A stretch of 64,000 nt of DNA from an uncultured Nitrospiraceae bacterium (GTDB taxonomy: Bacteria; Nitrospirota; Nitrospiria; Nitrospirales; Nitrospiraceae): the NCBI GenBank assembly GCA_963706325.1, contig CAVPLT010000007.1, positions 640,001 to 704,000 of the forward strand. The letters run 5' to 3'. Of the stretch, positions 1 through 64,000 are shown in pieces. Each line of letters opens with the position of its first letter. The first letter of the stretch is position 1. The notes under the pieces were generated by a model. That model had not been told where the DNA came from. It saw only the letters and a program-made list of their open reading frames with translations, and did no database searches. The position numbers and the translations under genes were made by a program.

Positions 1-210
1 AAGGACAAGGAATACAAGGGCAAGGCTAAGAGCGTTTCTGACTACATTATGGAATCCATTGTCGAGCCTAGTGCCTACGTCGTGAAGGGTTTTCCTGACA
101 ACACTATGCCGAAGGTGTTCGGCCAAAAGCTCAGTGCTGGAGCATTGAAGAAAATTGTTGATTACCTTTCGCAGGTCCAGGAAGGGAAAGAGCCACCCAA
201 GGCCTCTTAG
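1..210 (+). CDS. C-terminal part of a c-type cytochrome (5' truncated by window)
   Basis: Frame +1 is open to TAG at 208-210 and reads KDKEYKGKAKSVSDYIMESIVEPSAYVVKGFPDNTMPKVFGQKLS...KIVDYL. YIxESIxxPxAYVVxGF..xMP is the typical distal-Met region of monoheme cytochromes c. Confidence 0.75.
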   Translation, partial: KDKEYKGKAKSVSDYIMESIVEPSAYVVKGFPDNTMPKVFGQKLSAGALKKIVDYLSQVQEGKEPPKAS

Positions 211-262
211 GTAAGGGAAATGGGTATCTCATTGCGGCTGCGGAACAAAGGGAGATGACGAA

Positions 263-1300
263 ATGAAAGCATTAATGTCAGTCGGGGCGTTGATCGGAGT
301 CGTTGGGTTACTCATGTTGATCGGTATGATCTTCGGAGTCGTTCCCTCGAATACGGTCCGGCTTGTTGAGGGCTACATGCCCATGCAGGTATTGAGTGAG
401 CTCGCCATTTTCGTGGCAGGTTTTACCGGTCTGAGCTATATGCTCAATGTAATGGGAATTGCCTTCCCTCGTTTCTGGCAGGGCATTTTGTTTTGGGTGT
501 TTATCATGACTTACCTCAAGTTCCGTATCTACCCACCAATACCTTTCAGTGTTCGGGCGATGTATGGCACGGTGTCGTTTGTCGCGGTGTTTATGTGGGT
601 ATCGGCGAATGAAGAGGATTGGAAGAAGTTCAAACAGCCTATATTGAATGTGCTCGATGCCCACACGGGATTCCACAAGGCGCTTCGCACAATGTATCTG
701 ATACTCTTGCCGCTCCTCATCGGTGGCTTCTCGTTTTTGACGATGAAGCCCAGCGTCGATGAGCCGATTGAGCTTCGAACCGTGCATCCAGCACCGCCTG
801 CCAGCACGAAGGTGCATGGCAAGACCTATACGTTGCAAACATCACAGAATCCCTACCGCGTGAATCCCGAAGGAAAGTATGATCAGGAATATAGCAATAA
901 AATGATCGTGGAGCAGTCGATGGGACGATTGATGTCCCCCAATGCCAATCCGTGGGACGACAAGGCTGAAGGATATTTGAAATACGTTCGTGAGGGTGGT
1001 GAAATATTTTTCCAGAACTGTCATTTCTGTCATGGCGACAATCTTAACGGACGCGGTCTGCACGCCTTTGCCTTTAATCCCATTCCTGCAAACTTCACCG
1101 ATCCGGGAACGATTGCCCAGCTACAAGAGACATTCATTTTCTGGCGTGTAGCCAAGGGTGGAATCGGTTTGCCGACTGAAGGTTTCCCCTGGGCTTCTGT
1201 CATGCCACCATGGGAACAACATCTGACAACCGATGAAATCTGGAAAGTGATTCTTTTCGAATATTGGCACACGGGATACTATCCTCGGACATGGGATTAA
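263..1300 (+). CDS. Membrane-anchored monoheme cytochrome c (several N-terminal TM helices + C-terminal cytochrome c domain)
   Basis: Hydrophobic N-terminal segments, CHFCH heme motif, PANFTD and distal Met in ASVMPPW. RBS GGGAG upstream. Confidence 0.85.
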   Translation: MKALMSVGALIGVVGLLMLIGMIFGVVPSNTVRLVEGYMPMQVLSELAIFVAGFTGLSYMLNVMGIAFPRFWQGILFWVFIMTYLKFRIYPPIPFSVRAMYGTVSFVAVFMWVSANEEDWKKFKQPILNVLDAHTGFHKALRTMYLILLPLLIGGFSFLTMKPSVDEPIELRTVHPAPPASTKVHGKTYTLQTSQNPYRVNPEGKYDQEYSNKMIVEQSMGRLMSPNANPWDDKAEGYLKYVREGGEIFFQNCHFCHGDNLNGRGLHAFAFNPIPANFTDPGTIAQLQETFIFWRVAKGGIGLPTEGFPWASVMPPWEQHLTTDEIWKVILFEYWHTGYYPRTWD

Positions 1301-1344
1301 TCGAATCTTACAAACAACCTGGGAGAACAGGTGTGAGGCTAACA

Positions 1345-3123
1345 ATGAGCAAATTTGGGATGAACGGAAAGCCGACGTTGGTTATCGGTGCGGCATTAGG
1401 CGCCCTTCTCTTCTCCGCGGTCGGTGAGGGGGTCCTTGCGGCAGATCTTCCAGCGGGCTTCAAGGCGGGTGAGCTGTCGCCAGCACCTCCGGCAGACATG
1501 ATCGAAGCCGGGAAACGGGTCTATTTTACTAAATGCGTATGGTGCCATGGCGTCGATGGTGCTGGAGATGGGCCTGGAGCCGACCGCCTGTGGCCGCGTC
1601 CCAGGAACTTCAATCAGGGGACCTTCAAAATTCGTCATACGGCGAGCGGGGAATTGCCTCTGTTTAACTACAATGAACGATCCGCGGATTCTGGAAAGAA
1701 CGACCTTTTTGATACCGTGACACATGGCCTACCTGGTTCTGCAATGCCGCCGTGGGAAGGTATTCTAAGCGAAGAGCAACGTACTCAAGTGTTGTCTTTC
1801 GTGACGACGCAGTTGGTCAAGGACCGGAAGTTTACCGATAAGGAAGAATCACAGACCATTCTTCAATTGGGTACGATCAAGGCGGTTGAGGCGACCGAAG
1901 AGAGTCTGAAGAAGGGCGCAGCGCTAATTGTCGATAAGAAATGCATTGAGTGTCATGGTGTGGAAGGGCGCGGAGACGGGAATGCTTTCAACCTGAAGGA
2001 TGACTGGGGATTTTCCATCCAGCCAGCCAATTGGCACAAGTGCTGGAATTTTCGTGGTAGCCGCCAGGATCCCTATAATGTACGGAACATTTTCCGTACC
2101 TTTTCAACCGGGGTGAACGGTACGCCCATGCCGTCATTTGCGGACAATACGACTGTCGAGGAGCGATGGGACATTGCCAACTTCGTCAACTCGTTATGTG
2201 AGCGCGATGGCGACGGGAAACCGCTCGGTATCGATCCGCAATCAGACAAGCCCAAAATCAATTTCGTCGTTCCCTCTGCTCCGATTGAAGGGGAAATTTC
2301 AGATGACCCCGAGAATGAGATGTGGAAGAAGGCGAGCCGTCGCTACATAGCTATGGGCGGTCAGATCACCCACAAACCACGGAACTTTGTGAATCGTATC
2401 GACGATATTTGGGTGAAGTCACTGTATAACGAAAAGAATGTTGTCTATCTCATCCAGTGGGATGATCGAACGAAGAGCGTCGCGGAGGGGAAACTTCCAT
2501 GGGCGCCGACCCAAGTTAACGTGGAAAATTTCGGTGTGAAGGAACAAGCGCCGAAAACTGGCGAAGAGGGATCCATCGCGTCTGCCCAGAACAATTATGC
2601 GGTCTATAACGATGGGATTGGTTTCCAGTTCCCGATTAAGTGGCAGGAAATTCCCGCTCCTTTCAAGCCCCGGTATTTGTGGGGAGATGCGAAGTTCAAT
2701 GCCGATATTCTCAAGTGGGAATCGGACGGTTCTTTGAGGTCCTTTAAAGGGACTGGGTGGGACCAGGACTTTGAAGAGCGGGATGATTTCGAAGAGAAAG
2801 TTAAGGTGTTGAAGTCCGAGTGGAAGAATGGTCAGTGGACCGTCATGATCTCTCGTCCGCTCAAGGGTGACAAGGACGATTATGACGAGTACACCAGGTT
2901 CGATGTCGGAAAGTATATTCCAATGGTTTTCTTTGCCTGGGATGGGCATAACGGTGATGCGGGACGTAAGATGGCCGTATCGGCTTTCTATTACACGATT
3001 CTCCAGCCGCCGATTCCTCAGGAAGTGTACATTTACCCGGCCGTCATCGCGGTTGGCGTGGTGCTTCTGGAAGGCTGGATGCTGACCCGCCGTGCCAACA
3101 AGAAGAAGGGCAAAGTGCTCTAG
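1345..3123 (+). CDS. Diheme cytochrome c fused to an EB_dh-like (DMSO reductase type II gamma) domain with C-terminal TM anchor; alternative NxrC candidate
   Basis: Signal peptide after ATG 1345. CVWCH and CIECH motifs, each followed by PRNF/PANW...MP. C-terminal domain has W.D.T, GQWTVMISRPL and FFAWDG.NG motifs, then a TM helix and basic tail. Confidence 0.8.
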   Translation: MSKFGMNGKPTLVIGAALGALLFSAVGEGVLAADLPAGFKAGELSPAPPADMIEAGKRVYFTKCVWCHGVDGAGDGPGADRLWPRPRNFNQGTFKIRHTASGELPLFNYNERSADSGKNDLFDTVTHGLPGSAMPPWEGILSEEQRTQVLSFVTTQLVKDRKFTDKEESQTILQLGTIKAVEATEESLKKGAALIVDKKCIECHGVEGRGDGNAFNLKDDWGFSIQPANWHKCWNFRGSRQDPYNVRNIFRTFSTGVNGTPMPSFADNTTVEERWDIANFVNSLCERDGDGKPLGIDPQSDKPKINFVVPSAPIEGEISDDPENEMWKKASRRYIAMGGQITHKPRNFVNRIDDIWVKSLYNEKNVVYLIQWDDRTKSVAEGKLPWAPTQVNVENFGVKEQAPKTGEEGSIASAQNNYAVYNDGIGFQFPIKWQEIPAPFKPRYLWGDAKFNADILKWESDGSLRSFKGTGWDQDFEERDDFEEKVKVLKSEWKNGQWTVMISRPLKGDKDDYDEYTRFDVGKYIPMVFFAWDGHNGDAGRKMAVSAFYYTILQPPIPQEVYIYPAVIAVGVVLLEGWMLTRRANKKKGKVL

Positions 3124-3153
3124 GCGATAGACGAACCAAGTCTACGATTGTAG

Positions 3154-3189
3154 CGAGGGGGTGGGGGAACTCACCCCCTCGTTCTTTTT
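3154..3189 (+). terminator. Rho-independent terminator
   Basis: 10-bp stem CGAGGGGGTG/CACCCCCTCG followed by TTCTTTTT, 30 nt after the stop at 3123. Confidence 0.8.
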
Positions 3190-3217
3190 GCACCAATTGA
3201 GCAGACAGCTAAGAACG

Positions 3218-3838
3218 ATGCCGAGCCACATTATTAGCAAGGTGTCAGGTGTTCTGATTGCCGGTGGACAGAGCCGGCGGATGGGTCACGACAAACGATT
3301 TATCACGGTGGGCGGAATCGGGATATTTCGGCGGACCCTGGATGTCTTGAAGAAGACATTTGCGGAGACGATTGTGGTGTTAGCGGAGCCTGTTGATTCG
3401 CTCGATGCGCAGGGAAGCAAGGTTGTGTATGACATCGTTCCAAATGCTGGCAGTCTGGGCGGCCTTTATACCGGTCTGATGACCTCCTCAGAGTCACGTG
3501 TATTCGCAGTGGCTTGCGACATGCCGTTTCTGGACGCTGAGGTGATTCATTACATGGCTTCATTTGATAGGACGGCCGATGTAGTCGTCGCAGAACTGGA
3601 GGGCAGGTTTCAGCCTATGCATGCGATGTATTCTCAACGATGCCTTCCTTATCTTCAGGCTATGGCGGATAAGCAGGATCTCAAGATACAACGCCTGTTT
3701 CTCGAGAAACAGCTGCGGGTTGCTGTGTTAAGCAAGTCTCACTTAACAGGGCTCGCCTCGGGGCATAGGTCGTTTCAGAATATCAATACGCCGGACGACT
3801 TGGCGCGGGCTGTGGCACCCCTCCATGACCAACCGTGA
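3218..3838 (+). CDS. mobA: Molybdenum cofactor guanylyltransferase
   Basis: GVLIAGGQSRRMGHDK, GSLGGLYTGL, VACDMPF and FQNINTPDDL motifs. Start moved to ATG 3218, downstream of the terminator. Confidence 0.9.
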   Translation: MPSHIISKVSGVLIAGGQSRRMGHDKRFITVGGIGIFRRTLDVLKKTFAETIVVLAEPVDSLDAQGSKVVYDIVPNAGSLGGLYTGLMTSSESRVFAVACDMPFLDAEVIHYMASFDRTADVVVAELEGRFQPMHAMYSQRCLPYLQAMADKQDLKIQRLFLEKQLRVAVLSKSHLTGLASGHRSFQNINTPDDLARAVAPLHDQP

Positions 3839-4869
3839 CAAGTCATGCTGCGCCGCATATTGAACGGCGTGGGGTACTTGTCGTTCACCCCGGCTCAATT
3901 GGTGACGTGCTGTTGTCTCGCCCTGCCTTGAGCCTGCTGCGGCATCAATTCCCACAGCATGAAATTGCGCTCTTAGCCGGTGCAGCTGTGGGGTTGCTCT
4001 TGCGTGATGCTGGGGAGATTGATCGCGTATTCCCGCTCGAATCGACATGTTTGGCAGAATTATTCGCCGGGAGCGATAGCGTTCATCTGTCGTTCAAGCG
4101 GTGGTCGACCACGTGTGATCTCGCGCTGGCTTGGCTGCAGGATAGAGACGGAGCGATCGCGGATACACTTAGGGACCTCGGCGTTCAACGCGTGTGTGTG
4201 CAATCCCCTTCCTCCCCTCACCTGCTGTCCGAACATCAAGCGGCTCGGTATATTGAAGTGCTGGAGGGCAAATTTGCCAGTGAGGTGAAGAGCAGCCCAC
4301 TAATGATCTCAGCATCAGCGCGAGAACATGGAAGGCAGATACTTCAAGCGCTGAACTGGAGCATGCAGCAATGTCTAGTGGTGATTCATCCCGGTAGTGG
4401 GAGCATCCACAAATGTATGGAAGCGTCATGCTTCGCGCCTGTGATCACGTGGTTAGACAGAGAAGGAGCGTTTCCCGTACTGCTGGAGGGGCCATCGGAT
4501 GGGGAATGTGTCGCTCGGGTGCTGGGGGCTCTCAGTGTATCTGTGCCGGTCATCCGCGGTCGCGAACTTTCTTCGTCCGCGGGAGTCCTCTCGCATGCGG
4601 ATATCTACCTTGGGCACGACTCCGGCATGACGCACCTTGCCGCGGCTCTATCCATACCGACCATTGCCTGCTTCGGTCCTACGAACCCGCGACGATGGGC
4701 TCCACTTGGGCACAGAGTCTCCATTCTGACCGGGGAGCTATGCCGTTGTCACGATTGGACAAGTGTGGAGTGTTGCCGAGAGAAGGTTTGCCTTGGCATT
4801 CACCCTGAGCGCGTCATTGAAGGTTGCCGAGAGCTATTGATGCGACGATCAGCGCAGCCCACACTCTAA
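3835..4869 (+). CDS. Glycosyltransferase family 9 (ADP-heptose:LPS heptosyltransferase-like)
   Basis: GSIGDVLLSRP, IHPGSG, GHDSGMTHLAAAL and FGPTNPRRWAP motifs. Confidence 0.88.
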   Translation: MTSHAAPHIERRGVLVVHPGSIGDVLLSRPALSLLRHQFPQHEIALLAGAAVGLLLRDAGEIDRVFPLESTCLAELFAGSDSVHLSFKRWSTTCDLALAWLQDRDGAIADTLRDLGVQRVCVQSPSSPHLLSEHQAARYIEVLEGKFASEVKSSPLMISASAREHGRQILQALNWSMQQCLVVIHPGSGSIHKCMEASCFAPVITWLDREGAFPVLLEGPSDGECVARVLGALSVSVPVIRGRELSSSAGVLSHADIYLGHDSGMTHLAAALSIPTIACFGPTNPRRWAPLGHRVSILTGELCRCHDWTSVECCREKVCLGIHPERVIEGCRELLMRRSAQPTL

Positions 4870-4952
4870 CCGCGATCTTGTCTCTCATGTGCTGGTGTGT
4901 TAGATTTCCAGTTTGATTTTCGCTGTTTCCACGCAGACTTAGAGAGGTTTCT

Positions 4953-6707
4953 GTGAGTCAAGGTGTCGTGCAGGATAAGGTCAGCGCGGCGTTGGTCGGG
5001 GCGCTCCGGCTGGCGCAACAACGAGGCCTTCTCAAGGTGGAGCAGATGCCGGTTGTGAACCTCGAAGCCCCAAAGCGACCTGAGTGGGGCGATGTCTCCT
5101 CCACTCTGGCCATGTCCATGTCGGCATCCGAACGACGGCCACCGTTCGAAATCGCCCAAATCATCATTGATCACATCGAACAACGAGATGCGCTATTCAA
5201 TCGCGTTGAAATTGTGCGACCTGGATTTCTCAATCTAACTGTCAAGCAGCAGTTGTGGATGGAAGTCTTGCATGAAATCGAGGCTCAAGGCGCAGCGTAT
5301 GGACATAGTCAGGTGGGGAAAGCGCGTCGAGTCTTGGTGGAGTATGTCAGCGCGAATCCGACTGGCCCGTTGCATGTGGGGCATGGACGTGGCGCAGCCG
5401 TAGGGCAGGCCCTGGTTCGTCTCTTAAAAGCCACCGGTCATGAGGTGGTCAGCGAATACTACATTAACGATGCCGGCAGACAGATGAAACTGTTGGGGGT
5501 GTCCGTTCTGGCGCGTTACCTGGAGTCCTGCGGAAGGCCAGTGCCGTTTCCCGAAGATGGGTATCACGGTGACTATATTCGCGCGGTCGCTGCCCGTGTG
5601 AAAGCGGAACAGGGCGAGGACTTACTTTCCTTGCCCACGGTTGAGGCGGAAGAACGGAGTAAGAACGTTGCCTACCAGGAGTTACTAACCCTCATCCGGC
5701 AGGATCTGGAAACCTTTGGAATTACCTTTGAGTCCTGGTTCAGTGAAGCCTCGTTGTTATCTTCGGGCACTGTGGTCCAAGTCTTGAGTGAGCTCAAGAC
5801 TCGCGACCTGTTGTTCGACCAGGATGGCGCGCAATGGTTTCGTTCGTCGGCGTTCGGGGATGAAAAGGATCGCGTCGTCCGCAAGCAGGAAGGGGACTAT
5901 ACCTATCTGGCCTCCGACATCGCCTACCATCGCGATAAATTGCGGCGCGGCTTTGATCTATTGGTTGATGTGTGGGGCGCCGATCACCACGGCTACATAC
6001 CACGGATGCAGGCCGTCGTCCAAGCCTATGGGTATCCCAAGGAGCGGCTGAGGGTCGTGCTGGTGCAAATGGTCAATCTCTTGCGCGGCGGTCAGAAGGT
6101 CGAGATGTCGAAGCGGGCTGGAGAGTTCATCACGCTTCGCGAGGTGATGGACGAGGTCGGGGCGGATGCCGCGAAGTTTTTCTTTCTCATGCGTGACGCC
6201 AACTCTCATCTGGACTTCGACTTGGAATTAGCCAAGCAGCAATCGCAAGAGAACCCTGTCTACTATGTGCAGTATGCGCACGCGCGGATTGCCAGTCTCC
6301 GGCGTGTGGCGGCCGCGCGCGGTATCGACTGTCCGCTCCCGAGTCAGGCAAACCTCGATCTGTTGCAAGACCCCGATGAACTCGCGCTCATTCGAAAATT
6401 GTCGGCCTTTCCGGTGGTGCTGCAAGCAAGTGCGCTGGAACTTGAGCCACACCGAATGGCCTACTACCTGCGTGAGTTGGCCGGCATGCTGCACCCATTT
6501 TATAATAAGCATCGGATTTTGCCTCCCGCGCCTGAGAGTGAAACGGCCCTTGTACCTTCAACCGATATAGCGCCTTCGACCAGCCGACACCTGGCGGTCG
6601 TAACGCCAGGCCTGACGGGCGCCCGGTTAGCATTAATGTGGGCAGTGCAGCAGGTGGTCCGAAACGGGCTGAATGTGCTGGGCGTCTCAGCTCCGGAGCA
6701 GATGTAG
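4953..6707 (+). CDS. argS: Arginine--tRNA ligase
   Basis: EYVSANPTGPLHVGHGRGA (HIGH), WGADHHGY, MSKRAG, YYVQYAHAR and terminal APEQM. Confidence 0.97.
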   Translation: MSQGVVQDKVSAALVGALRLAQQRGLLKVEQMPVVNLEAPKRPEWGDVSSTLAMSMSASERRPPFEIAQIIIDHIEQRDALFNRVEIVRPGFLNLTVKQQLWMEVLHEIEAQGAAYGHSQVGKARRVLVEYVSANPTGPLHVGHGRGAAVGQALVRLLKATGHEVVSEYYINDAGRQMKLLGVSVLARYLESCGRPVPFPEDGYHGDYIRAVAARVKAEQGEDLLSLPTVEAEERSKNVAYQELLTLIRQDLETFGITFESWFSEASLLSSGTVVQVLSELKTRDLLFDQDGAQWFRSSAFGDEKDRVVRKQEGDYTYLASDIAYHRDKLRRGFDLLVDVWGADHHGYIPRMQAVVQAYGYPKERLRVVLVQMVNLLRGGQKVEMSKRAGEFITLREVMDEVGADAAKFFFLMRDANSHLDFDLELAKQQSQENPVYYVQYAHARIASLRRVAAARGIDCPLPSQANLDLLQDPDELALIRKLSAFPVVLQASALELEPHRMAYYLRELAGMLHPFYNKHRILPPAPESETALVPSTDIAPSTSRHLAVVTPGLTGARLALMWAVQQVVRNGLNVLGVSAPEQM

Positions 6708-6720
6708 GACCACCGATCGG

Positions 6721-7878
6721 ATGTTATCGTTCCGCATCACACATGAAGAATCCACCGGGTGTGCTCGTGTGGGTCTGTTGACTACCGGGCGCGGTGAGAT
6801 TGCCACGCCAGCCTTTATGCCGGTCGGCTCATTGGGCAATGTGCGAAGCGTTGATGGCGAGGAACTTCTCAAGATGGGCTATGGGCTCATCCTGAATAAT
6901 GCCTACCATCTGTTCTTGCGTCCCGGCCACAAGGTGGTACAAGAGTTGGGCGGGGTGCATGGATTTACCGCCTGGCCCGGCGCCATCCTGACCGATAGTG
7001 GTGGCTTTCAAGTCTTCAGTTTGGCCAAGTTTTGCAAGATCACGGATCAAGGCGTGATCTTTCAATCGCATATCGATGGGTCGTCGCGGTTTATCAGTCC
7101 AGAAACCTCGATTGAGATTCAGGAAGCCTTAGGCGCGGATATCATCATGGCGTTCGATCATGTCGTCGCGCTGCCTTCGTCCTCTGAGCAGGTGCGTGAT
7201 GCCGCCAAACGGACGTCGTTGTGGGCGCGTCGTTGTGTGAGCGCCAGACGGCGCACAGATCAATCACTGTTCGGTATCGTCCAGGGGGGATTAGATCCGG
7301 CGTTGCGGGTAGAGTCGGCGCGCGACTTGGTGTCCGTCGGATTTGATGGATATGCCGTCGGCGGATTATCAGTGGGCGAGGGGAAGGCCGACATGTATGC
7401 CATGTTGGACGTGACAGTGCCCGAGCTGCCATCAACCAAACCCCGCTACCTCATGGGTGTGGGCATGCCTGAGGATCTCGTCGAAGGGGTGGCGCGCGGG
7501 ATTGATATGTTCGACTGTGTCGTCCCCTCCCGTCATGGTCGCACGGGCTGGTTGTTCACATCGTTTGGGCGTGTCGTCATCAAGCAAGCCCGCTATGCGA
7601 GGGATGAACAGCCCATCGACCCGGCCTGCCACTGTCCGGTCTGCACTCGCTATACGCGGGCCTATTTACACCATTTGTTCGGTATCAAGGAAATGTTGGG
7701 CGCTCGTCTGAATACGATTCATAATTTGTGGTTTTTTGCACAGCTGATGCAGGAGATCCGGAGCGCCGTGCGAGGTGGAACGTTTCAAGAGTTTCGGCGC
7801 CAATTTCATCGGACCTACCTTGTTGATCGGCCGGGGGGCGAATGCCGGTTGGATGCCCAGAATATAGACGTTTCTTAA
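6721..7878 (+). CDS. tgt: tRNA-guanine(34) transglycosylase
   Basis: TPAFMPVG, LTDSGGFQVFSL, GIVQGG, DMFDCVVP and Zn site CHCPVC...H. Confidence 0.96.
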   Translation: MLSFRITHEESTGCARVGLLTTGRGEIATPAFMPVGSLGNVRSVDGEELLKMGYGLILNNAYHLFLRPGHKVVQELGGVHGFTAWPGAILTDSGGFQVFSLAKFCKITDQGVIFQSHIDGSSRFISPETSIEIQEALGADIIMAFDHVVALPSSSEQVRDAAKRTSLWARRCVSARRRTDQSLFGIVQGGLDPALRVESARDLVSVGFDGYAVGGLSVGEGKADMYAMLDVTVPELPSTKPRYLMGVGMPEDLVEGVARGIDMFDCVVPSRHGRTGWLFTSFGRVVIKQARYARDEQPIDPACHCPVCTRYTRAYLHHLFGIKEMLGARLNTIHNLWFFAQLMQEIRSAVRGGTFQEFRRQFHRTYLVDRPGGECRLDAQNIDVS

Positions 7879-7901
7879 CGGCGAAATAGGCGAGGGACAT
7901 T

Positions 7902-8222
7902 ATGTGGGATTCGGTGGCATGGGCACAGGGAATATCCGGGGGAACGGGGACAGGGGGTGGCCTCTTGTCATTGGTACCATTTGTTCTGATCTTCGTCATT
8001 TTCTATTTCATGCTGATTCTGCCGCAACAGAAGCGCAAGAAGCAGGCGGATGCCATGATGGCCGCTCTCAAGAAGGGGGATAAGGTGGTCACGGCGTCCG
8101 GGATTTGGGGCAGCATCACGAACATGGGAAAAGACACGGTCACGCTGCAAATTGCGGACAACACGAAAATCAAAATCCAGAAAGAGCATATTGCTCGGCT
8201 GCGCGGTGACGAAGAGGATTGA
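7902..8222 (+). CDS. yajC: Preprotein translocase subunit YajC
   Basis: Single TM FYFMLILPQQKRKK and LKKGDKVVTASGIWG. Canonical tgt-yajC-secD-secF order. Confidence 0.95.
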   Translation: MWDSVAWAQGISGGTGTGGGLLSLVPFVLIFVIFYFMLILPQQKRKKQADAMMAALKKGDKVVTASGIWGSITNMGKDTVTLQIADNTKIKIQKEHIARLRGDEED

Positions 8223-8257
8223 CGCACGCGACGGAGACGGGAAGGATTGGCGCACGT

Positions 8258-9907
8258 ATGAAGAAAGTCGGCGGACGGTTGTTGGCCTTAGTGACGATGG
8301 TGATCGCCTCGATCATCTTTTTTTTGCCTTCGTATCAACCCTTGTACAAGGAGCTGCCGAGGTGGGTTCGGGATGTCCTGCCTGATAAGGGCATTACCCT
8401 GGGACTTGATCTGCAAGGGGGAATTCATTTGGTCCTCGAGGTGGAGGAAGATCGCGCCGTGGAAATCGCGGTGGACCGCGCGGCCGCGGGGATACAAGAC
8501 CTGCTGCTCGAAAAGAAGATTCCGGCCGAATCGGTCAAACGTACCGGATCCTCGCGGATTACCATCGGGTTTCAAAATGCCGAGCTGAAGGCGCAAGTCC
8601 AGAAGATGCTGGAAGATTTTCCGACCTATATGGAAGTGGAGCCGGCGGGGTCCGCCAACAGTATCGTGTGGGAATTGCGGGATGCGGAGATCAAGCGCAT
8701 CAAGGATTCCGCCATCAATCAGGCGCTGGAGACGATTCGGAATCGCATTGACCAGTTTGGCGTGGCCGAACCGCTGATCCAACGGCAGGGCTTGAAGCAG
8801 GTCGTGGTGCAGTTACCTGGAATCAAGGATGCCAAGTTGGCCAAGGATCTCATCAAGCAAACCGCGTTGCTCGAATTCAAGCTACTGGATGATGACAATC
8901 AGGCGAAGTTGGACTTGCCTGGTCGGATCCAGAAAGGGAAAGAGCGCGAAGAGGCGCTTTTGAAGCAAGTAGAAGGGAAGATGCCGGAAGGCGACCAGAT
9001 TCTTTTCGAGAGGATCGTGGAAAAAGACAGCGGACAGGAATGGCTCGCGCCCTATCTGGTGAAGAAGCGAGTCATGCTGGCCGGCGATGTGTTGAGCGAT
9101 GCCCGGGTGTCCATCGGCCAATTCAACGAGCCCTACGTGTCGGTGACGTTCGACGCGAAGGGGGCAAGGGAATTCGACCGGATCACAGGCGAGAACGTCA
9201 AGAAGCGCATGGCCATCGTGCTCGACAATACCATCTATTCGGCGCCGGTCATTCAGGAGCGAATCAGTGGAGGAAGGGCTCAAATCACCGGGACGTTTTC
9301 GATGGAAGAAGCGAACAATCTAGCGATTGTTCTTCGGGCCGGCGCCTTGCCGGCACCGCTGAAGATCATTCAGGATCTGACCGTCGGCCCATCGCTCGGG
9401 CGAGATTCGATCGAGAAGGGGGTGAAGGCGACCCTCTTCGCGGGGCTTCTCGTGATCGTGTTTATGGCAATCTATTACCGATTGTCTGGCGTGATCGCGA
9501 ATTTTGCGCTGATGCTGAATCTGATCTGCCTGATCGGGTTCCTCGCGGCCTTGAATGCCACGCTGACGTTGCCCGGTATTGCCGGCATTATTCTGACGAT
9601 CGGCATGGGAGTCGACTCAAACGTCTTGATCTTCGAGCGTATCCGTGAAGAGCTGCGGCTGGGAAAACCGGTTCGGTTGGCCATTGATGCGGGGTACGAT
9701 AAGGCCTTTTTGACCATTGTCGACTCGCACGTCACGACGTTGATCACCGGGTTCGCGTTGTTTCTGTTCGGAACCGGGCCGATCAAAGGCTTTGCTGTCA
9801 CCTTGTGCCTCGGCATCGCGATCAATCTTTTCACGGCGCTGGTCGGGACCAAGGTGGTCTTCGATCTGCTGAATCAGCGAAAGAAAATTGAGCAGCTCAG
9901 TATCTAG
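8258..9907 (+). CDS. secD: Protein translocase subunit SecD
   Basis: LGLDLQGG, RIDQFGVAEP, GMGVDSNVLIFERIREE and GPIKGFAVTL. Confidence 0.97.
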   Translation: MKKVGGRLLALVTMVIASIIFFLPSYQPLYKELPRWVRDVLPDKGITLGLDLQGGIHLVLEVEEDRAVEIAVDRAAAGIQDLLLEKKIPAESVKRTGSSRITIGFQNAELKAQVQKMLEDFPTYMEVEPAGSANSIVWELRDAEIKRIKDSAINQALETIRNRIDQFGVAEPLIQRQGLKQVVVQLPGIKDAKLAKDLIKQTALLEFKLLDDDNQAKLDLPGRIQKGKEREEALLKQVEGKMPEGDQILFERIVEKDSGQEWLAPYLVKKRVMLAGDVLSDARVSIGQFNEPYVSVTFDAKGAREFDRITGENVKKRMAIVLDNTIYSAPVIQERISGGRAQITGTFSMEEANNLAIVLRAGALPAPLKIIQDLTVGPSLGRDSIEKGVKATLFAGLLVIVFMAIYYRLSGVIANFALMLNLICLIGFLAALNATLTLPGIAGIILTIGMGVDSNVLIFERIREELRLGKPVRLAIDAGYDKAFLTIVDSHVTTLITGFALFLFGTGPIKGFAVTLCLGIAINLFTALVGTKVVFDLLNQRKKIEQLSI

Positions 9908-9920
9908 GAAGGGAGCCGGC

Positions 9921-10838
9921 ATGTTCGAGATTTTGGGGAAGACAAATATCGATTTTATGGGAAAGCGGGCGATCTCGTTTACGCTCTCCGGCATCCTCGC
10001 GTTTCTGGGCATCATTGCAGTAATTCAAATCGCGCGCGGCGCGGCAAATTTGGGAATTGATTTTGCCGGTGGGACGGCGGTGCAACTGAAATTCGATCAA
10101 GCCATAAAGATCGATGAGGCGCGGCACGCATTAGAAGCGAATGGCCTGGGGTCGGCTGAATTGCAGGAATTTACGCAGGACAACAAGCTGCTCATCCGCG
10201 TGAAAGCATCGACGGCGATCGAAGAGAAGATCGCCGAACGGGTGATGGCGGTGTTCAGTAAGGAATTTCCCGGCAACAAGTTTGTGGTCGACTCCAGCAT
10301 GGAAATTGGTCCGACTATCGGAAAGAAGCTCCAGGAAGATGCGCTGATCGCGGTGCTCATTTCATTTGTGGGCATCGTCCTCTACATCGCGGTACGCTTT
10401 GAGTTGCGGTTCGGGATGGCGGCAGCCCTGGCGACGTTCCATGACGTGTTGGCTGTGCTCGGAGTGTTCTATTTGTTGGACAAAGAGATCACCTTGCTGG
10501 TGGTCACGGCCTTGCTGACGTTGGCGGGGTATTCACTCACTGATACGGTGGTGGTATTTGACCGTATCCGTGAGAATCTGCGAACGCGCCGGCGGGAGGA
10601 TGAGGAGACGATCATTAATACGGCTATCAACCAAGTGCTCAGCCGAACCATCGTCACCAGCTTGACCGTGGTCATCGTGCTGATCCCATTAGTGATTGCG
10701 GGTGCCGAGGTCTTGCACGATTTCTCGCTGGCTTTGCTCGGAGGCGTCATGTTCGGGACCTATTCGTCAGTGTTTGTGGCAAGCCCGTTGCTGTTGCTAT
10801 GGCCCAGCAGCGCCGGGGGCCTCATGAAGCGTCGCTAG
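9921..10838 (+). CDS. secF: Protein translocase subunit SecF
   Basis: LGIDFAGG, FHDV, GYSLTDTVVVFDRIRE and GTYSSVFVASP. Confidence 0.97.
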   Translation: MFEILGKTNIDFMGKRAISFTLSGILAFLGIIAVIQIARGAANLGIDFAGGTAVQLKFDQAIKIDEARHALEANGLGSAELQEFTQDNKLLIRVKASTAIEEKIAERVMAVFSKEFPGNKFVVDSSMEIGPTIGKKLQEDALIAVLISFVGIVLYIAVRFELRFGMAAALATFHDVLAVLGVFYLLDKEITLLVVTALLTLAGYSLTDTVVVFDRIRENLRTRRREDEETIINTAINQVLSRTIVTSLTVVIVLIPLVIAGAEVLHDFSLALLGGVMFGTYSSVFVASPLLLLWPSSAGGLMKRR

Positions 10839-10895
10839 GCGTCGGCCTGTTCGGGTCGAAGCCCAAGCCCCACACAGGTGATTTGAGAGGGCTGT

Positions 10896-13800
10896 TTGTC
10901 GGGGCAAATCATACCCATGCTGTTCTGGAGCCGGTCTCACAGTCTCCAGCGTAAAATCATCGCGGCCATCGTGATGGTCGGTCTCCTACCGCTCTGCCTC
11001 TCCCTGATCATGACTTACATCGAAGAGCGCCGGGCGCTGCGAGAAACAATCGGCGCCAATTTTAAAGAGGTGGCCGTCGAAGCCGCCCGACGCATCGAAA
11101 TGCAGGTGACGCGTGGTATCAATGAGGCGCAGCAACTAGCCGCGACGCCCTTCCTTCGCACATCCGTGACCGAATCGAACCGCACTTACGTGGACAAGGA
11201 TGAGAAGGCCATCCAATCCATCATCAAAGCCTGGCAGAAGCGGTGGCGGCAACGGGACAAACAGAGCGAATTTCCGCTGTTCATCAATCGTATCGTCACG
11301 AATTATTTGATTCGATGGCATGACATCCGCAAAGACGACTATGTCGGGATTTTCGTCACCGACAACCGCGGCGCCCTTGTTGTGAGCTCCATTCCGCAGG
11401 TCGAGTATTATTATGGCAAGACCTCCTGGTGGCAGGCCGTCATGAAAGGCGGAATCGGCGCAGTTTTTGTCAGTGACCTGTTCTTCGACCCCGCCTTTGG
11501 GACTCATGTGCTCAATGTGTCCGTGCCGATCCTTGACGATGAGCAGCATGTGGCGATCGGCGCGATCACGATCCTGTTGCGTCGAGATACGTTGTTCCAT
11601 TCGGTATCGGAAGTCACGGTGGGGCAAACGGGCCACGCAATGTTATTCAATTCAGACGGCGTTCCATTGATCTGTCCGGTTCTGTCTCCCGAAGAACATG
11701 CGGTCACGCCTGAGCTGTTGAGCGCCATCAATGCGAGCCATGCCGGCTGGAGTATCGTGGCCAACGATTCACACGGTGGACAAAACTCGATCGTAGGATT
11801 TGCGCCGGTTCGTTTAGGCGATCATCTTACATCGGGCAGTTTGGGAAGTACGCGATGGGTGACGTTCGTACGGCAGGACCCTCACGAGTCCTATGCGCCC
11901 TTGTTGCGGCTTGTCGTTCAGGTGACGGTCTACGGGTTGGGTGTGCTGGGTGTCCTCATGCTGACAGGACTGGCTGTCGCGCGTCGGATCGCCCGCCCGA
12001 TTCGTCTGCTCCAGGAAGGGGTCCAGAGAATTGGTAGCGGTCGGTTGGATCAGCAACTGAATCTTAAGACCGGCGACGAAATCGAGCAATTGGCCGACGC
12101 CTTCAACAATATGGCAATCAATTTGCGTGCGTCATTTGAACAGATTGAGCACCGGATGGAAGATGTCCGCCGATTGGAGGCACGTTACCGCGATCTGATC
12201 GAGCATTCTCCGGAAATGATCTATCAGCTGAACAAGGCCGGACAGTTTGTGCATGTGAACAAAACCGGTCTGGACAAGCTGGGGTATTCGCTGGAAGAGA
12301 TGCTGCAGATGCGGCTCTGGGATCTCGTTCCGAAAGGGCGCGAAACAGAGGTGTTGGGCTATCTGGAGCGCCTGGTTGCGCAGGGACGCAGTACGATTGA
12401 GACGGTGTTTGTTGCAGGAGACGGCCATCCGATCGATGTGGAAATTCATGCGACAGCGCTTTTCGAAAGCGGCGGGGGCCTCGTGCACTCCCGCGCGTTC
12501 GTGCGCGATGTGACGGAACGGCGTCTGCTGGAACAGCAAATCCAGCAGTACACGACTCAGCTCGAACAAGCGGTCAATGAGCGCACACAGCAACTGGTGG
12601 TTTCGCAAGCGCGCTATAAGGCGCTATTCGACTTAGTTGCGGACTCTGTGTTTATGGTGGGCGAAGACGGCCTGATTGTGGCGGTGAATAAGCGGGAAGA
12701 GCAGGCGTTGGGATATTCCGAGCAGCAGGTTGTGGGGAGCAGTATCCTCAATGTGATTGAACCGGTCCACCATGACGCCATGAGATTGATGCTGGAAAAG
12801 ATTCGTGCAGGCGAGTGCCAGGTGCCGACCCAGGAAATGACGGTACGGGACGCCACCGGTAAGGAGACGCCGGTGGAAATGGACCTCATATTGGTGCGCG
12901 GCAGCGACCACACGTGGGTCATGGTTCAGCTTCGTGATATCACCGATCGCAAGCGCCTTGAACGGCAGATGCATACCTATCAGCAGGAGCTGGAAGCGAA
13001 GGTTGCAGAGCGGACTCGCGAGATCGAGGAGACGAAACAATATCTTGAAAACTTGTTAGAAAATGCGAACGACGTCATTTACACGCTCGACAGCGAGCAG
13101 TGTTTTACCTACGTCAACAGCAAGGTCCTGGCGTGGGGCTATGCGAAAGAAGATTTGCTGGGACGGCCGTATTTGGCATTGTTGTCGAAGCGGCATCGGG
13201 GCCGCCGTTTGAAATCGACCTTAGACATCGGCGTTAAACAAGTCTATGAGGTCGAAGTGCTGACCAAGACGGGCGAGCCCCGGTCTGTGATGGTCAGTGT
13301 TTCACCCTTGCATGGTGCCGAGGAAGAGATATTGGGTGTCCTCGGCATCGCGCGTGATATGACGGATACCAAAAAACTGGAACAGCAAATCAGGAACTCC
13401 GAGAAGCTGGCATCAGTGGGAAAACTTGCCGCGGGGGTCGCACATGAGATCAACAATCCACTGGGCGGCATTTTGAACTGCCTGTACAACATGCGAAAGG
13501 GGACCCTCTCGCCCTCTCGGCAGGAGGAGTACTTGGTATCGATGGAGGACGGTTTGAGGCGTGTGCAAAAGATCGTTCGGCAGCTTCTCGACTTTTCGCA
13601 ACAGCACAATCCGGAGTTGGCGCTCGCCGATATCCACCAGGTGATCAAGCAGGTATTGCTGCTGACGGAACACCTGTTGGTGTCCCACCATGTTCGTCTG
13701 GAAACTGCATTGGCCAATGAAGTGCCGGAAATCATGATCGATCGTCATATGATCGAGCAGGTTCTGATGAATCTCATTTTGAATGCCATTCAGGCCATGC

Positions 13801-14093
13801 GGGCCGGCGGGGTACTGGCCATTCGTACCACGGTAGAGAGCGCCAATTGCCTCGTCCACATTCGGGATTCCGGCTGCGGGATTTCCCCGTCAGTGCTTCC
13901 ACGGATCTTCGATCCGTTTTTCACGACGAAGAACGAAGGTGAGGGCACCGGGCTTGGCCTGTCGGTAAGTTTAGGCATTGTGGAACGGCATGGGGGAAAG
14001 ATTTTGGTCGAGAGCGAAGTCGGGAAAGGCACAACATTTACTGTCTCCATTCCGCTCGCGATCGCTCGCTACGCCGGTGGGAGGTTTTCGTGA
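10896..14093 (+). CDS. Sensor histidine kinase (periplasmic Cache domain, HAMP, three PAS domains, HisKA, HATPase)
   Basis: Two TMs flank a periplasmic domain. HAMP GDEIEQLADAFNNM, three PAS/PAC ends (RDVTER, RDITDR, RDMTDTK), H-box AHEINNPL, G boxes DSGCG and GTGLGL. Confidence 0.93.
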   Translation: MSGQIIPMLFWSRSHSLQRKIIAAIVMVGLLPLCLSLIMTYIEERRALRETIGANFKEVAVEAARRIEMQVTRGINEAQQLAATPFLRTSVTESNRTYVDKDEKAIQSIIKAWQKRWRQRDKQSEFPLFINRIVTNYLIRWHDIRKDDYVGIFVTDNRGALVVSSIPQVEYYYGKTSWWQAVMKGGIGAVFVSDLFFDPAFGTHVLNVSVPILDDEQHVAIGAITILLRRDTLFHSVSEVTVGQTGHAMLFNSDGVPLICPVLSPEEHAVTPELLSAINASHAGWSIVANDSHGGQNSIVGFAPVRLGDHLTSGSLGSTRWVTFVRQDPHESYAPLLRLVVQVTVYGLGVLGVLMLTGLAVARRIARPIRLLQEGVQRIGSGRLDQQLNLKTGDEIEQLADAFNNMAINLRASFEQIEHRMEDVRRLEARYRDLIEHSPEMIYQLNKAGQFVHVNKTGLDKLGYSLEEMLQMRLWDLVPKGRETEVLGYLERLVAQGRSTIETVFVAGDGHPIDVEIHATALFESGGGLVHSRAFVRDVTERRLLEQQIQQYTTQLEQAVNERTQQLVVSQARYKALFDLVADSVFMVGEDGLIVAVNKREEQALGYSEQQVVGSSILNVIEPVHHDAMRLMLEKIRAGECQVPTQEMTVRDATGKETPVEMDLILVRGSDHTWVMVQLRDITDRKRLERQMHTYQQELEAKVAERTREIEETKQYLENLLENANDVIYTLDSEQCFTYVNSKVLAWGYAKEDLLGRPYLALLSKRHRGRRLKSTLDIGVKQVYEVEVLTKTGEPRSVMVSVSPLHGAEEEILGVLGIARDMTDTKKLEQQIRNSEKLASVGKLAAGVAHEINNPLGGILNCLYNMRKGTLSPSRQEEYLVSMEDGLRRVQKIVRQLLDFSQQHNPELALADIHQVIKQVLLLTEHLLVSHHVRLETALANEVPEIMIDRHMIEQVLMNLILNAIQAMRAGGVLAIRTTVESANCLVHIRDSGCGISPSVLPRIFDPFFTTKNEGEGTGLGLSVSLGIVERHGGKILVESEVGKGTTFTVSIPLAIARYAGGRFS

Positions 14094-15541
14094 GGGGCCT
14101 CAAGGTACTCATTGTTGACGACGAACCGTTGATGAGACTGTCGATGCTGGATGCCTTGGAAGCCGTTGGGTGCGAGGTGACGGCAGCGGCGACCGGAACA
14201 GAGGGATTGGTGATCCTTGGCACACGGCAATTTGATATCGTGATCACCGATTTACGTCTCCCCGGGGCGGATGGGCTTACAATTTTGAGGGCATCCAAAG
14301 AACGAAGTCCCACGACCGAGGTGATCTTGATTACCGCGCATGGGTCGGTCGATACGGCCGTCGGCGCAATCAATTTGGGCGCATACGATTATATTACCAA
14401 ACCTTTTCAGATGGACGAGTTGCTGCTGATCGTCGAGCGCGTCGGGAAAATTATCGGGCTACGACGTGAAAACATTGAGTTGAAAGAGGTGCTGGAGGGC
14501 CGCTTTAGCTTCAGTGGGATACACGGTTGCAGCCACCACATGCGAGGGCTGTTGGAACGGATCAAGCTGCTTGCGGCCACCGATTCACCAGTGTCAATCA
14601 TTGGGGAGCGTGGGACGGGCAAAGAATTGGTAGCCCATGCCATCCATTTGAATAGTCCGCGACGAAATCAGCCCTTGATTAAGGTCTGTTGTGCAGACCT
14701 TCCCGAAGACCTGATGGAGTCTGAACTCTTTGGCCATGAGAAGGGAGCCATCTCGTCGGCGGTGCGGCAACGGCGAGGGCGGTTCGAACTGGCACACAAG
14801 GGCACATTGCTTCTTGACGATATCGGCTCACTGTCTCTCGCGCTTCAAGCGAAAATTGTGCGTCTGGTTCAGGAAAAGCGGTTCCAGCGTGTCGGTGGTC
14901 GCGAAACGATTGACGTCGATGTTCGAATCATTTCTGCCGCTCAAGAAGATCACCAAGTTGCGGTGACCACGGGACGGTTTCGCCGGGACCTTTACGACTA
15001 TCTCACGGCCGTGCAACTCACCGTCCCGCCTCTGCGTGAGCGGCGAGAGGACGTGTTAATTATCGCCGACCACGTCCTGGAAAATCAGTCGGCGAACCTT
15101 GGCAAGGGGTTAAAGGGGTTCGCTCAGCCCAGTCGCGAGCTGCTTCTGCATTACTCTTTCCCTGGAAATGTGGGTGAGTTGGAGCAAATGGTCGAGCGTG
15201 CGGTTGCCTTGGGGCAAGAAGGGGAGGCGCTGCAACCCTGGAATCTTTGCGGGTTTCAAACCTGCCCCTATCTCGGCGGGTCGCCTCAGGCGGGGTGTGG
15301 TTTCTGTGCTGAGGGACTCTCTGCGGAGACCAAGAAATCATCCGTGGCCGCACAGGTGACCCTGGCGACAGCACGGGAAGCATTTGAGCGAAACTATATT
15401 CTCGAGGTGTTGAAGCAAGTGGAGGGTAATCGCACCAAGGCCGCCAATGTACTGGGCCTGTCCAGAAAAGCCTTATGGGACAAGTGCAAACGGTACGGTC
15501 TCTCCTCTCCCCGAGGCGAGGCGGAGGAGGATGACGAGTAG
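14090..15541 (+). CDS. NtrC-family response regulator (REC-AAA+-Fis HTH) with degenerate sigma54-interaction/ATPase motifs and a Cys4 insert
   Basis: REC VDDE...TDLRLP...KP, Walker A GERGTGKE, GAISSA in place of GAFTGA, HTH GNRTKAANVLGLSRKALW. Overlaps the kinase stop (GTGA). Confidence 0.9.
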   Translation: MRGLKVLIVDDEPLMRLSMLDALEAVGCEVTAAATGTEGLVILGTRQFDIVITDLRLPGADGLTILRASKERSPTTEVILITAHGSVDTAVGAINLGAYDYITKPFQMDELLLIVERVGKIIGLRRENIELKEVLEGRFSFSGIHGCSHHMRGLLERIKLLAATDSPVSIIGERGTGKELVAHAIHLNSPRRNQPLIKVCCADLPEDLMESELFGHEKGAISSAVRQRRGRFELAHKGTLLLDDIGSLSLALQAKIVRLVQEKRFQRVGGRETIDVDVRIISAAQEDHQVAVTTGRFRRDLYDYLTAVQLTVPPLRERREDVLIIADHVLENQSANLGKGLKGFAQPSRELLLHYSFPGNVGELEQMVERAVALGQEGEALQPWNLCGFQTCPYLGGSPQAGCGFCAEGLSAETKKSSVAAQVTLATAREAFERNYILEVLKQVEGNRTKAANVLGLSRKALWDKCKRYGLSSPRGEAEEDDE

Positions 15542-15542
15542 G

Positions 15543-16655
15543 TTATTCCGCCGGTTCTTGCCCGCCTTCCCACAGCTTCACGGTTCGATCCCAAGAGGCG
15601 CTGGCTAAGCGTAATCCGTCAGGTGAGAACGCAATACCGCGAACGGCGCCGGAATGGCTCTTATCGGTTCGAAAGTTGCGGCCCGTGGCAATGTCCCAGA
15701 ACCGGATTGTGCTGTCGTCACCGGCGCTCACGAGCACTTTTCCGTCCGGTGAGACAGCCAATGATCGTACCCAGCCGCCATGCGCCCGCAGAACGCGAAT
15801 TTCGTTCATGGTCGGCATTTCGAAGAAACGGATCGTATTGTCCCGGCTCCCGGTGATCAAGATTTTTGCGTCCGGCGTGAATACCATCGCGCCGATCCAA
15901 AACTCCATGGGTTTCTGGAATCCTCCATCGTCTTCGATGAAGAACCCGCGGGTTTCCGTCGAGTCTTCGGCGGTTTCTTCCCAATGACCGTTGTGCAGAA
16001 TTTTTTCTTCGCCGCTTGGCAATACTTCCCAAATTCTGATCTTGCCGATGTCGGACCCGCTGGCGAGATGCATGCCGTCAGGGGAGAATGCCACACAGAC
16101 CGACCAGTGGTGATCGTATTGATCTTTTCCCAGCAAAGTCATGAGGTCGGTTCCCGTCGTGACTTCCCAGATCTTAATATCCTTATTGTGACTGCCGCGG
16201 GCTAGCATGAGGCCGTCTGGGGAGAGGGAGAGGCTGCAGACATTGTGGTCATAACGTGTGAACAAGAGTTTCGTCGGTTCCCCGGTTTTCGGATTCCAGA
16301 GGCGGATGGTCCGATCCTCACTCCCGGAGGCGAGCGCCCGACCGTCCGGCATGAAGACCAGGGCTCGGATGTCAGCCGTATGGCCACGCAACGAACGCAG
16401 GAGCCGTCCCGTTTCAATATCCCAGAGGCGGACATATCGATCGACGCCTCCGCTGGCAAGGGTTTGGCCGTCGGGAGCATAGGCCACAGTCCACACCCCA
16501 TGGGAATGCCCTCGAAACGTCTTGAGTTCCCGCAGACCCGCCTTCCAATATTCTAAATGATCGATGGTTGGCGCCGTGGTCGATGAAGATCCTCCCTGGC
16601 TAGGCAACGGTCCTGCGGAAGGAGTCGTGGGGGGCGCGGTGATGTGATTGCTCAT
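15543..16655 (-). CDS. WD40-repeat (beta-propeller) protein
   Basis: About seven GH...V..A(F/Y)SPDG..LASG..D..(I/V)RLWD repeats. Confidence 0.92.
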   Translation of the reverse strand: MSNHITAPPTTPSAGPLPSQGGSSSTTAPTIDHLEYWKAGLRELKTFRGHSHGVWTVAYAPDGQTLASGGVDRYVRLWDIETGRLLRSLRGHTADIRALVFMPDGRALASGSEDRTIRLWNPKTGEPTKLLFTRYDHNVCSLSLSPDGLMLARGSHNKDIKIWEVTTGTDLMTLLGKDQYDHHWSVCVAFSPDGMHLASGSDIGKIRIWEVLPSGEEKILHNGHWEETAEDSTETRGFFIEDDGGFQKPMEFWIGAMVFTPDAKILITGSRDNTIRFFEMPTMNEIRVLRAHGGWVRSLAVSPDGKVLVSAGDDSTIRFWDIATGRNFRTDKSHSGAVRGIAFSPDGLRLASASWDRTVKLWEGGQEPAE

Positions 16656-16716
16656 AAAGCCTGTGCCTCGTCTCTGGTCTGAGCGGGGCTACCGGCCCCT
16701 GCTTACCCTCAACGGT

Positions 16717-16794
16717 TTGCAAAAATCGCCAAGGGGTTTGTATAATCGGCGGTCGTTTTCGATGATCGTAAGAGAAGGACCGGGAGCAAGTCAA
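16717..16794. promoter_or_regulatory. Overlapping divergent sigma70-like promoters
   Basis: + strand TTGCAA(16717)-18-TATAAT(16741). - strand TTGACT(16794-16789)-18-TACGAT(16770-16765). Confidence 0.5.
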
Positions 16795-16849
16795 GCGCAG
16801 TGCTCGCGCGCGTTCTTCCCCTTCAGTGAACCAGAACATGTGAGGTCTT

Positions 16850-17881
16850 ATGGCAACCGGAGTAGAAGTATCCAAGCCGTCGATGGAGATCCGTTTTCAG
16901 CCGGCCTTACTGCAGGAGGTGATCGACTCCTTCATTGAAAAGACGGAACGGGAAGGGGATCCTACCTATTATAAAGAGTTTCATGAGCTGGCCGATCCGA
17001 TCTATGAGAAATTCACGCTCGATGATCGCGAAGCAGAGTTCAAGAAGCTGTATCAGTATTTGTTCGGAATCTGGGGTTTTTCCGATATTATCCGCGACGC
17101 CTTCAACGAGTTTCCTGAATTGAAGCAGCGTGTTGGCGTAGTGCTGGTCAAAGGTGTACTGAAGGAAGATCAGGAAGGGGTCGATGTGCTGCGGAAGTGG
17201 GGCTCCGTCGAACACGACCTGGCCAAGCAATTCGAGGAAAAGGGCTTGAAGGGAGTCGGCATCAAGTTGATTCCAAGACGGTTCTATGATCCGGCCCTCA
17301 CGCGCTACTGTCGGCATGAGCTCATGCACATCCATGACATGCTTGATCCCACCTTTGGATACGACCCTGATACCAGGGTCGGGCAAAACCCCGGTGAAGA
17401 AACCCTGATTCTGCATCGTTATCGGATTCTTTGGAATATCAGCGTCGACAGTCGGCTGATCGTGATGGGCAAAGAGCCCATGTTGTCGAAAGAGGATCGG
17501 TTCAAAGAATTTCGGTCATGGTACAGAAAAATCCCGCCCGCCCAATTGAAATCGGTGTTTGAAGGTCTCTGGCAGACCAGCTATTTCACGCACTCAGAAT
17601 TGGTTGAAATGGCGACAGACACGCTGCGCATTTTGGATCGCGCGGTGGACGTCGAGGGAGGAGAAGTCCCGGAGACCAACACAAAAGTCATGCTCATGCC
17701 GGGATTTCCTTGTCCATTGTGCCGCTTCCCCACCTATTCATGGGTGGAAGACATGGAAACCAAGCTGGAAGGATACATCCTGGACTTCATCCGCGAGAAC
17801 CATCCGGGGTGGGATGTCGAGTATGGCGCCTGCGATCGTTGCGTGGAAGTGTACAAGTTGCGCGCTGATGGTGTGATGTAG
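16850..17881 (+). CDS. Uncharacterised protein with zincin-like HExxH motif and C-terminal CxxC...CxxC
   Basis: RHELMHIHD, WNISVDSRL, CPLCRFP and CDRC. 343 aa, no signal peptide. Confidence 0.8.
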   Translation: MATGVEVSKPSMEIRFQPALLQEVIDSFIEKTEREGDPTYYKEFHELADPIYEKFTLDDREAEFKKLYQYLFGIWGFSDIIRDAFNEFPELKQRVGVVLVKGVLKEDQEGVDVLRKWGSVEHDLAKQFEEKGLKGVGIKLIPRRFYDPALTRYCRHELMHIHDMLDPTFGYDPDTRVGQNPGEETLILHRYRILWNISVDSRLIVMGKEPMLSKEDRFKEFRSWYRKIPPAQLKSVFEGLWQTSYFTHSELVEMATDTLRILDRAVDVEGGEVPETNTKVMLMPGFPCPLCRFPTYSWVEDMETKLEGYILDFIRENHPGWDVEYGACDRCVEVYKLRADGVM

Positions 17882-17893
17882 TCGGAGACTATT

Positions 17894-18496
17894 GTGGCCG
17901 GTGATCCGAAATACGGGCGTCGAGATTTTTTAAAAGACTCCGTGGTCTCGGTGGCTAAGGCGGCTCGTGAGTTTGCCGCCTATAAAGATGCCCCCCGTGA
18001 GCTGCCTGCGGCTCCGTTACGGACGGATTGGCTACGTCCTCCGGGTGCGGTCGATGAAGTAACGTTCCTGGAGCAGTGCACGCGTTGCAGCGACTGCATG
18101 AAAGCCTGCCCACCAGGGGCGATCGTGAGCGATGTAGCGAACGGCAGTCCGATAATTTTCTCGGATCAAGTAGCGTGCGAATTGTGTGACGATTTTCCTT
18201 GTATCGCAGCCTGTGCAACGGAGGCTCTCCTCCCAGTCACAGATTGTCTCGACGTGCGGATGGGTGTGGCGACCGTATCGCACCGCGTGTGCACGGCGGG
18301 TCAAGGTTGTCATGCCTGCGTGTCGAAGTGCCCCGTCGAGGCGCTGTCGATGGATTTCAACGCCTTGCATTTGGTGGTGGCTCAAGACCGTTGTGTCGGA
18401 TGTGGAATGTGTGAACAGATTTGCAAGACCGTGAATGATCGTATTGCGATCAAGGTGGTACCGGCGCGAAACCTTGCTGCCGGCGCTCTTGGGTAG
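17894..18496 (+). CDS. NapF/NapG/MauM-type polyferredoxin (four [4Fe-4S] motifs)
   Basis: GRRDFLK, LRPPGA, CTRCSDCMKAC, CELCDDFPCIAAC, CTAGQGCHACVSKC and CVGCGMCEQIC. Confidence 0.9.
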   Translation: MAGDPKYGRRDFLKDSVVSVAKAAREFAAYKDAPRELPAAPLRTDWLRPPGAVDEVTFLEQCTRCSDCMKACPPGAIVSDVANGSPIIFSDQVACELCDDFPCIAACATEALLPVTDCLDVRMGVATVSHRVCTAGQGCHACVSKCPVEALSMDFNALHLVVAQDRCVGCGMCEQICKTVNDRIAIKVVPARNLAAGALG

Positions 18497-18589
18497 TCGT
18501 CCGTCAAACCTGTGTGAAAGATGAAGAACGTCAAGGAAATGATTGAAACGTCGGCACGTATGGCGATGAAAATGGAAGAGAGTTCATGC

Positions 18590-18618
18590 TTGACATCCCT
18601 CCTTCCTTTACCTATCAT
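18590..18618 (+). promoter_or_regulatory. sigma70 promoter for the chaperone-nxrC transcript
   Basis: TTGACA(18590)-17 bp-TATCAT(18613). Confidence 0.7.
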
Positions 18619-18701
18619 ACGCCTCCTGTGCCGCAGGACTCAGATGTTGCGTAGTATGCGTAGAAAATGCGCAACATGTTGAGGTGAGGAGCAATAAACG
18701 T

Positions 18702-19679
18702 ATGACATCGAAACAAGTCGTGCAGCCCACCTCCGCCTCCTCTACCGCAGTCGCTCCCCCGCAGACTGTCGCTATCAAAGATTCGCCAGCCGTTGAACGA
18801 GCTCTTAATCGCAGCAAAATATATCTTCTATTCTCATGGAGCCTCTTGTATCCGGAGGATGAAGAGTTTCTTGATTACCTCCAGTGCGGTGAATTCGTTG
18901 AGGATGGACGGGCAGCGCTGGAAGGCCTGCGCGTGGCGCTAGACGGCATGGGTGGTGACCGCGCAGTTCAGAAAATTGCGTTGATGAAGAAACAGTTCGA
19001 CCACATCGAGAAGCTGGTCGCCGCCGAATGTGTCAACTGGCAGATCGGTGACCTCCAGACTGAGCACCGTCGGGTGTTTACCAATGTCATTACACTCGAT
19101 TGTCCGCCGTATGAAACTCTTTTCGGAAATGATCACGTCTTCGCGCAATCCCATGTCATGGGCGACATTGCCGGTTTTTACAAGGCATTCGGGGTCGAGC
19201 TGTCCAAGGATGTTCACGAACGTCTGGACCACCTGAGCGTCGAACTCGAGTTCATGCATTTTTTGACCTATAAGGAATCATATTCGCGTTGTCATGATGG
19301 CATGGATAAGACCGACATCGTGGTCGATGCGCAAAAGAAATTTATCAGAAATCATATCGGCCGTTGGGTGCCTTTGTTCTGTCGGATGTTGGCGAAGAAG
19401 TCTGATGACGGGTTGTTCAAATTGATCGCCGATTGTATGTCGGAGTGGATGGATTTTGAGGTCGCCTTTCTCGGAGTCCCTGTGCAGCCGTACTCCGAGA
19501 CGGATTACAGACCAGCTACCTTCAATGCTCCGGAAGGTCAAACCTACGAGTGTGGGGCGCAGGACAAAGGAAATGAGCTCAGTATGTTACTGAGCGAGGT
19601 TGGGGCCGAGTCCTTCATGGACCATAAGGCGAAAGAGAAGGACGGTGAAAAGGATGAAGGCCCTGTCGGAACTGCGTAG
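18702..19679 (+). CDS. TorD/DmsD-family molybdoenzyme maturation chaperone
   Basis: CPPYET, IAGFYKAFG, ERLDHLSVELEFM and FIRNHIGRWVP motifs. RBS GAGGAG before ATG 18702. Confidence 0.88.
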   Translation: MTSKQVVQPTSASSTAVAPPQTVAIKDSPAVERALNRSKIYLLFSWSLLYPEDEEFLDYLQCGEFVEDGRAALEGLRVALDGMGGDRAVQKIALMKKQFDHIEKLVAAECVNWQIGDLQTEHRRVFTNVITLDCPPYETLFGNDHVFAQSHVMGDIAGFYKAFGVELSKDVHERLDHLSVELEFMHFLTYKESYSRCHDGMDKTDIVVDAQKKFIRNHIGRWVPLFCRMLAKKSDDGLFKLIADCMSEWMDFEVAFLGVPVQPYSETDYRPATFNAPEGQTYECGAQDKGNELSMLLSEVGAESFMDHKAKEKDGEKDEGPVGTA

Positions 19680-19778
19680 GGGTTCTTGGTTTGCGGGCAG
19701 TGTGGGATTCAGGTTTCGGTAGATGTTATAAGTTTTCCGTTCTTTTTCTTATTAATCTTTCAGAGGAGGGCATACGCA

Positions 19779-20732
19779 ATGAGACTGGTGCAGACACGCA
19801 ACAAAAGTTTGGTGTTTGGCATTCTGTTCTCTGCGCTGATCGTTGGCATTATGTTGACGATTGGGCAGGTGCCTCTCGCGGTTAGCCAACCGGTGACCAT
19901 TCCCGCGAAGGCGATCAAGGGGGCAATCCCAATGGATGGTGCGAACCCCATCTGGGAAGGAGTTCCGGGTGTCATCATTCCACTGAGCGGTCAGACTATC
20001 ACGACCCCGATGCATCCGAACATTTCGGTGAAGTCGGTGTTTGTGAAGGCGATCACCAATGGGAAGGACTTAGGTGTGCGCCTCGATTGGAGCGATCAAA
20101 CCAAGAATGACACGGCAATCGGACCGCAGGATTTTCGTGACCAGGTGGCGATCATGTTCCCGGTCAACACTGCGGGAGCTCCTCCATTCCAATGCATGGG
20201 TCAGTCTGGTGGGACCGTCAATATCTGGCGTTGGAACGCCGAGTGGCAGAAGGATCTTGGTAAGGACAGTGCCGGGATGTGGGACGTTGATGACCAATAC
20301 CCTGGCATTTTCTGGGACTATTATTTCGAAGAGCCGGCCGGTGGAGTCACCTATCCGGATCGTATCGGCCGAAGCCTTGGCCCATTCAATTCCGGTATTT
20401 GGTCCGGTAACATCATGTCCGACCCGACCCTGCGCGTCAGCTCCGTCGAGGATCTGAATGCCAATGGGTTCAGCACCCTAACCACCCAGGCCCATCAAGA
20501 TGTGATCGGCAATGGTGTGTGGGAGCCGGCAGGGTCACTTAAGGGCGGTGGATACTCAGGTCCGACGTGGCGTGTGGTTGTGAAGCGTTCGCTGGAAACC
20601 GGCGATGCAAACGACACGCAGTTCAAGGGTGGAGCTGCCGTGCCTATCGCCTTTGCGGTATGGGATGGTAACAACATCGAACGGAACGGCATGAAGGCGC
20701 TGTCCACCTGGTTTACGCTGAAGTTGCCGTAA
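19779..20732 (+). CDS. nxrC: Nitrite oxidoreductase gamma-subunit candidate (EB_dh heme b family)
   Basis: N-terminal signal/TM, FRDQVAIMFP, PFQCMGQ (Met ligand), VNIWRWNA and FAVWDG..ERNGMKALSTW (Lys ligand). RBS GAGGAGG. Follows the TorD-like chaperone. Confidence 0.8.
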   Translation: MRLVQTRNKSLVFGILFSALIVGIMLTIGQVPLAVSQPVTIPAKAIKGAIPMDGANPIWEGVPGVIIPLSGQTITTPMHPNISVKSVFVKAITNGKDLGVRLDWSDQTKNDTAIGPQDFRDQVAIMFPVNTAGAPPFQCMGQSGGTVNIWRWNAEWQKDLGKDSAGMWDVDDQYPGIFWDYYFEEPAGGVTYPDRIGRSLGPFNSGIWSGNIMSDPTLRVSSVEDLNANGFSTLTTQAHQDVIGNGVWEPAGSLKGGGYSGPTWRVVVKRSLETGDANDTQFKGGAAVPIAFAVWDGNNIERNGMKALSTWFTLKLP

Positions 20733-20797
20733 ACCAAGTAGCCCAGAGAGTATTATCCGCTCAGAAGTCGAGTAGAAGGATAGTTCAAGAATCGTAA

Positions 20798-20847
20798 AAG
20801 AAGGCCTCGAGTCGCTGCCAGCAGGGCAAAAGACTCGGGGCCTTCTT
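20798..20847 (+). terminator. Long hairpin (terminator or 3' stabiliser) after nxrC candidate
   Basis: AAGAAGGCCTCGAGTC ... GACTCGGGGCCTTCTT, a 16-bp stem with one G-U pair. Confidence 0.65.
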
Positions 20848-21005
20848 GCATGTAGAGCAGCAATTTCAATCGGCTAGCTGAGAAGAGTTCCTTGCCTCGC
20901 AGTAAGCGTGAAGGGTTGCATTTGAGCTGGAGCGGAGTGTATAAACCGATACGGTGCGATGTTACCGAAAACACTGATTTTCCTGCTTAATATAAAGATT
21001 GTCTT

Positions 21006-22787
21006 ATGAAAGTTTCACTCCTGTTTCCGCCTACATGGCATCCGTCTCAACCCTATCTGAGCCTGCCATCCCTCACAGGGTTCCTTACGCAGGCGGGGGT
21101 GAAAAGTGTCTCCCAACGCGATCTTGGCATCGAGTTGTTGGACAAGGTTCTGACTCAATCATTTGCTCATAATCTCTATCAGCAACTGGTAGCGAAACAG
21201 CGCGGCCTCGAGCGAGAACGCACGGGCGAGACCGGCCCAGGGAGCGCCGAACAACTCGCACGGATCATCGAGTCGCTCGATCGGTTTCCGTATTTGTTTG
21301 AGCGAATCGAGTTGGCAAAAGAAACGTTACGCGGAGAAGGGTTCTACGATATCGAAGCCTACCGCAACAGTCTTTTTCTGATCGATAAATGGCTTGAAGT
21401 GCTCTCCTCGCTCTATTTCCCGACACGAATGACGGTTGTCGACAATCAGTTCGGCGACTATTCCATCTACTCGTCGAAAGATTTGGTTAAGGCGATCCGG
21501 GATGAAACGCAGAATCCCTATGTCAGTTTATTTCGTGAACATGTGTTACCGTCTATTCTGACGGATCGTCCGGATTTGGTCGGCGTGTCCATCACAGCGA
21601 CCTCGCAAATTATTCCTGGTCTCACGCTCTGCCGATTAATCAAAGAACATGCGCCGGAGCTGCACGTGACGGTCGGCGGTAGCATTTTCACCAGATTGGT
21701 GGATAACCTCCGCCGCTGTCCATGGCTGTTCGACCTTGTTGACGACTTCGTAGTATTCGAAGGAGAAACGGCGCTTCTTGAACTTGTGAATCAGATGGAC
21801 GGTAGGCGGGATTTCAGTAAGGTCCCCAATCTAATTTATCGCCAGAACGGCAAAATTACGGTCAATCAACCGTTTTACTCTGAAAATATCAACCAGCTCA
21901 CGGCGCCGAATTACGACGGGTTTCCGCTCGACCTTTATTTGTCGCCGGAGCCCGTTCTTCCGGTACAATTTTCACGCGGGTGTTATTACAAGGACTGCGC
22001 GTTCTGTGCCCTGACGCTGGATCATCAAAACTTTCGTCAGCGCGACCCTGGCAAAACGGTGGATGACCTTGCCTGGTTGAAGGAGCGCTATGGGGCGCAG
22101 TCATTTTTCTTCACCGACGAATGTTTTGCCCTGTCTCCCACCAAACGCCTTTGCCAACAAATGATTGACCGGCAGTTGAACGTCAAATGGACCTGTGAGT
22201 TGCGTTTTGAGAAAAACCTCACGCGGGAATTGCTTGGACAGATGCGGGACGCCGGGTGTTTGAAAATTGTGTTCGGTTTGGAGTCGTTTAATCAACGGGT
22301 CATGGATTTCATGAAAAAGGGCATCAAGCAGGAGTCCGTGCGCCGAATCGCCGAGGATTGCGTGGATCTGGGCATCGCCGTGCACTGTTATGTGATCGTC
22401 GGATTTCCTACGGAGAAGGAGGAGGAGGCGCTTGATACGATGAACTTCGTCGTGGAAAACACGAAGCTCAACGGGTCATACGGGTTCTCTTGTCAGCCCT
22501 GTCTGTTCGATCTGGAAAAAGAAGCGCCGATCATGAGTGATCCTGGCAGTTACGGCATCCGACGAATTATGCGTCCGGCAGCGGAAGATTTAAGTTTGGG
22601 GTTCTTTTATGAAGTGCAAGAGGGCATGACTCCTGCCCAAGCCGAACAACTTTACCAGCACGTCTACGAAAAAATCAGTGAAGTCGTGTGTGAATTGCCG
22701 TTTAATTATTCGATGGCTGACGGGTTGCTATATATCGCCCGGGCCAAGTCGCAAGCATTACAGATCCCACAACCGACCGGTTCCTAA
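21006..22787 (+). CDS. Cobalamin-binding-domain radical SAM protein (class B methyltransferase-like)
   Basis: N-terminal FPP.W.P..PYL, B12-binding region LVGVSIT..Q...TVGG...FEGETAL, cluster motif RGCYYKDCAFC, then FFFTDE, FGLES and IVGFPTE. Confidence 0.9.
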   Translation: MKVSLLFPPTWHPSQPYLSLPSLTGFLTQAGVKSVSQRDLGIELLDKVLTQSFAHNLYQQLVAKQRGLERERTGETGPGSAEQLARIIESLDRFPYLFERIELAKETLRGEGFYDIEAYRNSLFLIDKWLEVLSSLYFPTRMTVVDNQFGDYSIYSSKDLVKAIRDETQNPYVSLFREHVLPSILTDRPDLVGVSITATSQIIPGLTLCRLIKEHAPELHVTVGGSIFTRLVDNLRRCPWLFDLVDDFVVFEGETALLELVNQMDGRRDFSKVPNLIYRQNGKITVNQPFYSENINQLTAPNYDGFPLDLYLSPEPVLPVQFSRGCYYKDCAFCALTLDHQNFRQRDPGKTVDDLAWLKERYGAQSFFFTDECFALSPTKRLCQQMIDRQLNVKWTCELRFEKNLTRELLGQMRDAGCLKIVFGLESFNQRVMDFMKKGIKQESVRRIAEDCVDLGIAVHCYVIVGFPTEKEEEALDTMNFVVENTKLNGSYGFSCQPCLFDLEKEAPIMSDPGSYGIRRIMRPAAEDLSLGFFYEVQEGMTPAQAEQLYQHVYEKISEVVCELPFNYSMADGLLYIARAKSQALQIPQPTGS

Positions 22788-22875
22788 TCTGCCTGCCTTA
22801 GCCAAGTCCTGAGGCTGCGAGTATCGACCGGTGTTTTTCGCGGGACGATCACTAATGTTGCACAGGAGGCTGGAG

Positions 22876-23997
22876 ATGTCTGTTATAGCCGCTACAGCCG
22901 AACGATCCACTGGACGAGTGGAAGATCAGGGCCTACTGTTCGAATACACCATCAAGCTGGTGTTAATCGTCGGTTTCTTCGAACTCGTGCTCTATCGGCT
23001 GGTTTCCCGTCTCGGCATGCATATCAGCAAGATCGCCGCGGAGCACGAGTGGGTCGGTACGACCTTTCAATTGCTCACATCTGTCGGCTTTGCCCTGCTG
23101 AATGTCGTCGCAATCTTTGTCTTTCTGGCGCTCGTTGTCTTGCTTCTGAATAGGCTGCGCGCACGTGGGATTTCGGGGGTCCACGCCGTCACGATTCCCA
23201 GCGTCGGACTCCTCTTGATTCTAACGGTCGCATTCCTGATCGTGCCGCCGGGTATGGTGGGTTCCATCGCATACAATGTCACTACGGTCATTGCTCTTAC
23301 CGCCTTGATGATCGAATACCTGTCACAGCACCAGGAGTGGTCCAAGCGGATCATGGGTGCGACCTACTATTTCGGCATTTCCGGGTGGCTGTACTACCAG
23401 ATTCTTTCCACCACTTACGGATGGATGGGGGTGATTGCGGCTCCCCCGTTGGTTTATGAAGCCAATCGTCTTGGCGAAGCGCTGATGGTCCTCGCAAGCA
23501 TCCTCGTGTTTTGGGCCTATGGCCGCGGGGTGTCGTTTCGCACTCGAAACCGACAGCAGCGCCGACGCGCTATCTGGTTCGGGGCCGTCTCTGGAGTAGT
23601 ATTTCTCGCCCTCTTCTTCATGGACTATTTCCTCGGCCTCTACAATCCGGTATTGGCCCATTCCATTCGGAAAGCCGGCGAGGGTATCAGCTGGATCTTT
23701 CAGATGGGCATGGGGTATACCTTTTACTTGCCCTTTGCGTTTTATGTTGCGGGGCTGTTGTGTTGGTCCTATACCGTGATCAGGCTTGTGACTATGGGAC
23801 GCCTGGCGGGATATGGTCTCGCATTAATGTTTATTGCCGGCTACGCGTTGCTGTTTTCAAGTTTGAGTCTAATGGTCATACTCGGGGTCATGTTGCTGAC
23901 ACTCGATCGGCCCACGGGCGTCGCGATGGAGCAGGCGGCCGTGATTAAGCCCCCGCTTGTGGACTCGCAGAATTCTCTCGTTAGCGGACACATTTAA
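22876..23997 (+). CDS. Polytopic integral membrane protein (~10 TM), function unknown
   Basis: Successive hydrophobic segments. RBS AGGAGG upstream of ATG 22876. Confidence 0.8.
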   Translation: MSVIAATAERSTGRVEDQGLLFEYTIKLVLIVGFFELVLYRLVSRLGMHISKIAAEHEWVGTTFQLLTSVGFALLNVVAIFVFLALVVLLLNRLRARGISGVHAVTIPSVGLLLILTVAFLIVPPGMVGSIAYNVTTVIALTALMIEYLSQHQEWSKRIMGATYYFGISGWLYYQILSTTYGWMGVIAAPPLVYEANRLGEALMVLASILVFWAYGRGVSFRTRNRQQRRRAIWFGAVSGVVFLALFFMDYFLGLYNPVLAHSIRKAGEGISWIFQMGMGYTFYLPFAFYVAGLLCWSYTVIRLVTMGRLAGYGLALMFIAGYALLFSSLSLMVILGVMLLTLDRPTGVAMEQAAVIKPPLVDSQNSLVSGHI

Positions 23998-24032
23998 TCT
24001 TTCCCGTCACCCAGAGAGTAGGACATGTGGCT

Positions 24033-24846
24033 ATGGATGAACAGACACAGATGACCGGCGCAGAGCAAGGCAGCGCGGCGGTAGATCCAGAAGAGCAGGC
24101 CTTGAATCCCGATGAAGAAATCACGGAGATTGAAAAATTGCTCAGCACTGAGCCGGACGATTTTCAGGCTCGATGCCGGCTGGGGGAATTGTATTTCAGC
24201 AAAGGTCGGCTCGACGACGCGTTGACCGAAGTGAAGAAATCGATTGAGATGGCCGAGGGTCTCAGGACGGAAATGAATCGGTCTCTCGCGATGTATTATT
24301 CGAACCTCGGGACCATCTACGCCACGAAAGGTATGATCGATGAGGCCGAGGCAGAATTCAAGCGCGCACTCGATGTGCATGCCTATGATGTTTTGGCCCT
24401 CTTCAATCTTGGGCCGCGTGCAGGCGGACAAGAGAAAATACATGGAGTCGAAGAACTATTACGAGCGACTCGTGGAGATTACGCCAGACGATCCGATGGC
24501 ATGGTACAATCTTGCGGGCGTCTATGTGGAATTGGACAATCCGCAAGTGTCCGACTACAACACCATGGATATGGCGATTCAGTGTTACCTACGGGTCCTC
24601 GAACTCGATCCGAAGCATTTGGAAGCCAGTTTCAAGCTGATGGAGATCGCCCTCAATCACAAAAAGACCGATCTGGCGATCAAGGTGATGGAGAGTGCCG
24701 TGGAGCACAGTCCTGATGAGCCGCTCGCCTACTACAATTTGATCAGTGTCTACGATAAGTGCAAAATGTTTGAACAGGCCGAGCAGGCTCGCCAGCGCCT
24801 GAAGGAACGATTCGCGAAGAAGGCCAAAGAGGGAGCCGCATCCTAA
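24033..24846 (+). pseudogene. TPR-repeat protein split by a +1 frameshift at ~24411-24414 (pseudogene or sequencing error)
   Basis: ORF 24027-24716 has TPR motifs up to LALFNLG, then nonsense. ORF 24340-24846 continues RVQADKRKYMESKNYYERLVEITPDDPMAWYNLA. Deleting one base in CTTGGGCCGC fuses them. Confidence 0.82.
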
Positions 24847-24870
24847 ACATGTGAGCAAAGGAGACACACC

Positions 24871-25281
24871 ATGTTTGGCAGCCTTGGTTTTACAGAGTTG
24901 ATCCTGATCCTGTTCATCGTACTGATTATTTTTGGTGCGGGGAAATTGCCTCAGCTGGGCGAAGGAATCGGCAAAGCGATCAAGGGATTCAAGAAATCCG
25001 TCCACGAGGCGGATATGATCGAAGCCGAGGCCCAGGCACAAGCCCAGCAGGCCGAGCCAGTTCAAGCACAGGCCATTCAGGCGCAGCCTGCCGTACCCAT
25101 GCCGACGCCACAGGCGGAACAACCGGTTGCGGCCGTCAACTCCACCCGCGCACGCGTAAATTTTTCGACACAACGGGCTCAGCACAGAACGGATCTAGTC
25201 AGTTATGGAAACAGATGTTCAGTTGGCGATCGGATACATCGAGACCTTCGCCGGAAACGGCAAGGCACGGAGCACAGGTGA
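24871..25281 (+). CDS. tatA: Twin-arginine translocase TatA/TatE subunit (3' end uncertain)
   Basis: [42 protein letters not shown] followed by a Q/A/P-rich tail. Confidence 0.92.
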
Positions 25282-26458
25282 CGGCAAACGTGCCGTGAAG
25301 GCAGGCATCCCTCTTCCGCATCATGTTGCATTGGACCGTGAGGAACGATGGTTGTACTTTGCAGAGTCCGGGTCTGACCGCGTGCGGCGCGTGAATCTGG
25401 CGGAAGGCACCCTCCATAATTTCGCCGGAATCGGTGAGACCTGCTACAGCGGAGACGAAGGGCTGTGCGGTGAAGCCGGATTGTATCTGCCGCTTGATGT
25501 GGCCTTTGACTCGCACAATGACCTGTACATTTGTGATTCAGGCAGCAACCGAATCCGCAAGATCGATCGCGAGACCGGGATCATCTCGACCGTGGTGGGA
25601 ACCGGCGAACATGGATTCAACGGTGACGGTGCAGCGCTGGAAGTGAATTTGACGTGGCCGGCGGCGATCGCGTTCGACGCTGACGATGTGATGTACATCG
25701 CCGATACGCAAGCGCACCGCATTCGCCGGTATGATTCACGAACCGGCCGGGTGGAGACCATCGCGGGAAGCTGGACTGCGGAAGACGAAGCTCGCGAGCA
25801 GCCGCTGGTGGCGCGGAACCTGGTCGTCCTTTCAGGCGACGCGATCGGGATTGATTTCAGTGACGACAATGGATGGCTCATGCCAGTCTGCTCGGACGGT
25901 CTCAGTCTGTCCATGTATCTCGACGATGGTCATCCGGCGATGGAGGCGCGACTGTACGATATTGTGGGCATTGCGGTCGACAAAGCTGGGGATGTCCACA
26001 TTGTGGACAAGGGCAGCAATCGTGTGCGGAAGATTGATGGCAAAACAGGGTTGATCTCCACACTTGCCGGTGTGTGCCGGTACGGATATGACGGAGACGG
26101 CAAGCTGGCGGCGAAGTCGATGCTGCACGCGCCTGAAGCCATCGTGTTCGATCAGCACAATCATGCCTATATTTCCGATACAGGCAATCATCGAGTCCGT
26201 AAGGTTGACGCAGACACCGGGCTCATCAGCACCGTGGCTGGCAACGGTGACAGCGGCTACGATGATAAGAATATGGGCGGCTGTGGCGCTGCTCGGTTTG
26301 TTGCCAAGGATGCCGCAGGTGGACTGAAGCATGGAGATGGCCTGCTGGCCGTAGAGGCGGTCGTGAATTCTCCAGTCGGGCTGACGCTCGATACGCAAGG
26401 GTATCTCTATATCTGCGAGCGGGGGGAAAACAAGATCCGTCGCGCCAAGTTATGGTAG
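25205..26458 (+). CDS. NHL-repeat beta-propeller protein with loop insertions
   Basis: Repeated P..(V/I)A(F/V)D...LYI.D.G.NR(I/V)RK(I/V)D..TG.IST(V/L)AG.G..G..GDG units. Confidence 0.88.
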
Positions 26459-26535
26459 TGGCGTTCGACGGATTCATCGTTCCCAGTTGTGGAACGTATG
26501 CATGAGTTCTCACGGCTAGGGCATCGCGCCGGGGC

Positions 26536-27378
26536 ATGAGGCGAATGACGTCGGTCCACACATCCCGTACCAAGCTGCTGTATTTTCTCTCCGGTCTGCT
26601 TCTTCTCGCCCTCATTCTGGGCGGCCTTGGTATTCCCATCGTCAGTTCGGAAGGCATGATTATTCGTGCACAGGCGGTCACGGGAGACATTCCCGTCACG
26701 CCTGAAGATCCTCTGTGGCAGAAAATCTCCCCCATGACACTGCCGTTGAGCGGGCAAATCATTACCAGGCCCGTGTGGCCCGAGCCGACGGCGCATGCGT
26801 TGGCGGTCCGTGCGGTTCACAACGGCACAGACATTGCTTTTCTGCTTGAGTGGCAAGACAACACGAAAAACGATCGACTCACGCCCGGTACCTTTCGCGA
26901 TGGGGTGGCGCTGGGATTGCCGCTCGGCGATGCTCCGGCATTTTTCTGCATGGGTCAATTAGATCACTACATCAATATTTGGCACTGGAAGGCCGATTGG
27001 CAGAGTGATATCGATCGCCGGGCCGCCAGGACGACGGAAAAAGACAAAGCGGTCAGTGGTGAGCCGCGGCGCTTCGAGGTCATTCCTCGGCGAGCATCGT
27101 CGGTGGAGGATTTGATCGGCGGCGGGTTCAGTACCCTGACCACGAAAGAGAAGCAGGGGCGTGTGCAGGGCAAGGCCACATGGAAAGACGGCATGTGGAG
27201 GGTGGTGATGCGACGGCCACTATCCAGCGAAGAACAAGAAAATGAAGCGAAATTAATTCCGGGACGTATCCAGGCGGTTTCCTTTGCCGTGTGGAATGGC
27301 GAGAACAAGGAGCGCAATGGCCAAAAAGCCATCGCCCCTTGGTTTCAACTCTCGCTTGACCCTGTCACAAAAACGTAG
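26536..27378 (+). CDS. Second EB_dh-family heme b subunit (NxrC candidate)
   Basis: N-terminal TM/signal, FRDGVALGLP, AFFCMGQ, INIWHWKADWQ, SSVEDL...GFSTLT and FAVWNG..ERNGQKA. Paralog of 19779-20732. Confidence 0.82.
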   Translation: MRRMTSVHTSRTKLLYFLSGLLLLALILGGLGIPIVSSEGMIIRAQAVTGDIPVTPEDPLWQKISPMTLPLSGQIITRPVWPEPTAHALAVRAVHNGTDIAFLLEWQDNTKNDRLTPGTFRDGVALGLPLGDAPAFFCMGQLDHYINIWHWKADWQSDIDRRAARTTEKDKAVSGEPRRFEVIPRRASSVEDLIGGGFSTLTTKEKQGRVQGKATWKDGMWRVVMRRPLSSEEQENEAKLIPGRIQAVSFAVWNGENKERNGQKAIAPWFQLSLDPVTKT

Positions 27379-27437
27379 TTGTTGCTGGTAGGATGACAGA
27401 GCAACCGGTTAAAGTCTGGTTTGGTCGCGCGAAAGAG

Positions 27438-27935
27438 GTGAATACGTTGGAGGCGAGAGCCCAGAGGATCCGGTCTCTTCTGATAAAAGCCCTTTCTCTT
27501 GGAAGGGCTTTTTCTGTATGTGTGGCTTTGCTCACCGCAAATGGGTGGAGCAGCGCGGCCAACGCGGACACCGGCACGACCACCAACGGCGAGATGACGG
27601 CAGAGGAAGCCATCCAACTCGGAGAAGATTTCGGGATTGCGGTCGGCGAGGTCGACGAAGAGATTCGAAAAGAACTGAAGTTGCAACGGGCGGAAGGTGT
27701 CGCCGTGTTTGAAGTGATCGGCAATTCCCGCGCAGACTATGCAGGCATCAAGGTGCGGTCAGTCATCAAGGAAATTGATAAAAAGGAAGTGCGTTCCCTC
27801 ATCGATTTCGGGAAAGCCGTCAAGGCTTCGCTCAAAGAATGTAATTTCACGGTTGGAACCTACGAGCCGGCAGATCCTGGCGATCCGGTCGGGTGGGGTG
27901 TAAACTTCCATTTTGTGGGCTGCAAGCGAGATTAG
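27438..27935 (+). CDS. Small exported PDZ-like domain protein (start uncertain)
   Basis: FGIAVGEVDEEIRKELKL...GVAVFEVIGNSRADYAGIK...VIKEID resembles the HtrA PDZ2 domain. AxA-type cleavage site SAANA. Confidence 0.7.
   Translation: MNTLEARAQRIRSLLIKALSLGRAFSVCVALLTANGWSSAANADTGTTTNGEMTAEEAIQLGEDFGIAVGEVDEEIRKELKLQRAEGVAVFEVIGNSRADYAGIKVRSVIKEIDKKEVRSLIDFGKAVKASLKECNFTVGTYEPADPGDPVGWGVNFHFVGCKRD
27485..27514 (+). terminator. Terminator-like hairpin downstream of the second nxrC candidate
   Basis: AAAAGCCCTT/AAGGGCTTTT stem followed by a T-run. Overlaps the 5' part of the next ORF. Confidence 0.5.
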
Positions 27936-27952
27936 ATCAGGATAGACCGAGC

Positions 27953-29260
27953 GTGAACGACACAGGACGACTGATACAAAAACTCGCGATGGGTGGGCTC
28001 CTGCTGATCATGGGGGTGCTGAACGTTACCTTCCATGAGCGGGCAATTGCCCAGAAGACCGACGGCCAGGCTCCGCCTGATTGGGTTGCCGAGATTGAAA
28101 AGATTTTTATTCGGTCCGAAGACTGTAAGCAGTGCCACGATCGACATTACGAGGAGTGGAAGGGGATACGGGAACAGACTCCGGACCTCAAATCTTTCGG
28201 CCGGGTCGACGCGGCCTTGCTGCATGGAACCGCCTTTGAATCGCCGGTGTTTCGCACTGTCTTAGGTTTGTGGATGCAGACGAATCCGACTGTGCAAGAG
28301 CGACAGCGTTGCCTGTCGTGCCACGCACCAGCGGTGACAGTGTTTCCGCAACATGTGGAAAAAATTGTCGCGCAGGTTTTGTCCGGCAAGCCCCAGGTGG
28401 AGGGAATCGGTTGCGCCTCATGTCACCTCATCAATGCAGTAGAAACCACGCAGCAGCCCCCGCCGACCTACAAAGTGCAGCCCGGGGAGATGCTCTACGG
28501 ACCCTATGCGGATCCGGAAGAGAACCTCGTGCATCCGGCGACACAATCTTCGCTTTTCCGTGGCGCGAATTTTTGCACGTCCTGTCATTTCGACAAAGTG
28601 AAGGACGTCACGCAGAAAGATTTGCCCGGAGAAATCCTGCAAGGTACGATTTGCCAGGATTGCCATATGGAACCCTCTACCGGAAGTTCGACCTCGAAGC
28701 GTGGTGCGATGACTCGGGCGATCGGCCGGCATTGGTTCCGTGGGGTGGTCATTCCAGGCACCTTGTTGAAAAATCGCAATCTGCAGGCAGAATGGATGCC
28801 TCGTATCGAAGTGGAGGCAACGAAGTCTGGGACAGGTGTAGAAGGTACCGTGCTGGTGAAGATCGGGAGTTTGCCTCATAGTTTTCCAGACGGTGACCCG
28901 GTCTTGAAGCAGTTCCTGCTATCGATCACGACCAAGGATGCGCAGGGCAATGTGCTTGGGGAGGAGACGAAGCGGTTTGGCCTACCATACGAAAAGATCT
29001 TGCGTGGTCCGATTCCCGATCCTTTCATCAAGGGTGGGAATACACGTCGCGTGCCGTTTTCGCAGGCCCTGAAGGCCGGGGGAGAGCCGGCGAATATCGA
29101 GGTTGTGCTCAGCTATGCGTTGATTCCCGAGCCGGAGGCGGAACTCAAAGCCAAGTATCTGGCGACACTGGCGAACGAGCAGGAGCGCGCGACCGCGAAG
29201 AAGGTAATCGAAGAATACATTCAGCCTCGTTTGCTGACTTACCGGGTTAAGTCACTCTAA
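27953..29260 (+). CDS. Periplasmic pentaheme c-type cytochrome (c554-like N-terminus)
   Basis: Five CxxCH motifs (CKQCH, CLSCH, CASCH, CTSCH, CQDCH) and a signal peptide. Confidence 0.88.
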   Translation: MNDTGRLIQKLAMGGLLLIMGVLNVTFHERAIAQKTDGQAPPDWVAEIEKIFIRSEDCKQCHDRHYEEWKGIREQTPDLKSFGRVDAALLHGTAFESPVFRTVLGLWMQTNPTVQERQRCLSCHAPAVTVFPQHVEKIVAQVLSGKPQVEGIGCASCHLINAVETTQQPPPTYKVQPGEMLYGPYADPEENLVHPATQSSLFRGANFCTSCHFDKVKDVTQKDLPGEILQGTICQDCHMEPSTGSSTSKRGAMTRAIGRHWFRGVVIPGTLLKNRNLQAEWMPRIEVEATKSGTGVEGTVLVKIGSLPHSFPDGDPVLKQFLLSITTKDAQGNVLGEETKRFGLPYEKILRGPIPDPFIKGGNTRRVPFSQALKAGGEPANIEVVLSYALIPEPEAELKAKYLATLANEQERATAKKVIEEYIQPRLLTYRVKSL

Positions 29261-29316
29261 GATGCCGTGCTGGCTGTGACGTGCAGAGACCAAGGGATGC
29301 ACGATGTGCGGAGGAT

Positions 29317-30564
29317 ATGCCAACGGTGAAAAATCGACGAAGATTCCTGCAGGGGATCGTAATCAGCGCACTGTTCTTGGTTCTGGCCCTGACAAGCTAT
29401 GGCGTGCAGCAGGGGCTCGCGCAGGATGCGAAAGCTCAGGCCACCATCGAGAAAGCCTTTCCCAGTTCCAGCAAGTGTAAGCGTTGCCATGAGAGGGTGT
29501 TCGAAGAGTGGGAAACGTCGCCGCTCTCGCGTTCGATCCATACGCCGACCTTCCGTGCCGCGCTCGACGCCTACCTGACTTCCTCTGCCGGCAAAGATAA
29601 AGCCATGTGTTTTCGCTGCCATGCGCCGCATGTGCGCGAGTTTGCAGACCAGGCTCAATTGTTCGTGACTCAGGCGCAGTCCGGCGAGCCGTCGCTGGAC
29701 GGCGTAGCTTGCGCGCAATGTCATCTCATCAAGCAAGTAGACCGGACGAAACAGCCGCCAGAACCGAAGTACGACCTCGGGAGTAAGACCATGTATGGGC
29801 CCTACAAAGATTTTGCACAGAACCTTGCGCACCAATCTATGGAGTTGGGCCTTTTTCACAAATCGGACCTCTGTTTGAATTGCCATCAGGTAGTGCCGGC
29901 TGCGGCGGACCTCGGGAAAAGTAACGATCTTTTGGGTAACTGGGACCAGAGTAAATCCGTGAAGTCCGGGAAAGAATGCCAGACCTGTCATATGCCTGAA
30001 CAGGTCGGCGAATCGGCCAACGGAGAGGCCAAGCGTAAGGTGGCTAACCATTCGTTTCCTGGTCGGATCGGCCAGCTTAGGCAGGAAGCTGCGAAATTAG
30101 AAGTCACGACCAAGGTCGAAGGTGAAAAGACTACCGTGACCGTGGCGGTGCAGAGCTTGGTGCCGCACAATCTGCCGACGACTCATCCGGGTTGGGCTAG
30201 CGTCGTGTTAGAGCTGGGGATCAAAGGCAAGAACCTCAAGACCGTCTTCAGCGACAGACGTGTCTACGGTCGAACCTATGCCGATGCTAAGGGCCAGAAG
30301 ACCGTATTCGACTTTGAGGCCGTGAAGGTTCTTGAAGAAACGGTTCTAAAGCCGGAAGAGAAACGGGTGGAAACCTTTACCTTTCCCACACCCAAAGACA
30401 CCAAGACCTTCGACGTCGAAGCCATCCTCAGCTATGCCCCAGTGACCGGACCAGCCCCTTTCCTGCAGCGCATTGAAGCTGAGTCCTCCAAAGGCGCGCA
30501 GGATCCCGTGTTTCAATCCATCCCTATCGTGAAGCTCAGCGAGAATATACCAGTCGTCAAGTAA
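29317..30564 (+). CDS. Periplasmic pentaheme c-type cytochrome, paralog of the upstream gene
   Basis: Five CxxCH motifs (CKRCH, CFRCH, CAQCH, CLNCH, CQTCH). RBS GGAGG before ATG 29317. Confidence 0.88.
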   Translation: MPTVKNRRRFLQGIVISALFLVLALTSYGVQQGLAQDAKAQATIEKAFPSSSKCKRCHERVFEEWETSPLSRSIHTPTFRAALDAYLTSSAGKDKAMCFRCHAPHVREFADQAQLFVTQAQSGEPSLDGVACAQCHLIKQVDRTKQPPEPKYDLGSKTMYGPYKDFAQNLAHQSMELGLFHKSDLCLNCHQVVPAAADLGKSNDLLGNWDQSKSVKSGKECQTCHMPEQVGESANGEAKRKVANHSFPGRIGQLRQEAAKLEVTTKVEGEKTTVTVAVQSLVPHNLPTTHPGWASVVLELGIKGKNLKTVFSDRRVYGRTYADAKGQKTVFDFEAVKVLEETVLKPEEKRVETFTFPTPKDTKTFDVEAILSYAPVTGPAPFLQRIEAESSKGAQDPVFQSIPIVKLSENIPVVK

Positions 30565-30662
30565 CGGCGGTCGACTTTCCTGACACCAGAAAGACCGTCT
30601 CTTGTGAAAGACTGAGGGTGCTCTGTTACACGACCGATGAACGACCGCGCAAGAGTTCTGCG

Positions 30663-30917
30663 TTACTCAGAGACAATACTGGAGCCGGGAGACTTCATCT
30701 TGAAGATCTGTATCGCGCTATAGATGCTCTTGGCAGGGTGATTGAGGATGAGCCGCGAATTGGTGATATGGGTGTCGATCAATTCATACTGCCCGCCGCT
30801 GTAGTAGATGTCGCAGTCATCTATCTCGCAATTTTTATAGACGTGATTGTCCAGTGCCAGCTTGGCCTTGCTGAATTTCTGCTGATCTATCAGAATATAT
30901 TCCGGCGCGAGTCCCAT
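30663..30917 (-). CDS. Small hypothetical protein (84 aa)
   Basis: AAGGAG RBS 5 nt upstream. LDNHVYKNCEIDDCDIYYSGG periodic pattern looks like real protein. Confidence 0.65.
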   Translation of the reverse strand: MGLAPEYILIDQQKFSKAKLALDNHVYKNCEIDDCDIYYSGGQYELIDTHITNSRLILNHPAKSIYSAIQIFKMKSPGSSIVSE

Positions 30918-31156
30918 TCATGCTCCTTCGCCCGCGCACTATAACAAAGTCACTCCTTCTCCGCAAACCGTGAGCAGTCAGGATTTTTGTCTGGCCCGCA
31001 GTGCGTCAGCTCCGTTTCGAAGGATGCCAACGCAGCCTTCTCCATGTAGCGACCCTCTGAGCACACCTGTCTATCGGACTTCGAATAGAGCTCGCTTCAG
31101 ACTACGCCATGCACGGGCATGAAGAATGGCCAGATAGCTCCCTACGCACTTTCACC

Positions 31157-31185
31157 TTGATCCATTCTTGTCACCTCTATAGAAT
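31157..31185 (+). promoter_or_regulatory. sigma70-like promoter for hppA
   Basis: TTGATC-17 bp-TAGAAT. Confidence 0.5.
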
Positions 31186-31399
31186 GGCGCGACTTTTCAG
31201 ATAGTTAGGCCATGCGTCCGTAGGCGAGCGATGCTGTGGTTCTTCCGTTGGTTCGTCTGCTCTCGATGCGATGACGCCACGAGGAACCTGGGTAAGCACC
31301 GACCAGTGCACGGTCTGCTTCGATTGTATGCGGAGTATCTCAGGAGACAGTTCAGCTGGATTCTCAGTTTCACCATTCTGTCAACAGGAGGAGAACACT

Positions 31400-33457
31400 G
31401 TGAGCGACTCAGCGATTGTGACATTTGCTCTCATTGCGGCGGTGGCCGGTATTGCCTATGGCCTCTATCTCGCCATGTGGGTCTTCAAACTCAACGCCGG
31501 TAACGCGAAGATGCAGGAAATTGCCAAGGCCATTCAAGAAGGCGCCAGTGCTTATATGAATCGACAATATCGGACAGTCGGCGTGGTGGCGGCAGTCCTC
31601 TTTGTCGTGTTGTGGGGAGCTGGGGCGATGTCGGATAAGTTCGGAATGTTGACGGCAATTGGATTTCTGGTCGGGGCCGGCGCGTCGTCCCTTGCCGGAT
31701 ATGTCGGGATGATCATCGCGGTACGGGCGAATGTCCGCACGGCGCAAGCGGCACATGATGGGATGAACGCGGCGCTGACCGTGGCCTTCCGCGGGGGAGC
31801 TGTGACCGGCTTGCTGTTGATTGGATTGGGCCTATTGGCCATCACAGGCTTCTATACGCTTGCCTCCCACTTCGCGGGGCAGGAAAAGGCGATCCATGCG
31901 CTGCTTAGCCTTGGCTTCGGCGGCAGCTTGATCTCGGTGTTTGCGCGTGTAGGTGGCGGAATTTATACCAAGGCAGCGGACGTCGGCGCGGATCTCGTGG
32001 GTAAAGTCGAAGCCGGTATTCCGGAAGACGATCCACGGAATCCAGCGGTAATCGCGGACAATGTGGGCGACAACGTCGGCGATTGCGCCGGGATGGCGGC
32101 CGATCTGTTCGAAACCTATGCGGTGACGACGGTCGCGGCGATGGTGCTGGCGTTCACGCTCTTCAAGGGAGCCAGTGCGCCCATTCTGTACCCACTCGCA
32201 TTGGGCGGCGTGACGGTCTTCGCGACGATCATCGGCATTCTGTTTGTGAAGGTGAGCCCTGGCGGTGAGATCATGCCGGCCTTGTATAAGGGCCTCTTTG
32301 TGGCCGGCGGCATCGCGGCCGTGGCGTTTTTCCCGATCACGATCACGATTATGGAAGGCGTCGGCGGCGTGAGCGGCATCAGTTATTACCTCGCGGCATT
32401 AATGGGCCTGGCGGTGACGCTCGCGTTGGTGTTCATTACCGACTACTACACGTCCAAGAGTTATGCGCCGGTGAAGTATATTGCCAAGGCGAGCGAAACG
32501 GGGCACGCGACCAACATCATTGCCGGTCTGGCCGTCGGCATGCAGTCGACCGCCGCTCCCGTGGTCGTCATTGGTGCGGCGATTCTCGGCAGCTACGCGA
32601 TCTGCGGCGGAGCGGAGTCGGGCGGTCTGTACGGTGTGGCCGTGGCCGCAGTGTCGATGCTCTCGATGGCCGGAATTATCGTGGCGATCGATGCCTTCGG
32701 GCCGATCACCGACAACGCGGGCGGCATCGCGGAAATGGCCCATCTTGGCAGTGAAGTGCGCAACATTACAGATCCCCTGGATGCGGTGGGCAATACGACC
32801 AAGGCGGTGACGAAAGGTTATGCCATCGGATCCGCGGCTCTGGCGGCCTTGGTATTGTTCGCCGAATTTTCACGCGAGGTGGCGGCTTCAAATCCTGCCT
32901 TGGCCGCGTTCGATCTTTCCGATCCGAAGGTGCTGGTGGGGTTGTTTCTGGGCGGGATGCTGCCCTTTATTTTCGGCGCGCTCTGCATGAAGGCGGTGGG
33001 CCAGGCGGCAGGTCTAGTGGTGGAAGAGGTCCGGCGGCAGTTTCGGACGATCAAAGGCATCATGGAGGGGACGGGGAAGCCGGAATACGGAACCTGCGTG
33101 GATATTGTGACGCAAGCGGCGATTCAGAAAATGATGATCCCCGGTCTAATTCCCGTGGTCGCTCCGATCCTGGTCGGCGTGGTCCTCGGCCCCCAGGCGC
33201 TCGGCGGCGTGCTTGTCGGTTGTATCGTGACGGGATTGTTCGTGGCAATCTCCATGACGAGCGGCGGCGGCGCCTGGGACAATGCCAAGAAGTATATTGA
33301 AGAGCAGGGCTTGAAGGGAACCGATACCCATAAGGCGGCGGTGACCGGCGATACGGTCGGCGATCCCTACAAGGATACGGCGGGCCCGGCGATCAATCCG
33401 ATGATCAAGGTCATCAACATCGTGGCATTGCTCATTGTGTCGTTGATTGTGAAATAG
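31400..33457 (+). CDS. hppA: Membrane-bound H+-translocating pyrophosphatase, K+-independent type
   Basis: [35 protein letters not shown] (Lys marks the K+-independent subfamily) and [13 protein letters not shown] start after AGGAGGAG. Confidence 0.95.
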
Positions 33458-33570
33458 CGGGCGCCAGCTCTCGGCGTATCGGCTGTTGGCTTGACGAGTT
33501 CGGCGACCCTAGGGTAAGGTGACGAAAGGCCGTTGGTGTGAACAGTGCCTGACTGACTGGAGGTGCTCCG

Positions 33571-33768
33571 ATGGAGAAACAGGAGAGGAGACCGGAATCC
33601 AGGAAAGAATCCCATAACAAGGAAGAGGTCAAACCGAATCCAAAAGTCGTCGAGTCCGGGAAGAAAATGAAAGAGGACATCGACAAGCTAGTCGATGAAA
33701 TCGATGACGTGCTCGAAAAAAATGCCGAAGAGTTCGTGAAGAACTATGTGCAAAAGGGAGGGGAATAG
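33571..33768 (+). CDS. pup: Prokaryotic ubiquitin-like protein Pup (GGE C-terminus)
   Basis: 65 aa with a charged disordered N-terminus and C-terminal DEIDDVLEKNAEEFVKNYVQKGGE matching the Pup consensus. RBS GGAGGT. Confidence 0.9.
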   Translation: MEKQERRPESRKESHNKEEVKPNPKVVESGKKMKEDIDKLVDEIDDVLEKNAEEFVKNYVQKGGE

Positions 33769-33786
33769 TCCCCGCCCTTTTTTATT
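33753..33786 (+). terminator. Rho-independent terminator overlapping the pup 3' end
   Basis: AAAGGGAGGGGA-ATAG-TCCCCGCCCTTT followed by TTTATT. Confidence 0.7.
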
Positions 33787-33882
33787 GCGTATTTCGTGTT
33801 GATCCTTACATTTCAAGCCCGAGCATTCATCTATCGCCACAAAGCTGCTCGCGTCCGGTGTCTCACTCCAGACGAGTCTCGT

Positions 33883-33911
33883 TTGACAAAGATGGGGTGA
33901 GTCGATACCAT
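33883..33911 (+). promoter_or_regulatory. sigma70 promoter for recJ-rel
   Basis: TTGACA-17 bp-TACCAT. Confidence 0.65.
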
Positions 33912-33963
33912 TCCCCTTACTTCTCAGTAACTTCTGACTATTTCCGATAGAAACCGAGGATCC

Positions 33964-35670
33964 ATGCAGGAAAGACTGTGGGTATTCCGTCCGTCGGATA
34001 TCGAATTGCAGCATAATCTGTCGCGTCTGTTATCTATTTCTGCCGTGACGGCATCCGTGTTACTGGCTCGTGGGGTCACAACGGCCGATGAAGCTGGCCG
34101 GTGGATGTCCAGTGCGCAAGAGCGGCTACACGATCCTTTCCTGATTCCCGACATGGAACAGGCGGTCGAGCGCTTGCACCTGGCCTTGTCACGGCAGGAG
34201 CAGGTCTGTTTCTACGGGGATTATGATGTCGACGGGGTCTCGGCCACAAGTCTCTATCTGTCCTTTTACCAGGGCCTTGGGGGGAACGGGCGCGGATATA
34301 TCCCGCACCGTCTTCGAGAAGGGTACGGCTTAAATGAGGCGGCAATTCGACAGTTAGCCCAGGAAGGGATTACGCTCTTGGTGACGTCCGATTGCGGCAC
34401 GACGTCCCATCATGAAATTGGGCTCGCGAACCAGCTCGGGATGGATGTGCTGGTAACAGATCATCACCAAACCGACGCCGTGATGCCTCCTGCCCTCGCT
34501 GTACTAAATCCGCACCGGCGCGACGCGATCTATCCATTTAAGGGACTCTGTTCTGCGGGACTCGCTTATAAGGTGGTGTCTGCCTACCAGCAACGATATG
34601 GGTCGGGTGATGTGGATCCGGAGTCCTGTCTCGATCTGGTGGCCTTGGCGACGGTAGCCGACATCGTGCCGCTTCAGGATGAGAACCGTATCCTCGTTCG
34701 AGCGGGCCTTAGGCAGATCACGCAAGACGCTCGCTGCGGGATTCGGGCATTGAAGCACGTAGCCGGCATCACAAAGACCTGCACGAGTGAAACCATTGGC
34801 TTTCGCCTGGGACCCCGGTTGAATGCAGCGGGCCGCTTAGACCATGCGATGTTGTGTGTGCGGCTTTTGACGACGGATTCCGAGCAGGAGGCCAGGCAAA
34901 TCGCTGAACAGTTGGAGCAGCTCAATCGACAACGCCAGCAGATCGAAGCGGGAATCACCAGCAAGGCGGCCGCCTCTTTGCTGGAGGATGAACTGGCCGC
35001 CGCGATCGTGCTGGCTTCCCGTGACTGGCATCTGGGCGTTGTGGGGATTGTAGCCGCTCGGTTGGTGGATCAGTTCCACCGGCCAAGCATCGTCATTGCA
35101 GTGGATGGGCAGGGGATCGGCAAGGGATCGGCTCGGACGATAGAGGGATTCGATTTGTACCAGGGGTTAGCTGAATGTCGAGATCTGCTGGAGGCCTTTG
35201 GAGGCCATCCAAGCGCCGCTGGACTGACCATCAAGGAATCTCGCTTGGAGGAGTTTCGTGGACGATTTTCTGAGGTCGCTGCTCAGTGGGCCAGTTCCGC
35301 CCGCACAGTGCGGACGTTGCAGGTCGATGCAGAGGTGAATCTGACGGACGTCAATTTTGGGTTGATACAGGAACTGGAATCCCTGCATCCCTTTGGCGCC
35401 GGGAATCCGGAACCCACGTTGGCCGTTCGCGGGCTCGATATATTGGATGCGCGAGTGGTCGGCGAGAAGCATCTGAAGCTGCGTGTACGGCAAGGCCGCT
35501 CGTATATTTTTGATAGCATTGGTTTCCGTATGGGATCGTTGGAAGACTTGGGTCTGAGGGCTGGTCGTCCGATCGATTTAGCCTTCAGCCCTGAACGCAA
35601 TCACTGGAATGGCCAAGACCGTGTGCAGTTGCGCATTAAGGCTCTTCGCATGAGCGGTGGGATATCGTAA
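33964..35670 (+). CDS. recJ: Single-stranded-DNA-specific exonuclease RecJ
   Basis: GDYDVDG, TSDCG, TDHH, PRLNAAGRL, GSAR, GGHPSAAG and PFGAGNPEP. Confidence 0.96.
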   Translation: MQERLWVFRPSDIELQHNLSRLLSISAVTASVLLARGVTTADEAGRWMSSAQERLHDPFLIPDMEQAVERLHLALSRQEQVCFYGDYDVDGVSATSLYLSFYQGLGGNGRGYIPHRLREGYGLNEAAIRQLAQEGITLLVTSDCGTTSHHEIGLANQLGMDVLVTDHHQTDAVMPPALAVLNPHRRDAIYPFKGLCSAGLAYKVVSAYQQRYGSGDVDPESCLDLVALATVADIVPLQDENRILVRAGLRQITQDARCGIRALKHVAGITKTCTSETIGFRLGPRLNAAGRLDHAMLCVRLLTTDSEQEARQIAEQLEQLNRQRQQIEAGITSKAAASLLEDELAAAIVLASRDWHLGVVGIVAARLVDQFHRPSIVIAVDGQGIGKGSARTIEGFDLYQGLAECRDLLEAFGGHPSAAGLTIKESRLEEFRGRFSEVAAQWASSARTVRTLQVDAEVNLTDVNFGLIQELESLHPFGAGNPEPTLAVRGLDILDARVVGEKHLKLRVRQGRSYIFDSIGFRMGSLEDLGLRAGRPIDLAFSPERNHWNGQDRVQLRIKALRMSGGIS

Positions 35671-35672
35671 GC

Positions 35673-37856
35673 ATGCCGCACGAGACGGTGACAGAACTTG
35701 ATCAGTTGATCGAGCGAGTGAAGAGCTACAATGTCGAGGCCGATGTGGATCTGGTGCGTCGAGCCTATGATTTTTCTGCGAAGGCGCATGAAGGCCAAAT
35801 GCGCCGATCAGGCGAGCCCTACCTGCGGCACCCCCTCGCGGTGGCTGGCCTGTTGACCCATCTCAAGACTGATGTGACGGCCATTGTCGCCGGCCTGCTG
35901 CACGATACGTTGGAAGATACCCTGGCCACGCCCCTGGAGTTGGAGCAGCGGTTCGGGAAGGATGTGTTGCAGCTTGTTGACGGCGTCACCAAAATCGGCA
36001 AAATTACGTTCCGCAACTACGAGGAAAAACAGGCTGAGAATTTTCGAAAAATGCTGCTTTCGATGGCAGACGATATCCGCGTTGTGTTGATCAAGCTTGC
36101 AGACCGGCTGCACAATATGCGGACGTTGGAGTATCTCAGCGAGCCGAAGCGGCAGGAAATCGCCCAGGAGACGCTGGAAATTTATGCTCCGCTCGCCAAC
36201 CGCCTCGGGATCGGCTGGATCAAGAATGAACTCGAAGATCTGTGTCTGAAACATTTGAAGCCGGATGTGTACGAATCGTTGCGGGTCCTCGTCTCGAAGC
36301 GCGACGACGATCGGCAGCAGTATATTGTGGAAGTCATCGATATGGTAAAGGCGGCCATGGGGGAGGCTGGCTTGGACGGTGAGGTATCCGGCCGGCCAAA
36401 GCATTTGTACGGTATTTATCAGAAGATGGAGAAACAATCGATTTCGTTTGAGGAAGTGTACGATCTAGCAGCTCTCCGTATCATTACGGACATCAAAATG
36501 AACTGCTATGCACTGCTGGGCGTGATCCATTCTCTGTGGCGGCCCTTACCCGGCCGGTTCAAGGACTACATCGCCATTCCCAAATCCAATCTCTATCAGT
36601 CGCTGCATACCACCGTGGTGGGTCCCAAAGGGGAACACGTCGAATTTCAGATCCGCACGGAGGAGATGCATCGAGTGTCGGAGCAGGGCATTGCCGCGCA
36701 TTGGAAGTACAAAGAACATGGGCGCATCGATGAGAAAGATGGGAAGGTCTTTAGTTGGTTGCGGCAATTCGTAGAATGGAATCAAGATCTTCCTGACAAT
36801 CGCCAATTTATGGATTCGGTCAAGTTGGATCTATTTCACGACGTGGTGTACGTCTTTACTCCGCAAGGCATGGTGAAGGAACTCCCCAAAGGCTCCACGC
36901 CGGTCGATTTTGCGTATTCCGTGCACACGGAGATCGGGGATCACTGCGTCGGAGCCAAGGTCAACGGCAAAATCGTCCCGCTGAAACATATGATGGCGAG
37001 CGGGGACATGGTGGAAATTTTGACCGCCGCCAACCAGACGCCGCACCGTGATTGGCTGAAGTTCGTGCGAACATCGCGGGCGAAAACGAAGATCAAACAC
37101 TGGATTAAGGCAGAAGAGCAGTCTCGCAGCGTTGAGATTGGGAAGCGTTTGCTGGAAGCCGAATTTCGTCGACATGGGCTGGCGCCGGCTCAGATGATGC
37201 GATCGGATCAACTCCTCGCCGTAGCCAAGCAGGTTGGTCATGAGACGACGGATGAGTTGGCCGCAGCCGTTGGCTTCGGCCACGTACCGACTTCCCAGGT
37301 GATGAGTAAGCTCGTTCCCCCAGTGCCCACGACGACCCTAGCGGTCGCACTGGAATCGCCGACCGTGCCGAAATCGATCGCTGGCAGAACGGATGACACC
37401 GGTGTGCAGGTCAAAGGCGCTCGCGACTTGCTCATGCAGTTGTCCCGCTGCTGCAACCCGGTACCGGGGGATCGTATTCTGGGCTATATTACAAGGGGGC
37501 GCGGGCTCACGATTCATACCATCGATTGTCCCAATTTGGGAGCATTAGACTATGACAAGAACAGGTTGGTTGAAGTGGAGTGGGACCATTCCACGCCCAG
37601 CACTCATGCGGTGAAAATCTCAGTCATTGCTGTGGACAAGACCGGAGTCCTTGCGCATGTTTCCACAGCTATTTCGGAATGCCAAGCTAACATCAGTCGC
37701 GCTGAAATTACGACCCGCGAAGATCGAAAGGCAATGCTGGATTTCATTGTCGAAGTCCTGGATACCGCGCACATGGGACGAGTCCTCAAAGCGATCGAAA
37801 AGGTCGACGGCGTGATTACGGTACGGCGAGTCCGTTCATGGCAGGAACGACCCTAG
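35673..37856 (+). CDS. relA: Bifunctional (p)ppGpp synthetase/hydrolase (Rel/SpoT)
   Basis: RRSGEPY, HDTLED, IKLADRLHNMRTL, RFKDYI, YQSLHT, TGS domain, CCNPVPGD and ACT domain. Confidence 0.95.
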   Translation: MPHETVTELDQLIERVKSYNVEADVDLVRRAYDFSAKAHEGQMRRSGEPYLRHPLAVAGLLTHLKTDVTAIVAGLLHDTLEDTLATPLELEQRFGKDVLQLVDGVTKIGKITFRNYEEKQAENFRKMLLSMADDIRVVLIKLADRLHNMRTLEYLSEPKRQEIAQETLEIYAPLANRLGIGWIKNELEDLCLKHLKPDVYESLRVLVSKRDDDRQQYIVEVIDMVKAAMGEAGLDGEVSGRPKHLYGIYQKMEKQSISFEEVYDLAALRIITDIKMNCYALLGVIHSLWRPLPGRFKDYIAIPKSNLYQSLHTTVVGPKGEHVEFQIRTEEMHRVSEQGIAAHWKYKEHGRIDEKDGKVFSWLRQFVEWNQDLPDNRQFMDSVKLDLFHDVVYVFTPQGMVKELPKGSTPVDFAYSVHTEIGDHCVGAKVNGKIVPLKHMMASGDMVEILTAANQTPHRDWLKFVRTSRAKTKIKHWIKAEEQSRSVEIGKRLLEAEFRRHGLAPAQMMRSDQLLAVAKQVGHETTDELAAAVGFGHVPTSQVMSKLVPPVPTTTLAVALESPTVPKSIAGRTDDTGVQVKGARDLLMQLSRCCNPVPGDRILGYITRGRGLTIHTIDCPNLGALDYDKNRLVEVEWDHSTPSTHAVKISVIAVDKTGVLAHVSTAISECQANISRAEITTREDRKAMLDFIVEVLDTAHMGRVLKAIEKVDGVITVRRVRSWQERP

Positions 37857-37904
37857 TGAGAGAAGCCTCCCATTACTCTCTTTCCTACCGTCAGCGATAT
37901 TCGC

Positions 37905-39160
37905 ATGAGCTTCGTGATGCTGACCGGGGTCGTGGTCGTGATTAGTCGCGACCGTAGTATTGACGGCGCGATCCGCATCTTTACTCGGGGTGATCGGGCC
38001 CCAGCGCTTCCGTTCTATGCCGATGGTGTTGGCCTATTGCTTGTCATCGCGGGGCTGATAGCGCGTAGCGAGATAGTGACCGTATCCACACACTGTTCAG
38101 CCCCGACTTGATGCCCTAGCCTGGCTCGACGGCTCCCATTTCTCTTTACGATTCTGGAGGTCTTTTTATCGGCGAGTGGTCGATTGAGCGGGGTAACGGT
38201 CCATCCCAATGTGGTCCGGCAGCTGCTGATCGGCGCCGAGGTCTTGGCTACGGTAGTCTTGATTCTTTGGCTGGCCAAGGGAGTCAACGTCGTAGCGTTA
38301 GTGGTCTTGCCCACTGTGGCGGCGGCGATGGTCGAGGTTGCATTGAAAGACATGCCGATACGAGTTTTCCCCAGCGTTGAGTGGGGAAAGATCGTAAAAG
38401 CAGGAGATTGGATCACGGTGTTTGGGAAGGTAATGTGGCGAACATCGGAATGGAGAATGTCACCATGTGTGACACCATCCATGATAGGTATCCTTGGCCA
38501 ATGGTGGGGTGATTGAGAGTGGCGTGACCAATTTCAGCCTGCCGCCGACGACTTATTTCTGCAATGTTTGTGAGGGTAGCGTATCGGACTCCTTTGGAAC
38601 AAGTCTGCGCGACGCTGTTGGAGACGGCTGGCGCTGTGACGGGAGTATACACGAACTTAAGACCCCTGCTCTGGTGATGGCATTTAACAAACAGCTATTT
38701 AGTACCGGGTCAAATTTCCGATTTGAGATTATGCGCAGTGCGATATTTTCGAGAGCACAATGCGGCCCTGTGTCTGGCATGCTTTTGCTCGAAAGAACAT
38801 CGAGGTTCCGTCTCCGCAGCGAGTGATTCACAGGAGCCGGAGTGCCGATAGTGCGAACATGAGATCGACCGTAACGACCCTGGGGAGTTGACAGTTTGGG
38901 GGAGGTATTTTTGCTGACATTGAACCACGGTCAGCGACTATATGGCGATGACTGAACTCCTATTGAGGCCGTGTGAAAAGAGGCCTCATGCAGGTTGTAC
39001 AGGACGATCGACGGCTGCTCGAACGGATCGGAGGAATTGTGGTCAAGCGTTGGTCAGCACTGCTGCCGCGAAGCGGAGCTATCCCTTGATGCAGAGGCTA
39101 TCCGATGGTCACTGTACACGCTCGTTGGTTGAGCGCATTCATAATTTTCCGGGGAGCGCG
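37905..39160 (+). pseudogene. Decayed MscS-family mechanosensitive channel gene (possibly with C-terminal extension)
   Basis: Fragments across frames and stops: ALKD...IVKAGDWITV, IG-WR, ANGGVIESGVTNFSLP, and from 38703 YRVKFPI*DYAQ...VWHAFARKNIEVPSPQR (MscS consensus GIEIPFPQR). Confidence 0.72.
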
Positions 39161-39191
39161 CAATACTCAACTCCAAGTGGATAAATGCCGG

Positions 39192-39704
39192 TCACGGCTG
39201 CTTAAAACTTAGCCGCATCCCGCGTTGCAATTGAAGCGCCTCGGCGCGACCCTCGCCTAGTTCCAGTACGTACAGGGCGCCTTCGCTTGAATGATATTGC
39301 GGACAGCCATCATCTTGCCTCGTGCAGATGGGAACGCTACGCTCGATATGGATAATCGTTTTTTTTCCGTCCATCCAGATGATGTCCAGTGGGATTTTGG
39401 TATTTTTCATCCAGAATGTCCAAGGCTGAGCGTCACCGAAGATGAACAGCATGCCACGGTCGTTGGCGAGATGTTCACGAAACATTAAACCTTGGGCGCG
39501 TTTCAGCGATGTATCCGCCAATTCAGCCTGAATCAACGCCCCATGTGGCGTCTTGACTGTGATGAGGATTTCGGGGGAAGGATCCGCGGCAAGAATGGGT
39601 CTACTGACGATACAAATGAGGATGGCCAACATACGAAGTGCTAAGGGACCCAGAGCCACTAGAAAGGTTTTCTTATGCCGATGTCTCACAAGGTTAAGTC
39701 CCAT
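39192..39704 (-). CDS. DUF192 family exported protein
   Basis: ELADT..RAQGLMFR, GMLFIF, FWMKNTKIPLDIIW and YVLEL..G. Confidence 0.9.
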   Translation of the reverse strand: MGLNLVRHRHKKTFLVALGPLALRMLAILICIVSRPILAADPSPEILITVKTPHGALIQAELADTSLKRAQGLMFREHLANDRGMLFIFGDAQPWTFWMKNTKIPLDIIWMDGKKTIIHIERSVPICTRQDDGCPQYHSSEGALYVLELGEGRAEALQLQRGMRLSFKQP

Positions 39705-39837
39705 GGTCGCATCCTAGCGGGCTCCTCATGTGTCGTCAAGACACTGGTTTGAGTAAGTGCTTCGCCTCTTGCCTTGCAATTCCGCCGGCCCCTATGCCAT
39801 CCTCAACCCATCGTTTGATTTGCGAGGAGGAGCTGTA

Positions 39838-40023
39838 ATGAAGGAAACTCGGCGCGTGGTTTATATGCGGGGTGTATTTGTTTGTCCGAAGTGTCGCCAA
39901 TCATATGTGCAAGAGAAATGGATCGAGGAATTCCGAATCCGTTGCCATAAGTGTGACTATCGCGGGACCTTGACCCAGGTGTCGGTTGAAGAGCACATGG
40001 ATGAGGAAACGGTACGTCGGTAG
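39838..40023 (+). CDS. Small zinc-ribbon protein (61 aa)
   Basis: Strong RBS GAGGAGG. CPKC...CHKC pairs. Confidence 0.7.
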   Translation: MKETRRVVYMRGVFVCPKCRQSYVQEKWIEEFRIRCHKCDYRGTLTQVSVEEHMDEETVRR

Positions 40024-40157
40024 CGACCACATTTTCTGGCGATTGCTGCGCTGAACCTTCCCTTGTCTTCCGATCAGGAAGACGTGAGTGAATGATAGGC
40101 CGTGCAAATCGTGCCCTGCCAATCGGTTCTTCTACTTACGCCTCAAACGGAGGCACC

Positions 40158-40790
40158 ATGATTCAGATATTGCGCGTTCTTTTGCTATGCACGACTAGCT
40201 TTGGGCTGGCGTCGGCCAATGCCCTATTGGCTGATGAATCGCCAGCCATCACTGTGTTGGTAGCCTATCATTCTCGTTCCGGTCACACCGAGCAAATGGC
40301 GAAGGCGGCGGCTGAGGGAGTTCGAAGGGTCTCCCTCACGCATGTGATTGTGAAGCGAGTGCAACAGGTGACGGCTGAGGAGTTGTTTGCTGCAGACGCC
40401 ATCGTCCTTGGGTCTCCCGTTTATTGGTCCAATATGGCCGGCGAAGTGAAGACTTTCATTGATGACTGGCAATTCAAGTTCGGGGTTTTCCCCGAGTTCA
40501 AACTCAAGAACAAGGTCGGGGCTGCATTTTCCACCGGGGGCCAGATTTCAAGTGGAAAGGAGTTGACGCTGCTCTCGATACTGGCGGCGATGCTTGGAAA
40601 TTATATGATTGTGGTCGGCGGCGGCGGTGCCTTTGGCGCCTCCGCGACGACAGAAGGTGATAGTACCGGTATCAATGAGCAAGAGCTGGCGGGAGCTCGT
40701 GACCTGGGCGAGCGGGTCGCAGAGATAACCATTGCCGTGAGGCGCGGTTTTGAGTTGCGGGAAAGATCGTCTGTTTCGAGCGGACATTGA
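40158..40790 (+). CDS. WrbA/flavodoxin-like FMN-binding oxidoreductase with N-terminal signal peptide
   Basis: YHSRSGHTEQMA, ADAIVLGSPVYWSNM, KVGAAFST.G..SSGKE and ARDLGERVA. RBS GGAGG. Confidence 0.85.
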   Translation: MIQILRVLLLCTTSFGLASANALLADESPAITVLVAYHSRSGHTEQMAKAAAEGVRRVSLTHVIVKRVQQVTAEELFAADAIVLGSPVYWSNMAGEVKTFIDDWQFKFGVFPEFKLKNKVGAAFSTGGQISSGKELTLLSILAAMLGNYMIVVGGGGAFGASATTEGDSTGINEQELAGARDLGERVAEITIAVRRGFELRERSSVSSGH

Positions 40791-40834
40791 TCGTTCTAGA
40801 AGAGCACGGCTGGCGGTTCGTCGGCACGTGGAAT

Positions 40835-41041
40835 CTAGGTCGAAACGGGTTTAGGGTAGGCGCCTTCAAGCTGGTTTTTTGCCAAAGTTACGAGTTCGTG
40901 GATATTTTTAGCACAACGACCACAGCACCCATGTTCACGCAAGCCAAACTCAGCTACGATTTGCCGAGTGGTCAGACAGCCCTGCCGACCGGCTTCCCGC
41001 ACGTCTGATTCCGTCAATCCTTTACATAAGCAGACATACAT
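40835..41041 (-). CDS. bfd: Bacterioferritin-associated ferredoxin ([2Fe-2S])
   Basis: MYVCLCKGLTE...CCGRC. Confidence 0.85.
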   Translation of the reverse strand: MYVCLCKGLTESDVREAGRQGCLTTRQIVAEFGLREHGCCGRCAKNIHELVTLAKNQLEGAYPKPVST

Positions 41042-41108
41042 GAGGGGTATCTCCCACTGATGATCTACGAATTTATTAGGCGTGTTGAGCAATCATGTTT
41101 CTCGATAC

Positions 41109-41161
41109 TGATAAGCGTTATCAATTGATGGGAGTATAGCTTTCGCAGCGAAGACTGTCAA
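41109..41161 (-). promoter_or_regulatory. sigma70 promoter of bfd with downstream Fur-box-like operator
   Basis: - strand TTGACA(41161-41156)-17-TATACT(41138-41133). TGATAAGCGTTATCA at 41109-41123 matches 12/14 positions of TGATAATnATTATCA. Confidence 0.75.
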
Positions 41162-41455
41162 GAACTGTAAATAATGTTTTCGTCAGTCACCCAACGTGTG
41201 ACCTAGCGGATAGGATCTGCCAGGAAATTAAGTGACTTAAATCGAGTTCTTGGCAGGTGCAACGACGAAAACTCTGTCTACCAGCTAAGACTCCATTGGT
41301 AAGAATGTAGGTAAGCAATCAGGGTAAGGCGTATTGTTATACTCTCGGTCATTAAAGCCACAAGGCATCAGATTCTAGTGAATCATCGGTTTTTAATCTG
41401 GATAAATGTCTGTAGGGTGTAGTTGCAGAAAACAATATAGAAGTGTGAGTTCATC

Positions 41456-41499
41456 AAAAAACGCGAAGGCAGGAAGCTCTTTCGAACTTCCTGCCTTCG
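41456..41499 (-). terminator. Rho-independent terminator of nxrAB
   Basis: 13-bp stem CGAAGGCAGGAAG/CTTCCTGCCTTCG followed on the - strand by a T6 tract. Confidence 0.8.
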
Positions 41500-41516
41500 T
41501 TCGGGCTCACGCTCTT

Positions 41517-41551
41517 CACAGGGGAAAAAGGCGAGGCCTTTTTCCCCTGTG
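41517..41551 (-). other. Perfect 16-bp hairpin immediately after the nxrB stop
   Basis: CACAGGGGAAAAAGGC-GAG-GCCTTTTTCCCCTGTG. Confidence 0.75.
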
Positions 41552-41557
41552 TGAGTA

Positions 41558-42847
41558 TTACAGCCAGTTCACGCGTTCGGCCGGTCGAATATAGATCGGC
41601 TCTTCGACCTGGATGCGCGCCACTTCCTTGCCCGACTTGTTGAAGCCCAACACGGTATCGTTGTACATATCGAACCGCTTCCCGTGGATCTGGGTTTCAA
41701 ACACTTTCGGACCCGGAATGACGTCGTACCGGAAGATGATCTGCTGGCTCGCTCTCCAGAGCTGGAGGACGGCCAACAGTTCCCGACTCGGCACAAGATA
41801 CTTCTCGATGGCGTTGTCCACGCCCGGGCCGAACATCTGCCGCGCATACCCACGCGGGCTGTGTCGCGGCGGAATGTAGAAGCCGTTGGGCTCGGTGCCC
41901 CACTGTGGATACAGGGGCAAGGCCACCTGCTCTACGCGAATCGCGTAGTACAGGGGATGCCAGCGGTCTTCGGCCCACAGGCCGTCCTCGCCGATCCGCA
42001 TCAACGACTGCATGCGGATCTTGCCCACGCAGGCCGCCATGCAGCGCGTTTCCATCGGCTCGCCGCCCGTCAGCGGATCCTTGCCTTCGATCCGCGGATA
42101 ACAGGCGATACACTTCTCCGACACCCGGGTCGTGCCCCGGTACATCGGCTTCTTATAGGGACACTGCTCCACGCACTTCTTGTACCCGCGACATCGGTTC
42201 TGGTCGATCAACACAATGCCGTCTTCCGGCCGCTTGTAGATCGCCTTCCGCGGGCAGGCCGCGAGGCAGCCCGGATAGGTGCAGTGGTTGCAGATCCGCT
42301 GCAGATAGAAGAAATACGTCTCGTGTTCCGGCAAGCTTGAGCCGGAGAGCCGCCACGGTTCGTCCCGCGTAAAGCCCGACTTGTCGATGTTCTCGACAAT
42401 GGCCCGCATCGACGTCGCCGTGTCTTCATAAATGTTCACGAACCGCCATTCCTGGTCGGTCGGAATGTACCCGATCGCCGCCTGGCCCACTTTGGCCCCG
42501 GCGTCGAAAATGGTCATCCCTTCGAACACCCCGTACGGCGCATGGTGCTTGCGGCCCACGCGCACGTTCCACACCTGCCCGCCCGGGTTCACTTGCTCGA
42601 CGAGCTGCGTGATCTTCACGTCGTAGAACTGCGGATACCCGCCGTAGGGCTTGGTCTCCACGTTGTTCCACCACATGTACTCCTGCCCCTTCGAAAAGAG
42701 CCAGGTCGACTTGTCGGCCATCGAACAGGTCTGACAGGCCAAACAGCGATTGATGTTGAACACAAAGGCAAACTGCCACTTCGGATGCCGCTCCTCATAC
42801 GGATACAGCATCTTCCGTCCCAGTTGCCAGTTATAGACTTCTGGCAT
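41558..42847 (-). CDS. nxrB: Nitrite oxidoreductase beta subunit
   Basis: MPEVYNWQLGR start. Fe-S motifs CLACQTCSMAD, CNHCTYPGCLAACP, CRGYKKCVEQCP and CIACYP...CMAAC. 429 aa. Confidence 0.96.
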   Translation of the reverse strand: MPEVYNWQLGRKMLYPYEERHPKWQFAFVFNINRCLACQTCSMADKSTWLFSKGQEYMWWNNVETKPYGGYPQFYDVKITQLVEQVNPGGQVWNVRVGRKHHAPYGVFEGMTIFDAGAKVGQAAIGYIPTDQEWRFVNIYEDTATSMRAIVENIDKSGFTRDEPWRLSGSSLPEHETYFFYLQRICNHCTYPGCLAACPRKAIYKRPEDGIVLIDQNRCRGYKKCVEQCPYKKPMYRGTTRVSEKCIACYPRIEGKDPLTGGEPMETRCMAACVGKIRMQSLMRIGEDGLWAEDRWHPLYYAIRVEQVALPLYPQWGTEPNGFYIPPRHSPRGYARQMFGPGVDNAIEKYLVPSRELLAVLQLWRASQQIIFRYDVIPGPKVFETQIHGKRFDMYNDTVLGFNKSGKEVARIQVEEPIYIRPAERVNWL

Positions 42848-42957
42848 TGTAACTCCTCCTTCTGAACATGATCCTGTGATTATTGGTTCGCATTCGTTTC
42901 AAGTACTGAGACCGAAGTCGTTAAGAGGCCATCCTCTTAATGTTTGCGCCTCGATCC

Positions 42958-45900
42958 TTAGACCTTGATCTTGATATGTTCCCCTTTGAGCCACTTGATC
43001 ATGAACTCGTTTTCCTGACCCGGCGTGAACCCGGTCCGGACTGGTTCCCAGGGCCCACGGGCTCCGATGCCGCCGTCTTCCGCCTTCGTGATGCGGATCA
43101 AGCATTCCTTCGGAGTTGTGTTAATGCCATGGTGATCGATGGCATAACCCCACTTGAACTTCCAAGCAATCGTATGTTTGCCAGGGAGTGAGTCGGTCTG
43201 GTGCATCGGCATCAACCAACTTCTGGTGAACGACTGTTGGGCGCCATACCGGAAGTTGGACTGATAGCCGGTATCGACCGCGATGGCGCGTCCGTCCGGC
43301 CGCGTCTCGTGGCCCTTCACCGACTTGGCCGTCGACACGTACGGAGCATGCTTCGCCATCGTGACGTGGTACGGATAGGCTGGATTGTACTTAGCCCGGA
43401 TCATCAAACGGGACACTTTATAGAACGGATCCGAAGGTTTCCAGCCACGATAGGGCCGGTCCACCGGGTTTCCGTCGACAAAGACGTAGTCGCCGTCGTT
43501 GATACCGCGGTCTTTCGCCGCTTGCGGATTAATGTGCAACTGGTGTTCGCCGACACCCGGCGTCCGTTTGTCCATGCGGTACGGATCGCCGAAGTTCGAC
43601 TCATAAATCTGCACCCAGTCGTTTACCGACCATTGGCTGTGCACCCGGTGCCGGGTCTTGGGCGTCACACAGTAGAACTGGTAGCCCTTTTCCCACAATG
43701 GGTTCGGATGCCGCTTGATTTCCTGCCACGGCAGCTTGATGTTGCGCACGTGCTTGTCATCATGGTGCTGCGCGGTGATCGGAATCCCGTAATCGTCCGG
43801 CCGAATGAACGGATTGTTCGAGAAAATCGCATTCGGCAAGTACGGCGTACACTCTGGGCCTTCCCGGTGTACGATGAAGTTTTCCCCGTACTCGATGGCT
43901 TCCGGCTCAATCCGGTAGGTCTCGATGCGGCCTGACCGCGTCCACTGGGGCTTCGACTCGTTCGTCTCCTCCCAAAGCGGATGCCGCGGATAGGTCCGGC
44001 ACATGACCATCCAGCCCTTTTCCGACTTCAACATGACGTCGGCGCTGTATCCGTAACAGGTGGCGCTAGCATCCAGCATCCGCTGCGGATAGACATCGAC
44101 GCGGTTCATGTAGACGAAGTGGAACACGCCACGGAACCGGGCATCTCCGGTCATTTCCGCCAACTTGGCGGCGACGCCGGCGAAGGTGTCCGCATCGTTC
44201 CGGGTGTCATACAACGGGCGAATCCCGCCCTTCCAGATCTGGATCCACGGATTGGAAACCGTGCCAGTCATTTCGGGATAGGTGAATTCCATCCACGAGT
44301 TACAGGCAAACGCCACGTCCGCATGGTTGACGTCCGAGGTCATCTCGATGTCTTGCGTGACGATCATCTCGATGTTCGGATCGACGTTCTTCACCATGTC
44401 ATAGTGATGTTTGGCGTTGTTTAAGATGTTCACGTTGGTGACCCAGCGGACTTTGCTGGGGCTCGGCATGTGAGTCTTGCCGGTGAACACCTTGCGCCCG
44501 TACTTCGGCGTATTGACGATCAAGGCCGTATCCCCATGGTTCCAGTACCCGACCTCTTCACCATAGTAATACGATTTGGTCTTGATCTCTTTGCCATGGG
44601 CATTGGGATCCAAAGTCAGGTTGAACGGATCCTCACCGGTGTGCACCGCGAGGCCTGCGCCTGACCACGGCACCGCGTTCCAGATCCCGGCTTTGTAGTT
44701 ACCGGACCAGGTATGGCAGCCCGTGCCGAATTTGCCGATGTTGCCGGTGATAGTCATCACCAACGCCGCTGCCCGACCCATTTCCGTCATGTGGAAATAG
44801 TGACAGACGCCTTCGCCGTTGTGCATCGCGGCCGGCTTGATCGTGCCCGAATCACGCGCCCAACGGACCAGCAGGTCTTTCGGCGCCCGGGTGATTTGAT
44901 GCGTGGTATCGAGATCATAGTCCTGAAGGTGGACTTGATACATTTGGTAGATCGACATGACGTCGATTTCGCGACCATTGACCAGCTTCACCCGGAACGT
45001 CCCGGTCAAGGCCGGATCGATGCCGCTCTCCTTGAAATGGAAGCCGACCTGCTCCCGGTGCAGAGGAACCGCTTTCCCCTTTGCCAGGTCCCAGACCATC
45101 ATGCCGCCGAGTCGTTCGATTTGCTCGGGTTTCAAGGATTGGATGCGCCCCGAATAGCTCTTCGAGAAATCCGGGAATTTGTAATCGGCCACCACATCGC
45201 GCGGATCGAGATACTGGAGAGTATCGGTCCGTACAAGTAAGGGCAGGTCGGTAAATTCCTTGATGTAATCAATATCCTGCAAATTCTCGTCGAAAATGAT
45301 TTTGCAGGCACCGAGGAAGTTGGCGCCATCAGTCTCCGGCCGCAGAGGAATCCAGTAATCGGCCCGGTAGGCTGTCGGATTATATTCCGGCGTGATGACG
45401 ACAATACGCGCGCCGCGCTCGATCGACTCGAGCTTCCAGTGCGCTTCCGGCATCTTGTTCTCGACGAAGTTCTTACCCCAGCTGGTGTTCAGCTTGGAAA
45501 AGCGCATGTCGGAAAGGTCGACGTCGCAGTTCTGGGTTCCGTTCCAGAAAGGATGGGACGGATCCTGGTCGCCGTGCCAGGTGTAGTTGGAATAGTACTT
45601 GCCGCCTTGGGCTTTGTCCGGATCGACTTTGCGAATCCAGGAGTCAAGCAGCGGCAGGCATCCGCCGTTGAAGCGCGTGTTCATCATTTTGCCCACGATG
45701 CCGAGCACCGGCATACCTGCCCGATGCTTGAAGCAGCGCACGCCCGCGCCCTTCATCATTTCGATCATTTCCGGCGCATAGCCCTGCTCGCGGAGACGAC
45801 GTGCACCAGCTTCGCCGCTGTAGCGGGTCGCGATAAGAACAGCGCCCTTAGCAACATAGGTGAAGGCCGTATCCCACGATACCCGGTTGAGGTCATCGAG

Positions 45901-46401
45901 GAAGCGGCTGTCAAATTTATACTTGCGCTTCACATCAGGCGTCAGCTCAGGGGAGCCGGCATCCATCCACTCTTTCCACCCCTTCCGCATCAACGGCCCC
46001 TTTAAGCGATAGGGACCGTACACGCGGCGATGGAAAGTGAATCCCTTCAAGCACATGCGTGGGTTATGCGCGAACGTGCCGCGGTTGCCGTACAGATCTT
46101 CATAGGTTTGGTGATCATAGTTCTGCTCGACGCGCATGACGACGCCGTTCCGGACGAAGGCACGAATACGACAGCCGTGGGTATCGTTCGGTGAGCAGCA
46201 CCAGGTAAAGGATGAGTCGTACCGATACTGGTCGTGATACACACGCTCCCAGGACCGATCCGGGTACTCACCCAGCGGGTTCCCAACCTCGATGACCGGC
46301 TGCAGCGCGGTCAACGCGAGGACTTTGTCCGCCACAGCCACGGCCGCGACGGTTCCCGCCGAGATTTTGAGAAACTGTCTCCGTGAAACGGAAACCTGCA
46401 T
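42958..46401 (-). CDS. nxrA: Nitrite oxidoreductase alpha subunit (periplasmic, Tat-exported Mo-bisPGD enzyme)
   Basis: SRRQFLK Tat motif, FS0 motif CSPNDTHGC...PRMCLKG (Asp replaces one Cys), YTWHGDQ Mo-ligand region and TPKTRHRVHSQW. RBS AAGGAGGT before ATG 46401. Confidence 0.96.
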   Translation of the reverse strand: MQVSVSRRQFLKISAGTVAAVAVADKVLALTALQPVIEVGNPLGEYPDRSWERVYHDQYRYDSSFTWCCSPNDTHGCRIRAFVRNGVVMRVEQNYDHQTYEDLYGNRGTFAHNPRMCLKGFTFHRRVYGPYRLKGPLMRKGWKEWMDAGSPELTPDVKRKYKFDSRFLDDLNRVSWDTAFTYVAKGAVLIATRYSGEAGARRLREQGYAPEMIEMMKGAGVRCFKHRAGMPVLGIVGKMMNTRFNGGCLPLLDSWIRKVDPDKAQGGKYYSNYTWHGDQDPSHPFWNGTQNCDVDLSDMRFSKLNTSWGKNFVENKMPEAHWKLESIERGARIVVITPEYNPTAYRADYWIPLRPETDGANFLGACKIIFDENLQDIDYIKEFTDLPLLVRTDTLQYLDPRDVVADYKFPDFSKSYSGRIQSLKPEQIERLGGMMVWDLAKGKAVPLHREQVGFHFKESGIDPALTGTFRVKLVNGREIDVMSIYQMYQVHLQDYDLDTTHQITRAPKDLLVRWARDSGTIKPAAMHNGEGVCHYFHMTEMGRAAALVMTITGNIGKFGTGCHTWSGNYKAGIWNAVPWSGAGLAVHTGEDPFNLTLDPNAHGKEIKTKSYYYGEEVGYWNHGDTALIVNTPKYGRKVFTGKTHMPSPSKVRWVTNVNILNNAKHHYDMVKNVDPNIEMIVTQDIEMTSDVNHADVAFACNSWMEFTYPEMTGTVSNPWIQIWKGGIRPLYDTRNDADTFAGVAAKLAEMTGDARFRGVFHFVYMNRVDVYPQRMLDASATCYGYSADVMLKSEKGWMVMCRTYPRHPLWEETNESKPQWTRSGRIETYRIEPEAIEYGENFIVHREGPECTPYLPNAIFSNNPFIRPDDYGIPITAQHHDDKHVRNIKLPWQEIKRHPNPLWEKGYQFYCVTPKTRHRVHSQWSVNDWVQIYESNFGDPYRMDKRTPGVGEHQLHINPQAAKDRGINDGDYVFVDGNPVDRPYRGWKPSDPFYKVSRLMIRAKYNPAYPYHVTMAKHAPYVSTAKSVKGHETRPDGRAIAVDTGYQSNFRYGAQQSFTRSWLMPMHQTDSLPGKHTIAWKFKWGYAIDHHGINTTPKECLIRITKAEDGGIGARGPWEPVRTGFTPGQENEFMIKWLKGEHIKIKV

Positions 46402-46579
46402 AATAGCTACCTCCTTGTGAGGCACATGATTCCCTCATGCACCTGTTCGTACAACTTCACTGCAGTTCCTAAAATGCGATTCTGGTTGATATACCCCCTT
46501 TCCCTGTATCGAATTGGAAACATTTGCCCCTCTCAATTCGAAATTTGTGAACGGACATTCGTTCACTCGCGTGTTGTAG

Positions 46580-46595
46580 TACAAGTCGCATGCCT
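46580..46595 (-). promoter_or_regulatory. Putative sigma54 (-24/-12) promoter of nxrAB
   Basis: - strand AGGCATGCGACTTGTA (GG-N10-GT) against consensus TGGCACG-N4-TTGCW. Confidence 0.6.
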
Positions 46596-46652
46596 GGAAG
46601 GTGAATAGACTAATCGAAACAGCTCTCCTGAGAATGATATAAATGCTAATAA

Positions 46653-46881
46653 AAACAGCTAGTTAAAAATTAGATCGAGGTGATGGCGGGAGAGTTTGGC
46701 GGCAGTGAAAGCAAGGGGTCAGCAACTACTGACTACATCCTCAGTCACTAAGTGTAACTGATTGATAATTAATGATTAAATTATGTCTGTAAAGACAGAC
46801 GATCGTCTAGTAGGTTTAAAACTTGAATAGAAACAATCTCTTACGTAGCGATGGTTGGATGAACCGTCACCTTTTGCTGAC
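46653..46881. promoter_or_regulatory. IHF-like site plus three GTC-N10-GAC palindromes (candidate bEBP enhancer sites)
   Basis: AAACAGCTAGTTA (46653) in an AT-rich tract. GTCAGCAACTACTGAC (46718), GTCTGTAAAGACAGAC (46785) and GTCACCTTTTGCTGAC (46866). Confidence 0.5.
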
Positions 46882-46885
46882 ACTG

Positions 46886-48307
46886 CTATTTTTCTTCTTT
46901 GGTATACCGGCGCATGATTTCATGAAAGTACGAACGAGGAAGCCCGGCGTCTTGCGAGGCATGGGTCACATTGCCCCGATGGACGGTGAGTTTGGTTGAA
47001 ATGTATCGCCGATTGAAGGCTTCAAGAACCTGTTCTTTGGCTTTGGCATAGGGGAGGTGGAGATAGTCCTCTTCAGGGACTACCCTCGGTCGTTCGTCGG
47101 GAACCGCCAGCAGACCAGCTACGTCAGCGATGCCGATGCGATCACTTTTGGCCAGCATCACAGCCCGTTCCATAACGTTCCGCAGCTCCCGGACGTTCCC
47201 AGGCCAGGGGTAGGCGACCAGTTCGGTGACGGCCGAAGGATGGAGATCCTCCACACGTTTCGTAAACTCCTTGGCATAACGGCTCATGAAGTGGCGAGCG
47301 AGCACGGGAATATCCTCCGTTCGTTCACGAAGCGGTGGCACGCGGATTACCATCACATTGAGCCGAAAGAAGAGGTCCTTTCTGAACTCATTCTGCTTGA
47401 CCTTTTCCGCCAAGTCCTGATTGGTGGCTGCGATAAAACGAACGTTGACTTTCCGCTGCTGCGTGCTCCCCACGGCACGTACTTCGCCGGCTTCCAGAAC
47501 GCGCAACAGTTTGGCCTGGAGACTGCCGGGTAGGTCGCCGATTTCATCGAGAAAGACGGTGCCATGGCTTCCGGATTCGATCAGCCCAGTTTTATCGGCA
47601 ACCGCGCCGGTGAATGCTCCGCGAACGTGGCCGAATAGTTCGCTCTCAACCGTGCCTTCCGAAAAGGTAGTGCAGTCAACGACCTGGAATGGTCCATCGC
47701 AATCGAGGCTCCGCTCGTGAATCGCCTTCGCGATCAACTCTTTACCCGTTCCCGTTTCACCGATAATCAGAGTCGTCGAGGGTACTCGGGCAATGGCTTC
47801 GATCATGGCCATGACGTTTCTCATAGGCGGGCTCACGCCCACCAAATGCTTAAAGGGGATGCGAGGGGCCGCTGCATCATCTGGGGAGCCTTGAGAAAGA
47901 ATTTCTGACATCCGCATGGCCCGATGAATGCGCGTGGCGAGGTCCATGGTGTCGTACGGCTTGACGATGTAGTCAAACGCGCCGTGACGCATCGCGTCAA
48001 TGACCGTGTCGATGGCATTGATCCAACTGACGATGATGACCGGAATGCGTCGATTAAGGTCTTGAACCCGTCGCAGGAGCTCAATTCCGCTCATGCCCGG
48101 CAGGCGAACATCGGCGATGATCAAGTCAATGGGTTGTTGTTGCAGGCGCTCGAGTGCGCCCTCTGCGGTTGCGTTGATGACCACATGGACCTGTTCGTCT
48201 TCATGGCGCGGCAGCTCATGCTCCACGGTACGCAAGAATATGTCGACGTCCCCTGCGTCATCCTCAACAAGCAGAACGGTAAAGGCCTTGTGTTGGCTTT
48301 CCGACAT
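46886..48307 (-). CDS. sigma54-dependent response regulator (REC-AAA+-HTH) upstream of nxrA
   Basis: VEDD...ADVRLP...KP, GETGTGKE, intact GAFTGA, FLDEIG and WPGNVRELRN. Confidence 0.93.
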   Translation of the reverse strand: MSESQHKAFTVLLVEDDAGDVDIFLRTVEHELPRHEDEQVHVVINATAEGALERLQQQPIDLIIADVRLPGMSGIELLRRVQDLNRRIPVIIVSWINAIDTVIDAMRHGAFDYIVKPYDTMDLATRIHRAMRMSEILSQGSPDDAAAPRIPFKHLVGVSPPMRNVMAMIEAIARVPSTTLIIGETGTGKELIAKAIHERSLDCDGPFQVVDCTTFSEGTVESELFGHVRGAFTGAVADKTGLIESGSHGTVFLDEIGDLPGSLQAKLLRVLEAGEVRAVGSTQQRKVNVRFIAATNQDLAEKVKQNEFRKDLFFRLNVMVIRVPPLRERTEDIPVLARHFMSRYAKEFTKRVEDLHPSAVTELVAYPWPGNVRELRNVMERAVMLAKSDRIGIADVAGLLAVPDERPRVVPEEDYLHLPYAKAKEQVLEAFNRRYISTKLTVHRGNVTHASQDAGLPRSYFHEIMRRYTKEEK

Positions 48308-48925
48308 CCTTGAATCCTCTGCAATCCCTAAATTCTCTCGCCGCCTCAACGTTCGTCCCGACATGGATCAGGCGAGGATCGTAAACCTTCACTCGGCGCG
48401 GGATGGCTAGTCACGTCCCTATCAGGACCCGCACGCCTATTCTCGTGCTCAGGCCTTGTGCGGTAAGTTTCGCATGTTCAGTGTCTCTGAAACCAGTCGT
48501 TCGATGTGCATAAACCCGGCATGCGCGATGAATGCGCATCTCCAATTAGGGATGATCAGGTTTCAGCATCCACCGGAAGATACCCTAGGCGCAGTGGGCA
48601 CGTCACCCGAAGGAATCGTTCTGAGGGATTCGCCCCATAGGGCATGGGCTCCGTCACATCGTGCACATCTTAGGAGGGGGTGATGTTCAAATCAACTCCA
48701 TGACCGATAGGGCAGTGATGTGGATGCGAGTCCAGAACGGGCAATGAGCTTGAGAAGGACGGCATGGCACTGGCTCAGTGCTCTAGCCCCGTACTGCTCA
48801 AAAATCAGAATGAGATAGCCCAGAGGCAGGAGCAGGTGGGCAGCACCACGTTTAAGAATGGAGCCACCCAATCTGGATTCGAGAGATCGCGTGCCCACGC
48901 ACGCCTTAGTTCCCCGAGGACATCG

Positions 48926-49240
48926 TCATGAGCTGCTCTTGAGTCCGATGATGCCCAGGACGATACACATAAGGGAAACGACTTTGATGGTCGAGGCGGA
49001 CTCCGCGAAGAGCACCATGCTGAGCACGGCAGTGCCGGCTGCACCGATCCCTGTCCATACCGCGTATCCCGTTCCCACGGGAATGGTCTTTAGGGCTTGA
49101 GCGAGACAAACGAAACTCGCTGCCATAGTCAGGAGGGTCCCCATCGTCGGCCAGAGTCGAGTAAATCCATCCGAATACTTCAGGCCGATAGCCCAACAGA
49201 TTTCAAGCAGCCCTGCTATCACCAGAAACGTCCACGCCAT
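48926..49240 (-). CDS. sugE: SMR-family guanidinium exporter (Gdx/SugE)
   Basis: MAW..L.IAGLLEICWAIGLKYSDGFTRLWP and P.GTGYAVWTGIG. RBS GAGGAG. Confidence 0.92.
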   Translation of the reverse strand: MAWTFLVIAGLLEICWAIGLKYSDGFTRLWPTMGTLLTMAASFVCLAQALKTIPVGTGYAVWTGIGAAGTAVLSMVLFAESASTIKVVSLMCIVLGIIGLKSSS

Positions 49241-49442
49241 ACATTCAAACTCCTCGGGATTCGTGGCGGGAGGCACGGGGCTCTCCAACGACCAGATCCG
49301 TGGTAGTGGTGATCAATAGTTGCCTACGTTGCGCATGTTACACGAGAACGTTCCCTAGAATTACCCCGGCATGTCACTAGAGATCGGTTGCACGGGTGAA
49401 GGTGGAATGCAGTTCACGCATGCTCATCGCAAGGCACCATGG

Positions 49443-52400
49443 TCAGTGATGGGATGACGCCTCGCCTAGGGTCGGTCTGTCCGGTCGATCGAGCCATCGG
49501 TATAGCACCGGCAAAACGATCAGAGTAAGGAGGGTAGAACTAACGAGCCCACCGATGACAACGACGGCGAGGGGACGTTGAACTTCCGAGCCGATTCCAT
49601 GGGCGAACGCCAGCGGCATCAAACCGAGGAGGGCCACCAAAGCAGTCATGAGCACCGGTCTGAGTCGAAGTGTGCAACCTTTGATGATGGCCTCGTCGCA
49701 CTGAAGTCCGTCTTCACGCAGCTTGTTGAAGTAGGAAACCAGCACAATACCGTTGAGCACGGCCACACCGAACAAATTGATGAAGCCCACGGAAGCCGGC
49801 ACGCTGAGATATTCTCCTGTCAACCAAAGGGCGACGATTCCACCGATCATCGCGAAGGGCAGGTTCATAATGATCAGCGCCGCATGGCGGACGGAATTGA
49901 AGGACGCAAACAACAGGATGAATATCAACCCGATCGTGATCGGTAGGATGATTTTCAGGCGTGCCATCGCTCGCTGCATGTTTTCGAAGGACCCTCCCCA
50001 AACAAAATGATAGCCGGCCGGCAGATGGATCTGCTTCGCAATTTTGTCCTGAGCTTCTGCGACCACGCTTTCGATGTCTCGACCAAGGGTGTTGAACCCG
50101 ACATAGATACGGCGTTGCAGTCCCTCGCGGCTGATCAGGGATGGGCCCTCACGGAGCTCGACCGTGGCGAGATCGCCAAGTGGAATGAGGGCGCCGGTGG
50201 GTGTCGTCAGTAAGATGTTTTTGATTGTGTCGACGCTATTTCTGTATTTTTCAGGATAACGGAACGTGAGATCGAACCGCATGTTTCCTTCGTAGACGCG
50301 GGTTGCCGCTTCCTGTCCGATTGCAGTCGTAATAATTTCCTGTATATGAGCCACGTTGATTCCGTATCGCGAGATTTTGCTGCGATCGATGTCGATGGTC
50401 AGGTAGGTCTGGCCGAAGAGTTGTTCGACACGCACATCGCCCACGCCTCTGACCGTGGCCATGATCGCTTGAATCTTTTCCGCCGTAGTTCTCAACACCG
50501 CCAAATCGTCCCCTAGGATTTTAATGGTCGCTTCGGACCGAACCCCGGACAGCAGTTCGTCCACCCGTTGTTGGATCGGCTGGCTCAGGAGGAAATTTGC
50601 GCCTGGGACTTTTTCAATACGTTTGCGGATGGCATCGTCCAGTGCCGATTTGGTTTTGGCGGTGGTCCATTCGTCCATTGGACGGAGACTGACGACGGGA
50701 TCGCTCGCGTTCGGCTCCTGAGGATCGTTGCCCATCTCCGAACGTCCTATTTTGGAAACGACCATCCGCACTTCGGGAAACTCCAGCACCGCGCGCTGCA
50801 TTTCCTTTTCAATCTCGATCGATTTGTCCAGCGCAATGCTTGGATAGCGAATGGTTTGGGGCGAAATCGCTCCTTCATTCAGGATCGGGATAAACTCTCC
50901 TCCCAGAAATGGAAAGAGCGACAAGCTGGCTCCCAGCAGTCCAAGCGCGATGGCCAGCACCATGATGCGATGGCCCATCGCCCAGTGCAACGTCGGCAGA
51001 TAGAACCGTTTGGCCCAGCGTAGCAGGAAGGTGTCCTCTTCGGTTCCGCGCTTCAGCGCCAACGCGCAGAGCACGGGAGATAATGTCAGTGACAGCACCA
51101 GCGACACGACGAGCGCGATGATGATCGTATTGGCCAGTGGCTGAAACATTTTTCCTTCCATGCCCTGCAGCGTCAAAATTGGAAGGAAGACGAGGATAAT
51201 GATCAGGATGCCGAAGATTACCGGTTGTCCGACTTCCGTGACGGCATGCAGGATGACCTGGGTCTTGTCAAAGCGGTCGTCTCGTTGTTCGGCCAGATGA
51301 CGATACACATTCTCCACCACCACGACCGAGCCATCGACCATCATACCGATGGCGATGACGAGTCCGCCGAGCGACATGAGATTGGCGGTCAAGCCGACTT
51401 GATCCATCACGATGAAGGTGACCAACGGCGTGACGATCAGGGTGGCGGTCACGATGAGGGCGCTGCGGACGTTGCCGAGGAATAGGAAGAGGATGACGAC
51501 TACCAGCACAACGCCTTCCAGCAGCGCTTTATAAACGGTATCAAGCGCTGCCGTAATTAGTTCGATCCGGTCATAAAATGGGATGATGCGCAATCCGCCA
51601 GGCAGGAGGCGTTTTTCGTGAATCTCGTCGACTTTGTCTTTGATGGATTGCACCACTACACGGGCATTTCCTCCGCGCAACATCAGCACGATGCCGGTGA
51701 TCACTTCATGTTTGCCGTTCACCACGGCAGCGCCATGCCGAACGGCATGTCCGATCCGGACCTCCGCGACATCCCGAACGTACACCGGCGTGCCGCCTAC
51801 TTGTTTCACGACGATGTGTTCAATATCTTCTAACGTCTTGATTAAGCCCACGCCGCGAATCACGTACTTTTCGTCATCCTTCTCAAGGATATTGCCGCCG
51901 GCATTGGCATTATTCTGGGCGACGGCGCCGAAGACATCGTGGAGGGCCAGGCCATATTTCCGCAACAAGTCCGGCTCGACCAGCACCTGGTACTGCTTGA
52001 CAAAGCCGCCCAGCGAATTGACATCCACGACGTCTGGCAGTCCCTTGAGCAGCGGCCGGATCACCCAGTCCTCGAGAGTTCGCCGTTCCCTCAGGTCCGT
52101 ATCGGTCATCACAAAGTCTTGGTCGTTGTCGTGGGGCCCCTCCAAATAGAACTGATAGACTTCTCCCAATCCGGTCGTGTTGGGCACCAATTGCGATACT
52201 GATCCGGGCGGCAACAGCTCTTGGACTTCAAGCACACGTTCGAGCACGACTTGCCGAGCCAGATAGATATCGATATCGTCTTTGAAGACGACGGTGATCA
52301 TCGACAGGCCAACTTTTGAGAATGAGCGGATGTCCGTCAGCCCGGGCGCGCCCATCAGCTGCAGCTCCATGGGGAACGTCACGAAACGCTCGACCTCTGC

Positions 52401-52574
52401 CGGGGACATCCCGGGAACTTTGGTGACGACCTGGACGAGCACCGTGGTGACGTCCGGGAAGGCGTCGATGGCGATCGTTTGGAAGGCATAGATCCCGCCG
52501 ACCACGAGGATGCACGCTATGACGACGACTAAGACCCGTTGGCGGAGAGCAAAAGCCAGAAAAGAGGACAACAT
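49443..52574 (-). CDS. Heavy-metal efflux RND permease (CzcA/CusA family)
   Basis: IDAFPDVT, GLGEVYQF, TM4 LGGLVIAIGMMVDGSVVVVEN, RLRPVLMT and QRPLAVVVIGG. Confidence 0.93.
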   Translation of the reverse strand: MLSSFLAFALRQRVLVVVIACILVVGGIYAFQTIAIDAFPDVTTVLVQVVTKVPGMSPAEVERFVTFPMELQLMGAPGLTDIRSFSKVGLSMITVVFKDDIDIYLARQVVLERVLEVQELLPPGSVSQLVPNTTGLGEVYQFYLEGPHDNDQDFVMTDTDLRERRTLEDWVIRPLLKGLPDVVDVNSLGGFVKQYQVLVEPDLLRKYGLALHDVFGAVAQNNANAGGNILEKDDEKYVIRGVGLIKTLEDIEHIVVKQVGGTPVYVRDVAEVRIGHAVRHGAAVVNGKHEVITGIVLMLRGGNARVVVQSIKDKVDEIHEKRLLPGGLRIIPFYDRIELITAALDTVYKALLEGVVLVVVILFLFLGNVRSALIVTATLIVTPLVTFIVMDQVGLTANLMSLGGLVIAIGMMVDGSVVVVENVYRHLAEQRDDRFDKTQVILHAVTEVGQPVIFGILIIILVFLPILTLQGMEGKMFQPLANTIIIALVVSLVLSLTLSPVLCALALKRGTEEDTFLLRWAKRFYLPTLHWAMGHRIMVLAIALGLLGASLSLFPFLGGEFIPILNEGAISPQTIRYPSIALDKSIEIEKEMQRAVLEFPEVRMVVSKIGRSEMGNDPQEPNASDPVVSLRPMDEWTTAKTKSALDDAIRKRIEKVPGANFLLSQPIQQRVDELLSGVRSEATIKILGDDLAVLRTTAEKIQAIMATVRGVGDVRVEQLFGQTYLTIDIDRSKISRYGINVAHIQEIITTAIGQEAATRVYEGNMRFDLTFRYPEKYRNSVDTIKNILLTTPTGALIPLGDLATVELREGPSLISREGLQRRIYVGFNTLGRDIESVVAEAQDKIAKQIHLPAGYHFVWGGSFENMQRAMARLKIILPITIGLIFILLFASFNSVRHAALIIMNLPFAMIGGIVALWLTGEYLSVPASVGFINLFGVAVLNGIVLVSYFNKLREDGLQCDEAIIKGCTLRLRPVLMTALVALLGLMPLAFAHGIGSEVQRPLAVVVIGGLVSSTLLTLIVLPVLYRWLDRPDRPTLGEASSHH

Positions 52575-52578
52575 CAGG

Positions 52579-53811
52579 CTAGATCTGTTCCCGAAGCAGT
52601 TCGGATTTCAGCACAAAAGATCCCTTCGTCACAATCGATTCTCCTTCTAACAATCCATCGAGCACCTTGATATCTCGGCCATTGGAGTTCCCCAATTTGA
52701 CATCGCGGACTTCAAACACGGCCCCGTCGCGTTGGACAAAGACAAAGTGACGGTCGCGGTCGCGTTGCACGGCGCCTTCGGGAATGAGCAGCACATTCGG
52801 TTCCGGTTCGGAATAGACCCGGACCGAGGCATACATCGCGGGTTTGAGTTTGCGCTCGGGATTCGGTAGTTCCAGCCGTAAACGCATGGTGCGGGTCGCG
52901 GGATCCAACACGTCGCCGACGTAGGTAATGCGTCCTTGAAAGGTCTGGTCAGGGTAGGCGGCGACATGCACCTCCACCGACTGACCTGTCCCCGTCAGAT
53001 CCGGACGAATGTAGGGGATATCTTTTTCAGGAATGACGGCCGTCACCCATACGTCAGAGAGATCGGCAACCACGAAGAGTTTTTCCGTGGTCTCCACGAC
53101 TTCACCCTTGGTCAAGTTACGGGCGATCACCCGACCGTCGAAGGGAGCCAGGACCGGAACGTGGGAGCGAATGGTGTGATTGCGGTCCAGGTTTCGGAGG
53201 TCTTCATCTGTGAGGCCCAGAAGGAGCAGTCGATCTCTCGCTTCCTGTCTTTCGGCACGGAGGCTGAGCATTTCCCCTTCGCGTCGTTGTGATTCAGCTA
53301 ACCCAATGACCTTTTCTTTCAAAAGCAGCTCTGCTCGACGAAAAGCCCGGTCGGCAACGTTGAGTTTGGCCGTGGCCTTGAGGTAAGCCGACTGAGCCAT
53401 TCCCAGTTCGCTGCTATACAGGAGAGCCAGAAGTGCGCCTGATTTCACTTCCCTGCCGAGGTCGGCATACACGTCGATCACTCGACCGCGAACCAGCGTG
53501 GTGATTTCCGCCAGGGCATGTTCATTCGGTTCCACAGTGCCCGGAAAATCACGGGTGGTCCGAAATTCTGCGCGCGCGACCGGTTGCACGACGATTCCGG
53601 CCGTCTTGACTTCCTCAATCGTCAAGCGGACGAGGCTGCTGTCAGAAGATGGGGCAGGCGGGTTAGCTCCCGTGGCATTGGGGGGCGGCCCCTCGCAACC
53701 AAGCGCGGCCTGTAAGACAAGTACGCCGAGAAGAATTCGTGCAGAGGATATCCAAGGAGATCTGGGACGCAGTGCAATTGCTTGTAAAAAAATGGATCCA
53801 GTGAGGGACAT
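52579..53811 (-). CDS. RND membrane fusion protein (CzcB-like, lipoprotein-type N-terminus)
   Basis: LGC lipobox-like motif, APFDGRVI, ADLSDVWV, DPATRT and LKPAMYA. Confidence 0.9.
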   Translation of the reverse strand: MSLTGSIFLQAIALRPRSPWISSARILLGVLVLQAALGCEGPPPNATGANPPAPSSDSSLVRLTIEEVKTAGIVVQPVARAEFRTTRDFPGTVEPNEHALAEITTLVRGRVIDVYADLGREVKSGALLALLYSSELGMAQSAYLKATAKLNVADRAFRRAELLLKEKVIGLAESQRREGEMLSLRAERQEARDRLLLLGLTDEDLRNLDRNHTIRSHVPVLAPFDGRVIARNLTKGEVVETTEKLFVVADLSDVWVTAVIPEKDIPYIRPDLTGTGQSVEVHVAAYPDQTFQGRITYVGDVLDPATRTMRLRLELPNPERKLKPAMYASVRVYSEPEPNVLLIPEGAVQRDRDRHFVFVQRDGAVFEVRDVKLGNSNGRDIKVLDGLLEGESIVTKGSFVLKSELLREQI

Positions 53812-55190
53812 TACAAAGCGCCTCCCACGGCGCGTTCCAAGAGCGCCAATGACAGCGAGAGATCGAACTGGGCTTGAGCATAGTCTAACAGAATTTGACG
53901 CTGTACACGTTGCGCGTCGAGGACCTCGATGAGGCTGGAGGCGCCTTGCTGGAAACTGAACTTCGCAATCCGCAGCGCCTCATCAGCCTGTTTCAGCAGC
54001 CCTTTTTCATATACGTCGATCATATCCGCGGTGGTTTTGGCATCCTGGAAATGTTGGCTGACGTTTCGGATCAATTCATTGCGCGCACGGAGATATTCTG
54101 CCTCGCCCTTCCGTTTGCTCCCGAAGGCCGATATGATCTCTCCCTGCCGCCTATCCCACACAGGAGTTGGGAACGAAACCCCACCGGTAAACGCTTCTCG
54201 ACCGATTTCTCGCCAGTAGCTGCCTCCGATGGTAATGTTCGGAACCCGGGCTTGACGTTCGAATTCCAAGCTCTGGTGGGCTTGCTCGACGAATTTGGTT
54301 AAACGCAGGATAGTCGGATGCTGGGTGAGCGCGCGTTCAGTCAAAATGTCGATGCCGAAGCCGGGGCCCACGCGATGTAGTTGACCATCGATGGCATAGG
54401 TAGGGCCGAGCGAGCCGGCCGTCAAGGTATCAAGCATCACGCGATTCACGCGCACTCGATTGGCTGCTCTGGTCACCGATTGGTTGGCCTTGAGCACTTC
54501 CACCCCCGATCGAATGGCTTCAAATTGCGGACTTTCTCCCAGGCGCACCCTGGTCCGCACGGCCTTGTCCACGTCTTCTACCGTGGCCAGATTTTGTTCC
54601 GCGAGGAGCAGCGCGCGCTGCGCGAGGAGCAAGTCGTAGAACGCGACCTTGACGTCGGCGACCAAATTCAAACGCGTTTCGGCCAGTCCGGCTGAAGCGC
54701 TCGCCACACCGGCTTCTGTCGCGCGTTGGCGAGCCGCGCGTTTCGACGGCCACTCGATTGGCTGTCCGACGGTCAAGTTGAACTCGGTGACTGATTCTCG
54801 CACCCCCGGATCGAAGGTTCCCAGATCCCGCATATTGCCCCGGCCACTGTTGGCGCTGATCGAGGGATTAAGATAGGTATTGGCGGCGACCTGTTGGCCA
54901 CGGTTCTGCTCGATGGTCCCTTCCGCGCTGGCGACCGTGGGATTGTGTGTCAATGCAAGATCCAGCACGGTCTCCAATGAAAAAGTAGATTCGTGTGCGG
55001 GAGCACCCGTGGGTGAAGGGGAGGCAGCCAATCCTAATGCGGGGCTTGAGAGCGCGGCACCGATTATCGCACCTAAGGCGACGGCTGTGAGACGAGGGAG
55101 GACGCGTCGCTGACCATAGTGGGCACCGTAGCGGGACTCGTGCCGCATATGCGGACATACAGTGACTCGTAGTCGGCTTGCGTGTGTCAT
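53811..55190 (-). CDS. TolC/CzcC-family outer membrane efflux protein (start uncertain)
   Basis: ALTHNP, Y.NP..S, QPIEW..KR.AR and FQQGASSLIEVLDAQR. First gene of the CBA operon. Confidence 0.88.
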   Translation of the reverse strand: MTHASRLRVTVCPHMRHESRYGAHYGQRRVLPRLTAVALGAIIGAALSSPALGLAASPSPTGAPAHESTFSLETVLDLALTHNPTVASAEGTIEQNRGQQVAANTYLNPSISANSGRGNMRDLGTFDPGVRESVTEFNLTVGQPIEWPSKRAARQRATEAGVASASAGLAETRLNLVADVKVAFYDLLLAQRALLLAEQNLATVEDVDKAVRTRVRLGESPQFEAIRSGVEVLKANQSVTRAANRVRVNRVMLDTLTAGSLGPTYAIDGQLHRVGPGFGIDILTERALTQHPTILRLTKFVEQAHQSLEFERQARVPNITIGGSYWREIGREAFTGGVSFPTPVWDRRQGEIISAFGSKRKGEAEYLRARNELIRNVSQHFQDAKTTADMIDVYEKGLLKQADEALRIAKFSFQQGASSLIEVLDAQRVQRQILLDYAQAQFDLSLSLALLERAVGGAL

Positions 55191-55795
55191 CGCTGGATCT
55201 CTCCCATCCATCACATCGTTGATCAACTCCGTAGGGTCTAACCAAGGTAACAGCTTCGAGGGATCAAGTCGACCAAGGGGCATGACGGCATCTTTTCAGG
55301 GTGAACATGGTGATGGAAGCCGGGTCAGCGGCGGCACTCATCGCAGAGCGTGTGTGGTACAGGAGAGGGCTCCCGATGACCCGCGGTGAAACGAGTTCAA
55401 CACTGTGCAACTGAGTGGCGCTGGTACGCAGAAAGTTTATGTCATGTCAATCGCCTGAGGCGCCCTTTGCCACGCACAGATTCCTGTTAGTTGAGGAGTG
55501 GAGATTGAGTCAAGGTGCGCAGTTGCCGGACTCACCAACAACCGATCAGCGCGGTGAAGGGGTATGCGTGGTGACTGTACCTGCGGGGACGAGTCATGCG
55601 AGATTGGGCGAACAGTCGATCGACAATGGTCCCGCACAGCTCGCCACGCCGGCCTGGAAGACGGACCAGATTTGTGTTGGCATGTAGTTCGTCAAGGCTC
55701 TCTGGCCCCCTGAGTTTTCGGCGTCGAACGTATTCCATTGCCTTGCCTCGTTAATGTGTCGATGGAGCGGTAAATCTCGGTTGAGACTTCGCTCG

Positions 55796-56005
55796 TCAGG
55801 TCTCGTACATATTCTGTTGTGTCAGCTGACAGTAAAATTGATTGCACTGAGGACAGTATCCCTCCGAGACAGTGAGATCCTGCGGCTGCGCCTCGTGTTT
55901 TTGTAAGAATGTCGCCAGCTCGCCCCATTGGGTTACGGCGCGCGCGTCGGCCCCATCTTCCCGAACACGCCAGCAAAACTGGCATTGTGTGGCAGCGGAG
56001 TCCAT
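55796..56005 (-). CDS. Small Cys-rich protein (CxxC...W...SxGYCPxC)
   Basis: 69 aa with CQFCWRVR...QW...SEGYCPQC. GGGGGA RBS upstream. Confidence 0.65.
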   Translation of the reverse strand: MDSAATQCQFCWRVREDGADARAVTQWGELATFLQKHEAQPQDLTVSEGYCPQCNQFYCQLTQQNMYET

Positions 56006-56209
56006 GGTCTAGTCCCCCAGGGTTTCTGACACAGTCATCATGTGTTGATGCCTTGCTCAGCCACGCGGAGACGCCTGCGAAAAATGAAACCATATCGAAT
56101 TCACAAGGCGGCTGACAACTAGGCAGTATCCTAGGTTCGAGTGAAAATGTTGCGGGGCGACAGTGGGAACAGGAGATTCCGGGAGTCTCAACAGCTGGGG
56201 CTGTAAATG

Positions 56210-56851
56210 CTAGGCCGAGGTCAGTCCGTGTGCAAGTGCGTATTTGGTTAATTCTGCCGTGGTATGCAGGTCAAGATGGAACATGATCTGCGCTTTGTGA
56301 AACTCCACAGTTTTGGGAGAGATATTGAGCAGCGCGCCGATTTCCTTGATCGTCCGCCCCTCCGCGACCAGCTGCAGCACCTCTCGCTGGCGCGGTGTCA
56401 ATTCCTGCCGTTTAGCGAAGAGTGTGGCATGATCCTCTGACAGTGAGGTGACGAGTTCCCGCGTCAAGAGAGCGGTCACGAAGTATTGTCCCTTCAGCAC
56501 AGAATCGATTGCCTGGTCCAATTCTCGAGCCGCGGACCGCTTGAGCAGATAGGCCGATGCGCCCGCTTTGAACGCTTCGGTCACATAGGCGGGATCTGCA
56601 TGCATGGTAACAAACACAAGTTTCACATCGGGCAGCGTTTTTTTGAGCTGCCGCGCCGCGTCGATACCGTTCAGCAATGGCATTGAAATATCCAAGAGGA
56701 TCAAATCCGGCCGTAGCCGTATTGCCGATTCCAGCAGGGCGCGACCGTCTTCGACAGTCCCCACAACCTGGCAGCGTTGCTCCACAATGCGTCGAAACCC
56801 TTCCAGCACGAGAGTATGGTCGTCGGCCAACAAGACACGAGGTACGGTCAT
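56210..56851 (-). CDS. NarL/LuxR-family response regulator
   Basis: LADDH...LDISMP...AYLLK and LTPRQREVLQLVAEG...ISPKTVEFHK. Confidence 0.94.
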   Translation of the reverse strand: MTVPRVLLADDHTLVLEGFRRIVEQRCQVVGTVEDGRALLESAIRLRPDLILLDISMPLLNGIDAARQLKKTLPDVKLVFVTMHADPAYVTEAFKAGASAYLLKRSAARELDQAIDSVLKGQYFVTALLTRELVTSLSEDHATLFAKRQELTPRQREVLQLVAEGRTIKEIGALLNISPKTVEFHKAQIMFHLDLHTTAELTKYALAHGLTSA

Positions 56852-57990
56852 ACGAGCACCTCCGCGTGGGGCACGCTGACGTGCAAGCGTGTCCCCTGCA
56901 GCGGGATGGAGTCTATAGTGAACGTGCCTTGGACGAGCCGCACACGCTCCGTCATACTGACCAGTCCGAGGCCGCGACGTCCCTCCATCACGCTCTGCGT
57001 GTCAAAACCAATTCCGTCATCCTCTACTTGGAGTGTCACTGTTTCGGCAGTGGAGGACAGCGACACCACCACGCGCGTGGCCCGCGCATGTTTCATCACA
57101 TTGGCGAGGCATTCTTGTGCAATGCGATAGAGGACCGTGGATATCTTTTGGGGTAGACGTTTAGGCGCCGGGTGGAATTCAAACTTGCCCTGAAGGTTCG
57201 AACGGGTGGCGCAATCATCCACCAGACGCTGCAGGGCGACCGTCAACCCAAGGTCGTCAAGAATCGAGGGATGGAATTGATAGGCCAAATGGCGAACATC
57301 ATCGGAGAGCTCGGTCAGGCGGTCTTGGATCGAGCGCAACTCCTTGCTACAGGTGTGCGCGGAGGAGGGCAGAGTGCTGTCCAAGGATTCAACTTGGACG
57401 ACCAGCATGGCCAGTCGTTGGTTGATGTCATCGTGGAGGTCCCTGGAAATGCGTCGACGCTCTTCTTCCTGAGCCGTCAGTAGCCTGGCGGCCAGATCTT
57501 GCAATTCCTGTCCGCTCGTGGCGAGCGCGTGTTCACTCGCGCGGAGAGACTGTTCCGTCTCGACGTGCTCGGAGATTTCGTTCAACAGCGTTCGGTTCAC
57601 ATCCGCGAGTTCCTTGGTGCGAGCGGCGACCCGATCTTCTAGTTGGTTTTTGGCCTGCCGCAGGTGGGTCTCCACCTGGTGCCGTTGTCGTAGGAGCATA
57701 GCAGAGATCCAGAGGATGATCAGTCCGAGAATACAATTCGTCACGCCAACCCACAGTGGAATGCTACCCAAGCGAGGGCCCAGCGCGGCTCCCCCAATAA
57801 GCAGTATCGTCGCACAGGTTGCGGTGAGCAAGGGGAGCTGGGGTTTGGACGATGACGACGCCAGAAGGACGACCCCTGAATAGAGGACGCCAATGGCCAC
57901 GCCGAGCGGCATGGACAGATCGAGGGCAAACAGTCCGCCGCTCAATCCCACTACGGCCGGCACAACCCACCTGTTACGATGATCCGACAT
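56848..57990 (-). CDS. HisKA_3 (NarX/UhpB-type) sensor histidine kinase with N-terminal TM sensor
   Basis: QEEERRRISRDLHDD, YRIAQECLANVMKHA, EDDGIGF and GLGL..M.ER. Confidence 0.93.
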   Translation of the reverse strand: MSDHRNRWVVPAVVGLSGGLFALDLSMPLGVAIGVLYSGVVLLASSSSKPQLPLLTATCATILLIGGAALGPRLGSIPLWVGVTNCILGLIILWISAMLLRQRHQVETHLRQAKNQLEDRVAARTKELADVNRTLLNEISEHVETEQSLRASEHALATSGQELQDLAARLLTAQEEERRRISRDLHDDINQRLAMLVVQVESLDSTLPSSAHTCSKELRSIQDRLTELSDDVRHLAYQFHPSILDDLGLTVALQRLVDDCATRSNLQGKFEFHPAPKRLPQKISTVLYRIAQECLANVMKHARATRVVVSLSSTAETVTLQVEDDGIGFDTQSVMEGRRGLGLVSMTERVRLVQGTFTIDSIPLQGTRLHVSVPHAEVLV

Positions 57991-58067
57991 GAGGCACCTG
58001 ATCCTTAATTATCCCAGCCTGAGGGAGGCGATACAAGACGAGAGGTGAATGGGTGCCGGAGCCGCAA

Positions 58068-59459
58068 CTATTCGTGCTCCATTTGCTTCTTGAGGCGACG
58101 GTCCAACGCAAATCGCGTCAAGCCGAGATGTTTGGCAGCCAATGTCTTGTTGTGGTCCGAGAGGCGTACGACTTCCTCAATGAGCGCGGATTCGACATCC
58201 GCCAGCGTTTGCTGACCAAGGACCATCTCGATGCGTAGCGAGGGATGGTCGCCGCGAGCCGTCGCGACTGCAATCTGCGGCGCCTGGTCGCGAAGCTCCC
58301 GCGGCAAGCAGCCCGCGGTCAAGGTCTTGTCATGACAGAGTATCATGGCGCGTTCGATGATGTTTTGGAGTTCGCGGATATTCCCGGGATAGCTGTACCG
58401 TTGGAGCAACTCCTGCGCCTCGGGCTCGATATCGACGACATCCTTTCCAAACTCTTTTCCGAACCGCAGCATGGCTTGCATCGAAAGCGGAAGCACATCT
58501 TCCGTGCGCACGCGGAGCGGTGGAAGTTCGAAGGTGACCACGTTCAGGCGAAAATAGAGATCCTCGCGGAACGTGCCTCGGAGTGATTCCTTTTTGAGGT
58601 CCCGGTTGGTGGCGGTCATCAAGCGGAAGTCGACCGAGAGGTCCTCCATGCCACCCAATCGTCGAAATGTCCGTTCTTGCAATACCCGGAGCAGCTTGGC
58701 TTGCATCGCTGGATCCAGATCGCCGATTTCATCGAGAAATAAGGTTCCTCCTTCTGCCTTTTCCAACAGTCCTCGCTTGCGCTGGTGAGCGCCGGTAAAG
58801 GCGCCTCGCTCGAACCCGAACAGCTCGCTCTCGAACAGCTCCTTAGGAATAGCTGTGCAATTAACCGCGACGAATGGGCCTGTGGCGCGTGGGCTGTTGC
58901 AATGGATGACTCGCGCCAGGAACTCTTTTCCCGTGCCGGTCTCGCCCTGCAGCAGGACCGTCGATTTGGCGTTCTGCGCCACATCGCGCACTTGGCCCAG
59001 CAACAGTTGCATCGTGGGACTGCGCGCGTCGATGTTGGAGAAAGCGTAGGCGCTGTTTTGGTCTTCCAGTGAAAACTCAACTCGCTGGCGAAGTGCGAGA
59101 AACTCCAGGGCGCGGTCGACGACGGGGTCAACGCTGGATAGATCCACTGATTTGATTAAAAAGTCATAGGCGCCCAGCCGCATCGCCTCCACGGCATTTT
59201 CCACCGTGCCATAAGCGGTCAGCATGATGATCAACGTGTGAGGGGCGATCGGACGGATTTGGCGGAGCGCTTCCAGTCCTCCCATGCCCGGCATTTTAAG
59301 ATCCAGCAGAATCAGGTCGGGGACGTGCTGCGTGACCGCTCTGAGCAAATCCTCACCGGACTCGAAGCCCGTGACCGCGTGTTGTCGCCGCGAAAGACGC
59401 TTGACGATGGCGGTGCGAATAGCTGGTTCATCATCCGTGACGTAAATCGTGGCCCGCAT
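58068..59459 (-). CDS. sigma54-dependent response regulator (NtrC/AtoC family)
   Basis: TDDE...LDLKMP, GETGTGKE, GAFTGA, FREDLYFRL, YPGNIRELQN and Fis HTH. Confidence 0.94.
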   Translation of the reverse strand: MRATIYVTDDEPAIRTAIVKRLSRRQHAVTGFESGEDLLRAVTQHVPDLILLDLKMPGMGGLEALRQIRPIAPHTLIIMLTAYGTVENAVEAMRLGAYDFLIKSVDLSSVDPVVDRALEFLALRQRVEFSLEDQNSAYAFSNIDARSPTMQLLLGQVRDVAQNAKSTVLLQGETGTGKEFLARVIHCNSPRATGPFVAVNCTAIPKELFESELFGFERGAFTGAHQRKRGLLEKAEGGTLFLDEIGDLDPAMQAKLLRVLQERTFRRLGGMEDLSVDFRLMTATNRDLKKESLRGTFREDLYFRLNVVTFELPPLRVRTEDVLPLSMQAMLRFGKEFGKDVVDIEPEAQELLQRYSYPGNIRELQNIIERAMILCHDKTLTAGCLPRELRDQAPQIAVATARGDHPSLRIEMVLGQQTLADVESALIEEVVRLSDHNKTLAAKHLGLTRFALDRRLKKQMEHE

Positions 59460-61386
59460 GGCTCTCCTCTTCCGGCATCCGTTGTGGCTGTTGGCGTAGG
59501 GGGCACCAGACTCGGACGGTCGTACCGCTTCCTACATTGCTTTCGAGGGTGATATCTCCGCCGTGCGCATCGAGGATGTTCCGGCAGATGGCCAGTCCTA
59601 ATCCTGTGCCTCGTGGCTTGCCGCTGGTGAAGAATGGTTCGAAGACATGCGGTAGATGCGCCGGACTGATCCCGCCTCCTTGATCTACGACCGCAATCTC
59701 TAGTCCCTGTTCCACGCCGTGCGCGAGCTGCGCGAGAGAGACGGTAATAAGACCGCCCAGCGAAGTCGCTTCGATCGCATTCTGCATGACATTGAGCAGG
59801 ATCTGCTTGAATTGATCGCGATCGGCTTGGATGGTAGAGGGGCCTGTGGATACGGCGAGACGGACGGTTACCTGTTTCTGCATAAGGAGTTCATCCAATA
59901 CCTTGGTAACTTCCTGCACGAGCTGTGCCATATCGAAGGTGAGCGCCACGATTTCGCGGGGACGGGCGTAGTCGATGATTTGATTGACGATACGATCGAG
60001 ACGTTTCGTCTCCTGCAAAATGACTTCGAGATCGGCGCGACGCCCATCGCTCGGATCTGTATCGTCGAGTAGGAGCGAGGTCGTCGAGCCAATGCCGACG
60101 AGCGGGTTTCTGATTTCGTGCGCAATGCCTGCCGCAACTTGCCCGAGCGTGGCGAGCCGCTCAGCGCGGCGGAGGCGCGTCTGCATGATATCAAGCACGG
60201 TAATGTCCACATTGAAGCCCTGGTACATTACCACCTCGCCTGAATGGTCCCGTATCGGAATGCGCCGGCTGAGGACTCTGCGGACCGTGCCGTCGGCATG
60301 GAGGAACCGGAAGACTGTTTCATAAGGCCGTCCTTCCTCCACCGCCTCTGAAAACTCCATGACGACCCGTTCCCGGTCCTCAGGATGAATGGCCCGTCTT
60401 ACGGCATCTGGATCTTTCTCTTCACTGGGGTCGAGTCCCGCGAGGATGCTGTTGTAGCGATTACTAAACACGAGCGTCATGCCACGCGTGGTAAAAATCC
60501 CGAAGGGCGCATGGTCGACGATACTCCGATACTTGGCTTCAGACCCGGCCAGATCCTGGTTCAGTTGCCGCAGGTGGGCCTCTGAGTGTTCCACCGCGGC
60601 GATGTGGGAATGAATGGCCGAACTCATGGCATGCATGACACGGGATAAATTCCCGATCTCATCTGTGCCGGGCAGGATGGGCACCTGCGGGACCGGGTCA
60701 GTGGCAGAGGCCACAACGGCCTTAGCCAGCCGTTCGAGTGGAATCGTGATGGAATGTGCGATGAGGTGCAACACGCCGACCATGCAGATCAACGCAAAGA
60801 GGCCGCCTCCTAGAATGGTCATCAACATGGTGTCGCGGTCTTGCGCAAGTTTCACGAGGCGGTTGTTCAGTGCGGCTTGCACAAGATGCTCGAATCGTCC
60901 CATCTCCTGGCGGATTTTCAGCATCAGCGTCCGCCCCTTGCCCTCCTCGATATAGAGCCGCGCGTCGCTGGTATGCTCGGCTTTTACGGCGTCGATCAAA
61001 AGTTCTTTTTCTTCAATGAACTGTCTGACCAACTCTTGGATGGACGCGATGAGCGCCTGCTGATCCTCATACTGGAACACTTTCGCTTCGAGGGTGCGGC
61101 CAAGGTTCAGTACATGGTCCTGAGCGGTTCGGTAGGGAAACAGGTAATGTTCCTGGCTCGTCAATACAAAGCCCCTGAACCCCGTTTCGAGGTCCACGAT
61201 CAGGCGCAGGTATTCGGAGGCGAGCCGTTGCGAATAATAAATGTCGTTCAGTTGTCCTTCGTCGTCTGAGAAGGTGGTGACGCTGCGGTATGTCAAAATG
61301 CTGAGGATGAGGATGGTCAGCGCAGGAATAACCGACGCAAGAAACAGCTTGCGGGCGATGGGCAGATTGCTCAGCAGATCACTCAC
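59431..61386 (-). CDS. Sensor histidine kinase (CHASE3-HAMP-PAS-HisKA-HATPase)
   Basis: DLETGFRGFVLT...YLFPY (CHASE3), DEIGNLSR, IHPEDRER, AHEIRNPL and GTGLGL. Confidence 0.92.
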   Translation of the reverse strand: MSDLLSNLPIARKLFLASVIPALTILILSILTYRSVTTFSDDEGQLNDIYYSQRLASEYLRLIVDLETGFRGFVLTSQEHYLFPYRTAQDHVLNLGRTLEAKVFQYEDQQALIASIQELVRQFIEEKELLIDAVKAEHTSDARLYIEEGKGRTLMLKIRQEMGRFEHLVQAALNNRLVKLAQDRDTMLMTILGGGLFALICMVGVLHLIAHSITIPLERLAKAVVASATDPVPQVPILPGTDEIGNLSRVMHAMSSAIHSHIAAVEHSEAHLRQLNQDLAGSEAKYRSIVDHAPFGIFTTRGMTLVFSNRYNSILAGLDPSEEKDPDAVRRAIHPEDRERVVMEFSEAVEEGRPYETVFRFLHADGTVRRVLSRRIPIRDHSGEVVMYQGFNVDITVLDIMQTRLRRAERLATLGQVAAGIAHEIRNPLVGIGSTTSLLLDDTDPSDGRRADLEVILQETKRLDRIVNQIIDYARPREIVALTFDMAQLVQEVTKVLDELLMQKQVTVRLAVSTGPSTIQADRDQFKQILLNVMQNAIEATSLGGLITVSLAQLAHGVEQGLEIAVVDQGGGISPAHLPHVFEPFFTSGKPRGTGLGLAICRNILDAHGGDITLESNVGSGTTVRVWCPLRQQPQRMPEEESHAGHDLRHG

Positions 61387-61692
61387 GAGGGCCTTCAGCC
61401 TCCGGGGACATCGTAGTCTTCAGCATAGTGAATCTGCAACCTGATTGCCTGAGTTACGCGATAGCGGACATATCGGCTATTCAACGCTCGACAGGGCTGC
61501 GAACTCCTTCATTTCACACGCGGCTCCACGAACTTTTGCGGTTTGAGCGGTATCGCACAGTGCGGTAGCGCGATCTCGCTCGTAATATGAAAGCTTACGC
61601 ACCATATGAAGAGACCAGAATGTAGATTCAGGGAGAGGCGAATGCGGTTCTCTCCCTACAGTGCGTGGTGAGCGAATACGCCATCGTCTGTG

Positions 61693-61708
61693 AGGCACGT
61701 GGCTTGCT
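61693..61708 (+). promoter_or_regulatory. sigma54 (-24/-12) promoter of the FNT operon
   Basis: AGGCACGTGGCTTGCT, an exact GG-N10-GC match ~90 nt upstream of the ATG. Confidence 0.8.
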
Positions 61709-61795
61709 CAGAGCAGAGGTGAGAAGAACGATGAGCTCATGCAGCAGGACCCGCGGTTCCCAACCGTGCCTTGAACGGTTCACAAGGAGGGTACG

Positions 61796-62677
61796 ATGGA
61801 CTATGTGAAGCCATACGGCGTAGTGGATAGTATGTTGGCCGGCGGTGCAGTGAAGCTGAGTTTGCCGCCACGTCAACTCTTACTTCGTGGCATGCTGGCT
61901 GGCGCCTATCTGGGCATCGGGACCAGCATGGCGGTGACGGTGGCCGTCGAAACAGGATATTGGATTATCGGCAGCCTCCTCTTTCCATTCGGATTGGCCC
62001 TGGCCATTCTGCTGGGCGCGGAGATCATCACCGGTAGTTTCGCGCTCTTGCCTTGCGCAGCGGTCGCAGGACAAAAAAATGCGGGCCTTCGTCAGGTGTG
62101 TGCCAACTGGGGTTGGGTCTTCCTCGGTAATCTTCTCGGAAGCATCTTATATGCGGGCTTGTTCGCAATTGCCCTCACAACCGCCGGAGACGCCCAGATC
62201 AATGCAGTCGGAACGAAGCTGATTGCCATTGCCGAAGCGAAAACCAACTACTATGCATCGCACGGCACGGCTGGTCTTCTCGCGGCCTTCACGAAAGGGA
62301 TGCTCTGTAACTGGATGGTCAGCCTGGCGGTCGTCGCAGCCTTTATGTCGACGTCCTTCTCCGGGAAAATCCTTGCCATCTGGGGTCCTACCTTGTTGTT
62401 CTTTTCTCAAGGGTTCGAGCATGCGGTGGTCAATATGTTTCTGATTCCCGTCGGTATGATCCTGGGTGCAAATGTCAGCGTCTCGACCTGGTGGCTCTGG
62501 AATCAAATCCCAGTGACTCTGGGGAACCTGGTCGGAGGTATGGTGTTTACCGGCCTAGCGATTTATGCGGCTCATCGTGGTCCGGCGACTAGCTCGCCAC
62601 AAGCGATCTCCGCAGGGCTAGTGGTTCAGCCTGCGAATTCCCCCTCCGATCAGCCGGGATATTCTCCTTCCTATTGA
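61796..62677 (+). CDS. Formate/nitrite transporter (FNT) family channel
   Basis: LLFPFGL, GAEIITGSF, GNLLG, KGMLCNWMV, GFEHAVVNMF and PVTLGNLVGG. RBS AAGGAGG. Confidence 0.93.
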   Translation: MDYVKPYGVVDSMLAGGAVKLSLPPRQLLLRGMLAGAYLGIGTSMAVTVAVETGYWIIGSLLFPFGLALAILLGAEIITGSFALLPCAAVAGQKNAGLRQVCANWGWVFLGNLLGSILYAGLFAIALTTAGDAQINAVGTKLIAIAEAKTNYYASHGTAGLLAAFTKGMLCNWMVSLAVVAAFMSTSFSGKILAIWGPTLLFFSQGFEHAVVNMFLIPVGMILGANVSVSTWWLWNQIPVTLGNLVGGMVFTGLAIYAAHRGPATSSPQAISAGLVVQPANSPSDQPGYSPSY

Positions 62678-62693
62678 GTCATGGAGTTCGGTA

Positions 62694-64000
62694 GTGGCGA
62701 CGGTATATTTGAGACGGTTGCATGGGTGGCGGTTCGTACTTTTCAATGCCGTGCTGGGGTTGGCGCACATCGTCGTCCTGTTCAATGCCGGTTCGTACAT
62801 CGCACTGTTACCTCACGTGTCCGGGGATCTTGGGGGAGTGCTGCCAAGTTTTCTTACCTGGGCGCAAACCGATTTCATGGTTGGCTTGGCCCTCGGGTTT
62901 CCTCTCGCGCGGTATCTGTCAGGACGGATCGGCGATTATCGCCTGCTGATCGGAGCCTTCATGGTTTACAGCGTGGCGTCCTATTTGTGCGGCGACAGTC
63001 AAACGCTCGCGCAGTTCGTTCCCGCTCGCATCGTACAAGGCATCGCCGGCGGCATCACTTTGCCAATCGCCCAATCCATGCTGCTCAACGAATACCCGAA
63101 GCGGTTAAAGGCGGTGGCACTGACCGTCTGGGGCCTGTTCAGCATTACGCCCTTCACGATCGGGATGCCGGTAGGTGGCTACATCGCCTACATGCTCGGC
63201 TGGCGATTTCTATTTTATCTGGATTTTGTGCTCACGCTCGTGATTGTCGGCACGCTGGGCGCATTGTTGTATGGCCGTGGGTTTCGCCGACGGTATACCC
63301 GCTTTGATTTGGTAGGGTTTCTGCTGTTGGCGGTCCTGCTGTTAGGCCTTCAGACGCTGCTCAACATGGGCAACGATTTCGACTGGCTGGATTCGCCGTT
63401 TCTTCAAGCCATTGCTGTGGTTCTGCTGATCGCCTTTCCCTGCTTCATCATTTGGGAACTCGGGGAGCGACAGCCGACACTGGATCTGCGACTGTTCATG
63501 CATCGCAATTTTGTGATCGGCCTTATCACCCTGACGCTCGGGTTCTTTTCCATCCAGGGACTGTTGTCGTTGCTGATCGTGCATATTCAGTTGATTCTGG
63601 GATATTCGTCGAAGTTGGCTGGGCTGGCGCTCCTCCCTCTGGTATTGCTGGGCGCGCCTGCGATTGCGGTCATGCACATGCTGTGCAAATACATCGATGC
63701 GCGCTGGCTCATATGCCTGAACAGTCTCGGATTTGCCTGGACCTTTTATTGGCTCGGGCTGTACGACGATCCGCATTCGTACGAAGAGCTGTTCTGGCCT
63801 ATGGCCGTGGAAGGCGTGTTTCTCGGATCGTTTTTCACGCCTGTGACGGTGCTCATCCTGCACGGCCTGACCGGTCCCCTGGTCATGCGGGCGGCTGAAG
63901 TCGCCAATCTACTACGCGTCGCCGCGGGCGCCTTTGGAATCACGTTCCAAGGGATCGTCCTATTCCGACGCATCAATTTCCATCAACTGCATTTGGCCGA
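62694..64000 (+). CDS. DHA2 (EmrB/QacA-like) MFS efflux permease, 3' truncated by window
   Basis: Not in the ORF track because it has no stop. GTG 62694 after GGAG reads VATVYLRRLHGWRFVLFNAVLG...ARIVQGIAGG...GWRFLFY...FRRINFHQLHLA in one frame. Confidence 0.85.
   Translation, partial: MATVYLRRLHGWRFVLFNAVLGLAHIVVLFNAGSYIALLPHVSGDLGGVLPSFLTWAQTDFMVGLALGFPLARYLSGRIGDYRLLIGAFMVYSVASYLCGDSQTLAQFVPARIVQGIAGGITLPIAQSMLLNEYPKRLKAVALTVWGLFSITPFTIGMPVGGYIAYMLGWRFLFYLDFVLTLVIVGTLGALLYGRGFRRRYTRFDLVGFLLLAVLLLGLQTLLNMGNDFDWLDSPFLQAIAVVLLIAFPCFIIWELGERQPTLDLRLFMHRNFVIGLITLTLGFFSIQGLLSLLIVHIQLILGYSSKLAGLALLPLVLLGAPAIAVMHMLCKYIDARWLICLNSLGFAWTFYWLGLYDDPHSYEELFWPMAVEGVFLGSFFTPVTVLILHGLTGPLVMRAAEVANLLRVAAGAFGITFQGIVLFRRINFHQLHLA

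Follow-up and report, generated by a model that had tools for sequence, protein, structure and literature searches.

NXR produces nearly all biological nitrate. The lineages whose NXRs are each other's closest relatives are Nitrospira, Nitrospina and the anammox bacteria, and heterologous production of the enzyme is described as not achieved in the anammox work (PMC8387239). Genes accompanying NXR have been described in Nitrospira, where nxrC_2 was considered a likely soluble gamma subunit and the neighbouring chaperone a likely NXR assembly factor (Mundinger et al., 2019; PMC6606698). The available part of that paper does not discuss the radical SAM, HExxH, membrane, TPR and NHL genes of the same cluster, which its supplement enters without an assigned function; published expression levels differ very widely from one cluster gene to the next. 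The Kuenenia nxr cluster is kustd1699-1713 (PMC3578206, PMC8387239). An NXR-associated set common to Kuenenia, Nitrospira and Nitrospina counts NxrC and the chaperone among its members, together with 'one putative zinc finger protein' (PMC3578206), and no radical SAM gene is named in that set. B12-radical SAM chemistry is known from MgmA/Mmp10, which C-methylate methyl-coenzyme M reductase (TIGR04014, PDB 9CCB), and MgmA clusters with its client operon in some genera only (PMC11796369).

The window analysed here (64,000 nucleotides of contig CAVPLT010000007.1, from an uncultured Nitrospiraceae bacterium) contains a conserved Nitrospirales locus for the NXR gamma subunit, a TorD-type chaperone and helper genes inherited along with them. 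Most of the cluster has already been described as Nitrospira NXR helper genes: the N. moscoviensis locus NITMOv2_3617-3627 (L061) has the same genes in the same order, at 59-89% identity to the window. The features are as follows, with counts for the conserved run referring to testable loci.

16850..17881, + strand: HExxH and Cys4 zinc-finger protein, likely start 16883, 332 aa (NITMOv2_3627)
17894..18496, + strand: NapG/NapF-like polyferredoxin with RRDFLK N-terminus (NITMOv2_3626)
18684..19679, + strand: TorD/NarJ-type chaperone of type II DMSO-reductase enzymes (NITMOv2_3625)
19779..20732, + strand: nxrC_2, haem b gamma subunit (EB_dh), 317 aa with signal peptide (NITMOv2_3624)
21006..22787, + strand: cobalamin-dependent radical SAM enzyme, 593 aa (NITMOv2_3622)
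22831..23997, + strand: polytopic membrane protein, 7-9 hydrophobic segments, function unknown (NITMOv2_3621)
24027..24846, + strand: TPR protein, ORFs 24027-24716 and 24340-24846 (NITMOv2_3620)
24871..25159, + strand: tatA, about 95 aa in relatives, ORF here running on to 25281 (NITMOv2_3619)
25205..26458, + strand: NHL-repeat beta-propeller without signal peptide (NITMOv2_3618)
26536..27378, + strand: nxrC_1, second EB_dh haem b protein (NITMOv2_3617)
27393..27935, + strand: PDZ-domain protein, conserved run (66/66 loci)
27893..29260, + strand: multihaem cytochrome c, conserved run (61/61 loci)
29281..30564, + strand: second multihaem cytochrome c, conserved run (60/60 loci)
41558..42847, - strand: nxrB, candidate client outside the studied cluster (family scan)
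42958..46425, - strand: nxrA, candidate client outside the studied cluster, relative of PDB 7B04 chain B

The ten genes named in the initial annotation are real and all lie on the + strand within 16850..27378 (ORF list and family scans), and the conserved run extends beyond 27378 into the PDZ and cytochrome genes. Both EB_dh proteins exceed the PF09459 cut-off (104.7 and 106.5 bits vs 33.3), the chaperone exceeds that of PF02613 and scores 83 bits, below cut-off, with TIGR03482, TatA exceeds that of TIGR01411 (62 bits), and the ferredoxin has two CxxCxxCxxxC motifs. The NHL protein has no hydrophobic segment. The tatA gene does stand apart from tatBC, since both tatC genes of the genome are elsewhere, the nearer one about 66 kb away; the membrane protein, read earlier as having about ten transmembrane segments, is not clearly of that kind, as the count depends on the hydropathy threshold. 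For the HExxH, membrane, TPR and NHL gene products any role is hypothetical. nxrA and nxrB occupy 41558-46425 on the strand opposite to the cluster. Also within the window, 18 kb upstream, is an alternative nxrC, and mobA is found in the same region as the cluster.

Gene order is near-invariant across 80 Nitrospirales loci (the best 80 of 447 genome loci). Downstream of the radical SAM gene stand the membrane gene (79/79), TPR (73/73), tatA (72/72), NHL (70/70) and nxrC_1 (69/69), and upstream nxrC_2 (58/63) and the chaperone (54/60). nxrAB or nxrB is directly upstream and co-oriented in five of the 80, and two further families keep the same order at 71-74% identity.

On sequence criteria the radical SAM protein qualifies as a cobalamin-dependent (class B) enzyme, with its cobalamin-, cluster- and SAM-binding motifs intact: GxSxT (193-197), GG (224-225), GE (253-254), CX4CX2C (326-334), DE (371-372) and GFPTE (466-470), along with a clade signature NYSxxDG at 567-573. 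The B12-binding domain scores exactly at the PF02310 cut-off (32.1 bits, cut-off 32.1) and the radical SAM domain 62 bits with PF04055; across an alignment of 113 sequences G193, S195, G224, G225 and E254 of the former and C326, C331, C334 and E426 of the latter are invariant. The predicted model (pLDDT 95) matches the folds of TsrM, OxsB and TokK, the top Foldseek matches being OxsB (PDB 5UL2-5UL4) and TsrM (6WTE) at E 1e-14 to 1e-17, with 14-17% identity and a TM-score of about 0.5. OxsB and TsrM share the GG, GE and Cys-X3-4-Cys-X2-Cys motifs (PMC9204698) and act on small molecules, as do the closest solved folds generally, but the protein is no closer to them than to TokK, CysS, AprD4 and MgmA. 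Structural identity to MgmA (9CCB) is 16%, and the client here, unlike that of MgmA, is only inferred. Residues conserved specifically within the clade follow the Cys loop or sit in the C-terminal cap, a placement that suggests a single substrate common to the clade.

The CX4CX2C motif and a small polar lower-face residue recall non-methylating OxsB (PMC9204698). Along with mobA, and with the unusual open state reported for both pyranopterins of Kuenenia NXR (PMC8387239), these OxsB-like motifs would suit an enzyme that alters an NXR cofactor (Mo-bisPGD pterin or haem), either by methylation or by OxsB-like radical chemistry. We hold this to be very unlikely, given that the cofactors built into the Kuenenia structure are standard MGD and haem b (PMC8387239) and that relatives of the enzyme bearing an RRE point to polypeptides.

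The enzyme fits no curated family in profile scans, all scores being far below cut-off. The best profile is the RiPP C-methyltransferase TIGR03975 (155.5 bits vs 281.85; orthologues 135-150), followed closely by the PhpK/BcpD P-methyltransferase TIGR04479 (134 vs 600) and, third, ApyD (NF050148, 129 vs 750); in the Kuenenia orthologue PhpK (145 bits) outscores TIGR03975 (140 bits). PhpK/BcpD identity was rejected on the score and on the lack of phosphonate genes among annotated neighbours, and membership of the MgmA family on 57.9 bits vs 360. A C-terminal PqqD/RRE match (E<0.05) occurs in 9/18 of the best-scoring relatives of 700-770 aa, three of them above cut-off, whereas a profile scan of the window, Nitrospina and Kuenenia proteins found none and the clade is without RRE. 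The TIGR03975/ApyD pattern of long RRE-bearing enzymes thus differs from what is seen here, and TIGR03975 membership was rejected on the score and on the lack of an RRE and of a precursor beside the gene. Maturation of a short ribosomal peptide whose gene lies at another site in the genome, to which the best profile and the RRE-bearing relatives would lend themselves, is hardly credible: the absence of a precursor noted in the initial annotation holds for the nxrC_2-radical SAM gap across 63 loci (116 small ORFs, largest similarity group six loci), and the enzyme behaves as a core gene, conserved at 72-97% across Nitrospirales.

The distribution of the enzyme follows the NXR lineages. In a draw of 220 Nitrospirota genomes (41 and 17 from two Nitrospirales families and 162 others, from outside Nitrospirales), orthologues were present in 41/41 and 17/17 (58/58 sampled) and there was no orthologue-level match in the 162; independence from NXR-like enzymes, which would have spoken against the original proposal, was thus not seen. 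NxrA at 79% or more was confined to the same two families. Type II DMSO reductases at 39-42% occur in 12 of the 162 without the orthologue, and the ten such loci inspected have a chaperone and none of the other cluster genes; a fourth Nitrospirales family has neither NxrA (0/4) nor the orthologue (0/4). An NxrB match was missing in two of five retested orthologue-bearing genomes (assemblies of 10 and 20 contigs).

Among 1.84 billion representatives the best match was Nitrospina watsonii at 46%, and named orthologues come from Kuenenia, Brocadia, Jettenia, Loosdrechtia, other Brocadiales and Nitrospinota, with one clade member labelled Pacebacteria on a 4.7-kb contig. Close relatives of the enzyme thus derive, by sequence, almost only from three unrelated groups sharing periplasmic-type NXR. 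What is new here is the clade that unites the orthologues of Nitrospira, Nitrospina and anammox Brocadiales (SH-aLRT 99.3 / UFBoot 100, 17 of 37 sequences; FastTree support 1.0, 43 of 114 sequences). The pattern amounts to about three lineages plus one family without both genes, not hundreds of independent cases, and co-distribution does not single out NXR because a bd-like oxidase, an alternative NxrC and cytochromes were also transferred among the three (PMC3578206). One of these components, rather than the NXR core, could be the client: the bd-like oxidase/alternative NxrC set is reported as conserved in Kuenenia, Nitrospira and Nitrospina (PMC3578206; PMC6606698), the window has its own alternative nxrC, and the peptide-methylase signal suits any protein. 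Such a client is distinctly unlikely, since nxrC, the chaperone and tatA immediately surround the gene in Nitrospirales, and nxrAB adjoins it in five of the 80 loci.

Linkage weakens outside Nitrospirales. In 80/80 Nitrospina-like loci the gene is unlinked to the nxr, chaperone, HExxH, membrane, NHL and tatA genes, within flanks that are partly short (more than 4.5 kb upstream in 23/80 and downstream in 35/80), and the Kuenenia orthologue (KsCSTR_14470) sits outside the nxr cluster, about 650 gene tags from KsCSTR_07960-08000. A dedicated NXR maturation operon thus finds no support beyond Nitrospirales (linkage in 0/80 Nitrospina-like loci and none in Kuenenia, the anammox genus assessed). A cupin gene is directly upstream in 71/71 testable Nitrospina-like loci and has a 54% homologue elsewhere in the window genome. 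The enzyme and the cupin might together produce or tailor a lipid or small molecule shared by these nitrite-exposed chemolithotrophs, in which case co-regulation or a frozen neighbourhood would explain why the enzyme is encoded in the nxrC locus; the unlinked loci, the membrane-protein gene that follows it in 79/79 Nitrospirales loci, the nearest solved folds and scores with PhpK, BzaD, ladderane-type and HpnJ profiles fit that account. It is nonetheless unlikely, as the cupin also occurs in 14/162 Nitrospirota genomes without the orthologue, no further biosynthetic genes travel with the enzyme, and lipid, hopanoid and tRNA methylases, which the initial annotation had named as possible relatives, score well below cut-off (HpnJ 98/578, HpnR 49/650, TIGR04072 100/360 and MiaB/RimO 23/251 bits/cut-off).

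The idea of an NXR assembly line therefore stands in part. Association with NXR is supported by synteny with nxrC and the chaperone, by nxrAB upstream at the few loci and by the three-lineage clade; a line dedicated to NXR beyond Nitrospirales is not, given the unlinked loci and uneven expression, and nxrC_2 is a structural subunit rather than an assembly factor. Partial linkage resembles that of MgmA and its client. The NXR-matching clade points to methylation of part of the NXR machinery as the likely role, and we tentatively favour C-methylation of an NXR polypeptide, probably a residue of NxrA or NxrB before export. The client would be a subunit folded in the cytoplasm and exported by Tat; cob(I)alamin would receive a methyl group from one SAM, a second SAM would be the source of a 5'-deoxyadenosyl radical taking H from an unactivated client carbon, and that carbon would then be methylated from methylcobalamin, in the manner of MgmA acting on methyl-coenzyme M reductase. 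Loading of cofactors and export would fall to the chaperone, the ferredoxin and the additional TatA. NxrC is the less likely client, being predicted to be Sec-exported. It is doubtful, though conceivable, that periplasmic-type NXR bears this radical C-methylation in Nitrospira, Nitrospina and anammox bacteria alike and that the clade moved between phyla with the nitrite-oxidation machinery. The literature searched yielded no modification of NXR, and the available part of the 3.0-A Kuenenia report mentions no modified residue (PMC8387239). If present, the modification would be the first of its kind on a DMSO-reductase-family molybdoenzyme to our knowledge; it would be a bacterial counterpart of the work of MCR methylases, and could help bias NXR towards nitrite oxidation. 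The clade coincides with the three NXR-bearing phyla, which puts it on the short list for a missing maturation factor. Even with another client, it would mark a chemistry that nitrite oxidisers share with anammox bacteria.

A single inserted base near 24411 breaks the TPR gene in two and another near 25139 lets tatA read through. Relatives have neither base and N. moscoviensis has a single intact 813-bp TPR gene, so both insertions are probably assembly errors.

The 343-aa HExxH ORF has HELMH, CPLC and CDRC motifs that vary little or not at all across 28 aligned homologues, with H and E of the HExxH motif nearly invariant and its second H and D152 invariant. It has no Pfam or NCBIfam match, and its model no Foldseek match at E<=0.001; fold comparison listed many zincins (Z at most 4.6 for zincins, 4.9 overall), and a zincin-like fold is predicted. 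Its distribution has the same reach as the radical SAM clade, with a Kuenenia homologue at 39%, and the zinc finger protein of the NXR-associated set (candidate kustd1701) may be this protein.

ORF calls and family scans recovered, between 16850 and 27378 of the window, all ten co-oriented genes of the families named in the initial annotation: on the forward strand, an HExxH protein, a ferredoxin, a chaperone, nxrC_2, a radical SAM enzyme that depends on cobalamin (rSAM; 21006..22787, 593 aa), a membrane protein, a TPR protein, tatA, an NHL protein and nxrC_1. Two further features of the window came from the family scan:

14-19 kb downstream of the cluster, opposite strand: nxrA and nxrB
1264-3838: an alternative nxrC and mobA

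The locus itself is already largely known. Its genes fall on NITMOv2_3617-3627 of N. moscoviensis (L061), where nxrC_1, nxrC_2 and the chaperone are discussed in the available text of Mundinger 2019 (PMC6606698). In the values obtained from that paper every cluster gene is expressed above the median, with RPKM of 18780 (rank 2) for nxrC_2, 2417 for the chaperone, 719 for NHL, 617 for tatA, 539 for TPR, 414 for the membrane gene, 376 (rank 614) for rSAM, 352 for nxrC_1, 328 for the ferredoxin and 327 for HExxH. The levels suggest several transcription units; RNA contigs are unfit for ranking genes or showing a single transcript. Expression of rSAM 50-fold below nxrC_2 fits a catalytic maturase and proves nothing.

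Synteny was scored in the best 80 of 447 rSAM matches, counting for each gene only loci of sufficient length. The labels of these loci all name Nitrospira, Nitrospiraceae, Nitrospirales or Nitrospirota, apart from an 'uncultured bacterium' and a 'Nitrosospira isolate NOB2' in which the gene order is unchanged, which identifies the window as part of a Nitrospira genome. Within this sample, rSAM is followed by the membrane (79/79), TPR (73/73), tatA (72/72), NHL (70/70) and nxrC_1 (69/69) genes, then by PDZ (66/66) and cytochrome (61/61 and 60/60) genes, and is preceded by nxrC_2 (58/63), the chaperone (54/60), the ferredoxin (53/59) and HExxH (52/58). Four of the six upstream exceptions (L068, L075, L083, L084) carry nxrAB directly before the rSAM gene, the remaining two (L016, L065) show other rearrangements, and one further locus, L074, ends within nxrB at the position corresponding to the nxrAB insertions. 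Gene order is kept in two further families. The placement of nxrAB between nxrC_2 and rSAM in L068, L074, L075, L083 and L084 gives a contiguous nxrC-nxrAB-rSAM arrangement that is unusual for Nitrospira, in which nxrC is reported apart from nxrAB; in L083 a histidine kinase and a sigma-54 regulator accompany the insert. In genome G243 the rSAM, HExxH and membrane genes occur twice, on contigs C10 and C14, reflecting either a duplicated cluster or assembly redundancy.

Distribution was assessed in one draw of 220 Nitrospirota genomes (41 of family f1, 17 of family f2 and 162 others). The rSAM orthologue is present in 41/41 f1 and 17/17 f2 genomes, while 160 of the 162 others have no match at 1e-60 and two, both of family f21, have matches at 1e-64 that are weaker than the paralogues. 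Related genomes not being independent, the distribution described here, for all the genes compared, amounts to a single lineage-level pattern. Matches to NxrA at 79% or above occur in 29/41 f1, 17/17 f2 and 0/162 other genomes; five of the 12 f1 genomes lacking a match were retested, yielding NxrB in three and none in two, and the missing NxrA/NxrB matches may reflect unassembled multicopy genes. HExxH is present in 58/58 f1 and f2 genomes, with two finger-only matches among the 162 others, and the membrane protein in 114 of 120 Nitrospirales genomes. In family f4 of the same order, neither NxrA nor the orthologue nor the membrane gene has a match in any of the four genomes, and the family is possibly a non-nitrite-oxidising branch of Nitrospirales; its genomes (G021, G024, G027, G030) are small, at 1.9-2.1 Mb. 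A chaperone search of f4 and one other genome, run with its positive control absent, returned 0/5. Distant NHL matches (36-47% over ~110 aa) occur in all four f4 genomes, so NHL may not track NXR.

Relatives of NxrA at 39-42% occur in 12 of the 162 other genomes, and ten such loci (L186-L195) have a chaperone and, in most, a gamma subunit; rSAM, HExxH, ferredoxin, membrane, NHL and tatA genes are absent from them. All ten come from several other Nitrospirota families and are operons of type II DMSO reductases with 37-42% identity to NxrA, and the gamma subunit, where present, is EB_dh. The window's genome also carries tandem B12-radical SAM paralogues (G000:C2:194460-198004; L091:10458-14230) that share 33-35% identity with the window enzyme and 48% with each other, appear at 1e-60 only in NXR-bearing families of the draw, and in G023 have an nxrA-like gene ~9 kb away (L101).

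To a specialist, the novel and testable element would be the rSAM clade that spans three phyla. The top match in a full-library search was Nitrospina watsonii (46%); a cluster with a Planctomycetota member (51% over a fragment) also matched, and the remaining full-length single-domain matches reached at most 39%. Of 1688 matches to the planctomycete protein 120 were listed, most of them unnamed; the names among those listed were Brocadia, Jettenia, Kuenenia, Loosdrechtia, Brocadiales/Brocadiia/Planctomycetota, Nitrospinota, Nitrospirota and a single Pacebacteria, this last label being borne by a 4.7-kb contig whose sequence falls within a Nitrospinota-like group. The three groups share 45-51% identity with one another, and no outsider exceeds 43%. 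They form a single clade in trees with the best-scoring 520-800-aa representatives, rather than all 150, as outgroups (FastTree 1.0, 43/114 sequences; SH-aLRT 99.3 and UFBoot 100, 17/37 sequences). The tandem paralogues are ruled out by the tree as its sister, despite their shared restriction to Nitrospirales. In the available text of Chicano 2021 (PMC8387239) these three lineages are named as bearers of the most closely related NXRs, and the list of NXR-associated genes common to them in the part consulted of Lucker 2013 (PMC3578206) has no radical SAM enzyme. The literature searched, to which subscription papers, Lucker 2010 with its supplement and bioRxiv supplements did not belong, holds no paper tying a radical SAM enzyme or methylation to NXR: PMC5012046 does not mention NXR, and the accessible portions of PMC10467342 and PMC3655542 tie no radical SAM gene to it. 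Lucker 2010 may already include the enzyme in its supplement on genes in common with Kuenenia.

Outside Nitrospirales the gene stands apart from the cluster in Nitrospina-like loci and in Kuenenia. In the best 80 of 363 metagenome matches, called Nitrospina-like from their 70-82% identity to the N. watsonii protein only, chaperone, nxrC, nxrAB, ferredoxin, HExxH, membrane, NHL and tatA homologues are all absent, and weak, distant TPR matches occur in 3/80; more than 1.5 kb of flank is present upstream in 50 loci and downstream in 52. The proposed NXR maturation module has partial support: rSAM is kept with nxrC and the chaperone in most Nitrospirales loci but is unlinked in these 80 loci. Likewise, according to the part of PMC11796369 consulted, only some genera have the MgmA gene in a cluster with its client. 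The Kuenenia orthologue is KsCSTR_14470, with NXR at KsCSTR_07960-08000 and the nitrite transporter focA at KsCSTR_14610 = KSMBR1_1070 (PMC7709395, PMC12053348, in part); from the distance between tags, its probable counterpart is KSMBR1_1082 / kuste3043, which the available text of PMC7438415 gives as miaB_2, adjoining argG, at RPKM 59-71. That the client is another protein shared by these lineages is unlikely. HExxH, too, has homologues in Kuenenia (39%) and Nitrospinae (35%). The HExxH protein (16850-17881; model weakly zincin-like) is a candidate maturation or quality-control peptidase and could correspond to the 'putative zinc finger protein' in the set of NXR genes that the lineages share (kustd1701?). 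In the ESM Atlas its look-alikes fall in Verrucomicrobiota, Methylomirabilota and Nitrospinota clusters, and the sole cluster at 0.9 or above for the membrane protein is Nitrospirota, both below the recognition mark.

Directly upstream of rSAM, 71/71 testable Nitrospina-like loci carry a 106-aa cupin-like gene (e.g. L132:1442-1762), so named from a reading of its sequence, with no NCBIfam match at 1e-12. It has a homologue in the window's genome (G000:C6:125761-126072) and occurs in 56/58 Nitrospirales and 14/162 other Nitrospirota genomes, a distribution that rules it out as an obligate, NOB-specific partner.

The rSAM model (pLDDT 95, pTM 0.93) matches TsrM, OxsB, AprD4, TokK, MgmA and CysS to a similar degree (14-17% identity), AprD4 is the sole PDB sequence match (1e-7), and the enzyme falls in no curated family. 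The cobalamin and SAM motifs, as described in the part consulted of PMC9204698, are intact. Residues specific to the clade, including L336, D339, H340, P498, N567, D572 and G573 (54 clade versus 59 outgroup rows), suggest one conserved substrate. Maturation of a remote RiPP is very improbable. A PqqD/RRE-like C-terminus occurs in 9/18 long relatives, three above cut-off, and is absent from the clade itself. A cofactor target is improbable, and a small-molecule or lipid product somewhat unlikely. For rSAM, which is soluble and cytoplasmic, belongs to a peptide-leaning family without precursor or RRE and is retained in every sampled NXR-bearing Nitrospirales genome and in two further phyla that share this NXR, the leading though tentative interpretation is a protein C-methylase serving the NXR system, by analogy with MgmA. 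As such a methylase it would act on NxrA or NxrB in the cytoplasm, ahead of Tat export; these are the likelier clients because their folding is cytoplasmic before export, and the NxrC candidates are predicted Sec substrates (PMC6606698, in part). We infer the whole chain from motif to client. Complex prediction of rSAM (1-578) with NxrB (1-420) gave 0.00 twice, in runs with no folded controls and with NxrA too large to include.

A single additional base lies in the TPR gene near 24411 (showing as an insertion at 24410-24417 in no fewer than 65/85 alignments) and another in tatA near 25139. These frameshifts are likely assembly indel errors, because contigs of related strains lack both bases and the second nxrA copy of the assembly (G000:C7:712448) is also frameshifted; as those read contigs are from related strains, they are no proof. 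A promoter scan found 7 sites against 9.0 +/- 2.7 by chance, so the matches at 18590-18618 (11/12) and 16717-16746 (10/12) are leads only. A WD40 gene (15543-16655, reverse strand) adjoins the cluster in 49/58 testable loci; in most loci the cluster is also neighboured by a pair formed of a PAS histidine kinase and a sigma-54 response regulator (10896-15541, forward strand), and both are possible regulators of the locus.
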